From contig JBGFSC010000010.1 of assembly GCA_041694815.1 (NCBI GenBank), positions 32,001 through 96,000 on the forward strand: a stretch of DNA of 64,000 nucleotides, given 5' to 3'. The notes beneath the pieces are model-generated. The model was not told the DNA's origin. It ran no database searches and worked only from the letters and a program-made list of their open reading frames with translations. The DNA is from Elusimicrobiota bacterium (GTDB lineage: Bacteria > Elusimicrobiota > Elusimicrobia > UBA1565 > JACRDR01). This document shows positions 1-64,000 of the stretch, piece by piece. Numbering within the stretch: position 1 is the first letter of the stretch; the number at the start of each line of letters is the position of its first letter. Position numbers and translations under genes: made by a program.

Positions 1-1489
1 TCCCTAACCAGGGAACCCATGGCAGGAGCTCCGGATGAGGCAACGCGGCCCGCACCGCCTCGGACGCCGCCGCGAGGCGCTTGAGGGAGGATTCAAGTGC
101 CTCCCGGGAGCCGGACTTGCTCCCGCAATATTCCCGCACGCGCGCCGCTAACGGCTTCAAATCCCCCTCGGGGCCGCCCTCCAGCCTCGCTCGCAGCAGG
201 TTCAAGAACCGATCCAGGGCAAGATCGGCCGTAATGGCGGCCTTCGCCTCGGCCTTGCGGCGCAGGGCCGAGAAACGCTCGATGCGCGACTCCTCCCGCC
301 GGGCCAGGGCGTCCATCCCCGCTAGGGCGGCTTCGGCCTGGGAAGACAGCTTGCGAACCCAGGGTGACAATTCCATCAGAAGCGCCGGGTCATGAGCCAG
401 GCTCGCGCTCAAGCCGCTCGGCAGCACGACGAGCTTACGCAAATAAGAGCGAAGGGGTTCTTCCTTTTTCTCTTCCCGATAACGGATCAGGAGCTCCTCG
501 AGGCGGCGCGAGCCCTCGGGACCATCGGGATCCAGCCAGGAGCTGGAATTGTTCTCGACGAACAGGCGCAAGGCCTCCGACGGGGAGTCGATCGACTCCC
601 TCCAAGCGCGATCGGGATCATAAGCTCGGGGATCCGCGGCGTAAGCCGCCGCCGTATGCAGCGCAAAACGCGACAACCGCGGCAGGGGCGAGGCGTTGGC
701 GACATAGGCCTCGTGATGCTCGGCCAAGGAAGGGTCCCTGCCCGTCAAGGGTCCAAGGAACAGCCGCCCTGAATCCAGGAGCCGATCCTGAACGGGATAA
801 TTATCCCCCAAAGCCAAGGGATGCCCGAGCTCTTTCTTGAAATCCCCGGCCTCGCCGACGCCGATACGCCGGCTAAGGATCTGGCCGCCGGTCCAGCCGA
901 TGATATAGCGCGAATCAAGGCGCCGCGCGATATCCCGCCAATAACGCCGCGGCGTGGAGTCTCTCCAATAGAGCGCGGGGACGAAAATCATTCGGAGTCC
1001 GGAATGGCGATCGGCCAATCTCGAAATCAACGCGTTGGCGAAATCGACATGATACCCCTTCGGCTCGAGATCGTCGAAAGCCAAGACCAGCTTAGACACC
1101 CCCAAGCCGAGCACCGACTCGTATTTGGCGAGCGCTGTCTCGATCTCCGCTGGATCTCCCGAGCGGAGGTCCAAGCCCGGGCTCAGGGCCCAGGCGATAT
1201 CCACGGAATTCCGGCGGCCCGACTCGACCAATCGTTTCAGCTCGCGCGCCTCGCGCGGCTCCAGCGGCCGCCGCCAGTAACGCCTTTGGGAAGGCTCGTC
1301 CTTGGCCGCCAACACGAAGAGGTTCATCCCTCGGCGCGACATCCACTCGACCATCGAACGGCGCTGCTCCCAACTCCAGGGACGCCCATAGAATCCCTCG
1401 AGCACCCCGCGCCATTTAAAGCCCGGCTCTTGGGCGGCCGCGGCGGCGGCAACAAAAAGGGGAAGCAGCAGCCCCGAAGCGCGGCTCAC
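1..1489 (-). CDS. Secreted beta-N-acetylglucosaminidase, GH84 (O-GlcNAcase/hyaluronidase) family; 3' end appears to run off the window
   Basis: Not in the ORF track, consistent with no stop in the window. Manual translation from GTG 1489 (GTGA overlap with upstream stop): MSRASGLLLPLFVAAAAAAQEPGFKWRGVLEGFYGRPWSWEQRR...GMNLFVLAAKDEP...ALSPGLD...LAFDDL, showing the GH84 signature and catalytic DD pair. Confidence 0.85.
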   Translation of the reverse strand, partial: MSRASGLLLPLFVAAAAAAQEPGFKWRGVLEGFYGRPWSWEQRRSMVEWMSRRGMNLFVLAAKDEPSQRRYWRRPLEPREARELKRLVESGRRNSVDIAWALSPGLDLRSGDPAEIETALAKYESVLGLGVSKLVLAFDDLEPKGYHVDFANALISRLADRHSGLRMIFVPALYWRDSTPRRYWRDIARRLDSRYIIGWTGGQILSRRIGVGEAGDFKKELGHPLALGDNYPVQDRLLDSGRLFLGPLTGRDPSLAEHHEAYVANASPLPRLSRFALHTAAAYAADPRAYDPDRAWRESIDSPSEALRLFVENNSSSWLDPDGPEGSRRLEELLIRYREEKKEEPLRSYLRKLVVLPSGLSASLAHDPALLMELSPWVRKLSSQAEAALAGMDALARREESRIERFSALRRKAEAKAAITADLALDRFLNLLRARLEGGPEGDLKPLAARVREYCGSKSGSREALESSLKRLAAASEAVRAALPHPELLPWVPWLG

Positions 1490-2928
1490 CGGGAAAGCAG
1501 ACGCTCGTAGCCGATCCTTAGAAGCTCTTCGGCGGAAGGGCCGATCGAATTAGTCTCGTTGTAATGGGTACCGGAAGGCTCGGGCGACATGCTGCGGGTG
1601 GGGGTCACTTTGAAATCATAAGCCGGAACGATATAGCCGATCTCGTCGTTGGCCAGCCCCACGACCCAGCCGTGCCGGCCGAGCCTCTGGCGCAGGTACG
1701 GCCCGCGGGGTGCCTTGGAGACGGCCGGCGGGTTGGGATTGGCTGGGCTCCACAGGGGATGGCCGAAGCGCAGGCTCCCGTCGTAGCCGCCCAGGGCAAG
1801 CTCGGGAAACAGCTCGCCGGGGACTCCCAGGATGCGCACGGCGCCGAGACGAATAAGCGAGAGCTCCGTGTCCACGCGCGGACGCAGGCGCTCGGACAGA
1901 GGAAAGAAGAGGAAATGCCTCAAGGGCAGCGCATAGATCTTCCAGCGGGCAAGCGGCTTGCCGGAAGCCTCCAAGAGCTTATGGCCGAAGGCGAGGCTCG
2001 GCATGAAGAGCAGGTAGCGGGAATTATCCACGGTCAAACGTGCCGTTTCGGAGGAAAACGAAAGCGCGTAAACGGCGACACGCTCGGCCTGGCGCAGGGC
2101 GGAGAGCGCCCGCTCCGCCAAGGTTGACCCTATCCTCTCGACATCCGAAAATTGGGTTTTGAGATCGGCCGCGCGGTCCGTATCGGGGATCAGGTGGCCG
2201 CCGATCGAGCCGGGGAAAAAGGCGCAGGTGCCGCCGCGCGACTTTTCGATCTTCGCGCATAAGGCGCCCGGATAATCGGCGGACACCTCATCGTTCTTTT
2301 CTGTTAACACCACCGGATGGCAGGACCAGCGCAGCAGCGTGGCGATGGTTTTGCCGCTTAAGTCCCGCGCCTCGAGGGCGTTTAGCTCTGGATCCAGCAC
2401 GATCGGGTCGCGCGAATCTCGGCAAAGCCCGTTGGGGTCGACGTTCGTCCGCGCGGCGAAGAGCTCGGCTTCCCGCATCCTGGAGCTCAGGTCGCGGACC
2501 AAGCCCTCGATGCGCCTTTTGAGCCGCTCGTGGTAGCGGCGGTCGACCCCGGAAAGCGCCGGGAAACGGCCCCAGAGCCCCATGGTATCGGGGGTCGAAT
2601 GGCTATGCGTGGCGGAAATAAACAGGTATTTTCCGCCGCTCTCCCAGCCGAGCCGCCGTCGCAGGTCCAGCACATCCTCGCGGAAGAGCCCGATGCTGTC
2701 GACGGAGACCAAGGCAACCGTACGCGCGCCGTCGGATAGCAGCAGCGCGCGCGCGTAGAGCGGGTCATGGACCCCGGAGGCCCGGCGCCCGGAGGCGCCG
2801 TAGCCGGCCAGCCAGATCGTTTCCCTTTTTAGATCCGGAGTAATATCCGCCTTGCCGGCGGCGGCGTAGAGCCTAGCCTCCGACGGGAGGGAAAGGGCGA
2901 AGGAAATCGAAAGGAGAAGGGCGTTCAC
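1486..2928 (-). CDS. Exported neutral/alkaline ceramidase-like hydrolase
   Basis: Signal-like N-terminus; GKADITP, GVHDPLYARAL, ISATHSHSTP, WSCHP, SADYPG and PGELFPE motifs. Confidence 0.7.
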   Translation of the reverse strand: MNALLLSISFALSLPSEARLYAAAGKADITPDLKRETIWLAGYGASGRRASGVHDPLYARALLLSDGARTVALVSVDSIGLFREDVLDLRRRLGWESGGKYLFISATHSHSTPDTMGLWGRFPALSGVDRRYHERLKRRIEGLVRDLSSRMREAELFAARTNVDPNGLCRDSRDPIVLDPELNALEARDLSGKTIATLLRWSCHPVVLTEKNDEVSADYPGALCAKIEKSRGGTCAFFPGSIGGHLIPDTDRAADLKTQFSDVERIGSTLAERALSALRQAERVAVYALSFSSETARLTVDNSRYLLFMPSLAFGHKLLEASGKPLARWKIYALPLRHFLFFPLSERLRPRVDTELSLIRLGAVRILGVPGELFPELALGGYDGSLRFGHPLWSPANPNPPAVSKAPRGPYLRQRLGRHGWVVGLANDEIGYIVPAYDFKVTPTRSMSPEPSGTHYNETNSIGPSAEELLRIGYERLLSR

Positions 2929-3911
2929 GGGTCTAGGAACTCAGGGGGTTTAAGCAAAGCGTTGTTTCCCTTTTGGAAATGCTGGCGCCACCATTCCCGA
3001 TGCTCCCCCGGCGCGGCGATGGCGACGCGAGCCTCGGGGATCCGCAGCCAGGGGTCCTCGGAGGGCTCGATGGCCCCCGCGACGCCGCCCAGGCGGCGGC
3101 CCGAGCTGATCATGATCGCGTCCCAAGGCACCCCCATGGCCGAGGCCAGCGAGCGGGCGAGTTCGGTCTGCGAGATCGAGCCGTGAGCGCTACCGAAACT
3201 CTGCCCCGGCTCCGAAGCGATGGGGGGCATTACGAAATAAAGCCGCCGCGTTCCGCGATGGAAGCGCGCGACGGCGCGGGAGACCACGCGCAGCATCGCG
3301 GGCAAGGGCAGGGAGGCCTCGCCGCCGATCTGACCGATGGGCCACTGCCGCGCGAGGTCGACGACGAGCATGTCATGGGTCGGCTCGTCGCCTATTTTTT
3401 CGGAACGGAAACACGCGGTGGACCCGAGCCCGTCCGAATAACTCTCCTCGAGCGTCTCGTAGAATCCCCGTCCGGCCTTCTCGAACTCCTGGGTCGCGCG
3501 CGGGAAATGGCTGCGGCTCGAGACCAGCACCGCTTTCTTGAAGCCCCTCTGGCGGGCGATCCGGGTGCTAAACACCGCGTTCTCCTCGGTATTGGAAGAC
3601 GAGTTCTCGAGCAGCACGTCCTCGCCGTCGATCCCCATGGCCACGGCGGCCATGCGCATCATCTCGGCCTCGGAGATGTGCCCCGCGGTGTAGCCTCCGG
3701 AGACGATGAGCTTCGAGGCACGGCCCTGCCTCACTTCCAAGGCCGCGCGGCAGACCCGCTGCACCAATATCGGATTCGCCCAGCCCTCCGGCGCGCTCCC
3801 CGCGCCCAGCACGATCAGCACGTCCGCGTACGGGACGCTCACCCCCTGGGCGAAAAGCGTCGTGGGAAATAAGAACGCCGCGAGTAGATACTTAACGGCT
3901 TCGATTCGCAT
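2925..3911 (-). CDS. YdcF/ElyC (DUF218) family protein with C-terminal extension
   Basis: IVLG, LIVSGG, SEAEMM, ENSSSNTEENA and SHFPRA motifs. Confidence 0.8.
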   Translation of the reverse strand: MRIEAVKYLLAAFLFPTTLFAQGVSVPYADVLIVLGAGSAPEGWANPILVQRVCRAALEVRQGRASKLIVSGGYTAGHISEAEMMRMAAVAMGIDGEDVLLENSSSNTEENAVFSTRIARQRGFKKAVLVSSRSHFPRATQEFEKAGRGFYETLEESYSDGLGSTACFRSEKIGDEPTHDMLVVDLARQWPIGQIGGEASLPLPAMLRVVSRAVARFHRGTRRLYFVMPPIASEPGQSFGSAHGSISQTELARSLASAMGVPWDAIMISSGRRLGGVAGAIEPSEDPWLRIPEARVAIAAPGEHREWWRQHFQKGNNALLKPPEFLDP

Positions 3912-4602
3912 ACGCGCAATCCTCCCCTAGAGGGCACCCGCCGCAGAGAGGCTCCGGGCGGCAGAAGTATTTTGCCAGCGCGACCAAAAGGGCATGGAAC
4001 TCCTGGTAGACACGGACCGAACGGGGCAGACGCTGGGTCAAATAACGCTGGGCCTCGGCGTAACCGGCGGCCTTAAACCAGCCAACCCGGCCTCCGATGC
4101 GCAGGGTATAGGCGTCGACGACGAAGGCGGGGCGGCCTCCGGCGTAGAGCAGGATCGAATCGGCCGTTTCCGGGCCTATCCCATGTATTTCGAGCAGTTC
4201 CTCGCGCAGCGCGGCGAGGTTTCCGCCCAACCAGCGCCGCAGCCCGGTTCCCTTAGCCAGGGCATGCCGCGCGAAGGCCTTGAGCTTTATCGCTTTCTGC
4301 CGGAAATAGCCCGAGCTACGGATCATCCGCCCCAATCGGCCCGGGGGCATGCGTTCGACGGCCCTCAAATCGACGGCGCGGGAGCGCCGCATTCCCTCCA
4401 AGGCACGCTCGACGTTCCACCAAGCCGTGTTCTGCGTGAGTATGGCCCCGAAGGCGATCTCCGTCGCCTCGCGCTCCGTGGGATCCAACAGCTTCCCGGG
4501 GTGGTATCGGGGACGGTACTCGCCGTCGGGCGTCACCGGCCACCAGCCCTGAGGCCCGAAGGCGCGCAGCAACCTCCGGTAGGCCATTGCCGGTCTAATC
4601 AT
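3892..4602 (-). CDS. Endonuclease III-related HhH-GPD DNA glycosylase
   Basis: FGPQGWWP, GAILTQNTAW, GIGPETADSILLY, VVDAYT and C-terminal CX6CX2CX5C 4Fe-4S motif. Confidence 0.9.
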   Translation of the reverse strand: MIRPAMAYRRLLRAFGPQGWWPVTPDGEYRPRYHPGKLLDPTEREATEIAFGAILTQNTAWWNVERALEGMRRSRAVDLRAVERMPPGRLGRMIRSSGYFRQKAIKLKAFARHALAKGTGLRRWLGGNLAALREELLEIHGIGPETADSILLYAGGRPAFVVDAYTLRIGGRVGWFKAAGYAEAQRYLTQRLPRSVRVYQEFHALLVALAKYFCRPEPLCGGCPLGEDCAYANRSR

Positions 4603-6322
4603 GGCGGGCGAGCCAGCGCCGCAGCTCGGCGAGGGGCAGACAATTGAGCACGTGCTTGGGTTCGAGCCATGCCCTGCGCGCGATCGTCACGGACATCGCC
4701 ATGTGCTCGTACTCGTAGGTGGAATGTGCGTCGGTATCGAGCGCGAGCGGGATTCCCAGCTCCTTGGCCCGACGCGCGCGGACGTCGTCGATATCCTGCC
4801 GGTCCGGCTGCCCGTTGATCTCGATCGCCGTTTCCGCGGAGGCCGCGGCCTTAAAAACCGCCTCCGCGTCGTGCGCGTAGGCGGGTCGGCGGTTGATGAG
4901 GCGCCCCGAGAGGTGGCCGAGTATGTCGACGTGCGGGTTGGCCGCCGCCGCGCAGATGCGCCGCGTCATCTCCGGCTCGCTCTGCTTGAAGCGCGAATGC
5001 ACGGAGCCCACCACGACGTCGATCTCGCGCAGCACCGAATCCGGGTAATCCAGGCTTCCGTCGGCCAGGATGTCGACTTCCATCGAGCGCATCAGTTCGA
5101 TGCCCCGGACCTTCCGCCGCAGGCGTTCGATCTCGCGGAAGCTGCGCCTCAGCTCGTCTACGCTCAACCCCTTGGCGACGGTAAGCGACCTGGAATGATC
5201 CCCCAGCGCCACCCATTCCCAGCCGCGCTCGCGCGCGGCCTCGGCCATCCGCTCGAGGCTGTGGCGCCCGTCGGTCAAAGTCGAGTGGTTGTGGAAATCG
5301 CCGCGTATGTCCTTGATCTCGACTAGGCGCGGCAGCCGGCCGGCCGCCGCCGCCTCCAATTCCCCGCGGTTCTCCCTCAATTCCGGCGGGATATACGGCA
5401 GGCCCAAAGCCTCATAGACTCCTTCCTCGTGCCGGCCGGCGAGGGGCTTGGCCTGCTTCTTATCCGAGAGTCGGTAGACTCCGTATTCGTTGATCGTCAG
5501 GCCGCGCTTGAGCGCCCGCTCCCTGAGGGCCACGTTATGGGCCTTCGAGCCGGTGAAATACTGGAGCGCCGCGCCGAAGGAGCGGGAGGGCACGACGCGC
5601 AGGTCGCACTGGATACCGGCGGCGAGCATCACGCTCGCCTTGGTGCCGCCGGCGGCCAGCACCCGGGCCACCGAGGGAAGCTTAGTGAAGGCCGCGATCA
5701 CGGGCTGGCCGGCGCCGCTTTCGCAAAGGATGTCGATGTCCGCCACCGTCTCCTGGCCCCGCCTCAAGGAACCGGCCGGCTCGACCCTTCCCACCCCTGG
5801 CAGCGCCCGCAAGGCCGCGCAGATCGGTTCGGCGGCCTGCCTCGCCTCCCAATGCAAGACACGCCGCGATTTCTTGGCGAACTCGAGGCCCTTGAGTATG
5901 TTCTCGAGCATCTTCGGCCCGAAGCCGCGCAATCCCTCAAGGCGGCCCGATTCGATAGCCTCCCGCAAGGCCTGCGTTCCCTCGATGCCCGCCTCCTCGA
6001 AGAGAAAGCGCGCGCGCTTGGGGCCCAGACCGGGGAGGCGCGTCATCTCCTGCAGGCCGGCCGGAAAGCGCTTGCGCGAGCGCCGCAGCTCGGCGAAGCT
6101 CCCGCAGCGGGCGATCTCGCGCAGGTGGGCCGCGATGCTCTTGCCCACTCCGGGGATCTCCAGAAGCTCCTTCGGGGAAAGCGCGCACACCGATTGCGGC
6201 AAGGTCGCGACGCTTTGGGCGGCGCGGTAATAGGAGCGGATGCGGAACGGGTTGGCCCCCTCCAGCTCCAGGAGCAGGGCCATCTCGGAGAGAAGCGCCG
6301 CTACCTCAGCGTTGCTGGCCAT
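4595..6322 (-). CDS. polX: DNA polymerase X / 3'-5' exonuclease (PHP domain)
   Basis: GSLRR..ETVADIDIL (DxD intact), YFTGSKAHN, PPELRE; PHP motifs HNHS..DG, DHS, TDAH. Confidence 0.95.
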   Translation of the reverse strand: MASNAEVAALLSEMALLLELEGANPFRIRSYYRAAQSVATLPQSVCALSPKELLEIPGVGKSIAAHLREIARCGSFAELRRSRKRFPAGLQEMTRLPGLGPKRARFLFEEAGIEGTQALREAIESGRLEGLRGFGPKMLENILKGLEFAKKSRRVLHWEARQAAEPICAALRALPGVGRVEPAGSLRRGQETVADIDILCESGAGQPVIAAFTKLPSVARVLAAGGTKASVMLAAGIQCDLRVVPSRSFGAALQYFTGSKAHNVALRERALKRGLTINEYGVYRLSDKKQAKPLAGRHEEGVYEALGLPYIPPELRENRGELEAAAAGRLPRLVEIKDIRGDFHNHSTLTDGRHSLERMAEAARERGWEWVALGDHSRSLTVAKGLSVDELRRSFREIERLRRKVRGIELMRSMEVDILADGSLDYPDSVLREIDVVVGSVHSRFKQSEPEMTRRICAAAANPHVDILGHLSGRLINRRPAYAHDAEAVFKAAASAETAIEINGQPDRQDIDDVRARRAKELGIPLALDTDAHSTYEYEHMAMSVTIARRAWLEPKHVLNCLPLAELRRWLARHD

Positions 6323-6683
6323 CGGCGAGCACCTTCTCGATCTTCTTGATTAAGCGCTCGTTGTCGTAGGGCTTGGTGACGTAATCGTTGGCGCCAGCGG
6401 CGAAGGCCGTTTCCACGTCCCCCATGCGGCCGAGGGCGGTCAGGGCGATGATCTTGATCGCGGAGGTCTTCGCTTCGGACTTGAGTATGCGGCAGACGTC
6501 GATGCCGCCCAGCACGGGCAGCAGCAGGTCGAGGAGGATGATCTCGGGCATCTCGCGGCGGGCCGTCTCGATCGCCGATTGGCCGTCGGCGGCGAAAAAG
6601 ACCCGGTAGCCCTTGACCTTGAGCAGCGCCTGGAGGCTTTCGGCGAGCATGGCGTCGTCTTCGACTACCAGCACCTTCCTCAT
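6306..6683 (-). CDS. Single-domain response regulator (receiver)
   Basis: VLVVEDD, ILLDLLLP, ALTA, YVTKPY. Confidence 0.9.
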   Translation of the reverse strand: MRKVLVVEDDAMLAESLQALLKVKGYRVFFAADGQSAIETARREMPEIILLDLLLPVLGGIDVCRILKSEAKTSAIKIIALTALGRMGDVETAFAAGANDYVTKPYDNERLIKKIEKVLADGQQR

Positions 6684-6714
6684 CGGTCAAACTCTAGCAA
6701 ATTCGCCGCCAGCG

Positions 6715-7473
6715 TCACTTAGCCGGCAGGCATACCTCCACAAGGGTGCGGCCATCGGCCTCGATCGAAAGCGACATGCTGCCCCCGTGCATCTCAACGA
6801 TGGCGCGCCCGAGGCCCAGCCCCACGCCCACGCTCGCTAAGACCTGCGAGTTCCCGGAGACCGGGTAGAACAGCTCGAGGGAACGCTCGGCCTGCCCCGG
6901 CGCCGGCGGCATCGACGCGAAACCCACCGTCACGCGCAGCGCCCCGTCCTGAGCGCGCGCCTTAAGCGAAAGCGCTCCCTGTCGGCGGAACTTGCGCGCA
7001 TGAGCCAGCACGGCCAAGAACACCCGGAATATCCGCTCCTGATCGGCGCTAACGCGCGGCAGGCGCTCCGGAACGTCCACGTCTAGAGGGACGTCGTCAC
7101 GCGAGACGCCGATGCGGGTGGCCTCCAGCGCCTCGCGGAGCAGCTGCGCGAGGTCGACCTCCTCCTTGCGCAAATGGAGGTCGCGGTGGAACTCGAGATG
7201 TAGGAAATCGCGGAGGTCGCCGACCAGGCTGTTTAAGCGCTGCACCTGGCCCCGCATCATCCTCATCCATTCCTCCTGGTCCTTCGGCATCGGGCCGAAT
7301 ACGCCCGAGAGAAAATTAAGGACCGTCATGTTGAGGCCCGTGATCGGCGTATTGAGCTCGTGCGCCACGAAGGAAAGCATCCGGCCACGCAACCGGCCCC
7401 GGCGCATGAGGAAGCAAGCGCATATCGAGGCCCCAGCGGCCGCCCCGGCCACGAACAGGAAAAATGCACTCAT
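6715..7473 (-). CDS. Membrane-anchored histidine kinase-like protein with degenerate ATPase domain
   Basis: H-box VAHELNTP and GLGL..HGG present; N-box and DxGxG box eroded. Confidence 0.8.
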   Translation of the reverse strand: MSAFFLFVAGAAAGASICACFLMRRGRLRGRMLSFVAHELNTPITGLNMTVLNFLSGVFGPMPKDQEEWMRMMRGQVQRLNSLVGDLRDFLHLEFHRDLHLRKEEVDLAQLLREALEATRIGVSRDDVPLDVDVPERLPRVSADQERIFRVFLAVLAHARKFRRQGALSLKARAQDGALRVTVGFASMPPAPGQAERSLELFYPVSGNSQVLASVGVGLGLGRAIVEMHGGSMSLSIEADGRTLVEVCLPAK

Positions 7474-7985
7474 ACGGCGAACGCGGAGCGCCGATGCCTT
7501 TGCGCCAGTAAAAGGTAGGATTTCTCGCTCGCGCGCAGCGAGGCGAGCTCGCGGGGGCGCAAGCGCCGGAGCACCTTGGCCGGCGAGCCGATCACCAGGC
7601 TCTCGGGCGGAATTTTCATCCCCGCCAGGACCAGCGCCCCGGCCCCCACGAGGCAGCGGGGTCCGACCTCGGCCTCCATCACCACCGCGCCCATACCGAT
7701 GAGGCAGCCGTCACCCACGCGGCAGCCGTGCAGGACGACCCGATGCCCCACCGTCACCCCCTTACCGACGACGGTGGGCCGCCCCTCGCGGCAATGGATG
7801 ACGGAGAGATCCTGGATGTTGCTGGCCTCGCCGATCTCGATACGGTCGACGTCGGCGCGCAGCACGCAGCCGGGCCAGATCGAGGCGCGCGCGCCGACCC
7901 TAGCCGCACCGATGATCTCGGCGGACTCGTGGATGAAGGCGCTCGGGTGGATGCGGGGCGCCTTGCGGCCGAAACGGCGGATCAA
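7470..7985 (-). CDS. Gamma carbonic anhydrase family hexapeptide-repeat protein
   Basis: LRADVDRIEIG..SNIQD..VIH, GHRVVLHGC, GSPAK. Confidence 0.92.
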   Translation of the reverse strand: MIRRFGRKAPRIHPSAFIHESAEIIGAARVGARASIWPGCVLRADVDRIEIGEASNIQDLSVIHCREGRPTVVGKGVTVGHRVVLHGCRVGDGCLIGMGAVVMEAEVGPRCLVGAGALVLAGMKIPPESLVIGSPAKVLRRLRPRELASLRASEKSYLLLAQRHRRSAFAV

Positions 7986-9070
7986 CAGCGCCTCCGCTGG
8001 CGCTGGAGATGGCGCGCCTCGAGCTCCAGTTCCGCCGGCAGGCTTTCCTGCGCCGTCTGTTCGATTAAGGCGGGCTCGGAGACCTTGAGCCCCCAGAGCA
8101 GAAAAACGCTGGAGAGGCCCGGCAGCACGTGGTAGGCCACGCGGTAGAGCAGAACCGCGACCATCGCGTCGTTCCAGTCGCTGCCCAGCCGCTCGAAGAC
8201 GGCGGCCATCGAGCCCTCCATCGCCCCCAAGCCGCCGGGCAACAGTGGCACGAGCATCGCCGCCTGGCCGACGGCGAAGCCCGTGACGCAGTGGGCCACG
8301 GACAGCTCGTCTCCGACGGCGCGGAAGGCGAAATAGAGCACCATCATCGTGAAGGCCCAGTCGAGGCAGGTGTAGACGATCGCCATCGTCAGGCGGCCGC
8401 GCGCGCCATGAATCTTGGCCAGGCCCTCCGTGAGCTGTATCTCAAAATCGACGAAGTCTTCCTTGGGGATCTCCTTCTTCGAGAAATAGAAAGAAACCCG
8501 GTTGATCCAGTGGAATATCTTGCGGAACAGCCGGCTGCGCCATTCGTGGTCGAAGAGGAAAATCAAGAAGGGGAGCGTGGCGGCGCCGAGCAGCAGCAGC
8601 CCGACGACGCCCTCCAAGAGCTGCAGCCGCGCGCCCTTCATCCCGAGAAGCAAATAGACTAAGCCCTCGAGGATGATGACGCCGAGAACCGCGTACATGA
8701 GCGCCGTACTGACGACGGAGGCGGTGACGGTGACCGCGTAGGGCACGTTGCGCTTGCGCAGCAAATGGGCCTTGAGCGCGAAGCCGCTGGCACCCAGCGA
8801 AGAGACGAAATAATTGGCGGTAGTCGAGACGAAGGCGATCCCTTGCACCTCCGGGAACGGAAGCCGGTAGCCCAACAGCCCCAGGACCTCCCCCAGGGCC
8901 AGGCCGATCATGGCGTAGCTGATAACGGCGGAGGCGATGGCGAGAGAAACAAAGCGCCAATCGAGGTCGCCGGCAACGCGCAAGAGGGGGCGGACATGAC
9001 CGACGAGCAGCCAACCGAATATGGCCGCGGACACCAATACGCCCAGCAGGATAAACTTCGCTTTCGCCAT
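7982..9070 (-). CDS. Lysylphosphatidylglycerol synthase TM / flippase-like (UPF0104) membrane protein
   Basis: Multiple TM helices; PGGLGAMEG and LLYR motifs. Confidence 0.85.
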   Translation of the reverse strand: MAKAKFILLGVLVSAAIFGWLLVGHVRPLLRVAGDLDWRFVSLAIASAVISYAMIGLALGEVLGLLGYRLPFPEVQGIAFVSTTANYFVSSLGASGFALKAHLLRKRNVPYAVTVTASVVSTALMYAVLGVIILEGLVYLLLGMKGARLQLLEGVVGLLLLGAATLPFLIFLFDHEWRSRLFRKIFHWINRVSFYFSKKEIPKEDFVDFEIQLTEGLAKIHGARGRLTMAIVYTCLDWAFTMMVLYFAFRAVGDELSVAHCVTGFAVGQAAMLVPLLPGGLGAMEGSMAAVFERLGSDWNDAMVAVLLYRVAYHVLPGLSSVFLLWGLKVSEPALIEQTAQESLPAELELEARHLQRQRRRC

Positions 9071-9171
9071 GCACCCGCCGGCCTTGTCACCCCGACGGAA
9101 ATCTAGTATCCTAATTTTTAGCCTCGACTGTCTACATTATCCCTCCCGCTGGCGAGTTATAACGAATACCC

Positions 9172-10791
9172 GTGAACCCGCAATCCGATTTCCTGGTATT
9201 AGGCAGCGGCATCGCCGGGCTGCTGGCCGCCCATAAGCTGGCGGCGCTGGGCACCGTGTACATCGTCACCAAAAAGAAAGCCGCCGAATCCAACACTAAT
9301 TACGCCCAGGGTGGGATCGCCGCCGTCGTCAGCCGCAGCGACTCCTTCGAAAACCACGTGCAGGACACGCTGCAGGCCGGAGCCGGGCTCTGCCATGAGA
9401 GGATCGTGCGCCTGACCGTCCAGGAAGGCCCCGCGCGCATACGGGAGCTCATCGAGCTGGGCGTGCGGTTCACCGAGAAGAACGAGGACCTGGACCTGGG
9501 GCTAGAGGGAGGGCATTCGCGGCGGCGCATCCTGCACGCCGGGGATCTCACGGGACGCGAGATCGAGCGGGCCCTGCTGGAAAACTGCCGGAACAACCGG
9601 CGCATCCGTTTCTTCGAGAACCATACCGCCGTCGACTTGATCCTCGAGCGGCACCCGGCGGAGCAGCCCCCCGAGCACAATCGGGTGCTGGGCGCCTACG
9701 TCTTGGACAACGCCTCCCGTCAGGTCCTCGCCTTCAGCGCCAAGGCCACCCTTCTCGCGACGGGAGGGGCCGGCAAGGTCTATCTCTATACCACCAATCC
9801 GGACATCGCCACGGGCGATGGCATGGCCATGGCCTACCGGGCGGGCGCCACGCTGGCCAATCTCGAGTTCGTACAATTCCACCCAACCTGCCTCTACCAT
9901 CCGAACGCCAAATCCTTCCTGCTCTCGGAGGCCCTTCGCGGCGAGGGGGGCGTGCTGCGCCTTAAGGATGGAACGCGCTTCATGGACGGGGTTCATCCCT
10001 TGCGCGAGCTGGCCCCGCGCGACATCGTCGCCCGAGCCATCGACGCCGAACTCAAGAGGAGCGGAGACGACTGCGTCTATCTTGACATGACCGGCAAGCG
10101 CCCCTCCTTCCTGCGGCGGCGTTTCCCCAACCTATACGAATCCGTGCGGCGCTTCGGCATCGATATGGCCAAGGACCCCATCCCCGCGGTCCCAGCGGCC
10201 CATTACTTTTGCGGAGGCGTCGTCGTCGACGAACGCGCCGCCAGCGAGATTCCCGGCCTCTACGCGATCGGCGAGGTGGCCCACACCGGGCTGCACGGGG
10301 CTAACCGCCTGGCGTCCAACTCACTCTTGGAGGGCTGCGTGTTCGCCCACCGCGCCTTCGAGGCCATCCGCGACGGCTGGGCCGAGCAGCGACGCCGGCA
10401 GCCGCCGCTCCCTCCGCGGTGGAATCCCGGAAAGGCGGTATCCTCCGACGAGGCCGTCGTCATCTCCCAGAATTGGGAGGAAATCCGCCGTCTGATGTGG
10501 AACTACGTGGGAATCGTGCGCAGCACGCGGCGCTTAGAGCGCGCCCAACAGCGCATCCAGCTCTTCTCGCAGGAGATCTCCCGATATTATTGGGACTTCC
10601 TGCTCACCCCCGACTTGATCGAGCTGCGCAACATCTCTCTCCTCGCCGAACTCCTCATCGCCTGCGCCTGCCTACGGCGCGAAAGCCGAGGCCTCCACTT
10701 CAATCTCGATACCCCCAGACCCTCGGCGCGAGCGCCCATCGATACGCGCATCAACCGCTATAGGGCGGCCGAGGCCGCTCTCGCGCGCTGA
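9172..10791 (+). CDS. nadB: L-aspartate oxidase
   Basis: [52 protein letters not shown]. Confidence 0.97.
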
Positions 10792-10793
10792 CC

Positions 10794-13631
10794 ATGGACA
10801 AGATCAAGATCGTCGGCGCCCGCCAACACAATCTCAAGAACGTCAGCTTGGAAATCCCGAGGGAAAAGCTGGTCGTGATCACGGGCCTGTCCGGGTCGGG
10901 AAAATCCAGCCTCGCCTTCGACACGATCTATGCCGAGGGGCAAAGGCGCTACGTCGAAAGCCTTTCCGCCTACGCGAGGCAGTTCCTCGAGCTGATGGAA
11001 AAGCCAGACGTCGACTTAATCGAGGGGCTTTCCCCCGCCATCTCCATCGAACAGCGCAACCCCTCTCGAAACCCGCGCTCGACGGTCGCGACCGTCACCG
11101 AGCTCTACGATTACCTGAGGCTGCTGTTTGCGCGCATCGGCGTTCCCCACTGCCCGAAATGCGGCAAGCTCATTAAGCCCCAGTCGGCCCAATCGATACT
11201 CAAGGACGTGCTGGAGACCTATAGGGCCCGCCCGGTCACCCTCTATTCCCCCCTCGTCCGCGGACGGCAGGGGAGCTACGAGGAGCTCTTCGGGAGGCTG
11301 CGCCGCTCGGGCTACGTCACGGTACGCGTCGACGGCAAGAGCTACGACCTGGGCGAGCCTCCCAAGCTCAAGCGCTACCACAAGCATACCATCGAGCTCC
11401 AAGTGGACCGACTCCGCGTCTGCTCAGAGGAGGAGCGGCGCCTGGCGGAGTCGATCGAGACCGCGCTCAAGGAATCGCGGGGACTGCTACTCGTGGAGGC
11501 CGCCGGCAACGGGCATCCGGCGCGGGAGGCGTTGTTCTCGGAGCACCACGCCTGCGCGGACTGCGGCGTCCGCCTCCCCGAGCTAGAACCTCGCCTCTTT
11601 TCCTTTAATTCCCCCTACGGGGCCTGCCCCGCCTGCGACGGACTCGGAGTCAAGACGGAGGTGGGCGAGGACCTGGTCGTCCCGGATCCGGAGCTGAGCA
11701 TCGCCGAAGGCGCCATCGCGGCCTGGTCCGACCCCGTGACCACGAGGACCAATCGCTGGAAGCGCTCCTGGGCCGGATACTACGACGAGATCATCGCGCA
11801 GGTGTGCCGCCAGCACCGGATCCCGATGGACGTGGCCTGGAAGAACCTACCGGCGAAATCGCGCCATATCCTGCTCTACGGCGGCGGGACGGTACGGGTG
11901 CATTGGGCCAAGAACGCCTCGGATTTCGAGGGAGTGGCCCGCAACCTCGAGCGGCGGCGGCAGGAGACGGAGTCCGAGTTCGTCAAGGAGGAGATCGCCA
12001 ACCGTTTCATGCGCGAGACCCGTTGCCCGACCTGCCGCGGGGCGCGGCTCAAGGAAGAGGCCCTTTTCGTCAAAATCGAGGGGCGCTCGATCGTGGATGT
12101 CACGCGCCTGTCCGTCGCGAAGGCCTCGGAATTCTTCAAGGCGCTCAAGCTCTCCGACAAGGAGCGTTTCATCGGCAAGCCGGTGCTCAAGGAGATCAAC
12201 GCGCGGCTCGACTTCCTGCTTAACGTGGGCCTCGACTACCTCACCCTCGACCGCCGCTCGGAGACGCTGGCCGGCGGCGAGGCCCAACGCATCCACCTCG
12301 CCACGCAGATAGGCTCGGGGCTCACCGGCGTGCTCTACGTGCTCGACGAACCCACGATTGGGCTCCACCCGCGCGACAACACGCGGCTGTTGACGACGCT
12401 CAAGCGCTTGCGCGACCTGGGCAATACCCTTCTCGTCGTCGAGCACGATGAGGAAACCATCCGCGAGGCCGATTGGATCGTCGATATCGGCCCTGGCGCC
12501 GGCCTCCATGGCGGCCGCGTCGTCGCCAGCGGCCCGCTCCCCGAGATCCTCGCCGCCAAGGAGTCGCTCACGGGCCGCTACCTTAAGGGCGAAATCGGGA
12601 TCCCTCCCGCCGCGCGACACGCCGAGCCTCCCAAGGGAGCGCTCAAGATACTCGGGGCCAGGCAATTCAACCTGAAGGATATCGACGTAGAGATTCCCCT
12701 CGGACGGTTCGTCGCCGTCACCGGCGTCTCGGGATCGGGCAAATCCACCCTGGTCCACGAGGTGCTCTATAAATCCTTGGCCAAGTCGCTCTACCACGCC
12801 AAGGAACCACCGGGCGATCATCGCGGCATCGAGGGCCTGGGCCATATCGATAAGGCGGTGGTCGTCGATCAGTCGCCCATCGGGCGCACGCCGCGTTCCA
12901 ATCCCGCCACCTACACGGGACTCTTTAGCCCGATTCGGGACCTCTTCGCGCAGCTGCCGGAATCCAAGAAGCGGGGGTACAAGCCCGGCCGATTCTCCTT
13001 CAACGTGAAGGGGGGCCGCTGCGAGCACTGCACCGGGGAGGGCACCCTCCGGATCCAGATGCAATTTCTTCCGGACGTCTTCGTCAAATGCGAGCAGTGC
13101 CATGGCGCCCGCTTCAATGAAGAAACCCTCCAGGTGCGCTACAAGGGCAGAAGCATCTCCGAGGTGCTCGAGCTGAGCGTCGAGGAGGCCCTTGGCTTCT
13201 TCTCGGCCATGCCGGCCATCTCCCGCATCCTGCAGACGCTCTCGGACGTGGGGCTGGGATACGTGTCTCTCGGCCAGGCCGCGACCACCCTTTCCGGCGG
13301 CGAGGCGCAGCGCGTGAAGCTGGCCACGGAGCTCTCCCGGCGAGCCACCGGGCGGACCCTCTACATACTCGACGAGCCGACGACCGGACTGCATTTCGCG
13401 GACGTGGCGAAGCTCCTTTCGGTGCTCCAGCGCTTAGTCGCCACCGGCAATACGGTGCTCGTCATCGAGCACAACCTCGACGTGATCAAGAGCGCCGACT
13501 GGATCATAGACCTCGGCCCGGAGGGCGGCGATGGAGGCGGCAGCGTCGTCGCGGCCGGGACGCCGCGCCAAGTGGCCCAGCACCCCCGTTCCCATACGGG
13601 ACGTTATCTCCGCGAGGCGCTCGATAAATGA
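10794..13631 (+). CDS. uvrA: Excinuclease ABC subunit A
   Basis: [32 protein letters not shown], two ABC ATPase domains and zinc fingers. Confidence 0.98.
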
Positions 13632-14164
13632 AAGGGTTTACTTTCGTCGAGTTGGTGATCGTGGTCTTCCTGCTCGCGCTCCTGGCCGCCTTCTCCCTGC
13701 AGGGCTACGGGAAGATGTTCGAGAGCAGCAACGCCGAGAAGGCCCGGGAGCTTACTCGGCTCGTCGCTAACTCGAACCGTAACTACGCGCTCAGCCGGGA
13801 AGGCATGCCCTTCTTGGCCGGATCACTCAACGGCTGCGACCCGACCCAGCGCTGCGAGAATTCTCTCGACGCCTGCAGGCTCCTGACCTGCGGCTACCTG
13901 GCCGCGGAGGATTGGACCGGCACCCGATACGATTATTATGCCCTCAATGGCCCGATGACTCTCTGCGGGCTCTCGGGGACGCCTGTCTCCGACCCAAGCG
14001 CCGCGCCACTTTTTGAAGGCCCCTCGGGAAGATTCTACATCGCCTGCGCCAAGCGCCGTTCGGACGCCGGCTCGCCGTACGTGAACTGGGGGTATACCGT
14101 GAATCTCAATGGAGGGATCCAGGCCTGGCCCGCATCCGACCCCCCGCCCCTCAAGCAGGAATAA
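13628..14164 (+). CDS. Type IV pilin-like protein, Cys-rich
   Basis: Class III signal KG|FTFVE followed by a hydrophobic helix; ATGA overlap with uvrA. Confidence 0.85.
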   Translation: MKGFTFVELVIVVFLLALLAAFSLQGYGKMFESSNAEKARELTRLVANSNRNYALSREGMPFLAGSLNGCDPTQRCENSLDACRLLTCGYLAAEDWTGTRYDYYALNGPMTLCGLSGTPVSDPSAAPLFEGPSGRFYIACAKRRSDAGSPYVNWGYTVNLNGGIQAWPASDPPPLKQE

Positions 14165-14167
14165 GGC

Positions 14168-14947
14168 TCATCTGACGCCGCTGGCGAGCCAGCGTCGCCA
14201 GGCCTTCTCCAAGTCCGCCAGCCCCTTGAACCCGTACGCCTCGGCGAGGGCCCTGGAGGGCGGCGCGCCGTCGCGCAGCTTCCCGCATAGGTTGAAAAAT
14301 TGCATACGGGAATGGCCCTTATACAGGAAATAGCTCAAGGCGTAGGCCTGGACATACCAAAGCGCCGCCTGCCTCTTGTCGGTGATAAGCTCGGGCTTGA
14401 GCGCCGCCAATTCTTCCACTCTCCAGATCGCCTCCGGGTGCCTCCGAAGAAATTCGAGATGTTTGGACCATTCGGATTCCTCCGAAAAGCGGGCGGATTC
14501 CGTCTCCTCCATCATCGCCAGCCCTTCGTTGAGCCAGGCGGGCGGCGGGCCCCGGCCTGGAGCCTCCCCCCAATAGGCCTCGAAGAGGAGATGGGTCAAT
14601 TCATGGCCCGCCACCTCCAGCAGCTTCTTGCGGTCGGCCTGCTCGTAGGTCGCCACCGCCTGCTCGCGCTGCGAGGCGATGCCGTTAGACCATTCGGGAG
14701 GATCGAAACGCCCCCGCAGATAGGAGTCCCGGTCCGCATAAAGGAAAAAGCGGATGCGGCGCCGTGGCATCCAGGGCGAAAAATCCATCCGGAGCCGATG
14801 GTGGATACGCTCGAGCTGCAGCACGAAGCCGGACGGCAAGAAGCGTGCCTCGTGGAACACCTCGAAGTGTGGAGAGAGTGTCTTTCGGCGCGGCTCGGCG
14901 GCCTCTGCCCCCAGCAGGGAAGCGACAAGAAGCCAGGCGGCCGCCAA
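14168..14947 (-). CDS. Exported zinc metallopeptidase (peptidase MA-like)
   Basis: HELTH...PAWLNEGLA gluzincin motif; signal peptide. Confidence 0.75.
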   Translation of the reverse strand: MAAAWLLVASLLGAEAAEPRRKTLSPHFEVFHEARFLPSGFVLQLERIHHRLRMDFSPWMPRRRIRFFLYADRDSYLRGRFDPPEWSNGIASQREQAVATYEQADRKKLLEVAGHELTHLLFEAYWGEAPGRGPPPAWLNEGLAMMEETESARFSEESEWSKHLEFLRRHPEAIWRVEELAALKPELITDKRQAALWYVQAYALSYFLYKGHSRMQFFNLCGKLRDGAPPSRALAEAYGFKGLADLEKAWRRWLASGVR

Positions 14948-14950
14948 GCG

Positions 14951-15346
14951 TTAGTTGACCTTTAGATAGTTGACCGTCTTGACCTTCTCGTCTGGATCGT
15001 AGCTGACTTCCACCTGGGTATTGTTTCCGGCGGCGAGTTTTTCTCCGGGCCAAGCAACGATTTCCCATAGGGCTAAGGTCACGATGTCAGCCGCGATATG
15101 CAAGAAGGCGCGACCAAACTTGTACCCCCCGGAGACTCCTTTATCGAAGGCGAAGGTATCGATCTTCGTCCCACCGGCTTCCTTGCTGTAGGCGGGTTGA
15201 CCGAACTCGGACACCAGCATCCCACGGGAAGCACCGGCGGTCAAAATGGATAGATTTTTCTTGGGTGGGCGTGACAGCACAGTGCTCGCCGAACAGCCCG
15301 ACAGGACCCAGACGACCAATAACAAAGCGCGCGACGGAACGTTCAT
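14951..15346 (-). CDS. Putative lipoprotein
   Basis: Lipobox LSGC; RBS aaggagg upstream. Confidence 0.75.
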   Translation of the reverse strand: MNVPSRALLLVVWVLSGCSASTVLSRPPKKNLSILTAGASRGMLVSEFGQPAYSKEAGGTKIDTFAFDKGVSGGYKFGRAFLHIAADIVTLALWEIVAWPGEKLAAGNNTQVEVSYDPDEKVKTVNYLKVN

Positions 15347-15452
15347 GATGCCTCCTTATTCGAAAACCTACCCCACGGTTCATCCTACCTTATCCGTAAA
15401 ATTTTCGTCAAGCGAACAGAACACGTTCATTCCATTCGTTACCACTTCGTCG

Positions 15453-15482
15453 TTGACAGGCTTTCCGCGGATTGTGTGTAAT
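15453..15482 (+). promoter_or_regulatory. Sigma70-type promoter for the DUF3332 gene
   Basis: TTGACA-N18-TGTAAT upstream of aaggag RBS and ATG 15524. Confidence 0.55.
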
Positions 15483-15523
15483 GCTGCGATTGATGCCGCT
15501 ATCTTTGCGCAAAGGAGTCGTCG

Positions 15524-16015
15524 ATGAAAAAGTCATTCACCACGCTGGCGCTGATGTCGGCCTTCGCTGTCACCGGCTGCTACGGGCCGTTCAACCTCAC
15601 GCGAAAGCTGCACGATTGGAACGGGAAGGTGGGAGATCGGAGTACCCAAGGTAAATGGGTCAACGAGGCCGTATTTCTGGGCCTCAATATCCTGCCGGTT
15701 TACACCTTCGCCCTGCTCGGCGACGCGATTGTCTTCAACTCGATCGAATTTTGGACAGGCAACAATCCGGTCAAGCTGAGTCGGCGCGTATCCAACGGAG
15801 ACGCCTCGGCGGTTATCAGCTACGCGCCGGACGCACGGCGCCTGCGCGTCGATAGTTTCGAAAAGGGCCGACCCACCTCGACCGTGGTCCTTGAACCCGG
15901 CGACCAAGGCATGGTCGCCCGAGGCGCCGACGGCCGCCTCTTAGCCTCGGCCGCGACCGAGGGAGCAAGCGTGGTACTGCGGGACGCCGCTGGCAAGGAA
16001 ATCGGCCGAAAGTAG
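15524..16015 (+). CDS. DUF3332 family lipoprotein
   Basis: TGCYGPFNLTRKLHDWN...KWVNE...D.IVFNSIEFWTGNNP signature. Confidence 0.85.
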   Translation: MKKSFTTLALMSAFAVTGCYGPFNLTRKLHDWNGKVGDRSTQGKWVNEAVFLGLNILPVYTFALLGDAIVFNSIEFWTGNNPVKLSRRVSNGDASAVISYAPDARRLRVDSFEKGRPTSTVVLEPGDQGMVARGADGRLLASAATEGASVVLRDAAGKEIGRK

Positions 16016-16038
16016 TGCAGCCTCTTCGCCCAGGGCTT

Positions 16039-16078
16039 AACCCGCCCTCCTATTCCGACTTCGATGGGAGGGCGGGTT
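16039..16078 (+). terminator. Stem-loop downstream of DUF3332, probable terminator
   Basis: AACCCGCCCTCC...GGAGGGCGGGTT perfect 12-bp inverted repeat; weak U-tract. Confidence 0.55.
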
Positions 16079-16221
16079 CATACCAGGCCCGCCACCCTAT
16101 GGCCCGCGGCGCCGCCGTCGCCGCGTAGCCGCCCCACATGCCTTCAAGCCTCGCATGGTCGAGCAAGCGCGCGGCGACCCGGCGCGTGGTTTGAGGCAGG
16201 AAAGCGAGGCTACCTGCGCCG

Positions 16222-17157
16222 ATGAGGCTGTTTCAGAAGATCGTGCTTGCCCTCGGCCTGCTGGGCTTGGCCGCGCTGCTCTGGAGCATGGACAAGGGCC
16301 AGATCGGCCGCCTCCTTTACCGGGTCCGGTGGGGACTGCTGCTCATCGTCGCCCAGGAAATCGTCGCCCACACCATCAACGCCTTCGCCTGGCGTCTGGC
16401 CTTCGTGCCGCAAGAGGCGGCCGCCTTCCCATTCCGGGAACTCCTGCGTCTTCGCGTCATCGGCGACGCCATCAATTATTTGGTCCCCGGAGCCACGATC
16501 CCCGGCGAGATACTGCGGGCCTCGCTACTCAATCGCTCGCATGGGAGGAGGAGCCGCGCGGGCTCGGTGCTTGTGGCCAAATGCACGCAATCGTTGGCCC
16601 ACTGTCTCTTCATGGTCACAGGACTGCTCATGCTCGCCCACGGCTATTCGACCGCCGCCCCATACGCTCCTTTTCTGTACGCGGCCGCCACCGTGCTGCT
16701 CCTGGTCCTGGCCGCCGCAGGGCTGCTGGCCTGGCGCAGCAAGGGAGGCCAATCGATCCCTCAGGACGGCCCGGTGACCTTTCCCGTGATGCTGGGGTGG
16801 CTCAAGGATTATGCGCTCCGCTACCCTGGCCGGGTGCTCGGCTCCACCGCGACCTTCATGCTGGCCTTCGCGTGGGGCGCCTTCGAGGCGTTCTGGATTT
16901 GCCGCTTCCTGGGATCGCCCATTTCCGCCACGACGGCCCTGACCCTCGAGACCCTCTCCTTGGCGGTCGACGGCTTCCTGTTCATGGTCCCGGCCAAGAT
17001 GGGTACGCAGGAAGGAGGAAAAACCGCGATCTTTGTGCTGCTAGGCCTTCCCGCCGAGCAAGGCTTCGCCTTCGGCGTCGTGCGGCACACGCGGGAGCTG
17101 CTGTGGGCCGGCGGCGGACTCTTGCTCTACTGGCGCCACCGATCCGGCGTCCGCTAA
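16222..17157 (+). CDS. HpnL-like flippase/LPG-synthase-domain membrane protein
   Basis: Multiple TM helices; IGDAIN...GE, FMVP..MGTQEGG, RE motifs; adjacent to hpnK. Confidence 0.7.
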   Translation: MRLFQKIVLALGLLGLAALLWSMDKGQIGRLLYRVRWGLLLIVAQEIVAHTINAFAWRLAFVPQEAAAFPFRELLRLRVIGDAINYLVPGATIPGEILRASLLNRSHGRRSRAGSVLVAKCTQSLAHCLFMVTGLLMLAHGYSTAAPYAPFLYAAATVLLLVLAAAGLLAWRSKGGQSIPQDGPVTFPVMLGWLKDYALRYPGRVLGSTATFMLAFAWGAFEAFWICRFLGSPISATTALTLETLSLAVDGFLFMVPAKMGTQEGGKTAIFVLLGLPAEQGFAFGVVRHTRELLWAGGGLLLYWRHRSGVR

Positions 17158-17991
17158 GGTGATGCCGCTGGCGGAGATCGCCTCGCGCACGCGGGGGCTC
17201 AGCAGCGTCCGCAATTCCGCGCGGCTCTGATGGCTTTCGGTGGGGGACTCGCCCGCTTCGCTATCCGGGTCGGCGCTCGGGTGGAAATAGATTTCCGTGT
17301 CTCCCGGGGGCAGGCCCTCCAGGAGCCGCAGCAAGTACTCCTCGCTCATGAGCCCCGAGCGTAGCAGGCCATAGGTCCTATCCAGCACGTGTACGCGCGG
17401 GTCGGCGTGGCGCATCATGAGGTAGCGCCTTAAAAGTTGAAACGTCACTGCCTCGCCCAGCTGCTTGAACGGCGACAGCCGGAAGGAAAGGCTCGCCGCC
17501 AGCTCTCCGCCCGGAAGGCGCAGGCGCGTGAAGCCATACTCGCGGCAAAGGCGCGCGAGCAATGGATAGATCACCGGATGCACGTGAAGGTTGACGTGGC
17601 CGTCGACATGCCCCGGGGACAGGCCGAGGGAGAGGAAGCGCTCAAATTGGGCTCGGAGCTCGGCCTCGATCGTCACCCGAAGGGAGCGGTCGAAAAAGTA
17701 GCGCATCCCGCAACGGACGGGGTCCGTCGGGAAGCGTCCGTCGGCGTCCAGCCACCCCCCCCAGCGCACGCGGCCGAGGGCCGAGAGCCCGTTGCATAGG
17801 ACGGCATGGAGGCCCACCCCCAGGCCCGGAAACTGAGAGCGAGCGCGCCGGGCGGCGTCGGCGGCGGCGGGCTCATTGACCATGAGGCTGGCGAAGCGCA
17901 ATATCCCGTTTTGATACGCCTCGAAAACCGCGTCGTTGACCGCCGCCGACTCACCGAAATCATCAGCCGTGATGAAAAGACGCCGGCTCAT
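17041..17991 (-). CDS. hpnK: Hopanoid-associated ChbG/YdjC family deacetylase
   Basis: ITADDFG, ASLMV, VGLH, HVDGHVNLHVHP, EIYFHP; start moved to ATG 17991 (ATGA overlap with upstream pilin). Confidence 0.85.
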   Translation of the reverse strand: MSRRLFITADDFGESAAVNDAVFEAYQNGILRFASLMVNEPAAADAARRARSQFPGLGVGLHAVLCNGLSALGRVRWGGWLDADGRFPTDPVRCGMRYFFDRSLRVTIEAELRAQFERFLSLGLSPGHVDGHVNLHVHPVIYPLLARLCREYGFTRLRLPGGELAASLSFRLSPFKQLGEAVTFQLLRRYLMMRHADPRVHVLDRTYGLLRSGLMSEEYLLRLLEGLPPGDTEIYFHPSADPDSEAGESPTESHQSRAELRTLLSPRVREAISASGITLADAGSVAPVEQESAAGPQQLPRVPHDAEGEALLGGKA

Positions 17992-18410
17992 TGGCATTGC
18001 GCGAGGGTCATGGTCGCTGGGCACGCGTCCCCAGGACCTTTCGGGATGCATACGCAGGTTTTGCAAGTGCCTGGATTAGAAAGGTCGTCGATGGCATAGA
18101 CTCGAACCGGCACATCTGACATTCCGGTAAACGGCAATCCCGCCAACGTGCACGTGCACCCGCACGAACCCGACGCCGGTTGGCAAAGCATATCGGGTGT
18201 ATTTTGACAAATTCCATACTGATTCCATAGGCCCCAGGCGCGGTGCATGACCGCCTGACCCTGTAAAGGAGCCGCGACGGCCCCCGCGTAACGCTCGCCG
18301 AGGCTAATCCGCTGCATCACCATCGACAGCACCGCAGAGGCTACGGTGAGGAGTACCAGCCCGAAGACGAGCACCTGCACCAACGCCGCTCCGCGCCTTG
18401 CCACGTTCAT
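17988..18410 (-). CDS. PilX/GspK-like minor pilin, Cys-rich
   Basis: RRG|AALVQVL (no Glu5), hydrophobic helix, many Cys. Confidence 0.7.
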   Translation of the reverse strand: MNVARRGAALVQVLVFGLVLLTVASAVLSMVMQRISLGERYAGAVAAPLQGQAVMHRAWGLWNQYGICQNTPDMLCQPASGSCGCTCTLAGLPFTGMSDVPVRVYAIDDLSNPGTCKTCVCIPKGPGDACPATMTLAQCQ

Positions 18411-19033
18411 GGGTACGGAGCGCTCCGGCTCATGGAGAGGGTGACGGCGGTGTTGACGGTGACGGCGGCCGTCCCCGTACCGACCATGTAATGCAGCTCG
18501 ACGACATTATTGACATTCGCCGGCCGGATGAAATAATGAGGATAGGCGGGATCCTTCGAGACATGACGGGCTAGGATCAGGGCGTTGGGAGCCGTCGCGT
18601 CGCAGGTGTAGGTGGGAGGGCAGGCGGCGCCCATTCCATCCTGCCACGTCATGTAAAGATCGCCCGCAATGACGCAATATTGGTACGTATGGATGGGAGG
18701 GCCCGCCGGGCCCCGATCGATGCGGGGATCGGTGGGGTTCAAGCCCGAAGAATCGTAGTTCGAACAGCCCCGAAGCATGTCTGCTCCGACCGGGGCAGAA
18801 CCCGCGCAATTGCCGTTAGGGCAGGGCCAGGCCGGGATACTCAAGGAGGTCGTGCGCGCGAGATCCCTCGCGATGGCTGTCGCGCTCATGATGGCGCCGT
18901 CATGGATCACGTCCTTTTGGAAGCTCTGGTTCTGCAGGCGAAACACGGCGGTATAGATAGCCGCCAGTCCCATCAGCACCATCGCCGACAAAAGGACGGC
19001 GACGAGCAGCTCGACAAGAGTGAATCCCCTCAT
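18407..19033 (-). CDS. PilW-like minor pilin
   Basis: MRG|FTLVELLVA; ATGA coupling on both sides. Confidence 0.8.
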   Translation of the reverse strand: MRGFTLVELLVAVLLSAMVLMGLAAIYTAVFRLQNQSFQKDVIHDGAIMSATAIARDLARTTSLSIPAWPCPNGNCAGSAPVGADMLRGCSNYDSSGLNPTDPRIDRGPAGPPIHTYQYCVIAGDLYMTWQDGMGAACPPTYTCDATAPNALILARHVSKDPAYPHYFIRPANVNNVVELHYMVGTGTAAVTVNTAVTLSMSRSAPYP

Positions 19034-19476
19034 GGCTCGTCCCAATCGACGCGAACGTTCACGGTCGGCCGGAAGTTCGGGTCGCCGGGCGGAAAATCGG
19101 CGGTGACCGTATAGATCATGCGCATGTTGTATGGGGGCAGACGCAATGGGGCCGGAAGGAAAGAGCTCACGTCGTGCGGCACGCAGCCGGGGTCCAAGGC
19201 GTAGCGCGGGTAGCAGCTGTCCTGCATGGAGCCGTCCCGGAAACCCCAGTCGCCGCCGGGCGCGTAAGAAGCGGTCGCGGCCGTAGGATCGGCGCTAATG
19301 TAATTTTTGAGTCTTTCCAGGACGCGTTTGGCGGCGTTGGCGGCGGCAATCTTGCGTTCGGCCTTGCCCCCGAGGCGTTTGCTGGTCAAGGTCACGCTAA
19401 AAACGGAAAGGGTGACCATCGCGACGAGCAGGATGGCCACGAGCACCTCGACGAGGGTCGTGCCCCGGGGACCCAT
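19030..19476 (-). CDS. PilV-like minor pilin
   Basis: MGPRG|TTLVEVLVA; start set to ATG 19476. Confidence 0.8.
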   Translation of the reverse strand: MGPRGTTLVEVLVAILLVAMVTLSVFSVTLTSKRLGGKAERKIAAANAAKRVLERLKNYISADPTAATASYAPGGDWGFRDGSMQDSCYPRYALDPGCVPHDVSSFLPAPLRLPPYNMRMIYTVTADFPPGDPNFRPTVNVRVDWDEP

Positions 19477-19477
19477 T

Positions 19478-20008
19478 TCAATAAACCGGCTCGGGCGGGG
19501 CCAGGCAGTCGGAGCAGCCTGGCACGCTCGCGTACACTTTACCGTTCCTGTTGACCGCGTAGCCCCATTCGGATGAGAAAGCGGGCCCTCCGGCGTTTCT
19601 ACGGGCGCAGGCGACAAAGAGATCCGACACCGGAAAGCTCAACCCGCAAGCGCTAGCGCTTACCCCGATCGGAGCGAGCGCCTGGAAAGAATAATATTTA
19701 TGGCCGAAGTCCTGCTTGGCCAGGAGATTGCAGGCCACCAGATCGCAGCCCGGGGGCGAGGGGCTGGCCGCGCCGACGCAGGTGGCGGAATTGCAGTTGT
19801 TATCGATCGGGCCCTGCGTGAAGCGGTTATAATCGACCGCGTACATCCGGTTGGTCGTCGCAATCATCTGTAGCATGGATAAAGCATCGTCGGCGCGGGA
19901 ATTTTCCACCGAACGGTTGTAGAGGGGGATAGCCACCGCCGCGATGATGGCCAGGAGCAGAACCACCACCATCATCTCCACGAGCGTAAATCCGTTTTTA
20001 GCTTGCAT
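19478..20008 (-). CDS. PilE-like pilin, Cys-rich
   Basis: KNG|FTLVEMMVVV...AIPLY; alternative in-frame GTG start at 20017. Confidence 0.85.
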   Translation of the reverse strand: MQAKNGFTLVEMMVVVLLLAIIAAVAIPLYNRSVENSRADDALSMLQMIATTNRMYAVDYNRFTQGPIDNNCNSATCVGAASPSPPGCDLVACNLLAKQDFGHKYYSFQALAPIGVSASACGLSFPVSDLFVACARRNAGGPAFSSEWGYAVNRNGKVYASVPGCSDCLAPPEPVY

Positions 20009-20024
20009 CAGCTGCACTTTTTGA

Positions 20025-20053
20025 AGTTTAACAGGCGCCGGTACGGCTGTCAA
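20025..20053 (-). promoter_or_regulatory. Internal sigma70 promoter for the minor-pilin/hpnK unit
   Basis: TTGACA-N17-TAAACT with TGn extension on the minus strand. Confidence 0.65.
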
Positions 20054-20064
20054 GAACACGAAGC

Positions 20065-20103
20065 AAAGGGACGGGGCCCCACGGCGACAGGACCCGGACC
20101 CTC
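20065..20103 (-). terminator. Imperfect GC-rich hairpin after pilQ
   Basis: GAGGGTCCGGGTCC...GGGGCCCCGTCCCTTT followed by a short U-run. Confidence 0.4.
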
Positions 20104-20107
20104 ACCT

Positions 20108-21784
20108 TTAATCGTTAATGATCGTGGGCGTGATGAAGATGACGAGATCGGTGTTTTTCCGCTCGACCTGGGTGCTGGTGAAAAACCAGCCGAGTATCGG
20201 GATGTATCCCAATAAAGGCACCTTGCGTACGCTCTTGATCTCCTTCGACTGCAAGAGCCCCCCCAGCACGATGGTTTGCCCGTTCTTGAGCCGGAGCAAG
20301 GTAGAGGCCTTGCGTTCGATCGGGTCCTTGACACCCTTGATGAGGTTAGAGCCGGTCACGTCGGTAAAGGAGGGCTCCACCAGCAGCGTGACATAGCCCT
20401 CCTTGTTGACCTGCGGCGTGACGTTCAACACGAGGCCGGTCTCGATGCGCTCGACCTGTATCGTCGACACCTGGCTGGTGCCCGTCAAGCCGGTCGTCGT
20501 GACCTGCGATACGGCCTCCCGGGTAGTAATCTCGATGGTGGCGCGCTTATTGTTGAGCGTGAGCACCTTGGGCTTGCCCAGGAAACGACCCTCCCCCCTC
20601 ACGATGATCGCCCGCAATAGCACCGTGAGCTGTTCCAAGCTCAGTTTCGCCGGCGTCAGCACGCCGATGCCGCTGGTGCCCGCCGCGCTCGAGCCGCTGC
20701 CCAAGCGGTCCAACGGATGGGTATGGCCCAGATTCTTGGGAAGATTGAGCGGGAAGCTGGTGGTGCGCGCCCCGCCTGTAAATTGCGCCAGCTCGCCGGC
20801 GGATCCGCCCCATTCCACCCCCAACTGCTGCATGCGGCTGGAATCGATCTCCACGATCTGCGCTTCGATCATTACCTGAGGGACCTTTTTATCTAGCTCC
20901 GCGATGATTTGTTCGACCTGCGGGAAAACCTCGGGGATGTCGGTCACGATCAAGGCGTTGCTGCGCGGCTCCAGCGTCACCGAGCCGTGGGGAGTGAGGA
21001 TGCCGTTGAGCACGTTGAGGATGGCGATGGGGCCGTCAGTCTTGCTGGCACTCCCGTAGGTGCCGACGCCGCCCCCCTTGCCCCCGCTGATCGTTCCGCC
21101 CGGGATCTGCCCGCCGGACAAGGCGCTTCCCGGCATGGCGAAGCCTCCCATGCCGCCCATGCCCATTCCCATCCCCATCCCCATGCCCATGCCTGCCTCC
21201 GGACCGGCCGTTTCCAGAGGGACCAGCGGGATGTAGTTGAGCGTATAAATCCGCGTAATGCGGTTGGGACCCTTTTCCGAGCTTTTGCGGATCACGAAGG
21301 TATTGCTGCGGCCCAGCTGATGGTAGGTCATGCCCTTGACCTCCAAGAGGATCTGCAGCGCTTCCCGCACGGTCACGTTTTGCAAGGAAGCCGTGACCTT
21401 CACCGCCGAGAGGCCCTCGGTGATGATGAAATTGAGCTTCGACTGCGCGGCGATCGAATCCAGGAATACGGCCAAGGGCGTCTCGCGGACGCGGACCGTC
21501 ACGCGCGTCTCAAGGGGCGGGGTGGGCGGCGCCGCGGGCGCTTCCGCCGGGGCGATCTGCACTCCTTGCGCCCGCTGGATCGAGGGAGCCGAAGGAACGT
21601 CCAAGGGGCGCCCTGCCGGGGCCTCACCCTGCACTTGGGACTGGAACTCCGGATTGGGTTCCGGCTCGGCTCGCTGCCTCTGGGCCCACGCGGTCGAAAG
21701 AGGAGTCCCCAACACGTGGAGGGCCCAAAGCGCGGCCGCCGGCAGGGCCGCCTTGCGAATCTTGTAACACTTGGATGTCTTCAT
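20108..21784 (-). CDS. pilQ: Type IV pilus secretin
   Basis: STN domain, N3 domain, QVMIEAQIVE, G..LNVTPQV, VPLLGYIPILGWFF, LVIFITPTI. Confidence 0.88.
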   Translation of the reverse strand: MKTSKCYKIRKAALPAAALWALHVLGTPLSTAWAQRQRAEPEPNPEFQSQVQGEAPAGRPLDVPSAPSIQRAQGVQIAPAEAPAAPPTPPLETRVTVRVRETPLAVFLDSIAAQSKLNFIITEGLSAVKVTASLQNVTVREALQILLEVKGMTYHQLGRSNTFVIRKSSEKGPNRITRIYTLNYIPLVPLETAGPEAGMGMGMGMGMGMGGMGGFAMPGSALSGGQIPGGTISGGKGGGVGTYGSASKTDGPIAILNVLNGILTPHGSVTLEPRSNALIVTDIPEVFPQVEQIIAELDKKVPQVMIEAQIVEIDSSRMQQLGVEWGGSAGELAQFTGGARTTSFPLNLPKNLGHTHPLDRLGSGSSAAGTSGIGVLTPAKLSLEQLTVLLRAIIVRGEGRFLGKPKVLTLNNKRATIEITTREAVSQVTTTGLTGTSQVSTIQVERIETGLVLNVTPQVNKEGYVTLLVEPSFTDVTGSNLIKGVKDPIERKASTLLRLKNGQTIVLGGLLQSKEIKSVRKVPLLGYIPILGWFFTSTQVERKNTDLVIFITPTIIND

Positions 21785-21800
21785 CGCGCTCCTCCGAGAT

Positions 21801-22388
21801 TCATTTCAATCGCTTGGCGAAGGTCTTACCCTTAAATTTGAAAATCACCGTATTCTGCAGTATCTTCTCGACCCTCACCCCGTTGCTAAGGCTCTGCCCC
21901 TCCCTCAACACCTGGTCATTGACGATGGCCAGCCGGGCGCTTTGGGTCAGCGTGATCCCCTGGAGCCTAACCTTTTTCTCTATGGCCGGAGCCTGGACCT
22001 CGCCCGCCAGGCCGAGCTTGCTCCTCAATTCATTGGTGCGCGCGAGTTTGGATTCCTGCGGGGAAAGGGTGGGGTCGCGGCGAAACGGCGGGGCCTTCGC
22101 CGCTTCCGGGGGCGGCGGTGCCGGAGGAGCGGAGACTGCCGGTGCCCTCGGCGCCTCCTCCTGCCGGGCCAAGGCAACCGTCGAAGAGACTGTCAGTACG
22201 GGCGCGGACATGGGGTTGGGCAGTTTCGCCGCCATGGCCACTTCGCCGAACACGGGTCCGCCGGATGGTTTTCGCGCCGCCTCCTTGGGGCGGGAGTCCA
22301 ACGCGTTCCACCAATTCCAAAACATCACGGCCGGAACGAGTAAGGCGAGGGCCAGCAAAAGCCATCCCATCTTGCCCTTGGGATTCAT
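21801..22388 (-). CDS. PilP/GspB-like pilus assembly protein
   Basis: N-terminal TM, Pro-rich linker, RDP..., LQGI...AIVNDQVLREG; lies between pilO and pilQ; start ATG 22388. Confidence 0.7.
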   Translation of the reverse strand: MNPKGKMGWLLLALALLVPAVMFWNWWNALDSRPKEAARKPSGGPVFGEVAMAAKLPNPMSAPVLTVSSTVALARQEEAPRAPAVSAPPAPPPPEAAKAPPFRRDPTLSPQESKLARTNELRSKLGLAGEVQAPAIEKKVRLQGITLTQSARLAIVNDQVLREGQSLSNGVRVEKILQNTVIFKFKGKTFAKRLK

Positions 22389-22975
22389 CGCGCCGCTCCC
22401 TCTTTCGGTACCGCCGAGGCGACACTGATCGTCACCTCGTTGATTCCCGACTCGCGCTCGTCCTTGCGCAAGTTGAGCTTCGAGACATGCAGGAGCTTGG
22501 GCGAGTTCTCCATACGGGAGATCCACGAGGAGAGCTGGGGATAGCCGACCCGGCAGGTCACCGTCAAAGTCATGATGCGGAACTGGTTCCATTCCAAACG
22601 CGCGATTGGGGAAAGGGACGTGGACAATATGCCCTCTTCCTTCATCGAATCCCGCACGGCCGCCAATAGCCAATTTTCGGGATTCTCCGCGGGCGGAAGG
22701 CTCTCCGAAAAATTCTTGAGGCGTGCCTCGAGCTCCCGGTATCCGTCCACGTAACGAGAGGCGCCCCGGACGGACTCGAGGCTGCCGCGCACCCGCGCCA
22801 GTTCCGAACTCCCGCGGACATAAGCCAACTGATGGCTTGCCAGGAGAATCGCACCTGAGAGGGCCAGGGCGCGGGCGTAGCGCCGCAGGCCTCTCTCGCG
22901 AAGGGCGCTGACAATAATCTCGGCGTCCGACAACGCCGCCGCGATGGCCTCCTGCAATTTCTGTTTATCCCGCAT
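22385..22975 (-). CDS. PilO/GspM-like alignment protein
   Basis: TM, coiled coil, YPQLSSWISRMENSPKLLHV ferredoxin-like motif; operon position. Confidence 0.7.
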   Translation of the reverse strand: MRDKQKLQEAIAAALSDAEIIVSALRERGLRRYARALALSGAILLASHQLAYVRGSSELARVRGSLESVRGASRYVDGYRELEARLKNFSESLPPAENPENWLLAAVRDSMKEEGILSTSLSPIARLEWNQFRIMTLTVTCRVGYPQLSSWISRMENSPKLLHVSKLNLRKDERESGINEVTISVASAVPKEGAAR

Positions 22976-24560
22976 TTTTTCTCCCAGCGCTGCATTGGAT
23001 CGTAAAGCGAGTGCGGGACTTTTCTTTGCCAGCCTCGGAACCCGAGACCGCAGCCTCCACGGACTTAAACACCGCTCGGAAACGCTCGTCGCCGTAGAGG
23101 GTGTCGCGAAATCTATAGGCGATGTCCTGTTCGCTAATCTTATTGTCCGCCCATACGTTGCCCGAGAGGGTCAACAGATGCTTGGCCCCGGCGCCATCCG
23201 TCAGCGCCTCTTCCAATGGGTGCGTGTATTCAATCTGGGTCAACCAGGCCTCGCGGGGGATATCCTCAGACAACTGCTCGAGGAGACCGCTAACCCTGCT
23301 TTTTCTATCGGCCAAATACCGAACCGAATCCGCGCGCCTTTGCAGCTCGTTGACCATTTGCTCGATCGCCTCGAGCTTCTTGCCCTTGAAAGCCTCGGGC
23401 ATATTACCGCGCGTCAAGCGGCGCAGCTCCTGAGACTGGGCCCGCGCCCATGCCAGGCGGCCCATCCCCAAGCAAAACAGCAATGCGGCTACCGCCGCCG
23501 ACGAGGCGATGACCGTCCGGACCACCTTCCTGTCGATCGCATCTATTTTTCCTTCAGTGGCCAGATCGAGGAGCACGGCGTTGGGTTTGAGAGCGCGCAG
23601 GGCGGCCCCGAGGGCCGCGTACCCCCCCCATTCGCCGGCTTTAAGCCCCAAGGCCTTCGCCGGGTCCTGGAGCGAAACGGGCGAGCCGGCCTCCTGCGCG
23701 AAGGCCTCGCGCCAGAGGTGGAGCTCGGGGTTGGAGCCGCTCACGCGTATCTCGGGAGGCTTTTGAACCCCTAATTGCTTTTGGGCGAACTCCAGGCAGC
23801 CCGCCAAGTCGAGCTTGCGCCGATCGGCCACCTTGGCGTCCGGGCCAAGCAGAACTTCGCGCACGAAGACGGGGATCCCCTTCTCGGAGATCAGCACGTG
23901 GACGTTGTCGCTGTCAAAGTGGACCTGCGCGTACGGAATGGGGCGGCTGCCGCCCAGCTCGTCCCAGAGGCGGCCCACGGAACACGGGGACAGTTCCAAA
24001 CCGGCGAGCTTAAGACCCAGCTTGGATATCAGCGCGCGCACATTCTCCAGGTTCTTATTTTGGGTGACACCGTAGAGCGCGCCCTGTCGGGGGCGCAGGT
24101 CCGGTCCAGGCTCCAGGGACCGGATTTGGAAATCGCTGGCCAGGTCGTCGAATTGTACCGGGACGTATTTTTTGGCCTCGGCCGGAACGGCCGTCTGCCA
24201 ATATTTAGCATCGATCTTGGGCATCATAAAGTAACGCAGCAGCCCGAAGTGATGCGACAGCGTGACCACCGCATGGCTCGAGCTCCATTTGCCCTGGGCC
24301 ATGGCCTGCCTGATGAGGGCCGAGAGCCGTTCGGTATCCGCCAAGATATCCGTGCTCAAGACGCCAGTCATGCGCGTCTCGTTAGCCGCGTTCGAAGGAA
24401 CGGCCAGGCGCACCAGATGCTCGACGACAGGCTTACCTCCCTTAAGTCGCAGCTCCGCGACGAATACCGCCTTGGAGCTCAGATAGATCCCGACGCAGGA
24501 GTCCAGTTTCGGGAGCGATCTCCCGAAGGCCAATTGGTCCACCAATTCGCTAAATCCCAT
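22965..24560 (-). CDS. Fused PilM-PilN alignment protein
   Basis: Actin-like PilM region (VGIYL, EAKKYVP, D.QI), then TM, coiled coil and PilN motif LEQLSEDIP.EAWLTQI...LTLSG. Confidence 0.75.
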   Translation of the reverse strand: MGFSELVDQLAFGRSLPKLDSCVGIYLSSKAVFVAELRLKGGKPVVEHLVRLAVPSNAANETRMTGVLSTDILADTERLSALIRQAMAQGKWSSSHAVVTLSHHFGLLRYFMMPKIDAKYWQTAVPAEAKKYVPVQFDDLASDFQIRSLEPGPDLRPRQGALYGVTQNKNLENVRALISKLGLKLAGLELSPCSVGRLWDELGGSRPIPYAQVHFDSDNVHVLISEKGIPVFVREVLLGPDAKVADRRKLDLAGCLEFAQKQLGVQKPPEIRVSGSNPELHLWREAFAQEAGSPVSLQDPAKALGLKAGEWGGYAALGAALRALKPNAVLLDLATEGKIDAIDRKVVRTVIASSAAVAALLFCLGMGRLAWARAQSQELRRLTRGNMPEAFKGKKLEAIEQMVNELQRRADSVRYLADRKSRVSGLLEQLSEDIPREAWLTQIEYTHPLEEALTDGAGAKHLLTLSGNVWADNKISEQDIAYRFRDTLYGDERFRAVFKSVEAAVSGSEAGKEKSRTRFTIQCSAGRKNAG

Positions 24561-24561
24561 C

Positions 24562-26307
24562 CTATTCCCTCGCCGCGACAATGAAGACCTGCACCTCGTA
24601 ATTCTCCCCTTCCGCCACCTTGGACTGTATCTCGATGCGCTTGGGGTCGACCCCGTACTTATTCACCAGCAGTGCGGAGACCATCTCAGCCCGGTTGCGG
24701 GCCAACTCCGAGGCCCCAGTCTCGCTCGAACCAGCGTAACCGACCAGTTCGAGGCCCTCGCGGGGATAACGCTCTAAGACCTCCGCTAGGCGGGTCACGG
24801 TCTGGTCTCCTTCCGCCGACATCTGCTGCGTCCCCTTGGCGAAAGCGATCTTATAGCTCACTGTGCCAATGGTCGCGGCCGCGGGAGCGGCCGGGGTGCT
24901 GTCACTGCTTCCGGCGACCGCCGCCGTGGGCGCCGCCCTGGGCAATACGGTCTTGACGAAACCGGGCCGGGGCTTGGTCGCTATATTTTTGGCCTTCCTC
25001 TGACCGCGGACTGCCGGCAGATTGATCTGCGCATCGTAGAGGCGTCGCGGGGCAGCTTTAACCGCGGGGGGTGGCTTGGCGGGCTGCGTCGACACCGAGA
25101 CCACCGACGCCCCCTCCAAGCTGATCCAGCGATGGAGCGTCCGGGTGCGGTTACGGGCATCCGTGGCGCTCAATACGGCTTCATAGCGCCCAGGCGCCAA
25201 GTCTTGCCCGAAATAGCTCTTCTTGCCGTTCCAAAAGATTTGGTGGAAGACCGGAGCGGTCCCCACCACCTCCTGTAGAGGCCTCAGGCCCCCGGCGGCG
25301 CCCGCGCTTTGCCGGAGCTGGAATTTCCATGACATCAAGCCCGCGGGAGGTTCCTGGATGGAAAATTCGATGATCGCCCCTTCCCCACGATCCCCCCGAA
25401 ACCTTTCCGGCCAGACCCCCAACGAAATAGGAGGGCCCGATTCGTCAAAGGTGACCGCATCCGTGCTGAGAGTCAACGGTTGATTATAGGTAAAAAGGAC
25501 AATGATGCCGCGAAAATCGGCCAGGGCCTTGGGCAGATCGACCTGGGAGAGAAGGAGGTTCACACGCACCCTGGCCGGGGAAATCCCCGAAACGGTCAGG
25601 TGGGAGCTGATGCCCATCGTGCGGCGCATGTCGAGGATCTTCGTTTCCCCGGTGGAAAGTCCCTCGGGAAGGATTGAGACCTGCGTTCCTCCCAGATTGT
25701 AGACCAGGCCGGTTAGGCTCTTGAGCATCGCTAGCGCCGTTTTCTTGAAACGGATGTCCTTGTCGAAGAAAAGGGAGGTAGGGATCCCCAGAGCCCGCGG
25801 GTTTTGCGAGTCCGCCATAACAATGCGGATTTCGGGATGATTCTCCAGCTCAGCCAAGAATCTTCGGACCTGCTCGCGGATCTTCAGCTCGATCTCCCTC
25901 TTCATCACCTCCCGCCGGTCCTGCGACGGCTCCAGGCGCGCCTTGGGCGGGGCCGGCCGCGCTACGGTCGGAGGCGCCAGGGGTTTTTGGCCGACGATCG
26001 GCGGGTGTATGCTCGCGCCGGAGTACATGCGCTGGGTGATAAGGTTCAAGTAATCGTTGGCCATGGCGCGTTCGGACGGTTCGCCGCTGGAAAGCACTTC
26101 CATGAAATGATCCATCGCCTCCGAGTCCTTGCCCTGGTCATAGGCCCTTATGCCCGCCTGCATCGTCTTGCTCAGGCCCGCCCCGACGTATTCCTCGCCC
26201 GGGCTGGGCGGATTCGCTCCCGCTCCCGATAGGGCGAGCGCTAAGACCGCGCAGAATGCCGCCGTCGGGCGCCGCAGACGCCCGCCGGAGGCGAAAAAGG
26301 CGTTCAC
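24562..26307 (-). CDS. Exported OmpA-like peptidoglycan-binding protein with TPR-like and FlgD-Ig-like domains
   Basis: Signal; IFWNGK...PGRY FlgD-like region; C-terminal IAF...LVGYA...LARNRAEMV...GVDPKRI OmpA domain. Confidence 0.7.
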   Translation of the reverse strand: MNAFFASGGRLRRPTAAFCAVLALALSGAGANPPSPGEEYVGAGLSKTMQAGIRAYDQGKDSEAMDHFMEVLSSGEPSERAMANDYLNLITQRMYSGASIHPPIVGQKPLAPPTVARPAPPKARLEPSQDRREVMKREIELKIREQVRRFLAELENHPEIRIVMADSQNPRALGIPTSLFFDKDIRFKKTALAMLKSLTGLVYNLGGTQVSILPEGLSTGETKILDMRRTMGISSHLTVSGISPARVRVNLLLSQVDLPKALADFRGIIVLFTYNQPLTLSTDAVTFDESGPPISLGVWPERFRGDRGEGAIIEFSIQEPPAGLMSWKFQLRQSAGAAGGLRPLQEVVGTAPVFHQIFWNGKKSYFGQDLAPGRYEAVLSATDARNRTRTLHRWISLEGASVVSVSTQPAKPPPAVKAAPRRLYDAQINLPAVRGQRKAKNIATKPRPGFVKTVLPRAAPTAAVAGSSDSTPAAPAAATIGTVSYKIAFAKGTQQMSAEGDQTVTRLAEVLERYPREGLELVGYAGSSETGASELARNRAEMVSALLVNKYGVDPKRIEIQSKVAEGENYEVQVFIVAARE

Positions 26308-26378
26308 CGCCTTACTTTAACCCCTAAAGGGTTAATGGGTTATTTCGGGGCTGTTAAAAAGTTATTAACAAACCGGCC

Positions 26379-26837
26379 TTATTGCCTGAGTGCGGAACAA
26401 GGGTCCGAGGGATCGCCGCAATTGCCGCCACTGAAGACGAAGGAGTCCTGGCAGCGGTCGTAGGTCAGGCGGTAGAGCCCGAAGGTGTCGGAGACGCCCG
26501 CGTTGGTCGTGCGGCGGTCCATGATGATCGTATAGCAGGTATTGTTGCCGCCCAAGCTCGGGGTGTAGTTCCTCAAGCCGTAATTGGTCCCGTTGAAGAT
26601 GATGTCCAACTGCGGTAGGTTGCTGATGTTGGAGATATAGGCGCCGTTGCGGGCCATGTGCCGCTCTTGCGCGGAGCGCACGGCACTGATGAAGTCATAG
26701 GCTTCGCTGACGCGCGAGCGCTCGACCACCTTAAAGTATTGCGGGATGGCGACCGAAGCCAGGATGCCTATGATGAGCACCACCACCAGCAGCTCGATGA
26801 GCGTAAATCCTTGCGAACGTCTGTTCTTGCGGGTCAT
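26379..26837 (-). CDS. Type IV pilin (candidate major pilin, PilA/PilE-like)
   Basis: SQG|FTLIELLVVVLIIGILASVAIPQY; strong RBS gaggagg before ATG 26837. Confidence 0.9.
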   Translation of the reverse strand: MTRKNRRSQGFTLIELLVVVLIIGILASVAIPQYFKVVERSRVSEAYDFISAVRSAQERHMARNGAYISNISNLPQLDIIFNGTNYGLRNYTPSLGGNNTCYTIIMDRRTTNAGVSDTFGLYRLTYDRCQDSFVFSGGNCGDPSDPCSALRQ

Positions 26838-26848
26838 CGTTGCCCTCC

Positions 26849-28066
26849 TCAATGTGTCCCGATCTGCGACAGTTGGAATATCGGCTGGAAAATCGACATC
26901 ACGATCACCCCGACGATCGCGCCGATGAAGACCACCATGATCGGGTCGATCATGCTGGTGAAACGCCGGACGAACTGGTCGACCTGCTCCCGGTAAAAAG
27001 CCGAGAGGGTGCCCAAGATGTCCGGCAACTTGCCCGACTCCTCTCCCATCCACATCATTTCCGTGATCAGCCCCGGGAAAACACCGGACTTCTTGAAGGA
27101 AACCGCGATGGCCTTGCCGCTGGCCACATCGTTACGTACCCCCTTGAGCGCCTGCTGGAAGATGAGGTTATCCGCGAATACTCCCTCCAAGACAGAGATG
27201 GCGTTGAGTATGCTGACACCGCTTTCCACCAACGTCGACAAGGTCGACAGCAGACGCTCCAAGAGTATATTCTTTATGAAATTGCCGAAGAAGGGCAGGC
27301 CGAACAGGAATTCCGCCTTCGAGCGCTGGCCTGATTGGGTCATCAGGTATCCCTTGATTACGAAGCAGACGGCTAAAACCCCCAAAAGGATGCTAGGAAG
27401 GTTATAGACCAGGCTCGTCGAGATGAAGATGATGGTCTGGGTCAAAACGGGCAGTTTGAGATTGAAGCTTTTGAAAATCTCGGCGAAGGTCGGCACGATC
27501 TTGAGGATGAAAAAGGTCAGCACGCCGACCGAGATGGTGCCCAGGACGGCGGGATAGGCGAGCGCCGTGACGATCTTGGCCTTCATCTCCTCCTGGGACT
27601 GGATGTAGCGCGAGAGCTGTTTAAGCGTCTTCGGCAGTTGCCCGCCCATCTCCCCCGCTTGGACCAGGGAGATCCATAGCGAGTCGAAGATGTGCGGATG
27701 CCGCTCGAGCGCCTTATAGAGCGCCGAGCCGCTGGCCACCTCCTTGGTCACGGCGACGATCGCTTCCCGCAGCACGGGGCTTTCGGAGTGCTCGCCCAAT
27801 AAGGATAGGGTTCGGACCAGAGGCACTCCGCCGTTTAACAGGGTGGCCAACTGCTCGGCGAAAAAGGCAAGGTCGCGCCCGCCGACGCCGGAACGCTTCA
27901 AGAGAAGCTGACTGAGGCCTTTGGCACCGGTGTCCGATCGCAAGGAAAGGATGAAAAATCCTTTGGATTGCAGGGAGGTGATGGCGGAATTCTCGTCGGC
28001 CGCGTCCAGGACTCCGGAGGTAGTGTCGCCCCGGCTATCCTGGACGGTATAGGCGAATTTGCCCAT
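26849..28066 (-). CDS. pilC: Type IV pilus platform protein (T2SS F family)
   Basis: QLATLLNGGVPL, AGEMGGQL, ALAYP, GEESGKL, IDP. Confidence 0.92.
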   Translation of the reverse strand: MGKFAYTVQDSRGDTTSGVLDAADENSAITSLQSKGFFILSLRSDTGAKGLSQLLLKRSGVGGRDLAFFAEQLATLLNGGVPLVRTLSLLGEHSESPVLREAIVAVTKEVASGSALYKALERHPHIFDSLWISLVQAGEMGGQLPKTLKQLSRYIQSQEEMKAKIVTALAYPAVLGTISVGVLTFFILKIVPTFAEIFKSFNLKLPVLTQTIIFISTSLVYNLPSILLGVLAVCFVIKGYLMTQSGQRSKAEFLFGLPFFGNFIKNILLERLLSTLSTLVESGVSILNAISVLEGVFADNLIFQQALKGVRNDVASGKAIAVSFKKSGVFPGLITEMMWMGEESGKLPDILGTLSAFYREQVDQFVRRFTSMIDPIMVVFIGAIVGVIVMSIFQPIFQLSQIGTH

Positions 28067-28080
28067 CGTTTTTTAGTGTA

Positions 28081-28704
28081 TCAGGAGCCTCCGACACTGT
28101 CAAGGCGGGTAATTTTCGCCTGGAGTTTGAGGAAGCGACGCCGCAAATCCTCGTTTTCAACTTTAAGCTCCTTGATCGCCTCGATTAATAAAGCCTCCAC
28201 CCCCTCCTTATGGAGCCACCGATAGCCCTCGGTATCCGTCTTGACCCATGCAGGTATAACACCCTCGACCTGTTGCGCCAATAGGCCCATGTGCTCACCC
28301 TCAAGTCCCTTCATCGGCTTGCGCCATTCAAATTTCACGCCATTAAGCCGAACCACCGTATTGAGGGCGGAGGAAAGTGGCCGAATATTCTTTTTGAGCC
28401 GCTCATCGGAAAGGTTTCCCCAAACCCCCGTACTATTGCCTGCTGTTCCCATGACGTGCAATTGCGCGCCTGGATTAGTGGTTCCAATGCCAACACTTCC
28501 GCCATCACGCACCAGAATCGTATTCGCGTTGCCCCGTCCAACCGTCACGATCTGGTTGTATACCCCGCTCGGCGCCGGATAGCTCGTGACCAGCGTTAGG
28601 TTCTCGGAGCCGAGCCCCAAAGGAACGAGCATTACGGCCGTCGCGAGCAGGACGCGCGCAGCACCGGTGTCGAAACGAATCGAGAAGCGTATCTCATGTA
28701 CCAT
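28081..28704 (-). CDS. Exported fibre-like protein with intramolecular chaperone (Peptidase_S74/ICA) domain
   Basis: N-terminal hydrophobic segment, ENLTLVTSYPAPSGVYN, GSVGIGTTNP..LHV.G repeat, SDERLKKNI, GLLAQQVE, LIEAIKEL coiled coil. Confidence 0.85.
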   Translation of the reverse strand: MVHEIRFSIRFDTGAARVLLATAVMLVPLGLGSENLTLVTSYPAPSGVYNQIVTVGRGNANTILVRDGGSVGIGTTNPGAQLHVMGTAGNSTGVWGNLSDERLKKNIRPLSSALNTVVRLNGVKFEWRKPMKGLEGEHMGLLAQQVEGVIPAWVKTDTEGYRWLHKEGVEALLIEAIKELKVENEDLRRRFLKLQAKITRLDSVGGS

Positions 28705-28756
28705 ATTCCCTCCCAGGAAAGTTGAGAAAGTGTAGAAAGTGGATACCTGGCACCGT
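28541..28756. repeat. Direct repeat copy 1 (leader plus 5' coding region)
   Basis: Matches 29211-29426 at offset 670; 28616-28756 differs at only 3 positions by manual comparison. Confidence 0.95.
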
Positions 28757-28762
28757 TAGGCG

Positions 28763-29374
28763 TCAAGGACAGGCACAATTACCCGAGGCGTCCGGCTCGC
28801 TGGCGCACTTACTGATCTCCCGGTTCGCATTCAAGCAGAGGGCCCCTCCCGTGGGCGGCCCCGCGTTGACACGGATCTTTCCAGCAACGTCGAACGGCGC
28901 GGCGGGGTTGCTAGTGCCGATACCGACCCAACCGTTGCTTTGCTTCAAATAAATTTGGTTAAAGTGCCCGTTCGGATAGGTCCCGAGAATCAAATCAGCG
29001 GGAGTTCCGCTGATCGCGTCGGAATAAATGCGCAAGGCGCCACCGATAGAGTCCACCTTGATCGCCGTATTGGCATTTCCGACCATCGATCGGAACGATG
29101 CCCTGCCGACCACGTCTAGCTTGGTATTGAATCCGTTGCCGGGATTCGAGATGCCGACGCCTACCGCTCCATCGGTACGCGCCAGGATCGTGTTTTCCCC
29201 CCCGTTGCCCACGGTGACGATCGAGTTATAGACCCCGGCGGGCGCGGGATAGCTCGTGACCAACGTCAGGTTCTCGGAGCCTAGTCCCAAAGGAACGAGC
29301 ATTACGGCCGTCGCGAGCAGGACACGCGCAGCACTGGTGTCGAAACGAATCGAGAAGCGTATCTCATGTACCAT
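28763..29374 (-). CDS. Exported fibre-like protein, paralogue of 28081-28704, with Cys-rich C-terminus
   Basis: Near-identical N-terminus; two G.VG(I/V)G.SNP...DV.G repeats; ends GGALCLNANREISKCASEPDASGNCACP; start ATG 29374 after GGGAGG. Confidence 0.85.
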   Translation of the reverse strand: MVHEIRFSIRFDTSAARVLLATAVMLVPLGLGSENLTLVTSYPAPAGVYNSIVTVGNGGENTILARTDGAVGVGISNPGNGFNTKLDVVGRASFRSMVGNANTAIKVDSIGGALRIYSDAISGTPADLILGTYPNGHFNQIYLKQSNGWVGIGTSNPAAPFDVAGKIRVNAGPPTGGALCLNANREISKCASEPDASGNCACP

Positions 29375-29426
29375 ATTCCCTCCCAGGAAAGTTGAGAAAG
29401 TGCAGAAAGTGGATACCTGGCACCGT
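29211..29426. repeat. Direct repeat copy 2
   Basis: Matches 28541-28756. Confidence 0.95.
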
Positions 29427-29432
29427 CGGTCT

Positions 29433-31181
29433 CTATTCTCCCGCGGTAACGGCCAGCACTTCCTCGGGAGTGGTGACACCCTCAAGCACCTTGCGCCAGC
29501 CGCTGGCGCGCATGCTCCACATGCCGGAGCGGCTCGCCGCCTGCCGGAGCTTGGAAACGTCGCCGCCATGCTTGTAGATGATCTCCCGAAGCTCCGGGGT
29601 GATAAAATAAATCTCGTAGATGGCCTTGCGGCCGTAGAAGCCGGTCTTGCTGCACTTGTCGCAACCTTGCTCCCTGTAAAAATTGATGGAGGAGGCCGGC
29701 GGCGGGTTGGCCAACATGGATTCCCGGATACACTGTTCGAATAGGGCCGGATCGGGACGGTATGGTTTTTTGCAATGGGAACAGAGCACGCGGACCAGCC
29801 GCTGGGCCGCGGTTAGGCAGAGGCTCGAGGAGAGCATGAAAGGCTCGATGCCCAAATCGATGAGGCGCGGCACCGCCTCCAGCGCGGAATTGGTGTGCAG
29901 GGTCGAAAGCACCAAGTGGCCGGTCAGCGCCGAGCGAAGGCATATCTCGGCGGTCTCCTGGTCGCGCACCTCGCCGACAAGGATGATGTCGGGGTCCTGG
30001 CGCAGGAACGAGCGCAGGGCGCTGGCGAAGGTCAGGCCGATGTTGGAGCGCACCTGCACCTGATTAATCCCGTCGAGCTTGAACTCGACGGGATCCTCGA
30101 TGGTCATGATGTTGACCTCGGGGGTCTTGACGGTATCGAGCACCGTATAGAGGGTTGTCGTCTTTCCCGAGCCCGTGGGACCCGTCAGGAAAATCAGGCC
30201 GTGCGGGAATTGCGCCGCGCGAAGCAGGTCTTCCTTCTGCCTCGGCTCCAAGCCCAGTTTGTTGATATCGAGCGTCGCCTGGCCCTTGTCGAGGATGCGC
30301 ATGACGACCTTTTCGCCAAACACCGTCGGGCAGATCGAGACGCGCAGATCGATGTTGCGGTTCTGCAGCTTGAGGATGATCGCCCCGTCCTGGGGAAGGC
30401 GTTTTTCGGCGATGTCGAGTTTGGCCAGGATCTTGATGCGGCTAACGATGGCCAAGAACAGGTCCCTGGGAGGCGGCTGCCGCTCGTGCAGGTCGCCGTC
30501 GATGCGGAAGCGCAACGTCACTCGCTCATCGTAGGCCTCCAGATGGATGTCGGAGGCCCGTTCGGCGATCGCCTGCTTGAGAACGGCATTTACGAAGGTG
30601 ACGACCTGCGCCCCACGCGCCTCGATGATCTCCTTGTCCAAATCCAGCCGCGAGTCGGAGGTGTCGACCTCCTGGACGTCGCCCGCCTCGGTGCCGGGCT
30701 TCTGCATGGAACGCTCGATCAAGTCGGAGCCGCCCGAGTAGAACTCGTCGATCGCCTTGAGTAATTGGCCTCGCGCGGCGATGAAAGGTTGTATCTCGTA
30801 GCCGGTCAATATCCGCAGATTATCGAGCACCATCATGTTCTCGGGATTGGCCATGGCGACGGCGAGCAGGCGGTTGTCCTCGAGGAACAACGGCAGCACG
30901 AGATTGTCGCGCGCGAAGCGCTCGTTGACCTTGCTCTCTAATTTTTGGCCGCGCTCGGCGCGCAGCACCTTGTTTTCCCGGGAAGCGAAGGGAATGTTCA
31001 TCTGCTTGGAGACGGCCTCGGCGATCTTCTCCTCGCTGGCAAATCCCAGTTTGACGATCGCTTCCCCTAATAGGCAGCCCGCCTGGGCCTGGGTCTTGAG
31101 GGCGCGCGCGAGCTGCTCCTGGTTGATAACGCCGTTTTGTACCAGGATGTCACCCAGGCGCAGCTTTTGCATTTTTGCCAT
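29433..31181 (-). CDS. pilB: Type IV pilus assembly ATPase with N-terminal MshEN domain
   Basis: RLGDILV..G.I..EQL..AL..Q; GPTGSGKTT; IEDPVE; LRQDPD; TGHLVLSTLH; tetracysteine motif. Confidence 0.93.
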   Translation of the reverse strand: MAKMQKLRLGDILVQNGVINQEQLARALKTQAQAGCLLGEAIVKLGFASEEKIAEAVSKQMNIPFASRENKVLRAERGQKLESKVNERFARDNLVLPLFLEDNRLLAVAMANPENMMVLDNLRILTGYEIQPFIAARGQLLKAIDEFYSGGSDLIERSMQKPGTEAGDVQEVDTSDSRLDLDKEIIEARGAQVVTFVNAVLKQAIAERASDIHLEAYDERVTLRFRIDGDLHERQPPPRDLFLAIVSRIKILAKLDIAEKRLPQDGAIILKLQNRNIDLRVSICPTVFGEKVVMRILDKGQATLDINKLGLEPRQKEDLLRAAQFPHGLIFLTGPTGSGKTTTLYTVLDTVKTPEVNIMTIEDPVEFKLDGINQVQVRSNIGLTFASALRSFLRQDPDIILVGEVRDQETAEICLRSALTGHLVLSTLHTNSALEAVPRLIDLGIEPFMLSSSLCLTAAQRLVRVLCSHCKKPYRPDPALFEQCIRESMLANPPPASSINFYREQGCDKCSKTGFYGRKAIYEIYFITPELREIIYKHGGDVSKLRQAASRSGMWSMRASGWRKVLEGVTTPEEVLAVTAGE

Positions 31182-31202
31182 GTCAAATCAGCGTTATCAA
31201 TG

Positions 31203-31230
31203 AGTATAACGGTATTGCTTGACTTGTCAA
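31203..31230 (-). promoter_or_regulatory. Sigma70 promoter upstream of pilB
   Basis: TTGACA-N16-TATACT on the minus strand. Confidence 0.7.
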
Positions 31231-31256
31231 TACTTCGGCGCGCAGAGGCCGTGTTA

Positions 31257-33812
31257 TTATTGCCCGAGGCTTTGCAGCCACTGCCGGGCGTGGGCGTTGC
31301 CCGGATCGGAGGCGAGCACGGCGCGGAAGGCGGCGGCCGCCTCCTGGCGGCGCCCCACCTTGGCCAGCGCCTGGCCGAAGCTTAATTGCAGGCTGGCGTT
31401 GCCGGGCTCGGCGCGGACCAGCGGGGCCAGCATTTCGACAGCCGCGCCGGGATTGCCGGCCACCAGTTCTAGATTGGCCGCGTAAAAGCGCATCTTCGGC
31501 CATTTCGGAAAGGTCTTGGCCAGATCCCGAGCCATTTGGACGGTGCCGGCCGAGAAATCCTTGCGCCCGATACGCGCCTCGAGCTCCTTGTAGCGGGCCA
31601 CCTCGCGCAAAATGGAGGGCGGTGCGATCTTGGCGCGATCGGCGGCGGAGCGGAGATTAAGCTCCGCTTGCGAGAGCTCCGGATTGGCCTCCAACGCCCG
31701 CGCCCAGACCCGCGAGGCGCCCGAGAAATCGCCTCCCGTCGCTAGGAGATAGCCTAGATTGTTGAGGAAACCGACGTCCTCAGGGAAAAATCGCAGGGCC
31801 GTCCTCAGGGACTCGATGGCCTCGGTCCTGAAACGGGCCGGATCGCGTAGGTAGAGGCGGTTGAGATTGACATAGAGCTCGTAAGAGATCGGGTTGATAA
31901 GGGCTGAAACCCGGTAGAAGCCGAGTGCCTCCTCCCAGCGGCCCAGGCGCGCTCCGAGCACCGTGCCCATGTTGAAGTAGATCTCGTCGTAGCCCGCGTT
32001 CGCCTTGAGCGCCTCGCGATAGGCCCATAAGGCCTTGTCGAGCTGATCGGAGCGGGCGTAGGCGTTGCCCAACTCGTAATTGGCGTTCACATCCCTGGGA
32101 TGCCAGCGGTAGGCCGCTTCCAGCCGCTGCAGCGATTCCATCAGGCGGCCCGAACGCGCGAGCTTAAAACCCTGGAAGAAGTGGACCTCCCGGTTCCATT
32201 GCCGCCACCAAAGCCGCCCCCCCCAGCAGGCCGTGGCCAGCACGAGCAGGGCGACCGCCGCCGACGCCGCGCGGGACGGCCTCCAGGAGCGCCATGCCTT
32301 TTCCTCCGGTTGGTCCGGCGCGGCGCCCACGGCGATGCCCGCCTGCCACCAGAGCAGGAAGGCGGGCACGGCGAAATGCATCGAGACGTTGAGGAGATTG
32401 TCGACCCACATGCCCGCCACCGCGCTGGCCGCCGCCCACTGCCAGACCTGGCGCTCCTTGCGCCGGTGCCAGCGCCAAGCGCAGAAAGCGAAGACGCACC
32501 ACAACCACGCCTGAACGCCCAGGCCCAGCACGCCGGTCTGGGAGAATATCTCGAGAACCTCGTTGTGGCAATTGTTGGCGTGAGTCCGCAAGCCGCTAAA
32601 AGCGGGGATATTGAGGAGGCAGCCCTGATAGAAGGGGTAGAAGAGCTCGAAGAGCCCCCATCCCTTGCCGAGCAGCCAGTTCTCCTGCCCCATCAGCCAG
32701 GAGGCCGACCAAATCAGCAGACGCTGGTACAGCGGGCTGTAGGGAGACGTCTCGACGGCGGTCCAGATCGTGGAGAGCTCCTGGACGCGTTCGATCACGG
32801 TGGGCGTGCTGGGAGCGCTCAGGCTTTTCGGCCAGAACGGGATGAGAAGCAGCGCCAGGCAGATGACGGTCCCGTGTCCCTGGAGATTCCCGCGCAACTT
32901 AGCGCGGATGGCCGGAGAAAGGAAAAGCAGCGCCACCGCCGCTATGGCCCCGGCCCACGAGGAGCGCGTCAGGCTGCACAAAAGGCAGGCCTCGAGCGTC
33001 AGGAAGACGGCGGCGTATGTCGCCCGAGCCCAGCGCGTCGGGGCGTAAAAATAATAAGCCAGGGCCACTGGCATGAGCAGGACCATGTACGAAGACATGA
33101 AATTGGGATTTCCAAAGGTGGATACCGAGCGCCCCCCGTAGGGGTTGAGCACCTTGGGCCAGATCCACTCGACGTTGAAGTACTGGAACACCCCGTAGAG
33201 CGAGGAAAGGAACCCGGCGACCAGCGCCAGGTGCCAGAAGGCGTGCATGCCGCCGGCGCGGGTCCAGGCGACGGCGATTCCGACGCCGGCGAGCCACAGG
33301 AAGGCCCCGTACGGGTCCCAGCAGCGCGTCCAAGGGTCCCAGGCGCCGGAAGACGGCGACTTCAAGGACGAATACAGCGCCCAGCCCAGCGCCCAGGCCA
33401 GGGCGAAGGCCGCCCATCGCGTGGGCTGGGCCGGCGATTCCTCGCGGGGGTTTCGGGAGATGAGCACCGCGGCGTAAAAAGGCACGAGCGTATTGACGAT
33501 CGTAAAGAGAAAGACGCGCAGGCCCTCGGCCTTGATCGCGTCCCGGAAAAACGGCATATGCCCGAAATACGAGAGCGTCCAAGTGACGGCGCATACCGTC
33601 AGCCAGCAGGCGAGCGGTAAGTCCAGCGCCGTTTTCGGGAAGCGCCAGTCGCCATGGCTAAGTCCCGAGCACGCGTAGGCGGCGCAGGCGGCTAGCAGGA
33701 AAACATTGAGAAGGGCGATTTGCGTGAAATAGGGGTTGCGCGTCAAGTCTGTGAAGAACAGCAGGGGGCAGACGAAGTGGCAGGCGGCCAGAAGGGCGGT
33801 AAAGGCGGTCAA
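31257..33812 (-). CDS. O-antigen ligase (Wzy_C) family membrane protein with C-terminal TPRs
   Basis: STFGNPN, TRSSW, RLLIW, G.GWG.F, HNEVLE, DNL; multiple TPRs. Confidence 0.88.
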   Translation of the reverse strand: MTAFTALLAACHFVCPLLFFTDLTRNPYFTQIALLNVFLLAACAAYACSGLSHGDWRFPKTALDLPLACWLTVCAVTWTLSYFGHMPFFRDAIKAEGLRVFLFTIVNTLVPFYAAVLISRNPREESPAQPTRWAAFALAWALGWALYSSLKSPSSGAWDPWTRCWDPYGAFLWLAGVGIAVAWTRAGGMHAFWHLALVAGFLSSLYGVFQYFNVEWIWPKVLNPYGGRSVSTFGNPNFMSSYMVLLMPVALAYYFYAPTRWARATYAAVFLTLEACLLCSLTRSSWAGAIAAVALLFLSPAIRAKLRGNLQGHGTVICLALLLIPFWPKSLSAPSTPTVIERVQELSTIWTAVETSPYSPLYQRLLIWSASWLMGQENWLLGKGWGLFELFYPFYQGCLLNIPAFSGLRTHANNCHNEVLEIFSQTGVLGLGVQAWLWCVFAFCAWRWHRRKERQVWQWAAASAVAGMWVDNLLNVSMHFAVPAFLLWWQAGIAVGAAPDQPEEKAWRSWRPSRAASAAVALLVLATACWGGRLWWRQWNREVHFFQGFKLARSGRLMESLQRLEAAYRWHPRDVNANYELGNAYARSDQLDKALWAYREALKANAGYDEIYFNMGTVLGARLGRWEEALGFYRVSALINPISYELYVNLNRLYLRDPARFRTEAIESLRTALRFFPEDVGFLNNLGYLLATGGDFSGASRVWARALEANPELSQAELNLRSAADRAKIAPPSILREVARYKELEARIGRKDFSAGTVQMARDLAKTFPKWPKMRFYAANLELVAGNPGAAVEMLAPLVRAEPGNASLQLSFGQALAKVGRRQEAAAAFRAVLASDPGNAHARQWLQSLGQ

Positions 33813-36286
33813 CGCTTCGGGGGAACGGCGCGTAAGCGGCTCTGGACTACCTCAAGGTTACGGGCCGCCGTCGCGGCCTGAGGGTCGAGCTCCAAGGCGC
33901 GCTGGTAGGCCTTCTGCGCCTCGGGAAGGCGCCCGGCCATGAACAAGGCATTGGCGAGATGCGTGTAGCCCTCCGCCCAATAATCGTGCCGATGCACCCA
34001 CAGGCCATCGATATTGGTGTATCTTTGATAAGAGAGTATGGTCCTGCGCAGGAAGTCGTTCTGCGCCAGCCATGGGACCACCTGGCATTTTTCGCCGTCG
34101 ATCTGCGCCTGGTACATTTCAATGGCCTTGTCGTACTGGCGCCGCGCCATGTAGATCTGTCCCATGCGGTAGAAGTTAGGCGGGAATATCGGGTCGAGAT
34201 TGCGGTACATCTCGAAGCGCTTCAAGGCCATGTCCCAGTCGCGCTGCCCCTCCTCCTCCCTGCCGTTGCGCATATGCCAGTCCCCGCGCTTGAGGTAGAG
34301 AACCCCTACCTGATGGTGCATTTGCACGTAGTTCGGGGCGCGGGCCCGCACCTCCTCGTATGCGGCGAAGGCGCGCTCGAAGTCGTCCCGCGCGACGTTA
34401 TCCTTGTCCCCCCAGTCGGGGTTGTATATCTTCTCCATGTTGAATCGGTCGTTGAATACGTTGCCCTTGAAATAGAACGACATCACGTAAGCCGGGTTGA
34501 GCTCGCCGACCTTGAAGTAATGGCGCAGGGCCTGCTCCCAGTTCTGCTGTTTCGAGAAAAAGATGGCGATGTTATGATAGACGTCCGCTCGGAAAAAGCC
34601 CCAGGCGAGATTGACGGGTAGCATCGTCAGGGCAATGAGCATGGGAACCAGGGCGTTCCTCGCCAAGCCAGCGATCCTGGCGAAGGCCACTCCCAAACCG
34701 AAAACACAGGCCAAAAAGCATATCCAGGAAATCCACCATTGCAGGACCTCGCCGCCCAGGGTGAGCCGGAAAAGCGGGCCCTGCAGCTCCGAGAATTGTT
34801 GAATAAGGCGGTAACCGACATAGGCAAGGCAGCCCCAAGCCCCCAGCCGAGCGGGCCACAAAAAGAAAGCGGAGAGGGATTGGAGCAGCCCTTCCCCTGG
34901 AGGGGCTGCGAGAGGGGCTGCGGGAGGGACCGCGCGGACCGCCTTGAGATCAGCCAAGGCGACGCCCCGGGAGAGATTGACCACGACCCCGGAAAGCAGG
35001 CCCAGATAGACTCCCGAGGAGACGAAACGCAGGCTGACATCGAAAAAGTTATGGGCCAGCATGCCCTGGAAGGCGACCAGGAATCCCAGGAGCTCGTAGG
35101 CGCGCGGTGGAGCCCGCTGGCCGGCAATGAGCCCCCTCGTCCAGTTCGACAGGGCGCGATAGGCGACGGCCCAGGTGCTCAGCATCAGCCAGAGGAAAAT
35201 CCCGAAACCCAATATCCCCTCGTCGAAAAGAACCTCGAGGAATTCGTTTTCGGCATGGTCGGTCTCGGTATTATGCTTACCCTCGATATGGAAGATCGGA
35301 GGCCGGCGGAAGGCCGGATAAATCACCCAAAAGCTGCCCAGCCCCGTGCCGATAAGGGGCTGGGTCATGATCATCTCCCAGGTGGCTTCCCATGTGAACA
35401 ACCGGAAATTGACGGAGGTGAAGCTTCCCTGCAGCTTGATCCAGACCGCGACCAGCGCGGCGGCGAACACCGCGGCCATCCCGCAGACGATCCGCCGCCA
35501 ATACTGCAGCAGGGTCTGACGATCGAAAAAGAACAGATAGGTTCCCACGTACAGGATGCCGGTGATGGCCAAGGCGATCCAGGCGCCCTTGGTCTGGGTC
35601 CCGTATATGACGAAGAGGTGGATGCCCATCAGCACGAGCAGCTTCAGCTCGCGGCTTTTCAGGAATTGGCTGAAAATGATGGGCAGCATCAGCACCAGGA
35701 AGTCCGCCAGGAAATTGGGATTGCCGTAGGTCGAGAAGACGCGCGCGCTGAAGGCATGACGCCAAATGAACGGATCGATCCCCTTGCCGATCCCCGGCGG
35801 GAAGAAGTAGATGTCGACCCACTGGAGGAGGCCGTAGCCGGCGCTAATCCACGCGCTTAAGATCAAAAAGCGCACCAGCCGTCTGATGGCGCGTTCGTCG
35901 AACTCCCGGATCACGATGAGCGGGACGGTCATATAGAAGATCCGTCGGAGGAAGAAATCGGTGGAGGACCAGTGGTAGGGGGCGTGTATGAAGGAGAACA
36001 CGCCGTAGGCCAGCGATGCCAGGAAGGGGGCCAAGCAGAGCAGGTCGTCCTTCGAAAAGGCGGAGAAAAGCCCTTCTTCGAGCAGGCGGCAGAGCCAGAG
36101 CGCGATGAGGCTGACCCCTCCCATCTGGACCAGGGTGATCTTGACCTGGGCGGAGTCGTAGGTGCGCAGATAAAAGGCGTCGGAGACGAGCAGGTAGAGG
36201 ACCGGGAGCCACCAGAGGATGGCCTTGCGTGAAAAAGCGATGCAATCGCTGCTGGAAATCGCGGAGTCGAATTTCTGCGCCTTCAC
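33809..36286 (-). CDS. O-antigen ligase (Wzy_C) family membrane protein with C-terminal TPRs
   Basis: STYGNPNF, TKGAW, RLFTW, GTGLGSF, HAENEFLE; start uncertain (GTG 36286 or TTG 36334). Confidence 0.86.
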   Translation of the reverse strand: MKAQKFDSAISSSDCIAFSRKAILWWLPVLYLLVSDAFYLRTYDSAQVKITLVQMGGVSLIALWLCRLLEEGLFSAFSKDDLLCLAPFLASLAYGVFSFIHAPYHWSSTDFFLRRIFYMTVPLIVIREFDERAIRRLVRFLILSAWISAGYGLLQWVDIYFFPPGIGKGIDPFIWRHAFSARVFSTYGNPNFLADFLVLMLPIIFSQFLKSRELKLLVLMGIHLFVIYGTQTKGAWIALAITGILYVGTYLFFFDRQTLLQYWRRIVCGMAAVFAAALVAVWIKLQGSFTSVNFRLFTWEATWEMIMTQPLIGTGLGSFWVIYPAFRRPPIFHIEGKHNTETDHAENEFLEVLFDEGILGFGIFLWLMLSTWAVAYRALSNWTRGLIAGQRAPPRAYELLGFLVAFQGMLAHNFFDVSLRFVSSGVYLGLLSGVVVNLSRGVALADLKAVRAVPPAAPLAAPPGEGLLQSLSAFFLWPARLGAWGCLAYVGYRLIQQFSELQGPLFRLTLGGEVLQWWISWICFLACVFGLGVAFARIAGLARNALVPMLIALTMLPVNLAWGFFRADVYHNIAIFFSKQQNWEQALRHYFKVGELNPAYVMSFYFKGNVFNDRFNMEKIYNPDWGDKDNVARDDFERAFAAYEEVRARAPNYVQMHHQVGVLYLKRGDWHMRNGREEEGQRDWDMALKRFEMYRNLDPIFPPNFYRMGQIYMARRQYDKAIEMYQAQIDGEKCQVVPWLAQNDFLRRTILSYQRYTNIDGLWVHRHDYWAEGYTHLANALFMAGRLPEAQKAYQRALELDPQAATAARNLEVVQSRLRAVPPKR

Positions 36287-36378
36287 CCGAACGTCATCAT
36301 ATAAAATAAAAGGCGTCAAAATAGGAAGCGCCAAGCCGCTGGCACCCGCCCCGCTTTCCTGTTATCCTCCTCTATAAG

Positions 36379-37821
36379 GTGAAGCTCGCCATACAACTCA
36401 GCGTGGTGCTGTGCGCGCTCATCTTGCTGATCGTCTGCGGCACTCTGTGGAGCAGCCATCGCTCCGAACGCCGGCACTTGGAGGAGAGCCAGGACAATTT
36501 CGTCCTGGCCGGCCTCCGGGCGCTTTCCGAAGCCTGCCAAAGGCCGCTGGAAGAACAGCCGCGCTGCCTCCAAGCCCTTCATTTCTTCGTCCGAATGAGC
36601 CCTTCTCAAGCCTTCAAGCAGGTACTGCTCCTGGACCATCGCTCCCGGGTAATCGTCGACAGCCGCGCCCTCTCGGGCGAGCGGGGGCTTCGGGGCGCGC
36701 TCCTGGAGGCCGGCTACCTGCGGCAGATGCAGAGCCGGCGCGAGCCTCAAATCCTCAAAAACGTCATGCAGGACGATGCCTTGCGCCGCATGTACTCCAT
36801 TCCCGTCGCCCTCCCGGAAGGAGTGGGAACGCTCCTGGCCATCTTCGACGAAAGGTCGCTGCGAGGGAATCTCGGCTGGCTCGATCAGGACGCCCGGCGA
36901 CGCTTGCTGCAAGTAGGACTCATGGGCGTCGGGTTCGGCATCCTTTTCTCCGTGCTGTGGGTGCTCTACTGCCTGGCTCCCCTGCATGCCCTCGTCGGCG
37001 CGGCTCGGCGGGTCGCGGCCGGGGATTTCGCCAGCCGAGTGCCGGAAGGGCGCGACGACGAGCTAGGGCATGTCGCGGCGGAGTTTAACCGCATGGCCCG
37101 GCGCCTCCAGGAGCTCGATGACATGAAGGACCGGTTCATGGCCCAGATCACCCACGACCTGCGCAATCCCCTGATGGCGATGATCGGCTACGCCGAGTTG
37201 TCGCTCGGAGGCTACCGCGGGGCCCTCACCCCCGAGCAAACGGAAAGCCTCCAGGTGATCGCGCGCAACGGCTCGGCATTGGCCGACCTCATCAACAATA
37301 TCCTTGACGTCAGCAAGCTCGAGTCCAAGCGCATGAATTTCTCGCCCACGGCCATGGATCTTCGCCACGAGATTGATTCCGTCCTCGAGCTTCTCAAGGT
37401 CCGGGCCGACCAATACAAGATACGCCTCGAGTCCCAGCTCGCGCCGGACGCCGTGGAAGCTTACGCCGATCCACAGGCCTTCCGGCGCGTGCTCACCAAC
37501 CTCGTCTCCAACGCCCTCAAATTCACGCCCGAGGGAGGCCGGGTGCTCGTGGGCGCCGCGCGGCCCAAGCCCGGGGAAATCTCCATCTCCGTATCGGATA
37601 GCGGGATCGGGATTCCGCCGGATCGACTCGGCGACTTGTTCAAGAAGTTCTCCCAAATCCCGGAAACCAGAAATAAGGTCCGTCCCTCCGGGGGAACCGG
37701 CTTGGGCTTGGTCATCTGCAAGGAGATCGTGGAGGCCCACGGAGGCCGCATCGGGGTCAAGAGCCCCCCAGGGGAGGGCGCCACGTTTTTCTTTTCCCTT
37801 CCCGAGAAAGCCCCCGCTTAA
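36379..37821 (+). CDS. Membrane sensor histidine kinase (HAMP-HisKA-HATPase)
   Basis: Two TMs, DELG HAMP, THDLRNP, NLVSNALKF, DSGIG, GTGLGL. Confidence 0.93.
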   Translation: MKLAIQLSVVLCALILLIVCGTLWSSHRSERRHLEESQDNFVLAGLRALSEACQRPLEEQPRCLQALHFFVRMSPSQAFKQVLLLDHRSRVIVDSRALSGERGLRGALLEAGYLRQMQSRREPQILKNVMQDDALRRMYSIPVALPEGVGTLLAIFDERSLRGNLGWLDQDARRRLLQVGLMGVGFGILFSVLWVLYCLAPLHALVGAARRVAAGDFASRVPEGRDDELGHVAAEFNRMARRLQELDDMKDRFMAQITHDLRNPLMAMIGYAELSLGGYRGALTPEQTESLQVIARNGSALADLINNILDVSKLESKRMNFSPTAMDLRHEIDSVLELLKVRADQYKIRLESQLAPDAVEAYADPQAFRRVLTNLVSNALKFTPEGGRVLVGAARPKPGEISISVSDSGIGIPPDRLGDLFKKFSQIPETRNKVRPSGGTGLGLVICKEIVEAHGGRIGVKSPPGEGATFFFSLPEKAPA

Positions 37822-38207
37822 GGAAAGCGCCTTTCGATCGTCTGCGACCAACGACCCAGGGACTCGCCTTCGGCGCTCAAGTGCAGGCTTAGGCGGCGGT
37901 CCCAACGCCAAGTCCCTTCTCCATTCAGCGAGATATCTCCCTTGCCTTCGAAACGCAGCGCGCCGCGTCCCCGCAGCAAGGAGAATGGATCGATCCTCCA
38001 ACGGATGTCGCAAAGCCTCCTTCTAGGAGAGCCGAAGAGCAGATCCGCCCGCCCGTCCCAAAAACCGCCCTTGGCGTCCGCTAGCGCCACCGCGCCGCCA
38101 GCGGCGCGCCCCACCGCTACGGCCATCAAGTCCGCAGGAGCGCGAACGACGAGGCTCGCCAGATAAACAACAGCGGCGGCGAGCGTCCACGCGATTCTTC
38201 CCTTCAT
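37818..38207 (-). CDS. gspN: GspN-like protein, short
   Basis: APA...LADAKGGFWDGRA...W....SLLRG; last gene of the gsp operon; only 129 aa. Confidence 0.6.
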   Translation of the reverse strand: MKGRIAWTLAAAVVYLASLVVRAPADLMAVAVGRAAGGAVALADAKGGFWDGRADLLFGSPRRRLCDIRWRIDPFSLLRGRGALRFEGKGDISLNGEGTWRWDRRLSLHLSAEGESLGRWSQTIERRFP

Positions 38208-38620
38208 ATCAGGCGCAGCCGGACGTTGACCTTTCCGCTTTCGGGGTGACGCTCGAAGGCGGCTTGGCGGACTTCGATTCCTGCGGTCCGCAGATCCTCG
38301 AGCCAACGGAGCACGGCCTCGAAGGGGACCGCCTCCAAGACCGCCGAAACGGAGGAATCGCTCTCCAGGGCGATGCTAGAGATTTGCTGACGCACGCCGC
38401 GCCGCCGGGCCGACGCCTCCATCGTCGCAACGAAATCCGAAGCGCGCGCGGACGTCGAGGCCCTCAGGGCCTTTATTTTGCCGGCCTGCAGGCGCATCGT
38501 CACGAGCTTGGCTCTGGCCTCGAGCATTTCCCGCCGCAAGCGGTCGAGGCGCCATCGCATGGGCAAGGCCGACAAAAGCCCAATCGCCCCCGCGGCGGCG
38601 AACGCCCATCCCGCCTTCAT
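38204..38620 (-). CDS. gspM: T2SS protein M
   Basis: TM, coiled coil, VPFEAVLRWL; operon order. Confidence 0.8.
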   Translation of the reverse strand: MKAGWAFAAAGAIGLLSALPMRWRLDRLRREMLEARAKLVTMRLQAGKIKALRASTSARASDFVATMEASARRRGVRQQISSIALESDSSVSAVLEAVPFEAVLRWLEDLRTAGIEVRQAAFERHPESGKVNVRLRLI

Positions 38621-39702
38621 GGCTCGATGGGGCGAATGCGCAATCGCCCCTCCACGACGCCGCCGCGCCCGTCGGCCGCCAGGACCTCCGAGCGCAGCCC
38701 GCGCTCGGAGAGAGCGCGGGAAGCCGCCTCCATCGACTGGAAATCGGGAAAAGTCGAGACGATCAGCAAGGAGCCGTCGGCGTATTCAATCGAGTTCACA
38801 CGGCCGGAGCCCAAGGCCGCGGTCGATCGCGCCAAGAGCGGCAGCAACCCGTGCGCCGCGCCCGGGGACTTGCGTCGCAGCTCCTGCCAGCCCCGCTCCA
38901 TCTGCAGCGCGGGATCGACGACGGCGCGCGTCTGACCAAAGGCCTTGCGGAATTCCGCGAGCATCTCCCGACGGCACGCGCGCAGGCGCCGAGCCGAACG
39001 ACCCCATTCGAAGGCGCCCATGCAGAAGGCGAGGGTAGACCACGCGGCCAATAACAACGCCGCCGGCCGCAGCCCCGCGAGGGCCGAGCTCAGTTCCGCC
39101 GGGGGCGCGAATTCCCCCTGCAGGAGGTTCAGGGGGGCCGGATTCGCCCCGCTCCAGACCGGCTCGCTTCTGAGATCCACCGCAAGCCCAAGCCGGACGC
39201 TCCAACGCGCGGGATCAAAGGAATCCGGGGCTTCGAACACGTCTAGCCCCTGCGGACGATCGGCCGCGCTCGAGAGCATTTTGGCCAGCAGGAAGGGGGG
39301 CCCCTCCTCCTGCCCGCGCCAGGCAAAGCCTTCGAAAGGCCCGCAGCGCCAGCAACTCTCGCCGCCGCCGAAGCCCACGCTCCAGCGGCCCGGGCGCGAC
39401 GGGAGCGCGAGGGCGGAGGGGCAGAGGACGCGCGGCTGTATTCCCTTTTCGCCGAGCTGCCCCAGCCACCGGCGCAAGAGATCTCGGCGGATGACGGCAA
39501 AAGCCAATTCATTTTCGCCCAGGACCTTGAAGCTGAAATGGAGCTGAGCGGCGTCCTGAAGCAGCGATTCCTCCAAAGCGAAGGGGAGGGCGCCGACGAG
39601 CTTGGCGCGCGAGCGCGTGGGGATGCGGACTCGGCCCATGAAAACGTCGGCCGTGGGACACCAATACTGCCCCGCGAGATCCGGTCCTTTAATGACTTCC
39701 AT
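38617..39702 (-). CDS. gspL: T2SS protein L
   Basis: ALPFALEESL, LHF, NLLQGEFAP, VVDP..QM; start uncertain. Confidence 0.85.
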   Translation of the reverse strand: MEVIKGPDLAGQYWCPTADVFMGRVRIPTRSRAKLVGALPFALEESLLQDAAQLHFSFKVLGENELAFAVIRRDLLRRWLGQLGEKGIQPRVLCPSALALPSRPGRWSVGFGGGESCWRCGPFEGFAWRGQEEGPPFLLAKMLSSAADRPQGLDVFEAPDSFDPARWSVRLGLAVDLRSEPVWSGANPAPLNLLQGEFAPPAELSSALAGLRPAALLLAAWSTLAFCMGAFEWGRSARRLRACRREMLAEFRKAFGQTRAVVDPALQMERGWQELRRKSPGAAHGLLPLLARSTAALGSGRVNSIEYADGSLLIVSTFPDFQSMEAASRALSERGLRSEVLAADGRGGVVEGRLRIRPIEP

Positions 39703-40531
39703 GAACCACCCAATGGATCTTCGCCCCTTTCGCCTCGGCGGAACGTTCCGCAAGGCCCATCGAACGCCTCAAGGCCCGATTGAGCCGGGTCTGGGCCTCG
39801 ATTAGGAAAAAATCCGTTCGGACCCCGTAGACGCCCTCGCTTTCCGGGGCCCTGCCCGCGCGCATGATGAATTGGGCCTTGTTCGAGAAGGGCTCACGGC
39901 TCCGAGCGGCGAGCAATTGGGCGAGGCGCTGCTCGGAGGTCCCGGCGAAAAGCGCCGCCAAGAGCCGAGGTTCGGCCGTGTTTACGTTGACCTCGGTTGG
40001 CCGAGGAAGGGCGATGAGCAGCGGGCGCAGGCGGCGCATCGCCTCCTCGTCGGCTCCGATCTCGCGCAGCTCCTCGGGGCTTTTGAGGCTACCTCTCTCC
40101 TGCAGCATCGAGAATGCTGCCTCCGTCAAGGCCGCGGGAACCCCCGCGGCCTGCGTCAAACGCGCGAATACCCGCGCGTCGGCGGCGCTGCGCCCGCCTC
40201 CGCGGAGCAGGCTGTTGAGATTGAAACGCGCCTGCGCGTCCCGCAGCCGCAGCGTCGTTTGGGCGCCCGGGATCTCGAGCGGGAACTCCCCAGTCCAGCG
40301 CCTAGCCCTCTGATCCAGGTCGCCATCCTCCTTTTCGCCGACAAGGCGTGCGGCCGCCCAACGGATGGCCGAGAGATTGCATAGGTCGGCCTGCAGGCGG
40401 TCCCTAACGTTTTCCACCCGGCGCATCCAGAGCCATTGCGACCAGCTCAGGCCGGAGGCCACGACGGAGACCACCGCCACCGTCAAGAGCGCCGGAATCA
40501 ACGCGACGCCGGCGTTGTTAACATCGTTCAT
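39689..40531 (-). CDS. gspK: T2SS minor pseudopilin K
   Basis: G|VALI, DAQARFNLNSL, VNVNTA. Confidence 0.88.
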   Translation of the reverse strand: MNDVNNAGVALIPALLTVAVVSVVASGLSWSQWLWMRRVENVRDRLQADLCNLSAIRWAAARLVGEKEDGDLDQRARRWTGEFPLEIPGAQTTLRLRDAQARFNLNSLLRGGGRSAADARVFARLTQAAGVPAALTEAAFSMLQERGSLKSPEELREIGADEEAMRRLRPLLIALPRPTEVNVNTAEPRLLAALFAGTSEQRLAQLLAARSREPFSNKAQFIMRAGRAPESEGVYGVRTDFFLIEAQTRLNRALRRSMGLAERSAEAKGAKIHWVVHGSH

Positions 40532-41109
40532 GGCATCGGCGCCAACTGCCGCCTAAATTCCCCGCGGCCGCCCATGTCGACGGTGATCTCGATGCGCGCT
40601 GGGAGTTCCTCCAATCCGCTCTCGACGGCCGCAGGCGGCCAGCGGTCGCAAGCCATTCCCGAAGAGGATCGGAAGCGAAGCCTGAAATTCGACACGCCCG
40701 AAAGCAGGGGAACGGGCCTGACGCGAAGAATCGAGGCGCGTTCGGCCAGCGGCAGGGACGCCCGCCAGAGCGTTCCCTCGCTTAAACGAAACGCCACGCG
40801 TTCGAGTCCCGGGGAATCGGAGGCTTCGAGCGGGGCTCGCCACCTCGTTAATTCCAGCTCGCCCCCCTCGGCCAGCAGCGCGGCTCTCCGGCGGCCATCG
40901 GGACCGCGGACGGAGCGCGGACAGGCCTGGCCGACATCTTCTTGCAGGCGCAGGAGCGCGGCGGAAAGGGAGTTCCAAAAGCGCCGCTCCTCTTCGAGGC
41001 GGTCGCGGCAGGCCAGCGCCCGGCCCAAGGCCGCGTACGACATGCTCGAGACGAGGGCGAAGACGCCCACGGCCACCATCATCTCCAAGAGGGTGAATCC
41101 GCGCCTCAC
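40528..41109 (-). CDS. gspJ: T2SS minor pseudopilin J
   Basis: RRG|FTLLEMMVA, PRSVR, LLSGV, WPP; GTG start overlapping gspI stop. Confidence 0.88.
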   Translation of the reverse strand: MRRGFTLLEMMVAVGVFALVSSMSYAALGRALACRDRLEEERRFWNSLSAALLRLQEDVGQACPRSVRGPDGRRRAALLAEGGELELTRWRAPLEASDSPGLERVAFRLSEGTLWRASLPLAERASILRVRPVPLLSGVSNFRLRFRSSSGMACDRWPPAAVESGLEELPARIEITVDMGGRGEFRRQLAPMP

Positions 41110-41468
41110 GGACCCCTCCAAACCAGGCCGCTCAACGAGGCTAGGACGGGGGCCTCGCGCCCCGAACGGACCTCGACCGTCAAGACCGCCAAGGGCCCGG
41201 TGCCCGAAGGAACGCTCCGGACGCGGCAGCTCCAATCGCGCCCTCCCCAGGCGAAAACGCTATCTACAGAGGCCGGCCCGGAGCCTTCCGCCTGGCGGCC
41301 CCAGAGCTCCTCGGCCACCCAGACCGCCATGGCGCGCTCGCGGAGAGCGGCGCTTAAGTCGATCGCCTGCAGGAGGGCTCCCAATAACGCCGACAATGCG
41401 ATGGCCAGCACCGCCAAGGAGACCAACACTTCCAGCAAGGTGAACCCCCGAACCCTCACGCGGCGCAT
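41106..41468 (-). CDS. gspI: T2SS minor pseudopilin I
   Basis: RG|FTLLEVLVSLAVLAIA, A.WVAE. Confidence 0.85.
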   Translation of the reverse strand: MRRVRVRGFTLLEVLVSLAVLAIALSALLGALLQAIDLSAALRERAMAVWVAEELWGRQAEGSGPASVDSVFAWGGRDWSCRVRSVPSGTGPLAVLTVEVRSGREAPVLASLSGLVWRGP

Positions 41469-41941
41469 CGGCTGAGCAGGGCCTCCCCTCCCGGGCCGAC
41501 GTCGATCCTCCACCCATGGCCCTCGCGGCTCACGCAAAAGCCGAAGGAGAAGGCACCGTCCGGGGATAGAACCAGCCTTCCGACATCCGGCACGGAACTC
41601 TCGGCGGGCCATCGGCGTCCTTTCCACGGAGCGTCCCTAAGACGCTCAAACGTTCCCTTCTCCGTCATAACCTCGAAGTGGTACTCGGACGCATCCAGCA
41701 CCAGGGCCAAGGGCCTACCAAGAATCGCCGCCTCCGACGCTGCCGCCTCGATCAAGGCTGCCAGGCGCTCGGCCTCCTCGCGCAGCGGGTCTCTGCGATA
41801 GTCGAAGGAAACGAGCGCGAACAGAACTCCCATGATGGCGAGCACGGCGAGCAGCTCGATCAAGGTAAATCCTCCTGACCCATCGACGCCACCCGCGCCC
41901 GCCTTTTTAAGGGTCAAGATCCCAAGAGCCGATATCGGCAT
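41456..41941 (-). CDS. gspH: T2SS minor pseudopilin H
   Basis: MPISA.G start overlapping gspG; GG|FTLIELL; EAERLAAL. Confidence 0.82.
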   Translation of the reverse strand: MPISALGILTLKKAGAGGVDGSGGFTLIELLAVLAIMGVLFALVSFDYRRDPLREEAERLAALIEAAASEAAILGRPLALVLDASEYHFEVMTEKGTFERLRDAPWKGRRWPAESSVPDVGRLVLSPDGAFSFGFCVSREGHGWRIDVGPGGEALLSRCAA

Positions 41942-42308
41942 TAAAGCCCTCCCCCCCCGGGCGTCCGTCCGCCCCGTAACTGAACACGTCGAGCTCCCCT
42001 CGCAGCCCGGGATACAGATACTGGTATTCCCGACGCCACGGGTCGAGCGGCAGGCGGTCGAGGTACGGCCGCCCCCTCTCGGGCTGGACCAGTGCCGCCA
42101 AGCCACTATCGGCTGTCGGATAAGCTCGATGATCGAGATGGTACAGCTTGAGCGCGCTGACGATGGCGCGTATGTCGCTTTTGGCCGCGATGACTCGGGC
42201 CTGCTCGGGACGATCCATCACCCGCGGCACGATCATCGCGGCCAGAATCCCCAGGATGGCCACCACCACAAGCAGCTCGATCAAGGTGAACCCCGGGCGT
42301 GACTTCAT
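41907..42308 (-). CDS. gspG: T2SS major pseudopilin G
   Basis: G|FTLIELLVV, ALKLY.LD, YPT..GL.AL, DPW..Y.Y..PG, SYGADG.PGGEG..ADI. Confidence 0.95.
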   Translation of the reverse strand: MKSRPGFTLIELLVVVAILGILAAMIVPRVMDRPEQARVIAAKSDIRAIVSALKLYHLDHRAYPTADSGLAALVQPERGRPYLDRLPLDPWRREYQYLYPGLRGELDVFSYGADGRPGGEGFNADIGSWDLDP

Positions 42309-43513
42309 CGGAGCAGTTGGTTCATCTGCATGATGGGCGAGAGGATCGCCAAAACGATGAATAGGACGATGGCGCCCATGACCAGGATCAGAGCGGGTTC
42401 GAGCGCCGCGGTCAGGGTCGCGATCCAATTCTGCAGCTCGCGGGCCTGGGCCGCGGCGGCTTGCGCAAGCATCTCGTCGAGCTTGCCGCTGCTCTCTCCT
42501 CCCGCGACGAGGTGGACGAGCAGCGGCGAGAAGAGCTTGGACCGGCCCAGGGCCGTGGAAAGCGCTCCGCCGTCTTCGACCTCCCTCAAGGCGCGCTCCA
42601 TCGCCTCGCGCATGGCGAGATTGCGCACGAGCGGGATGGAACTACCTAAGGCCGCCAGCAAGGGAACCCCGCTGGCCGTCAATATCCCGAGAGTGCTCGC
42701 CAGGCGTGCGCCGTTGACGGTTCGGATCAATCGCCCGGCGACGGGAAGGCGCAGTAGCCTCGCGTGGACCGCCGCACGCACGCGGGGCCGGCTCCAACAG
42801 GCCTTCGCGACGGCCGCGACCGCAAAGGCCCCCGCCAACGAGCCGAGCAGGATGGCGCGCGCTCCTTCGCTGGCCGCCAAGAGAATTCGGGTGGCCAGAG
42901 GCAGCGCTCCTCCGGAGCCCGCGAAAACCCGGGTGACCTGCGGTACCACGTAGGCCAGCAGGCCGAAGACGATGGCGGCCGCCACGCCGGTAACCAAGGA
43001 GGGATAAATCAAGGCCAGCAGCAGCTTCTGGCGGATGGCCTGCTGCTCCTCGACATAATAGGCAAGGCGCTCAAGCACCTCGCCCAGGTCTCCCGACTGC
43101 TCTCCGGCCGCCACCATATGGCGGTAGAGCTCGTCGAAAACCTTGGGCTGTGCTGCCATCGCCGCCGCCAAGGATTGCCCTTCCAGGACGCGGCTGCGCA
43201 ATTCCGCCAGGGCCGCGCGTGAACGCAGGGACGTGGACTGCTCGATTGAGGCCGCCAAGCATTCGACGATCGGGATGCCCGCCTTGACCAGCGTCGCGAA
43301 TTGACGCGTGAAAAGCACCAAGGCATCCCTCGACATGGCGCGACGGGGGCGCCGCTTCTCGCGTCGTCCCTGGGGCGAAACCCTCTCGACCCGCACGGCC
43401 CACAGGCCACGCCGACGTAGCTCCATTCGAGCCTGGCGCTGGGCGTCGGCCTCGATGACCCCCTTACGCGTTCTTCCCTGCAGGTCCAAGGCGTCGTATT
43501 CGAAGGCAGGCAT
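42305..43513 (-). CDS. gspF: T2SS inner-membrane platform F
   Basis: MPAFEY.ALD..G, FTRQFATL, AGEQSGDL, GESSGKL, LEP. Confidence 0.95.
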   Translation of the reverse strand: MPAFEYDALDLQGRTRKGVIEADAQRQARMELRRRGLWAVRVERVSPQGRREKRRPRRAMSRDALVLFTRQFATLVKAGIPIVECLAASIEQSTSLRSRAALAELRSRVLEGQSLAAAMAAQPKVFDELYRHMVAAGEQSGDLGEVLERLAYYVEEQQAIRQKLLLALIYPSLVTGVAAAIVFGLLAYVVPQVTRVFAGSGGALPLATRILLAASEGARAILLGSLAGAFAVAAVAKACWSRPRVRAAVHARLLRLPVAGRLIRTVNGARLASTLGILTASGVPLLAALGSSIPLVRNLAMREAMERALREVEDGGALSTALGRSKLFSPLLVHLVAGGESSGKLDEMLAQAAAAQARELQNWIATLTAALEPALILVMGAIVLFIVLAILSPIMQMNQLLR

Positions 43514-43516
43514 CGC

Positions 43517-44983
43517 TTATTCCTGCGTCACCCTTTCGATCTCCTCCATGCTGCTTGTCCCCGATAGGACCCAGCGCCAGCCATCCTCGCGCAGATCGCG
43601 CATTCCCGCCTGGCGCGCCGCCTCGCGCAACCGCTGCTCGGAGGCCCGCTCGTGGATCAAAAAGCGAAGGGATTCGTCGATGAGGAGCAGTTCGTATATT
43701 CCCGTACGCCCCCAATAGCCGGTCTCGGCACAGGCGGCGCAGCCGGCAGGGGAAAAGAGCGAGGCCCGCTCCAACCGCAGCCTCCGCTGTTCCTCCGGGC
43801 TGGCCTGCCTGGGCTTCTTACAGCGGGGGCATAACTTGCGGATCAGCCGCTGGGCCAGCACTCCCAGCAGGCTCGAGGCGACCAGGAATGGCTCCACGCC
43901 CAGGTCGACCAAGCGGGTAACGGCCCCGAGGGAATCGTTCGTATGCAGCGTCGCCAATACGAGATGCCCGGTGAGGCTAGCTTGGACGGCGCTACGGGCG
44001 GTCTCCAAGTCCCGGATCTCGCCGATGAGCACGACGTCGGGGTCCTGCCGCAGGATGGCGCGCAGGGCACGCGCGAAGGTGAGCCCGATCTTGGCATTGA
44101 CCTGCGTCTGCCCGATGCCCTCGAGATCGTACTCAATGGGATCCTCGACGGTCACGATATTGAGTTCCTTGGTATTGAGCTCCCCCAGGGCGCCGTAGAG
44201 CGTCGTCGTCTTCCCGGAGCCGGTCGGCCCGGTGGCCAATATCATGCCGTGAGGTCTACCGACAAGCTCGCGGAGCAGGCGCAGGGTCTCGGGAGCCATC
44301 CCCAATTCGGGCAGCCGCAGGCGGCCCGCCTGCTTGTCGAGCAGGCGCAGCACTACCCTCTCGCCATGGCGGGTCGGCAAGGTGGAGACGCGTACGTCGA
44401 CGGGACGTCCGCCTACTCGCAGCGTGAAATGCCCGTCCTGCGGCATGCGCTTCTCGGCGATGTCGAGATGGGCCAGTATCTTGATCCTCGATACGATCAG
44501 GACGTGAAGCGCTTGCTGGGAGCTCAAGCGGTCCTGCAGCACCCCGTCGATGCGAAAGCGCACCAGGGAACGGGTCTCGAAGGGTTCGATATGGATGTCG
44601 GAGGCCCCCTCCTTCTCGGCCTGGCTCAGCAAGGCGTTGATGAGGCGCACGACGGGCGCGGCATCGGAACCCTCCAGCAGGTCCTTAGCCTTGGGGATAT
44701 TCTCGGCGAGCGCGGCCAAGTCGGTGTCGCCCAACCCTTGGGCGATCTCTCGAGCCTGCTGCATTCCTTCCTCGTAGGCCTGGCGCAGGGCGGCGTCGAA
44801 CTCCTCCTCGCCGAGCTCGAAGATGCGGAGGGCCCCGAAACAGCGCTGCAGCTCCGCCAAGGCCGCGGGGGAGGCGTTCGGGCTCACGCCGACCACGGCC
44901 CCAGCCGTCCCGACCTCACGCAGAAGCACCCCGTTGGCCTTCGCGAAGGAGTAGGGCATCTTGCTCGCGCTCTCAGCGTCCAT
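43517..44983 (-). CDS. gspE: T2SS ATPase E
   Basis: YSFAK, DAAPVVRLINALL, GPTGSGKTTTLY, LRQDPD. Confidence 0.95.
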   Translation of the reverse strand: MDAESASKMPYSFAKANGVLLREVGTAGAVVGVSPNASPAALAELQRCFGALRIFELGEEEFDAALRQAYEEGMQQAREIAQGLGDTDLAALAENIPKAKDLLEGSDAAPVVRLINALLSQAEKEGASDIHIEPFETRSLVRFRIDGVLQDRLSSQQALHVLIVSRIKILAHLDIAEKRMPQDGHFTLRVGGRPVDVRVSTLPTRHGERVVLRLLDKQAGRLRLPELGMAPETLRLLRELVGRPHGMILATGPTGSGKTTTLYGALGELNTKELNIVTVEDPIEYDLEGIGQTQVNAKIGLTFARALRAILRQDPDVVLIGEIRDLETARSAVQASLTGHLVLATLHTNDSLGAVTRLVDLGVEPFLVASSLLGVLAQRLIRKLCPRCKKPRQASPEEQRRLRLERASLFSPAGCAACAETGYWGRTGIYELLLIDESLRFLIHERASEQRLREAARQAGMRDLREDGWRWVLSGTSSMEEIERVTQE

Positions 44984-46988
44984 TGCTTTCGATAGTCAAC
45001 GGGACGACCTCGGTCGAGGAGCTTATCTTAGGCAACAAGGGGGTCGAATAGGTTTCCAATACCGGAGAGGGTTTAAGCCTCACCGCACCCTCCTGCGCCC
45101 GGATGAACTCGTAACGGTCGATCCCGATGCGCCACGCCTCCTGGGAGCTGCGCACGACCTGCGGCCTCAGGAAGACCATGAGGTTGATCTTCTCCTTGCG
45201 CCGGTCGCGGAATTTAAAGAGCTCGCCCAAAAGGGGGATGCGGCTCAACAAGGGAACCGCGTCCACGTTCTCGGTGACCGTGTCCTGTATGAGCCCGCCG
45301 AGAACCACGATATGCCCGTCTTCCACCGTTACGGTGGCCTCGAGCGAGCGTTTGTTGGTGATGAGGTCCTGCGCCTGCGCCAGGGAGGTGGGGACGATGC
45401 TCGAAACCTCCTGGAATATCTGCAGCTTAATTTGCCCTCCCTCGGAAATCTGAGGCTTGATCTTGAGGGTCAAGCCTACGTCCTTGCGTTCGATCGTCTG
45501 GAAAGGGTTGACGCCGCCGGCCCCGGCCACCGCCTGGGCGAAGCGTCCCGTTAGGAAGGGCACGTTCTGTCCGATCATGATGCGCGCCTCGGAGTTATCC
45601 AGGGTGAGGAGGTCGGGGGTCGAAAGGATATTGACGCTGCTGTCTCGCTCGAGGGCTCGCGCCAACGCCGCCAGGCCCGCCACGCGGCTTCCGTCCGGCA
45701 GGGTGACGTTGTTGGAGAGATACCCGATGGTCAGGCCGTCCGGCGCCGCCGCGAAGGCCGCGGCGGGATTGGCCGCGACCGCCATCGCCGAAGGCCCGGC
45801 GGCGGATGCGTTGCCGACCGCCCCGAACGCTCCCTTGCCCACCTTTTTCGCCGCTCCCCATTGGATGCCGAATTGCGCGGCCTTGTTGATCGTCACCTCG
45901 GCGATCAACGCCTCCACGAAAACCTGCGCCCTCGCGGTGTCTAGGCGCTCGATCACCCCCCGGAGGTTATTGTAGGTCGTCTCGGGCGCGCTGATGACCA
46001 GGGCGTTAGAGGACTCGTCGAACTGCACAAGCGCCTCTTCCGCGGTCGGGGCCCCCGCCGAACCGGAGGCCTTGCCGTTGATAAGGCCGCGGAGTATCTC
46101 GGCCATCCTCTTGGCCTCCGCGTTCCTCAGATAGACGACGCGCGCCTGCTGGGTCGAATTGGCGGGGACGTCGAGCTTGGCGATGAGCGAACGCAGACTC
46201 TCGAGCTGCGCCGGATTGGGCGCCCGGGCCAGGATACTGTTGCTGCGGGCGTCCGCGACGGCGGTGAAGCGCCGCTCCGTGGAATCGCGGCCCTCCGACA
46301 GCTTGCCCAAGAGCTGCGCGACGTCGAGGGCCGAGGCGTTCCTAATCGGAATGACCGCCACCTGCCCGTCGTCGCGCCGATCGAGGTCCTCGATGACGCG
46401 TAGGAGCGAGCGGATATTCGAGGCGGTGGCCGTGAGGATCAGCGTATTGGCCGGAGCGTACACCGAGACCTGCGCCTCGGGCTCGAGCAGGGGTTTGAGC
46501 AGCGCGGCGATCTGCGAGGCTGCGGCGTGCTCCACCGGCACGATCTGGGTGATCCAGCGGTGCCCCTCCCCGGGACCGCGCCCTTCGACAACCCTGGCCC
46601 GCTGCTTCGCCTCGCCCTCCCGAACGATCCGGATGACCCCGCCAGGACTGCGCACCGCGGCGAAGCCCGCGCTCTGCAAGGCCGCCAAGAAGATCTGGTA
46701 GGCGTCGCCGCGGGAAACGGGCTTCGAGGAGATGATGGTGATCTTGCCCTGCGCCTTGGGGTCCAATAGGAAATTGTAGCCGGTGATCTGCGACATCGCC
46801 TTCACCACGGCCTGCAGGTCGGTCTCATGGAAATTCAACAGCATCTGCTGGGATGCATGCGCCGCCGGCGAGGAAATCTGCGGCGGCTCCTGGCCTAGGC
46901 CGACGATGGGGCTCAAGGAGCCCGCGCCGGCCAAAAGCCAGCCGGCCCTATTCAAGACGATAATACCGATGCTCGATCTTGCCTTCAC
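44973..46988 (-). CDS. gspD: T2SS secretin D
   Basis: LNF.ETDL, N0-N3 domains, QVFVEALIAEV, GQNVPF.TG, TIERKDVG; start uncertain. Confidence 0.95.
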   Translation of the reverse strand: MKARSSIGIIVLNRAGWLLAGAGSLSPIVGLGQEPPQISSPAAHASQQMLLNFHETDLQAVVKAMSQITGYNFLLDPKAQGKITIISSKPVSRGDAYQIFLAALQSAGFAAVRSPGGVIRIVREGEAKQRARVVEGRGPGEGHRWITQIVPVEHAAASQIAALLKPLLEPEAQVSVYAPANTLILTATASNIRSLLRVIEDLDRRDDGQVAVIPIRNASALDVAQLLGKLSEGRDSTERRFTAVADARSNSILARAPNPAQLESLRSLIAKLDVPANSTQQARVVYLRNAEAKRMAEILRGLINGKASGSAGAPTAEEALVQFDESSNALVISAPETTYNNLRGVIERLDTARAQVFVEALIAEVTINKAAQFGIQWGAAKKVGKGAFGAVGNASAAGPSAMAVAANPAAAFAAAPDGLTIGYLSNNVTLPDGSRVAGLAALARALERDSSVNILSTPDLLTLDNSEARIMIGQNVPFLTGRFAQAVAGAGGVNPFQTIERKDVGLTLKIKPQISEGGQIKLQIFQEVSSIVPTSLAQAQDLITNKRSLEATVTVEDGHIVVLGGLIQDTVTENVDAVPLLSRIPLLGELFKFRDRRKEKINLMVFLRPQVVRSSQEAWRIGIDRYEFIRAQEGAVRLKPSPVLETYSTPLLPKISSSTEVVPLTIESNGR

Positions 46989-47808
46989 GGCTTACCTCGA
47001 GCTCAAGCCTCGTCGAAGAGCTGAGACTTCGATGGGCTCCCGCCAAATCGTCCGCGGAACTCAAGGCCCTGCCGTTGACGGCGCGGATCACCTCGCCCGG
47101 TCGCAGTCCCATGGCGCTCAGAAATCCCGTGGGCGGCAACTCGCGAATCAAGAGGCCGCCGTTCGGCAGCGGGACGACCTTGAGGCCATCGAATAAGTCC
47201 GCCGCCTGCCATCCCGACTCCAACAGGCGCCGCGGCACCGCGTATCGGTTGCCATCGAGGCGTCGAACTGCGCCCGAGGCCGAGGATTCGCGCGGCGCGA
47301 AGGCGACCGCCTGCACCAACCCCTCCGCTTGCCGGCTTCCCGCCAACAAAAGGCTCTCGGAGCCTTGCCCCCGGCGCAGCAAGACCCGGTCCTTGAACAC
47401 CGCCTCCAGCACGACACCGGGCGCCACGCTCTCTCCGATCCGGAAGGCCTCCTGAGGCCGGCCCTCCCGGCTGATGAGGGCGACGCTCTCGGCCCCGGCT
47501 TCCATAACGCCCGCCAAAGCCAGGTTCAGGCCGCTCGGCGGGGCCAGCGCCGCCTCAGCGATGCTGGCCCCGCCCCCGAAGGGATTGGCCGACAAGACCG
47601 TATCGAGCAGCATCTGTGGCTCCTCCGCCTTCTCCATGTAGAGGCGCAACATCGGCTCGCTTTCGAGATTACACAGCCTCCAAGTCCAACGCGCCATTGA
47701 ATCCGCGGCCAGAAGAACGCTCAAGCCCATCACGCCACGGCGCACCCAAGGCTTGGAGAGCCACGCGGCGATATCTGCTTGGAGCGCCGCAGGCACGGAG
47801 CGCCTCAC
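46948..47808 (-). CDS. gspC: T2SS protein C with PDZ-like domain
   Basis: TM, HR domain (L.L.GV..., V..DRV.L), GLRPGEVIRAVNG. Confidence 0.85.
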   Translation of the reverse strand: MRRSVPAALQADIAAWLSKPWVRRGVMGLSVLLAADSMARWTWRLCNLESEPMLRLYMEKAEEPQMLLDTVLSANPFGGGASIAEAALAPPSGLNLALAGVMEAGAESVALISREGRPQEAFRIGESVAPGVVLEAVFKDRVLLRRGQGSESLLLAGSRQAEGLVQAVAFAPRESSASGAVRRLDGNRYAVPRRLLESGWQAADLFDGLKVVPLPNGGLLIRELPPTGFLSAMGLRPGEVIRAVNGRALSSADDLAGAHRSLSSSTRLELEVSREGKIEHRYYRLE

Positions 47809-48119
47809 GCTCCCGTCAGCGGCTCAGGCTCGGTGTCTTCCGGAGTCTCGGGCGTGTAGCCCGATATGTCCACCGGTTCCTCGTTCTCCGGCGAGGTGGC
47901 GGCCAATGTCTTGACCGCCTGGGTGAAGCTCCCGCTCGGGGGCGGTTGCTGCGGCTGGGGATTGGGCCCCGGGTTGGGAGTGGGGCTCGGATTCGAACCC
48001 GGCTGCTGGCTTTGCGGGGCCGTGCTGGCCGTGGGCCCCGAGCCTCCACCGCCTCCGCCGCAGGCTGACAGCAGCAGCGCCGCCGAGACGCCGCCCAGCA
48101 TCATCCATGATCGATTCAT
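47805..48119 (-). CDS. Small Gly/Pro-rich lipoprotein
   Basis: Lipobox LLSAC, GGGGGG, PNP/PQP linker, acidic EPVDI...EDTEP tail; GTGA overlap with gspC. Confidence 0.8.
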   Translation of the reverse strand: MNRSWMMLGGVSAALLLSACGGGGGGSGPTASTAPQSQQPGSNPSPTPNPGPNPQPQQPPPSGSFTQAVKTLAATSPENEEPVDISGYTPETPEDTEPEPLTGA

Positions 48120-48136
48120 AGCATCCTCCCCGACAA

Positions 48137-49636
48137 TTACGGAGCTCCATGCGCCGGCGTCGGCATGTACGGAAAGCCGGGCAGGATGAAGCCATCGTTG
48201 ACGGTCGCCCCGTCGCTCAAAGGCAGGCTTCCATTGGGCGCCTGTCCGGACGGAAGCAGGGCTCCCACCGCGAGGCGCAGGCCGACGTCGACGACATCGT
48301 CTCCGGGCCGGCGACCGTTGGGAAAGCCCGCGGGATCGCAGCCTTGCTTGCTCGCGTTGAACGTGGGGCCCGGATCGAAGCAGTTGAGCGCCCCCAGATT
48401 ATTCTGCGCCCCCCGCAGCGTCGGCGTGATGGAAGTATTGAGCCGCAGCATCTCGCAGGAGGAGCCGTTCTCATTGAGCCCGGGCAGGCCCGTCAGGAAG
48501 GCCTGGAGAAGATCGTTGCGCGGGACGGCCGGAGCGGCATAGCCGAACTGCTGCTCGATCAACGCCGGCAATACCGGGTGCGTGATGTAGTCGAGGAAGG
48601 CGGCATCGTTGATGGGTTTGGACGCGTTGTAGGCGTCCTTGTCCTTGAAGCCGATAAAGAGGTCGTTGGTCAGCGGCATCCCCACCCGCGACACCTGGGT
48701 CCAGGCCCCTCCCTCCCGGGCCGGCTGATCGAAGGTGGGCGACGGGTTGAGGAGGCGGCCTTGACGCAGGCTCGCCGTGGTCCACGCCCCGAGCACGGTG
48801 CCGCTGGAAGGCAGCGAAGAGGAGTCGGTGGCCAGCAAGCAGGCGATCGGCAGCTCCAAGGCCAAGGTCGTCACGTTCTTGCCGCGGTTCTGGCTGATGC
48901 CGCCGCTGGCCGGCCCGACGAGGCTGTTGGAGGAATTCAACAGGTCGTAGATGGCGCCGACGTACATGTCGGCGCGCTCATGCCTCTGGCCCGCAAAGGC
49001 GCGCCCGATGATCGGGCAACCGGGAATGTTAATGTTATAGACGAAGTTATTGGAATAGTCCCGGTACGTCGTGCCGATCCCGAGGCTCTTGAACCCGACA
49101 TAATCGAGGGGCTTTCGGAACATGCTCGATCCCGTTCCGGCGTCGCTGATATCGCCTCCCGTACCGCCGCGCCGGTCTCCACGAATGACCCGGAGGGTGA
49201 AGCTCTCCTCGAGATTAAGCTTGCTCTCGTCGATTACGGTCACGGGCCCCAGGTTGAGCCAGGGGGAGGAAATCTCCTTACCCCCGATGTTCATTGTGAG
49301 GTTCTTGAGCTGATTCTTGAAACGAAATTGGAAGGTCAAGTCCTCCTTGCAGTCCCCGTTATTGTCCACGTGGATCTCGTAGAGGGCATTGGGATCCATG
49401 AAGAAGTAGCTGGGCCCCGAATACGCGTCCTGGAAGGGCTGGTAGTTGGCCACCGCCGTCACGAAATTGCCCCGCCCGGGCTGATAGCTCCTGAAAAAAT
49501 AAAAGTCGGAGCCGTCCACCTTCGGGTGCTCCGATATGAACGGCGCCTCGCGGTAACCCGCGCCCAGCGCCGCCCGGGGGCCGAACGCGACCCAAGCCCA
49601 ACACAGCATGCTAAGTACGATGCCGAATGTTCTCAT
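48137..49636 (-). CDS. DUF4331 family secreted protein
   Basis: Signal; REAPFI...[43 protein letters not shown]. Confidence 0.9.
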
Positions 49637-49821
49637 TCCCGCCTCCTGAACGGCTCAAACTTATACGGACCGCGGCCATTATAGGCGCCGCGCCGCGCCG
49701 CGCCCATATAGGCCTTGTCAGTTTTTTTTATCCGCGCATTGAAACTCCGATCACCCCGCAGCCACCATTCCGTTACGGCCGCGTCCTAGTAGTCCATACG
49801 CCTTCCTCGTATACTAGGGTG

Positions 49822-50952
49822 GTGAAACCGCATTGGATCATCGGCAGGGCGCTCGGAGTCGAGATCGGGATACATCCCAGCTGGCTGGTCTTGGCCGCGC
49901 TCGTGGTGCTCTCGCTGGTGGACACCTTCCTGGTCAACGCGCCGAATTGGAGCCTGGCGATGGTCTGGTCGATTGCCTCGGCCACCGCGGCGCTCTTCTT
50001 CGCATCGCTGATCCTTCACGAACTGGCCCATGCGGCGGTGGCCAAGGCACGCGGGCTGCAGGTCCGCTCGATCACCCTCTTCGCCCTGGGGGGCGTCGCG
50101 CAGATCGCCCAGGAGAGCGCCGACGCCAGGACCGAATTTTGGATGGGCATCGTCGGCCCTCTGACAAGCGCCTTGATTGGCCTCTCCTGCCTCGCCCTCG
50201 CGCAATGGCTGGCGGTCCCGGCGGCGGAGGCGGGACCGCAGCCCGCCGCCGTGCTTCTGGCATGGCTCGGGGCGATCAACGCCGGCCTGGCCGTCTTCAA
50301 TATGATTCCGGGCTTTCCGCTCGACGGCGGGCGGGTGATGCGCGCGGCCGTCTGGAGCGCCACCGGAGACCGCTCGCGGGCCACGCGCTGGTCGGCGCGC
50401 AGCGGCCAAGCCTTCGCCCTGGGCTTCATCCTTTTCGGCCTCGTCCGATTCTTCCAGGGCGCCGGGCTCTCGGGACTTTGGCTCGCTTTCATCGGCTACT
50501 TCCTGCTGGAGGCGGCCACGGCCAGCCTCGCCCAGGTAGCGCTCTCGGAGGCCCTCAGCAGCGTCAAGGTGGCCGACATCATGTCGAAGAGCTACCCCAT
50601 GGTAGCGGGCGAGGAGGATCTCGAGACCTTCGTCGGCCAAGAGCTCATGCGCTCGGGCCGGCGCTGCTTCATCGTGGAGGAGCGCGGCCGCGTCGCCGGG
50701 CTGATCACGCCGCAGGAGGTCAGACGCGTGGACCCCTCCCAATGGTCCAGTACCCCGGTCGATCGGGCCATGCGCCCCTTCAGCGAGCTGCAGACCGTGC
50801 ACCCGGAAACCCCCGTTTCCACGGCCCTTGAGCTCATGGGCCGCGAGGACGTCAACCAATTGCCCGTCGTCGACGACGGGCATCTGCGCGGGCTCGTTTC
50901 CCGCAGCGAGATCATCGGCTTGCTGCAGACGAGAAGCGAAGTGCAGGTCTAG
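49822..50952 (+). CDS. Site-2 (M50) metalloprotease with CBS pair
   Basis: [23 protein letters not shown] and two CBS domains; start set to GTG 49822. Confidence 0.92.
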
Positions 50953-50959
50953 GAGCACT

Positions 50960-52234
50960 GTGCTCGACTGCATCATCGTCGGAGCCGGAGCGGCGGGCCT
51001 GGCCGCGGCCGAGAGGCTTTGCCGCTCGGGGCTGTCCCTTCTGGTCCTAGAGGCTCGAGCTCGCATCGGGGGACGCGTCCATACCGTGTTCCCTTCGCCG
51101 TCGCCCCCGGTCGAGCTGGGCGCCGAATTCATACATGGCAAGCCGGATGAGATATGGCGCTCGGCGTTCTCGCTGAAGATCTGCGACGTCCCGGATACTC
51201 ACTTCCTTAGTAAGGCCGGTCGGATGCTGCCCGTCGCCGATTTCTGGCAGCGCCTGGAAACGGTCACGCGGCGCCTGCGCCGAGGCGGCCGGGACCGCTC
51301 CTTCGACGATTTCCTTAAAACACTGCCGCGCCGCCTTCAAGGCGCCGGGCTTAAGGCGCGCGCCTTCGTGCAGAGCTTCCACGCCGCCGACTGCGCTCGC
51401 ATCGGCGAGCATGGCCTGGCCGCGCTCGCGAAGGCCTCCAAGCGCTACCATGAGGAGAAGACCTTCCGCCCCCTCGACGGCTACGGCAAGCTGATGGAGA
51501 GGTTTTGGCGCTCGAGCGGATTGCCAGCCGAAAGGCTGCTGCGGGGCGTCGCCGTCACGGAGATACGGTGGGGGCCGCGGGAGGTCCGCGTCCGCGCGAG
51601 GAGGCGCCGGGGCGCGGTGGAATTCAAGGCACGCCGGGTCCTGCTTACCCTGCCTGTCGGAACGCTTAGGTCGGGCTCGCCGCGATTTATCCCGGAAATC
51701 GAATCCAAACGGGCGGCCCTCGAAGGCCTTGAGATGGGCCAGGTGGTCAAGCTTATCCTACGTTTTCGGGAGGCCTTTTGGGAGAAATCCGCTCCCGACG
51801 CCGCCTTCTTCCATGCGGCGGACGGGCCCTTCCCCGTGTTCTGGACCGCCCTGCCGCTGCGCGCGCCGCTTCTGACCGCCTGGGCCGGGGGGCCGCCGGC
51901 GGCCCGCCTGAGCGCGCTCGGTGAAAGCGGGATATTGGAGGCGGCGGTCGAGTCCGTTTCCAAGCTCTTTCGAATCTCCAGGCGGCGCGCCAGGGGAGAG
52001 CTGCTTTCCTGGCATTTCCACGACTGGAACAGGGATCCTTTCTCGCTAGGCGCCTATAGCTACGCCGCCGCCGGAGGAGCCTCGGCGCATCGGCGGCTCG
52101 CCCGGCCGCTGGGGCCGCTGTTTTTCGCCGGCGAGGCGACGAATTACGACGGGCAGAACGCCACGGTCAGCGGGGCGATCGCCAGCGGGCGCCGCGCGGC
52201 CTTAGAAATAATTCGAGCCGCGCGAAAAAGATAA
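50960..52234 (+). CDS. Flavin monoamine oxidase family FAD-dependent oxidoreductase
   Basis: IVGAGAAGL, LEARARIGGR, ELGAEFIH, W..DPFSLGAYS, FFAGEAT; aggag RBS before GTG 50960. Confidence 0.9.
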   Translation: MLDCIIVGAGAAGLAAAERLCRSGLSLLVLEARARIGGRVHTVFPSPSPPVELGAEFIHGKPDEIWRSAFSLKICDVPDTHFLSKAGRMLPVADFWQRLETVTRRLRRGGRDRSFDDFLKTLPRRLQGAGLKARAFVQSFHAADCARIGEHGLAALAKASKRYHEEKTFRPLDGYGKLMERFWRSSGLPAERLLRGVAVTEIRWGPREVRVRARRRRGAVEFKARRVLLTLPVGTLRSGSPRFIPEIESKRAALEGLEMGQVVKLILRFREAFWEKSAPDAAFFHAADGPFPVFWTALPLRAPLLTAWAGGPPAARLSALGESGILEAAVESVSKLFRISRRRARGELLSWHFHDWNRDPFSLGAYSYAAAGGASAHRRLARPLGPLFFAGEATNYDGQNATVSGAIASGRRAALEIIRAARKR

Positions 52235-52245
52235 TCGGTCTTAGA

Positions 52246-52515
52246 TTAACGATAGATGTCGCGCCGGTTACCGACCCGCAAAACGAGAACAAGCAACTCC
52301 CGGTCCTCGATGCGCGCGATGATGCGGAAGTCACCCACCCGATACTTCCAGAATTCGCCCAATTTCGAGCCCTTGAGGACCTCGCCGATGCTGCGGGGAT
52401 TCTTGGATGGAGCGACGCGTTGCGAGAGAAACTTTAGAATTCGTCCTGCCGCAGGAGGGTCAAGCTTGTCGAGCTCTTTCGCCGCTCCGGAGTCGAATTC
52501 AATGCGCCAAACCAT
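52246..52515 (-). CDS. relE: RelE/ParE family toxin
   Basis: WRIEF...KEL.KLD, PRSIG..L.G..LGEFWKYRVGDFRII, VGNRRDIYR. Confidence 0.92.
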   Translation of the reverse strand: MVWRIEFDSGAAKELDKLDPPAAGRILKFLSQRVAPSKNPRSIGEVLKGSKLGEFWKYRVGDFRIIARIEDRELLVLVLRVGNRRDIYR

Positions 52516-52723
52516 GCCGCTTCATCACTTTTTCCAGCGGAACGGTTTTCCTGCGCCCCGTGCGGATCGCGACGAGGCGTTTTTCGGCAAGGTATATGTC
52601 TTCGAGTTCTGCGAGATGCTCCAAAATGGCCTCTCGAACATAAAAACTTTTGGTTCGGCCGGTAGATTTCGAGAGCAGATCGAGCCTGGCTTCGATTGAG
52701 GGCGGGAGCCTAATGGCAAGCAT
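52499..52723 (-). CDS. RelB-like ribbon-helix-helix antitoxin
   Basis: MLAIRLP..IE.RL..L...TGRTKSFYVREAI.EHL..LEDIYLA; ggagg RBS. Confidence 0.9.
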   Translation of the reverse strand: MLAIRLPPSIEARLDLLSKSTGRTKSFYVREAILEHLAELEDIYLAEKRLVAIRTGRRKTVPLEKVMKRHGLAH

Positions 52724-52737
52724 GTCTTGCCTCCACG

Positions 52738-52755
52738 TGCTATACAAGTATAGCA
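52738..52755. promoter_or_regulatory. Palindromic operator upstream of relBE
   Basis: TGCTATAC-AA-GTATAGCA perfect inverted repeat. Confidence 0.7.
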
Positions 52756-52789
52756 TAAGGAGCGTCGCTTTACAATGACGAGAAGAGAA

Positions 52790-52861
52790 AGCCGAGGATG
52801 GGAGTCGAACCCACAACCTATCGCTTACGAAGCGATTGCTCTGCCATTGAGCTACCTCGGC
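52790..52861 (-). tRNA. tRNA-Thr(CGT)
   Basis: GCCGAGG acceptor stem, TAGCTCAATGGCAGAGC D-arm, ATCGC-TTCGTAA-GCGAT anticodon arm, GGTTCGACTCC T-arm; CCA not encoded. Confidence 0.95.
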
Positions 52862-52922
52862 GTTGCGCTTAGTTTACAATACTTTTTCGAGGAGATGAAC
52901 TTAAGGCATCTCTTCGTTTTAT

Positions 52923-53132
52923 TTAAGTCCACTGAAAACGAAATTTTTTATGATGTTCAGCACAGTCTCTTAGATAGAGATTCATTAGGCTTTGGTAAGG
53001 CATCCCTGTCGCTCCTGCGACCTGCTTGAAGTATTCGATAGTCTTTTCATCCAAGCGAATCGTAATCTGCCGTTTGAACGCCTTGGCATACGGGTTGCGC
53101 TTGGACTTCGAGAAGTCGTAGCTTTTTCTCAT
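52923..53132 (-). CDS. BrnA-family antitoxin
   Basis: MRKSYDFSK..RNPY, ITIRLD...YFK, MPYQSL.NLYL. Confidence 0.88.
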   Translation of the reverse strand: MRKSYDFSKSKRNPYAKAFKRQITIRLDEKTIEYFKQVAGATGMPYQSLMNLYLRDCAEHHKKFRFQWT

Positions 53133-53133
53133 A

Positions 53134-54307
<1,174 letters not shown>

Positions 54308-54341
54308 GCGATTAGCATACGGGACAGCGCTATGGAAGGGC

Positions 54342-56339
54342 TTAACGCGGCATTAAATCCTCCTTAACTTCCAAGGGGAAAGGCCTTCCGGGGCCGCCCA
54401 AGGCCTGCCGGAGTTTGCGCAGGAGCGACTCCGCGGCGACCGGCTTCTGCAGGAAGACCGCGTCGGGCCCAGGACGCCCCCCATGGCGGAGCACGACGTC
54501 ATCGGTGTAGCCGGACATGAATATGATCTTGATGCCGGGGAAAGCGGAACCGACGTACTCGGCCAACCCGCGACCGCCCACCTCCGGCATGACGATGTCG
54601 GTCAACAGGAGGTCCACGTCGACGCCCTGGCGCTCGAGCAGGCTGATCGCCTCCTTGCCGTTGGACGCTGCCAAGACGTCGTAGCCGTGCTCGGAGAGTA
54701 CCCGGGCGAGCATGCGCCGCACCGACGCGTCGTCTTCGGCCAAAAGAATCGTTTCGGAGCCCCGGACGCTGGTGATCGAGAGATCGTCGATGGGCTGCGG
54801 CTCCGCCGGCGCCTCCGTCCTCGGAAGATAAATTTTAAACGTACTGCCGCGTCCCGGTTCGCTGGATATCTCGATATAGCCCTCGCTTTGTTTGACGATG
54901 CCGTAGAGGGTCGACAAGCCCAGGCCGGTGCCCTTCCCCCGCTCCTTCGTCGTGAAGAAGGGCTCGAAGAGATGGGAGAGCACGTCGAAGTCCATGCCAC
55001 ATCCCGTGTCCGAGACCGAAATCATAACGTAGCGGCCGGGCGGCACGATGTCGTGCCTCCCCACGATCTCTTTCTCGAGCCAGACATCCCTCGTTACGAT
55101 GGAGATCGTCCCGCCGTCGGGCATCGCATCACGCGCGTTGACGGCCAAATTCAGGATCACCTGCTCGATCTGCCCGCCGTCGGCCTTGACGTTGCCCAGG
55201 CCCGGCTCTAAGTCCACCGCGAGGGAGAGGTCCTCGCCGATGAGCCTGCGCAGCATCTTCTCCATCCCCGAGACGATCGCGTTGATGTTGAGCACCGTGG
55301 CCGAGAGCAATTGCCTCCGGCTGAAGGCCAGCAGCTGGCGCGTCAGCGACGCGGCGCGGCGGGAGGCGTCGATGATCTCGCGGACGTCGTTGAGGCGCGG
55401 GTCCGAGCCGGCGCTCAAGCTCACCTCCAAGATACGGCTGTAGCCCATGATCGCGGTGAGCAGGTTGTTGAAATCGTGGGCGACTCCTCCCGCCAGGCGC
55501 CCGATGGCGTCCATTTTCTGGGAGTGTTGCAGCCTCAATTCCAATTCCTTGCGCTCGGTGATGTCGGTGACCATGGCCAAGACCCCGGTATAGCGCCCCG
55601 CATGGTCGACGATCGGGCTCGTGACGACCAGGGCCCAAAGCTCGCTGCCGTCCTTGCGCCGAAAACGGAAGTCGAACTGCTCGCGCATCCCGCCGCGCCG
55701 GCGCTCCATATGCTCCACGGCGCTCTTGCGCGCGTCGTCGTCCATGAAGGCGTAGACCAGCTGCCCCTGCATCTGGCCGACGGTATACCCCAGCAGATCG
55801 GCCATCTTTTGATTGACGAAGGTGGTCTTATTCTCGGCGTCGATCATCCACACGCCTTCTTCCGCCGTCTCGATAATCCTCCGATAGCGCTCCTCGCTAT
55901 CTTGCAGGGCCGCGACGGCCCGCTGCCGCTCGATGGCGTACTGGATCGAGCGGATCAGCAGGCTGGGGACGATTTCTCCCTTGAATAGGTAGTCCTGCGC
56001 GCCATCGCGTATGGCCTGGGTGACCATCCACTCGGTCCGATGGCCCGTCATGACGATGATCGGCAATTGCGGCGCGGCCGCGTGCACCTTCCGGACGGTC
56101 TCTATCCCGTCGGAGTCGGGAAGGCCCAAGTCCAACAAGACCAGATCGATGCCCCCCAACGACAGTCGTCGGAGCGCGCCGCCTAAGGACAAGACATGCT
56201 GTAGCTCGAAGCTTCCGGCGTCCGCTTTCTGAAGGTACTCCCGGATGAGCGCGGCGTTCGCCTCGCTGTCTTCGACCAGGAGCAGCCGAATCGCCTTCGC
56301 GCCGTTACGTCCATGCCCTAAAACCATATAATCCTCCAT
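54342..56339 (-). CDS. Hybrid histidine kinase REC-PAS-HisKA-HATPase-REC (CckA-like)
   Basis: QKMDAIGRLAGGVAHDFNN, NARDAM, EPFFTTK..GKGTGLGL; REC at both ends. Confidence 0.93.
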   Translation of the reverse strand: MEDYMVLGHGRNGAKAIRLLLVEDSEANAALIREYLQKADAGSFELQHVLSLGGALRRLSLGGIDLVLLDLGLPDSDGIETVRKVHAAAPQLPIIVMTGHRTEWMVTQAIRDGAQDYLFKGEIVPSLLIRSIQYAIERQRAVAALQDSEERYRRIIETAEEGVWMIDAENKTTFVNQKMADLLGYTVGQMQGQLVYAFMDDDARKSAVEHMERRRGGMREQFDFRFRRKDGSELWALVVTSPIVDHAGRYTGVLAMVTDITERKELELRLQHSQKMDAIGRLAGGVAHDFNNLLTAIMGYSRILEVSLSAGSDPRLNDVREIIDASRRAASLTRQLLAFSRRQLLSATVLNINAIVSGMEKMLRRLIGEDLSLAVDLEPGLGNVKADGGQIEQVILNLAVNARDAMPDGGTISIVTRDVWLEKEIVGRHDIVPPGRYVMISVSDTGCGMDFDVLSHLFEPFFTTKERGKGTGLGLSTLYGIVKQSEGYIEISSEPGRGSTFKIYLPRTEAPAEPQPIDDLSITSVRGSETILLAEDDASVRRMLARVLSEHGYDVLAASNGKEAISLLERQGVDVDLLLTDIVMPEVGGRGLAEYVGSAFPGIKIIFMSGYTDDVVLRHGGRPGPDAVFLQKPVAAESLLRKLRQALGGPGRPFPLEVKEDLMPR

Positions 56340-56449
56340 AAACTACAAAAGACAAGTACCGCACGGCGGGCGCTTACGCAAGACTCATTTGGTCACAGCC
56401 CCTTTTCTCGAGAGGGAAAAGCCTTTTTCAGGCGATCTTTACCGTGCCT

Positions 56450-57181
56450 TTACCGTGGCGGGTTGTGGGAATGAGCGAATTCCACGTTGAATCCGTAGCC
56501 CTGCCCCTTGTCGCTCATGATGAGCTCACGCAACGGTCCGAGCTTCCCGCGTATATTGCGCACATGCGCCTTGACGGTCGCCGAGAGCGCGGGTGGCCAG
56601 GCATGGTAAAGCTTTTTATAGAGGACTTTCTTATCCACGAACCGGCCCTCGGCGCTCATGAGCAAGGCGCAGATGCCGCTTTCCAAGGGCGTTAGCCGGA
56701 TAGCCTGCTCTCCGACGCTCAAGCAATGCGCGCAAACATCGAGCGCCGCCCCGCCCACCCGGATGATCCATTGGGAATTGCCTCGAAAGCGCCGCCTGCG
56801 GATGAGCCCCTGAATCCGGGCCATGAGCCTTTCGGGACCCACCGGGCGGATCAAATAATCGTCGGCGCCCAACTCGAGGCATTCCACCTCTCGCTCCAGG
56901 CGCCGGTCCGCGGTTAGAATCAGGATTGGAAGGTAAAAGGTCTTCTCCTGCTCCCTCAGCCGGCGGCACACCTCCTCGCCGGGCATTCCCGGCATCATCA
57001 GGTCCAGGATGACCAAATCGGGGAGCTCGCCGGCGGCCATACGCAACCCCCGTACCCCGCTCGGCGCCCACAGCACTCGATATTCGGACCGTCGCTCGAG
57101 AAGGGAGCGCAGCAGCTCCGCCGACTCCTCCTCGTCATCGATGACTAGTATCGTAAAGGAAAGCCCGGATGCCTCACCCAT
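56450..57181 (-). CDS. OmpR-family response regulator
   Basis: REC plus winged helix (LTPLE, VKAHVRNIRGKL, GQGY); start set to ATG 57181. Confidence 0.88.
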   Translation of the reverse strand: MGEASGLSFTILVIDDEEESAELLRSLLERRSEYRVLWAPSGVRGLRMAAGELPDLVILDLMMPGMPGEEVCRRLREQEKTFYLPILILTADRRLEREVECLELGADDYLIRPVGPERLMARIQGLIRRRRFRGNSQWIIRVGGAALDVCAHCLSVGEQAIRLTPLESGICALLMSAEGRFVDKKVLYKKLYHAWPPALSATVKAHVRNIRGKLGPLRELIMSDKGQGYGFNVEFAHSHNPPR

Positions 57182-57275
57182 ATTATCATAATTGTAACAT
57201 ATATTATTATAAAAACAATGGCTGCGCCCGCGGCGGCTTGACCCGGCAGCACAAAAAAACAACAATGGCCCGATA

Positions 57276-58751
57276 ATGTCGGCGCTCAAGGCGGTTTTTG
57301 CGTCGGCTTTGCTGCTTGCGGCGATCGATCTCCCCGCGGGCGCCGTCCCCGCTTTCACACCGGAAAACGGCATTCGAATCTCCTCCGCCGTGCTCCAGGC
57401 CGCGACAGGCTCCTACCCGACCCTGCGCGCCTATTACATCCGAAACAGCAGCCATGTGCTATCGGCCATCACCGCCGACGGCATGACATTCAACGAGGAG
57501 GCCGGCGTGCGCCTCTCAAGCCTGACGGTACCGGCACTCGATATCGGGATCAGCTCCATCACGGGCCTTTCCATCCTGCCGCTTAATTCGGGCGGGTTTC
57601 GCATGCTCTATTCCGTCATCGGGACCACGGGGAGCTACCGCATCTACAGCGCGACCTCGGCCGACGGCCTTGCCTGGGCCAACGAGGCGGGGGCAAAGAT
57701 CAACAGCTCCACGACCTTCTCGGGGATGCCGAGCCTGGTAAAGCTGGGCACCGGGGACTGGAGGCTCTACTACATCCAAAATTCCATCGCGGGGAACCAG
57801 CCGGCAAACTATCGGATTTATACGGCCTTGTCCACCAACGAGGGCGCGAGCTTCGGCTCGGCATCCCAGGCGCACAGCGCGCAGGCGGGCGAGGTCAGCG
57901 CGGTCCTGCGCACCGACAACAGGGTCCGCCTTTACTACACGGCCCCGGCCGCCGGCTCGAGCAGTAACACCACCATCGTCAGCGCGTTGTCGACGGACGC
58001 CAACGGCACGTCCTTCTCCACGGAATCCGACGTCCGCCTCTCGACACCCGTTACCAGCGGCAGCCTGGCCTACCCCTTCGTCCTGCGCTCGACGGAGGCC
58101 GCCCCGTCCTATCGCTGGCGGATGTATTACGATTTCAACGGCCCCGGGCTGAGCACGGGGAATGTCCACAGCGCGTTGACGACGGCCCCGGACCCCCAAT
58201 CCATCTCCCCCTCCACCGTGCTTAACGCCAGCCCCGCCGTTTCGCTGACGATCAGCGGCGAGGTCTTTTCCCCGTCCCCCTCGGTCAAGCTCACGAGCGG
58301 CGGCCAGGCCGATATCACGGGAACGGCGGTTACCCGCTCTAATGACCAAACCATCACCGCCACCTTTAATGTCCAGGACAAGGCGCCGGGCTTTTGGAAC
58401 GTGGTGGTCGCCAATTCGGACGGCGTGTCCAAGACCCTGGCCAATGCCCTAACCATCGACTTCTCCAATGGCAGCGCCTCGGTCACCGACAATCTGCTGC
58501 GCCCACGCCTCGGCGGCACCGCCAAGATCGCGGTCGTTACCTACAATGCCGGTCACCTCACCGTAAAGCTATACACGCTGGGCGGCGCGTTGGTATCGAC
58601 GCTCTTCGATGGAGAACGGGCGGCGGGCACCCTCAACCTCACCTGGGACGGCAAGACGGCGCAGGGCAACACCGTCGCCAGCGGCGTCTACCTACTTAAG
58701 ACCACGGGACCAAAAATCAACGTGATTAACAAGATCGTGGTAATCAAATGA
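57276..58751 (+). CDS. Secreted beta-propeller/Ig protein with C-terminal FlgD-Ig (CTD-like) domain
   Basis: Signal; repeated R.YY...SA.S.DG..(F/W)..E.G.R blades; Ig domain; WDGK..GNTVASGVY...KIVVIK. Confidence 0.8.
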   Translation: MSALKAVFASALLLAAIDLPAGAVPAFTPENGIRISSAVLQAATGSYPTLRAYYIRNSSHVLSAITADGMTFNEEAGVRLSSLTVPALDIGISSITGLSILPLNSGGFRMLYSVIGTTGSYRIYSATSADGLAWANEAGAKINSSTTFSGMPSLVKLGTGDWRLYYIQNSIAGNQPANYRIYTALSTNEGASFGSASQAHSAQAGEVSAVLRTDNRVRLYYTAPAAGSSSNTTIVSALSTDANGTSFSTESDVRLSTPVTSGSLAYPFVLRSTEAAPSYRWRMYYDFNGPGLSTGNVHSALTTAPDPQSISPSTVLNASPAVSLTISGEVFSPSPSVKLTSGGQADITGTAVTRSNDQTITATFNVQDKAPGFWNVVVANSDGVSKTLANALTIDFSNGSASVTDNLLRPRLGGTAKIAVVTYNAGHLTVKLYTLGGALVSTLFDGERAAGTLNLTWDGKTAQGNTVASGVYLLKTTGPKINVINKIVVIK

Positions 58752-59683
58752 TCCCGCGACTTTCCCTCGCCCTACTTTTGTTGCCCGCGACGCTCTACGC
58801 GGAAGCGGGGCGTACGGCGGCTTCCGCGCTTTTGCTACGGCCCCTAAGCGTGCGCGCCAACGCCATGGGGGAGGCCTTTGTCGCCGCCGACGGGGGCATC
58901 GACTCCTTCGGCTACAATCCCGCCGGGCTGACCGCGACCCAGCGGCCGTCCCTGCAGAGCCTCTACACACCGGGCGTCGTCGAGGATCGATTCAGCTTCA
59001 CCAGCTACGCGCACCCCCTGCCCTTCGGCGTACTGTCCGTCGGCGGAATGTATTACGACGCGGGCGACCTGCACCTTCAATTTTCCGATGGCACCCACCG
59101 CAACGTCAAGGCGGAGCAAGACATGGCCGGCATTCTCGGCTTAAGCCTGCCCCTGCCCTTGGGGTTGAGCGCTGGAGCCTCGGCCAAGGTGTTCCGCGTC
59201 GAACTCGCCGAAACGGCTAAGGCCACCGGCTATGCGTTCGACGTCGGGGGAGTCTGGCGGTCCCCCCTCAAGGGACTCAACCTAGGAGCGGCCGTCAATA
59301 ATGCCGGGCCCGACCTCAAATTCGAGGAGCAGGGAGACCCTCTCCCCACGGCGTTTCGCTTCGGAGCTGCCTATTCGCTCAACCTGGAATCGGCGCTCGC
59401 CACGCGTGAATCGATCCTCGCGCTGAGCCGCTTCCTTTTCTGCGTCGACGCGGTCAAGGTCCGCGAGGAGAGGCTCTCCCCCCGCGCCGGAGTCGAGATG
59501 TCGGCCCCCTTGCTCGATCGGGGTCACGCCGCCCTGCGCCTCGGCCATCTCTTCGCCTCGAGCCCCGACTCCTTCACCTTCGGCATCGGCCTTAAGGAAA
59601 GGCGCTTCGTCTTCGACTACGCCTTCGGCGTGAAGCGGGAGCTCAGCAATGTCCATCACTTCTCGATCGGCGTCGTATTTTGA
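58748..59683 (+). CDS. PorV/PorQ (UPF0164) family outer-membrane beta-barrel
   Basis: RANAMGEAF.A...YNPAGL, D.G, PLP..FR.G, DYAF, C-terminal Phe. Confidence 0.85.
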   Translation: MIPRLSLALLLLPATLYAEAGRTAASALLLRPLSVRANAMGEAFVAADGGIDSFGYNPAGLTATQRPSLQSLYTPGVVEDRFSFTSYAHPLPFGVLSVGGMYYDAGDLHLQFSDGTHRNVKAEQDMAGILGLSLPLPLGLSAGASAKVFRVELAETAKATGYAFDVGGVWRSPLKGLNLGAAVNNAGPDLKFEEQGDPLPTAFRFGAAYSLNLESALATRESILALSRFLFCVDAVKVREERLSPRAGVEMSAPLLDRGHAALRLGHLFASSPDSFTFGIGLKERRFVFDYAFGVKRELSNVHHFSIGVVF

Positions 59684-59709
59684 AAAAGGCACGGCAATTT
59701 AGGTATAAT
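59680..59709 (+). promoter_or_regulatory. Sigma70 promoter of the hopanoid operon
   Basis: TTGAAA-N18-TATAAT. Confidence 0.6.
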
Positions 59710-59737
59710 ATGCAATTCTTATCTGTTCTATGACGAC

Positions 59738-61831
59738 ATGGTGAGGAAGATCGTCTCTGACTGGCTCTCTCCGTTCGGCCAGGCCCGCTTTCGGAAACCC
59801 AAGGGTTGGGCCCAAAATTTAAAGCCAGGCAGCCGCTCCCACGACGGCGCGGACCTTCCCCGAGACCTGCAAGATTCCATAGGCAGGGCCCAGCAAGCCC
59901 TGCTGCGCCGGCAAATCCAGGAAGACGGTTACTGGTGCGCGGAGCTCCGGGCCGACACGACCTTGGAGTCGGATACGATCATGCTGCTCAATTTCCTGGG
60001 ACGCGGCGACTCGCCCAAGGTGGCGCGCCTGGCCCGATTCATCCTGTCCCAGCAATTGCCGGACGGCGGCTGGCCGATCTACCGCAACGGCCCGGCTGAT
60101 CTCTCGGCGACAGTCAAGGCCTACTGGGCGCTCAAATTCGCCGGCTACAAGCCGGAAGAGCCATTCCTCGCCCGAGCCAGGGAAAAGATACAGGCCTTGG
60201 GCGGCATCCATCGCGTCAACACCTATTCGAAGTTCTACATGGCGCTCTTCGGCCTCTACGATTGGAGAGGGGTCCCCACCATTCCTCCGGACCTGATGCT
60301 ATTCCCGAATTGGTTCTACTTCAACATCTACGAGATGTCCGCGTGGACCCGCTCGATCGTCGTGCCCCTTTCCATAATATGGTCGGATCCCCCTCCCCTT
60401 CGCTGCCCAGCCCATGCGAGACTCGACGAGCTGTTCCCGGACGAACGGCGCTACGTCCCGCTTCGCGAGGTTATGCCGCCGCATCGTTTCTTGTCCTGGA
60501 CCGGATTCTTCCTGATGTGGGACAACGGCCTCAAGGCCTTGGAAGGGCGGGGCCCGCATTGGCTCCGCGTCTGGTCGCGCCGCTTGGCGGAGCAATGGAT
60601 GTTGGAGCACCTGGAGGGCTCCGACGGGCTCGGCGCCATCTTCCCCGGCATCGTCAATACGATCATGGCGATGAAGGCCCTCAAATACCCCGACGACGAC
60701 CCCCGCCTACTCAAGCAGATCGGCATCCTGGAAGGGCTCGAAATCGACAGGGGCGAAATGCTCGAGATGCAGCCCTGCCTGTCTCCGATCTGGGACACGG
60801 CCTTAGCCGTCATCGCCTTGGCCGAATCGGGGATGAGCCGGGAGCATCCCGCGCTGATTGCGGCCGTCGAATGGCTGCTTTCCAAGGAGATCCGCCGTCC
60901 CGGCGACTGGCGCGTGACCAACCCGAGCGGCCCGATCGGCGGATGGGCGTTCGAGTTCGAAAACGATTTCTATCCCGACATCGACGATACGGCGATGGTC
61001 ATGCTCGCGCTGCGCCACGTTCACCTCGACGAGCGGCTCGAACTGGCCCGCGAGAAAGCCTGCCTGCGCGGCCTGCACTGGCTGCTGTCGATGCAGTCGG
61101 ATAGCGGCGGCTGGGCGGCTTTCGACAAGAACAATACCAAGATGATTTTCACCAAGATCCCCTTCGCGGACCACAACGCCATCATCGACCCGCCCACCGC
61201 CGATATCACGGGGCGCATCCTCGAGTTCCTGGGATACATCGGCTACGACGACTCCTTTGGGGCGGTGAAAGCCGCCGTTGCGTTCCTCAAGCGGGAACAG
61301 GAGGCCGACGGGTCGTGGTACGGGCGATGGGGGGTCAACTACATCTACGGCACCTGGCAGGTGCTGCGCGGCCTGGCCGCTATCGGCGAGGACATGCGCC
61401 AGCCCTACATACAAAAGGCCGCGGCCTGGCTTAAGTCCGTCCAGCAACACGACGGCGGATGGGGAGAGACGTGCTCCTCCTACGAGGATCCGAGCACGAA
61501 GGGATGCGGCCCCTCGACGCCCTCTCAGACCGCCTGGGCGCTGATGGCGCTCATGGCCGCGGGACAAGGAGAGGGCCCCGAGGCGCAAAGGGGGGTGGAA
61601 TATCTGCTCGGCACGCAACAGGACGACGGCAGCTGGCAAGAATCCGAGTTCACGGGCACCGGCTTTCCCAAGGTCTTTTACCTGGAATACACCCTATATA
61701 GGAACTACTTTCCCCTGCTCGCTCTCGGGCAATACCAGACTCTTTTGAGGAACCGCCGTCAGAACGAATCGAATCCCCCCATCCTGTTCCCCGGCTCGGC
61801 GCTGGAGTTCAGCGGCCCGGTGAGCCGCTAG
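59738..61831 (+). CDS. shc: Squalene-hopene cyclase
   Basis: QW repeats, QPCLSPIWDT, YPDIDDTA (DXDD), WYGRWGVNYIYGT, TGTGFPKVFYL. Confidence 0.97.
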   Translation: MVRKIVSDWLSPFGQARFRKPKGWAQNLKPGSRSHDGADLPRDLQDSIGRAQQALLRRQIQEDGYWCAELRADTTLESDTIMLLNFLGRGDSPKVARLARFILSQQLPDGGWPIYRNGPADLSATVKAYWALKFAGYKPEEPFLARAREKIQALGGIHRVNTYSKFYMALFGLYDWRGVPTIPPDLMLFPNWFYFNIYEMSAWTRSIVVPLSIIWSDPPPLRCPAHARLDELFPDERRYVPLREVMPPHRFLSWTGFFLMWDNGLKALEGRGPHWLRVWSRRLAEQWMLEHLEGSDGLGAIFPGIVNTIMAMKALKYPDDDPRLLKQIGILEGLEIDRGEMLEMQPCLSPIWDTALAVIALAESGMSREHPALIAAVEWLLSKEIRRPGDWRVTNPSGPIGGWAFEFENDFYPDIDDTAMVMLALRHVHLDERLELAREKACLRGLHWLLSMQSDSGGWAAFDKNNTKMIFTKIPFADHNAIIDPPTADITGRILEFLGYIGYDDSFGAVKAAVAFLKREQEADGSWYGRWGVNYIYGTWQVLRGLAAIGEDMRQPYIQKAAAWLKSVQQHDGGWGETCSSYEDPSTKGCGPSTPSQTAWALMALMAAGQGEGPEAQRGVEYLLGTQQDDGSWQESEFTGTGFPKVFYLEYTLYRNYFPLLALGQYQTLLRNRRQNESNPPILFPGSALEFSGPVSR

Positions 61832-61841
61832 GAGATAAATA

Positions 61842-62966
61842 ATGGCGGTACCCCTGCGGATGCAGTTGTCGGTGTTCGGTTACATCCTCAAGCAGAAACT
61901 TCGAGGAACCGAGCGCTACCCTCTGGTGATGATGCTCGAGCCCCTCTTCGCCTGCAATCTCGAGTGCGCCGGCTGCGGCAAGATACAGTACCCCCCCGAC
62001 ATCCTGCGCAAGCGCCTGACGCCGGAGGAATGCTGGGAGTCGGCGGAGGAATGCGGCGCCCCGATCGTCTCGGTCGCCGGGGGCGAGCCCCTAGCACACC
62101 CGCAGATAGACCGCATCGTCGAGGGCCTCATCTCCCGCGGCAAATACCTCTACCTGTGCACCAACGCGATACTCCTGGAGCGCAACCTCCAGCGCTTCAA
62201 GCCCTCCGCGCAGCTCATCTTCAGCATACACCTCGACGGCGCGGAAAAGACCCACGACCGGATGGTCTGCAAAGACGGCGTCTACAAGACCGCCGTCTCG
62301 GCCATCCGCAAGGCCAAGGCGATGGGCTTCAACGTCATGACTAACAGCACGATTTTCCAAGGGGAGGACTCCGAGGAGTTCCGGGCCTTCTTCGACACCG
62401 CGATGGAGCTGGGCGTCGACGGGATGATGATCTCGCCGGGCTACGCGTACGAGAAGGCTCCCGAGCAGGAGCTCTTCCTGAAGCGGGATCAGACGCGAGC
62501 CTGGTTCCAAGAGACGCTGCGGGGATGGCGACGCAAGGGTTGGGCCTTTAACCACAGCCCGTTCTACCTTGATTTCCTCGAAGGAAAACGGGACTATGAC
62601 TGCACACCCTGGGGCAACCCCCTGCGCAACGTCTTCGGCTGGCAGAAGCCCTGCTACCTGATGGCGGAGGCGGGATACGCGCGCAGCTACCGAGAACTGC
62701 TCGAGAGCACCGACTGGTCGCTCTACGGCCGCAAGTCGGGCAATCCCAAATGCGCCAATTGCATGGTCCACGTCGGCTACGAACCCTCGGCGGTGATCGA
62801 CGCTTTCTCCAGTCCACGGAAATTTTTCGAGATGGTCTCGGACATCGCCACGATCAAGGGCCCCAAAAAGGTCCGCCGGGCGCAGCTCGCCGCGCTGCCA
62901 GAGGAGCCCAGGGCCGCCCTATCGGGCGCCGGCCGTGGCTCGAAGGATTCCTGCGGAGGGCATTGA
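61842..62966 (+). CDS. hpnH: Adenosyl-hopene transferase (radical SAM)
   Basis: YPLVMMLEPLFACNLECAGCGKI, SPGYAYE, CTPWG, GWQKPCYL, CANCMVH.GYE. Confidence 0.95.
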   Translation: MAVPLRMQLSVFGYILKQKLRGTERYPLVMMLEPLFACNLECAGCGKIQYPPDILRKRLTPEECWESAEECGAPIVSVAGGEPLAHPQIDRIVEGLISRGKYLYLCTNAILLERNLQRFKPSAQLIFSIHLDGAEKTHDRMVCKDGVYKTAVSAIRKAKAMGFNVMTNSTIFQGEDSEEFRAFFDTAMELGVDGMMISPGYAYEKAPEQELFLKRDQTRAWFQETLRGWRRKGWAFNHSPFYLDFLEGKRDYDCTPWGNPLRNVFGWQKPCYLMAEAGYARSYRELLESTDWSLYGRKSGNPKCANCMVHVGYEPSAVIDAFSSPRKFFEMVSDIATIKGPKKVRRAQLAALPEEPRAALSGAGRGSKDSCGGH

Positions 62967-63981
62967 GATCGAAACGGCATTCTTGACTGGTGCGACCGGT
63001 TTCGTCGGGGCCAATCTCGCTCGAACCCTGATCCGGAAGGGATGGAAGGTTCGGGTGCTGGCGCGCAAGGGCGGCAACAGAAAGAATCTCGAGGGGCTCG
63101 GCTTGGAGCTCGTCGAAGGGGACCTGCTCGACGCGGCATCCCTGGAGGCTGGCTGCCGGGGCGCGCGCGCGGTGTTCCACGTGGCCGCGGATTATCGGAT
63201 ATGGGTGCCGGACCCGCGGGCCCTATACGCCGCCAACGTACAGGGAACCATCAACGTGCTTGAGGCCGCCGGCAAGGCCGGCGTCGAACGCATCGTGCAT
63301 TGCTCCAGCGTCGCGGCCGTCAAGCCCATCGACGGCAAGGTCGCGGACGAAAGCTCCGAATACAGGGACGTCTCGGAAATCATCGGCCCCTATAAACGCT
63401 CCAAGTGGCTGGCCGAGCGGGCCGCCCTCGAGTTGGCCCGCAAGGGCCTTCCGGTAGTCGTGGTCAATCCGGCCGCGCCGATAGGGCCCTACGACATCAA
63501 ACCGACCCCGACAGGCAAGATCGTGACCGATTTCCTCAACCGCCGGATCCCTTCCTACATCGACACCGGCCTCAACGTGGTGCATGTCGCCGACGTCGCC
63601 GAGGGGCACTGCCTGGCCGCGCAAAAGGGCCGCGTCGGGGAGCGCTACATACTTGGTGGAGAGAATCTCACGCTCAAGGCCATGCTCGATCTTCTCGCGG
63701 AAGCCACCGGGCTGAGCGCTCCGCGCTTTAAGACCCCCTACGCCATCGCCCTGGCCTTCGGCGCGCTCGACACCGCGCGCGCTCGGCTTTTTGGCGGCGA
63801 GCCCATGGCCCCCCTCGACGCCGTGCGCATGGCCAGGCACGCCATGTTCTACGATTCGAGCAAGGCCGCCCGGGAGTTGGGCCTGCGCCCGCGCCCGGCG
63901 AAGGAGGCTTTGGCCGACGCCGCTCGATGGTTTAGGGCCAATGGCTATGTCTCGAACCCCGCCCTGGCGGCCTGCGCATGA
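62935..63981 (+). CDS. hpnA: Hopanoid-associated NAD-dependent epimerase/dehydratase
   Basis: TGATGFVG, FHVAADYR.W, YKRSK, PIGPYDIKPTPTG; start uncertain. Confidence 0.9.
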   Translation: MARRIPAEGIEIETAFLTGATGFVGANLARTLIRKGWKVRVLARKGGNRKNLEGLGLELVEGDLLDAASLEAGCRGARAVFHVAADYRIWVPDPRALYAANVQGTINVLEAAGKAGVERIVHCSSVAAVKPIDGKVADESSEYRDVSEIIGPYKRSKWLAERAALELARKGLPVVVVNPAAPIGPYDIKPTPTGKIVTDFLNRRIPSYIDTGLNVVHVADVAEGHCLAAQKGRVGERYILGGENLTLKAMLDLLAEATGLSAPRFKTPYAIALAFGALDTARARLFGGEPMAPLDAVRMARHAMFYDSSKAARELGLRPRPAKEALADAARWFRANGYVSNPALAACA

Positions 63982-64000
63982 TACTGCTCGCCACCGCCAC
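63978..64000 (+). CDS. Start of the next gene (MILLATA..., possibly hpnG-like)
   Basis: ATGA overlap with the hpnA stop; only 7 codons visible. Confidence 0.3.

Follow-up and report, generated by a model that had tools for sequence, protein, structure and literature searches.

Two small tail-fibre-like genes between pilB and pilC in an Elusimicrobiota genome belong to a wider family and are probably a lineage-specific insertion

Why two small genes for proteins resembling phage tail fibres should lie between pilB and pilC in the type IV pilus operon of an uncultured Elusimicrobiota bacterium, and whether they serve the pilus, is the question raised by the locus described here. The two genes, called cassB and cassA, are found in a stretch of 64,000 nucleotides (hereafter the window). 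A preliminary description of this DNA had viewed them as an expandable array of swappable adhesins serving the pilus and diversified by recombination through a constant region. Its sequence observation is confirmed as a whole, with one count to be corrected; of its interpretation, the fibre nature and the family with a constant N-terminus and a variable C-terminus hold, whereas pilus service, the expandable array and the adhesin role find no support.

ORF calls in the window, together with the Pfam matches of the flanking genes, place cassB and cassA as two co-directional minus-strand genes lying between pilB and pilC (Table 1). A 268-aa ORF was also considered for cassB, but its start falls inside pilB, and the MVHEIRF start with its ribosome-binding site was preferred. 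The gaps pilB/cassB, cassB/cassA and cassA/pilC measure 58, 58 and 14 nt, all genes share one strand, and no terminator-like site was found on the coding strand from pilB to pilC, so that co-transcription of the cassettes with the pilus genes is expected. The pilus operon includes a secretin gene of its own (nt 20108-21784), and 8 kb upstream of it there is a complete T2SS. Neither integrase, capsid nor tail genes were found in the window, and Rfam gave no match between positions 26000 and 31500. In relatives, pilB orthologues show 59-73% identity, and pilC orthologues are present in 40 of the 41 related genomes.

Table 1. Features of the pilB to pilC region (window coordinates).
Feature	Position	Strand	Basis
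pilB-type assembly ATPase, upstream flank	29433..31181	-	T2SSE PF00437 E 7.6e-135; MshEN N-domain PF05157 E 2e-15
cassB leader: single palindromic-repeat arm, then GGGAGGG ribosome-binding site	29375..29426	-	1/52 nt mismatch versus cassA leader
cassB, 203 aa	28763..29374	-	ORF; MVHEIRF start and GGGAGGG ribosome-binding site; no Pfam match
cassA leader: again a single arm of that repeat, with ribosome-binding site	28705..28756	-	repeat comparison
cassA, 207 aa	28081..28704	-	ORF; Pfam PF13884
Peptidase_S74 domain of cassA (intramolecular chaperone, auto-processing), aa 99-155	28240..28410	-	PF13884
Sigma-70-like promoter match within cassA 3' end, just upstream of pilC	28075..28103	-	TTGACA-17-TACACT, 10/12, with TG; consensus match only
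pilC-type platform protein (T2SSF), downstream flank	26849..28066	-	PF00482 E 1.5e-57; 14 nt past cassA stop
Type IV pilin, same operon	26379..26840	-	PF07963 N_methyl E 1.4e-9

The S74 domain seen from the start in one of the two units belongs to cassA, where PF13884 is matched over the full profile (1-58) with an E value of 1.2e-14 and a score of 54.8 bits (cut-off 22); cassB has none, and a genome-wide profile search gave no other S74 match. The domain opens with SDERLK (Ser99...Lys104), which aligns with SDERLK of 8jov and SDRRIK of 6f45, the best solved matches (E 4.5e-6 and 4.4e-4, respectively). The Ser...Lys dyad of the SDxxxK motif, as defined in the work on the mosaic adhesive trimer (MAT) fibres of Bdellovibrio bacteriovorus (Caulton et al. 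2024, PMC10769870), is present at the domain start and is predicted to be catalytic. The order along cassA is N-terminal module, one GxVGIGT repeat (nt 28471-28503), S74 and a C-terminal helical region, with the repeat running straight into S74 and neither stalk nor tip present. This repeat matches the Bdellovibrio fibre Bd3182 (PDB 8ojn), and the protein aligns with the 360-aa S74 fibre of a relative (G037, locus L026), minus a stalk of ~140 aa; the AlphaFold2 monomer of cassA modelled without alignment has a pLDDT of 35.5. A recent phage donor of the S74 part was also considered. Phage records matching this part number 570, all below 60% identity, and no recent donor is indicated, since phage sequences (47% identity at best) are no closer to it than an Elusimicrobiota relative (43%).

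The product of the second gene, cassB, has a signal-like N-terminus with the ENLTLVTSYPAP motif after it and finishes in a Cys-rich end. Its GxVGIGT repeats are encoded at nt 29141-29173 and nt 28904-28936, and the repeat counts first given for the two units, one in cassA and two in cassB, are correct. The protein aligns over its full length with 23 family members (see below) and ends at the C.AG position of the family, truncated before the family head domain and the terminal CC motif. The ESM Atlas offered weak leads only, to unnamed clusters and phage tail proteins. The cassB monomer modelled with alignment A2 has a pLDDT of 58.7, like that of the cassA monomer too low for a fold search, and the homotrimer (residues 34-203 in three copies) reached an ipSAE of 0.88 in three of three runs, versus 0.00 for the best of three controls, with a pLDDT of 80, a contact agreement of at least 91% and a confident model along residues 46-202. 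In calibration, the mark was reached by 20 of 30 true homomers and by 1 of 23 single chains, counts that apply here only roughly, given the custom alignment and the three copies. According to this model cassB is likely a trimeric fibre, and the tail-fibre-like nature proposed at the outset finds support in the S74 domain, in the repeat shared with a solved Bdellovibrio fibre and in the trimer prediction.

The similarity between the two units is strongest at their 5' ends. A direct repeat of 219 nt with 92% identity recurs at 670 nt, the spacing originally reported; the common 52-nt leader is borne out by the comparison of the two copies (Table 1), and the stop codon preceding each unit does lie 6 nt from the repeat edge. 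The 3 mismatches reported over 141 bp, on the other hand, were an undercount, as the coding sequences differ at 3 positions in the first 90 nt, 7 in 129 and 10 in 141. Codons 1-45 hold 7 synonymous differences and 1 non-synonymous; beyond them divergence climbs steadily, identity declining gradually to background at about codon 90, and the two proteins are 76% identical across 92 aa. The leader itself corresponds to a single arm of a palindromic repeat scattered through the genome. When up to 3 mismatches are allowed in the 21-nt arm core, this repeat has 67 arms genome-wide (24 convergent pairs and 19 singles, both cassette leaders being among the singles), versus 0-7 arms in each of 40 relatives and none for a reversed-pattern control in this genome. 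Like REP/MITE-type elements, it occurs as many near-identical intergenic copies, mostly in inverted pairs, and it is expanded in this genome. That the leader is not private to the cassette genes had been missed by the preliminary description.

Two other readings of the shared 5' region were considered. A sigma-54 promoter in the leader, suggested by a TGGCAC noticed by eye, fails because there is no -12 element at the proper spacing. In pilE/pilS-type antigenic variation, one expressed locus is accompanied by promoter-less, 5'-truncated silent copies. Silent cassettes of this type were not recognized at the locus: both copies have a full leader, a ribosome-binding site, a start codon and a signal segment, and the sole other paralogue in the genome is a complete gene elsewhere (contig C23, outside any pil locus).

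Through their N-terminal module, cassA and cassB belong to a family of small Elusimicrobiota proteins, 180-330 aa long, in which this module is followed by variable C-termini. The module consists of a basic IRFD-type start, a hydrophobic segment, an ELGSE/TLTTYYPAPSGVY motif and a GxVGIGT fibre repeat, with P43, G47, Y49 and G74 invariant in alignments A1 and A2, and a terminal hydrophobic-Cys-Cys-Pro/Lys motif is the C-terminal hallmark of the family. Both alignments make the combination of constant N-terminus and variable C-termini a real family architecture, as had been supposed from two genes. One of the window cassette proteins (P0001) matches 34 of the 41 related genomes, many with tandem arrays. 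A pattern search of genome contigs gave 392 matches, of which 277 were confirmed and 80 loci kept for examination, 73 of them titled Elusimicrobia, Elusimicrobiota or Endomicrobium; the first 60 aa, used to scan metagenomes, yielded 55 loci, with a best identity of 57% besides short motif matches of 22-25 residues (at most 72%). The genus is represented by this genome alone in the comparison set. Protein searches were less productive: residues 1-70, used in a word-index search, returned the two window proteins and one other only, and the A1 profile gave 79,464 matches (E ≤ 1e-3) among 1.84 billion representatives, swamped by giant GxVGIGT-repeat proteins and uninformative on the N-terminal module, the first 55 residues of which are absent from 150 of 150 such giant proteins. 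No paper on the family was found in a literature search with a narrow set of terms. It was also considered that the constant N-terminus might be recognised by a dedicated S26 signal peptidase. As a general explanation this fails, because family members with an adjoining S26 gene occur in no more than 2 of the 41 genomes and 1 of the 80 loci. An S26 gene follows the C23 paralogue, as well as family members in G018 and L121.

The pilus link could be examined in the relatives. According to one explanation, which we consider unlikely, cassA and cassB would serve as accessories to the type IV pilus or to a T2SS-type machine, either as fibres displayed at the pilus or the cell pole or as periplasmic trimers pushed out via the secretin, with a repertoire altered by recombination through the shared 5' block. 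The co-directional placement of both genes inside the pilB-pilC interval, where gaps are small and nothing resembles a terminator, the secretin of the operon with the T2SS nearby, and the homogenised 5' block are consistent with it, as is the possible interplay with type IV pili raised by the MAT authors (PMC10769870). The relatives argue against it. Near the 80 genome loci of the family pilB was never found and pilC once, and neither gene is near any of the 55 metagenome loci; the N-terminal module is almost never close to pil genes, an outcome that the preliminary description had itself named as contrary to its proposal. Conversely, when 38 pilC loci were fetched from the relatives (37 orthologues and one second copy), pilB and pilC were adjacent (≤130 nt) in 34, separated by an unrelated 650-700 aa polytopic membrane-TPR gene in 3, and in the remaining one, the second copy, no pilB was present within 5.8 kb. 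A cassette occupies the pilB-pilC interval in none of the 38, which also speaks against an expandable array.

The proteins themselves point in the same direction. A pilin-type N-terminus (PF07963/TIGR02532) was found neither in P0001 nor in P0002 at Pfam E ≤ 0.01 and NCBIfam E ≤ 0.1, thresholds at which the neighbouring pilin matches, and the PilY1 propeller PF05567 matches neither of them; genome-wide this profile is silent, but it is equally silent in every control genome. An adhesin role is not sustained either, as cassA has no tip at all and cassB ends before the family head domain, and a variable adhesive tip of the MAT type is found in neither. On the other side, in two other genomes, from two other taxonomic families (G038:C58 and G037:C582), a member of the fibre family and a T2SSF gene share a strand and lie at most 1.5 kb apart, the T2SSF genes being different paralogues, and in G018:C10 a member lies 5 kb from the orthologous pil operon. 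A weak but real link of the fibre family to T2SSF-type machines may exist, since by a rough estimate only ~0.3-0.7 such cases are expected by chance. Moreover, an insertion between essential, tightly packed pilus genes that leaves the operon undisrupted may reflect selection for co-expression.

The reading that we prefer, with a probability of roughly 0.55, is that cassA and cassB come from a family, spread across the Elusimicrobiota, of small tail-fibre-like proteins that are likely trimeric and by prediction exported through Sec, that they probably entered the pilB-pilC interval and underwent partial duplication there in this lineage alone, and that they would share a transcript with the pilus genes without, probably, being dedicated pilus parts. 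The last point is drawn from comparative absence and the history of insertion and duplication, also only probable, from one genome; as the family otherwise rarely adjoins pilus genes, the placement of the cassettes is probably a lineage-specific insertion. A recent event confined to this lineage is in keeping with the expansion of the palindromic repeat, with the close match of the two leaders and of codons 1-45, and with a GC3 of both genes lower than that of their neighbours. Export and the signal-peptidase site were read by eye. Signal peptidase would cut each protein just before the invariant Glu34, and trimerisation would take place in the periplasm, where the S74 chaperone of cassA may cleave itself at Ser99 to leave a stub of ~65 residues, and cassB would give a short fibre of ~170 residues devoid of the family head domain. 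As for the recombination through the constant region proposed initially, a 5' block of ~140-190 nt (leader and first 30-45 codons) does look homogenised, by gene conversion or by a recent partial duplication possibly aided by the repeat arm, but the conserved N-terminus would be kept for export, docking or maturation, not for cassette swapping.

Somewhat more doubtful is the explanation that the two genes are decaying, functionless leftovers of one or more inserted fibre genes, both truncated and tolerated because transcription reads through to pilC. The truncation of cassB before the head domain and CC motif would fit with it, as would the stalk that cassA lacks in comparison with its nearest S74 relative. 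Base composition is also compatible: the GC3 of the 3' parts is 0.57 in cassA and 0.69 in cassB versus 0.80-0.83 for pilB, pilC and the pilin, in line with the AT-richness noticed at first, and the whole-gene values (0.63 and 0.71, respectively, with 0.81 for the C23 paralogue) are the lowest among the window genes longer than 105 aa. Finally, the HxsB/HxsC-like partners seen elsewhere (see below) are missing from this genome. Against decay speak the two intact frames, each with start codon and ribosome-binding site, the prevalence of synonymous differences in codons 1-45, the intact S74 motif of cassA and the confidently modelled trimer of cassB.

A more speculative possibility, to which we assign a low probability, goes further and gives the mini-fibres a real function in the pilus operon, as trimeric fibres of a non-pilin class associated with the pilus or the secretin. 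After export through Sec and trimerisation in the periplasm, for which cassA brings an S74 chaperone of its own, the PilB/PilC machine would display or expel them. On this view the wider family would be a surface or periplasmic fibre matured by radical-SAM enzymes and akin in its logic to the effector of the HXS antiphage system, and its recruitment could guard or decorate a phage-receptor structure. Pili are commonly used by phages as receptors. HxsB/HxsC-like radical-SAM genes adjoin the family in 35 of the 80 genome loci and 20 of the 55 metagenome loci, and in other Elusimicrobiota a family gene heads an operon with genes for HxsB (TIGR03978, 505 bits versus a cut-off of 370) and HxsD-like and HxsC-like proteins. 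No HxsB or HxsC above cut-off was found in this genome, and no His-Xaa-Ser repeats were seen by eye in cassA or cassB. If radical-SAM enzymes modify these fibres, a kind of protein maturation recently tied to phage defence would extend to trimeric fibre proteins, and would also offer a handle on the cell-surface biology of an uncultured phylum.

It is highly improbable that the tandem is an assembly artefact, in which the repeat arm would have bridged the alleles of two strains or drawn in the end of an unrelated contig, as could be suspected in a metagenome-assembled genome where each unit is preceded at its junction by one arm of a 67-copy repeat, because the copies differ at 1 + 10 positions (leader and first 141 nt of the coding sequence) and are hence distinguished by long k-mers, each junction (stop codon + 6 nt) is unique sequence, the flanking pilB...pilC synteny is kept on a contig of 141,921 nt and genome contamination is 0.48%. 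Returning to the lineage-specific insertion, the window would illustrate an ordinary process, in which a member of a multigene family is inserted and partly duplicated in an operon, next to a dispersed repeat. The locus is probably not a new pilus adhesin system, and it is the family behind the cassettes that is worth attention.

Among the systems with which the cassettes can be compared, the tip adhesins of type IV pili (PilY1/PilC-type) and the priming minor pilins are also encoded within pilus gene clusters, but the cassettes have neither an N_methyl signal nor a PilY1 domain, and the predicted product is a trimeric fibre, not a pilin or a beta-propeller. Phage tail fibres and tailspikes (endosialidase-type spikes and long tail fibres; 8jov, 6f45) share with cassA the Ser...Lys spacing of S74 followed by a helical region; in cassA, however, there is no phage context, the N-terminal signal-like segment replaces the virion-attachment domain and the payload before S74 amounts to only ~65 residues. 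In the HXS antiphage system, the effector HxsA is matured by the radical-SAM proteins HxsB and HxsC with HxsD (Li et al. 2026, PMC13128918). The family gene at the operon head in other Elusimicrobiota occupies the position of a substrate gene, and HxsA is, like the family proteins by prediction, exported and processed at the N-terminus; given that cassA and cassB lack His-Xaa-Ser repeats and their genome lacks HxsB/HxsC, the link concerns the relatives only.

The closest known relatives of the cassettes are the Bdellovibrio MAT fibres, with their S74 and non-S74 subfamilies. In their description (Caulton et al. 2024, PMC10769870), MATs, like the cassettes, are chromosomal and phage-tail-fibre-like; a signal peptide is followed by a conserved N-terminal domain common to all paralogues, and in the Elusimicrobiota family a shared module comes after a signal-like segment; the trimeric stalk is built on a repeat of the same kind as GxVGIGT; both sets are divided into proteins ending in S74 (SDxxxK) and proteins without it; and C-terminal parts have been exchanged in evolution, a further likeness to the family. 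In the same source, MATs measure ~600-1,150 aa and carry elaborate tips on long stalks, whereas cassA and cassB are of ~200 aa and without tip; the beta-rich N-domain of MATs has ~130 aa, to be compared with the ~55-60 aa of the cassette module before the first repeat. Unlike MATs, the Elusimicrobiota proteins have the TLTTYYPAPSGVY motif and the terminal Cys-Cys motif, they often adjoin radical-SAM genes, and their phylum is non-predatory. The mini-fibre family is apparently a phylum-wide and undescribed set of very small MAT-like proteins.

The tail-fiber-like genes cassA and cassB are co-directional, with intergenic gaps of 58, 58 and 14 nt for pilB-cassB, cassB-cassA and cassA-pilC, respectively, and from pilB to pilC the coding strand shows no terminator-like site. 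The account that we favor, with a probability of about 0.55 as a whole, is a lineage-specific landing: members of a wider Elusimicrobiota family (the cassette family) would have landed in the pilB-pilC spacer of this lineage, a 5′ block (repeat arm, ribosome-binding site and initial 30–45 codons) would then have been duplicated, or homogenized by gene conversion, and both genes would be transcribed together with those of the pilus motor. The predicted product of cassA is a stub of ~65 residues, chaperoned by S74 and without a stalk, and that of cassB a fiber of ~170 residues without a head; the constant N-terminus would serve export, docking or maturation throughout the family.

Downstream of pilC, the pilus operon encodes a pilin, an OmpA-domain protein, PilM-, PilO- and T2SSB-like proteins, a secretin, more pilins and a YdjC-like protein. 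The Wzy_C+TPR protein keeps its position in many relatives and, together with the YdjC-like protein, may represent pilin glycosylation machinery. Genes for an integrase, a reverse transcriptase or phage structural proteins were not found within the 64-kb window.

Features in the window (first twelve rows), elsewhere in its genome (G000) and in related loci (L numbers, fetched loci; C numbers, contigs)
Feature	Position	Strand	Remark
YdjC-like protein	17041-18066		end of pilus operon
Secretin	20108-21784		pilus operon
PilC-type platform protein	26849-28066	minus	flanks cassA side
Sigma-70-like match	28075-28103		immediately before pilC
cassA, 207 aa	28081-28704	minus	between pilB and pilC
cassA leader	28705-28756		single arm of palindromic element
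cassB, 203 aa	28763-29374	minus	between pilB and pilC
cassB leader	29375-29426		single arm of palindromic element
PilB-type ATPase	29433-31181	minus	flanks cassB side
Two Wzy_C (O-antigen-ligase-like)+TPR genes	31257-36334		directly 5′ (upstream) of pilB
T2SS region with adjoining genes	36316-47808		complete operon GspC to GspM (C, D, E, F, H, J, K, L, M), ~38.2-47.8 kb, directly upstream of pilus-like operon; after it two genes of no known family, 36.3-38.0 kb
Small toxin-antitoxin islet	52246-53132		ParE toxin, TraY-like, BrnA/CopG-like antitoxin genes; low GC3, 0.55-0.69
Third paralogue	G000:C23:22453-23001 (L003:1495-2043)		full-length; GC3 0.81 (native codon usage); terminal Cys-Cys-Lys
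Divergent S26 signal peptidase, GDSLEG motif	G000:C23:22998-23474 (L003 about 2040-2537)		follows third paralogue, overlaps its stop
Palindromic element, example copies	G000:C9:10326-10408; C22:41686-41767		
TPR insert genes of relatives	L055:2760-4865; L070:3887-5929; L056:107-2059		pilB-pilC interval
Cys-Cys-ended family members (A2)	L104:5989-6783; L223:5992-6723; L003:1495-2040		
Family gene heading HxsC-like/HxsB/HxsD-like/SufS/B12-radical-SAM operon	L102:5986-12207		example from other Elusimicrobiota
Peptidase_A24-like protein (prepilin peptidase)	L115:6635-7813; L103; L158		390 aa, polytopic; 23.7 bits, cut-off 26.5

In relatives, 38 pilC loci (37 orthologues plus a second copy) were compared for the state of this interval. 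The gap between pilB and pilC is at most 130 nt in 34 of them, the second copy has no pilB within 5.8 kb, and three, all from the taxonomic family of the window's genome (G001, with pilB off-contig, G002 and G005), carry an insert of ~2.2–2.4 kb encoding a polytopic membrane protein of 650–700 aa with C-terminal TPRs. None of the 38 holds a cassette, which among the genomes searched occupies this interval in the window's genome only. With another insert in three same-family relatives, the interval is thus a variable, recurrent insertion spot within the taxonomic family.

The same description regarded the cassettes as serving the pilus and named a link of the N-terminal module to pil loci as a test. 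Around 80 genome loci of the family (up to 6 kb each side) pilB was never found and pilC once, neither occurs in 55 metagenome loci, of which 30 span 5 kb or more, and a third paralogue in the window's genome lies away from pil genes; a role in serving the pilus is not supported by these counts. Against the landing account stand three family members, one directly before another T2SSF paralogue (G038), one 1.3 kb after another such paralogue in a same-strand string beginning with a pilin (G037), and one 5 kb beyond the orthologous pil operon (G018), where a rough gene-density estimate predicts ~0.3–0.7 cases by chance. A weak real association of the family with T2SSF-type machines is therefore conceivable, and it is between these cases and the counts just given that a true pilus or secretion accessory has to be judged, a role that we consider unlikely. 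A narrow set of search terms returned no literature on this family or on an S74-pilus link. On the favored account the constant N-terminus would not be a handle for recombining pilus adhesins, the export, docking or maturation reading being preferred.

Both proteins start with a short basic IRF-type segment, a ~17-residue hydrophobic stretch, GS-ENLTLVTSYPAP-GVYN and a GxVGIGTxxP repeat, which also matches the solved Bdellovibrio fiber Bd3182 (8ojn); by eye, we read this start as a putative Sec signal with cleavage immediately ahead of the invariant Glu34. The S74 chaperone reported earlier in one unit is borne out in cassA by a Peptidase_S74 match (aa 99–155, E 1.2e-14), the sole S74 domain in the genome, which starts with SDERLK and aligns with the same motif of the solved tail fibers 8jov and 6f45. 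cassB has no match in Pfam or NCBIfam. Monomer models of both are poor, as would be expected of an intertwined fiber, and a homotrimer of cassB residues 34–203 was modeled, using alignment A2, with an ipSAE of 0.88 in three of three runs (best of three controls, 0.00), a pLDDT of 80, a contact agreement of at least 91% and an interface along residues 46–202; the ipSAE mark, which in calibration 20 of 30 true homomers reached, against 1 of 23 single chains, is a rough guide here (own alignment, three copies).

P0001, one protein of this pair, has matches in 34 of 41 related genomes, mostly open frames of 180–330 aa and often in tandem arrays. In a scan with each species represented by a single genome, 277 of the 392 pattern matches were confirmed, and 80 loci were kept, titled Elusimicrobia/Elusimicrobiota/Endomicrobium (73), "bacterium" (5), Omnitrophota (1) and Planctomycetales (1). 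The fiber repeat is generic, a profile including GxVGIGT having matched 79,464 representative proteins, and the module's initial 55 residues occur in none of the best 150 of these matches. In the family alignments (A1, 36 sequences; A2, 24 full-length sequences) the consensus runs from RR, a hydrophobic stretch and EL.SE..TLTTYYPAPSGVY through ..M.TT.NT.LAR.GG.VGIGT to a variable middle, a second repeat, a C.AG.Y head region and, very often, a terminal hydrophobic-Cys-Cys-Pro/Lys/Asn. After the conserved head region the Cys-Cys motif is sometimes longer (CCPCPxGGCxxL). cassB aligns full length and ends at the C.AG position, without head domain and Cys-Cys end, and cassA equals the 360-aa S74 fiber of the relative G037 minus its ~140-aa stalk; relative to the family, both are reduced. 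Decaying remnants, a reading to be weighed between this reduction and the cassB trimer model, are less probable still than an accessory.

The two units share a direct repeat of 219 nt (92% identity, 670-nt spacing), and in both, as described before, the preceding gene's stop codon lies 6 nt from the repeat edge. By exact comparison the 52-nt leaders differ at 1 position and the coding sequences at 3 in the first 90 nt, 7 in the first 129 nt and 10 in the first 141 nt; the near-identity reported earlier holds, while its count of 3 mismatches over 141 bp is an undercount. Identity then sinks steadily to background at about codon 90. Codons 1–45 carry 7 synonymous and 1 non-synonymous changes, and the gradual rise of synonymous divergence fits a gene-conversion tract. 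An assembly artifact is very improbable. GC3 is 0.63 in cassA, falling to 0.57 over its 3′ part, and 0.71 in cassB, the lowest among window genes of >105 aa, vs. 0.80–0.83 in pilB, pilC and pilin.

A BLAST of the repeat showed some 40 nt of the leader to recur throughout the genome, as arms of a palindromic element. The arms combine a 21-nt core with two to five 9-nt units in tandem, and TA or a stop codon often lies at their border. Allowing up to 3 mismatches in the core, the genome holds 67 arms, of which 19 stand singly and the others form 24 convergent inverted pairs (an arm and its inverse around a short loop), and the cassette ribosome-binding region continues the loop edge of one element copy. 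A reversed-pattern control gave no match in this genome, and each of 40 relatives has 0–7 arms; the element is expanded in the window's genome only, and therefore the present 5′ end of cassA and cassB was shaped in this lineage. Since several single arms precede tRNA-like sequence or gene starts in the same orientation, half-copies may act as promoters or leaders.

The third paralogue (contig C23) has as other neighbors a thioesterase-like ORF, identified by eye, and a B12/radical-SAM gene; its pairing with an S26 signal peptidase recurs in G018:C10 and L121. When neighbors of the 80 loci were clustered and scanned vs. Pfam and NCBIfam, radical-SAM genes following the family gene matched HxsC and HxsC4 best, below cut-off (up to 163 bits vs. 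268), with a true HxsB (505 bits, cut-off 370), an HxsD-like protein below cut-off (44.5 vs. 50 bits), a SufS-type cysteine desulfurase and a B12-radical-SAM protein as further recurrent neighbors. By tblastn, HxsC-like neighbors occur in 26 of 80 genome and 16 of 55 metagenome loci, and HxsB in 9 and 4, respectively. The radical-SAM gene adjoins the family gene in either orientation while the upstream context varies, which argues for more than inherited synteny, the genomes' kinship being uncorrected. A weak Peptidase_A24-like polytopic protein adjoins the family gene in three of the 80 genome loci, and lies beside family members in metagenome loci L196, L210 and L211; it is possibly a dedicated processing enzyme of the family. 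In the recently described HXS phage defense, HxsB/HxsC mature an exported effector (PMC13128918). The family fiber may be a radical-SAM substrate, possibly in a variant of this system. In the window's genome no HxsB or HxsC exceeds the cut-off, tblastn with the Elusimicrobiota versions finds nothing, and contig C48 has weak, generic matches to radical-SAM proteins.

As candidates for known classes, cassA and cassB were placed outside pilins, PilY1-type adhesins and pilS-type silent cassettes. The closest described system is the Bdellovibrio MAT fiber family, whose members, S74 and non-S74 alike, share a domain following the signal peptide and have trimeric stalks with tips that were swapped (PMC10769870). 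cassA and cassB would work like minimal MATs, but lack the tip domain.
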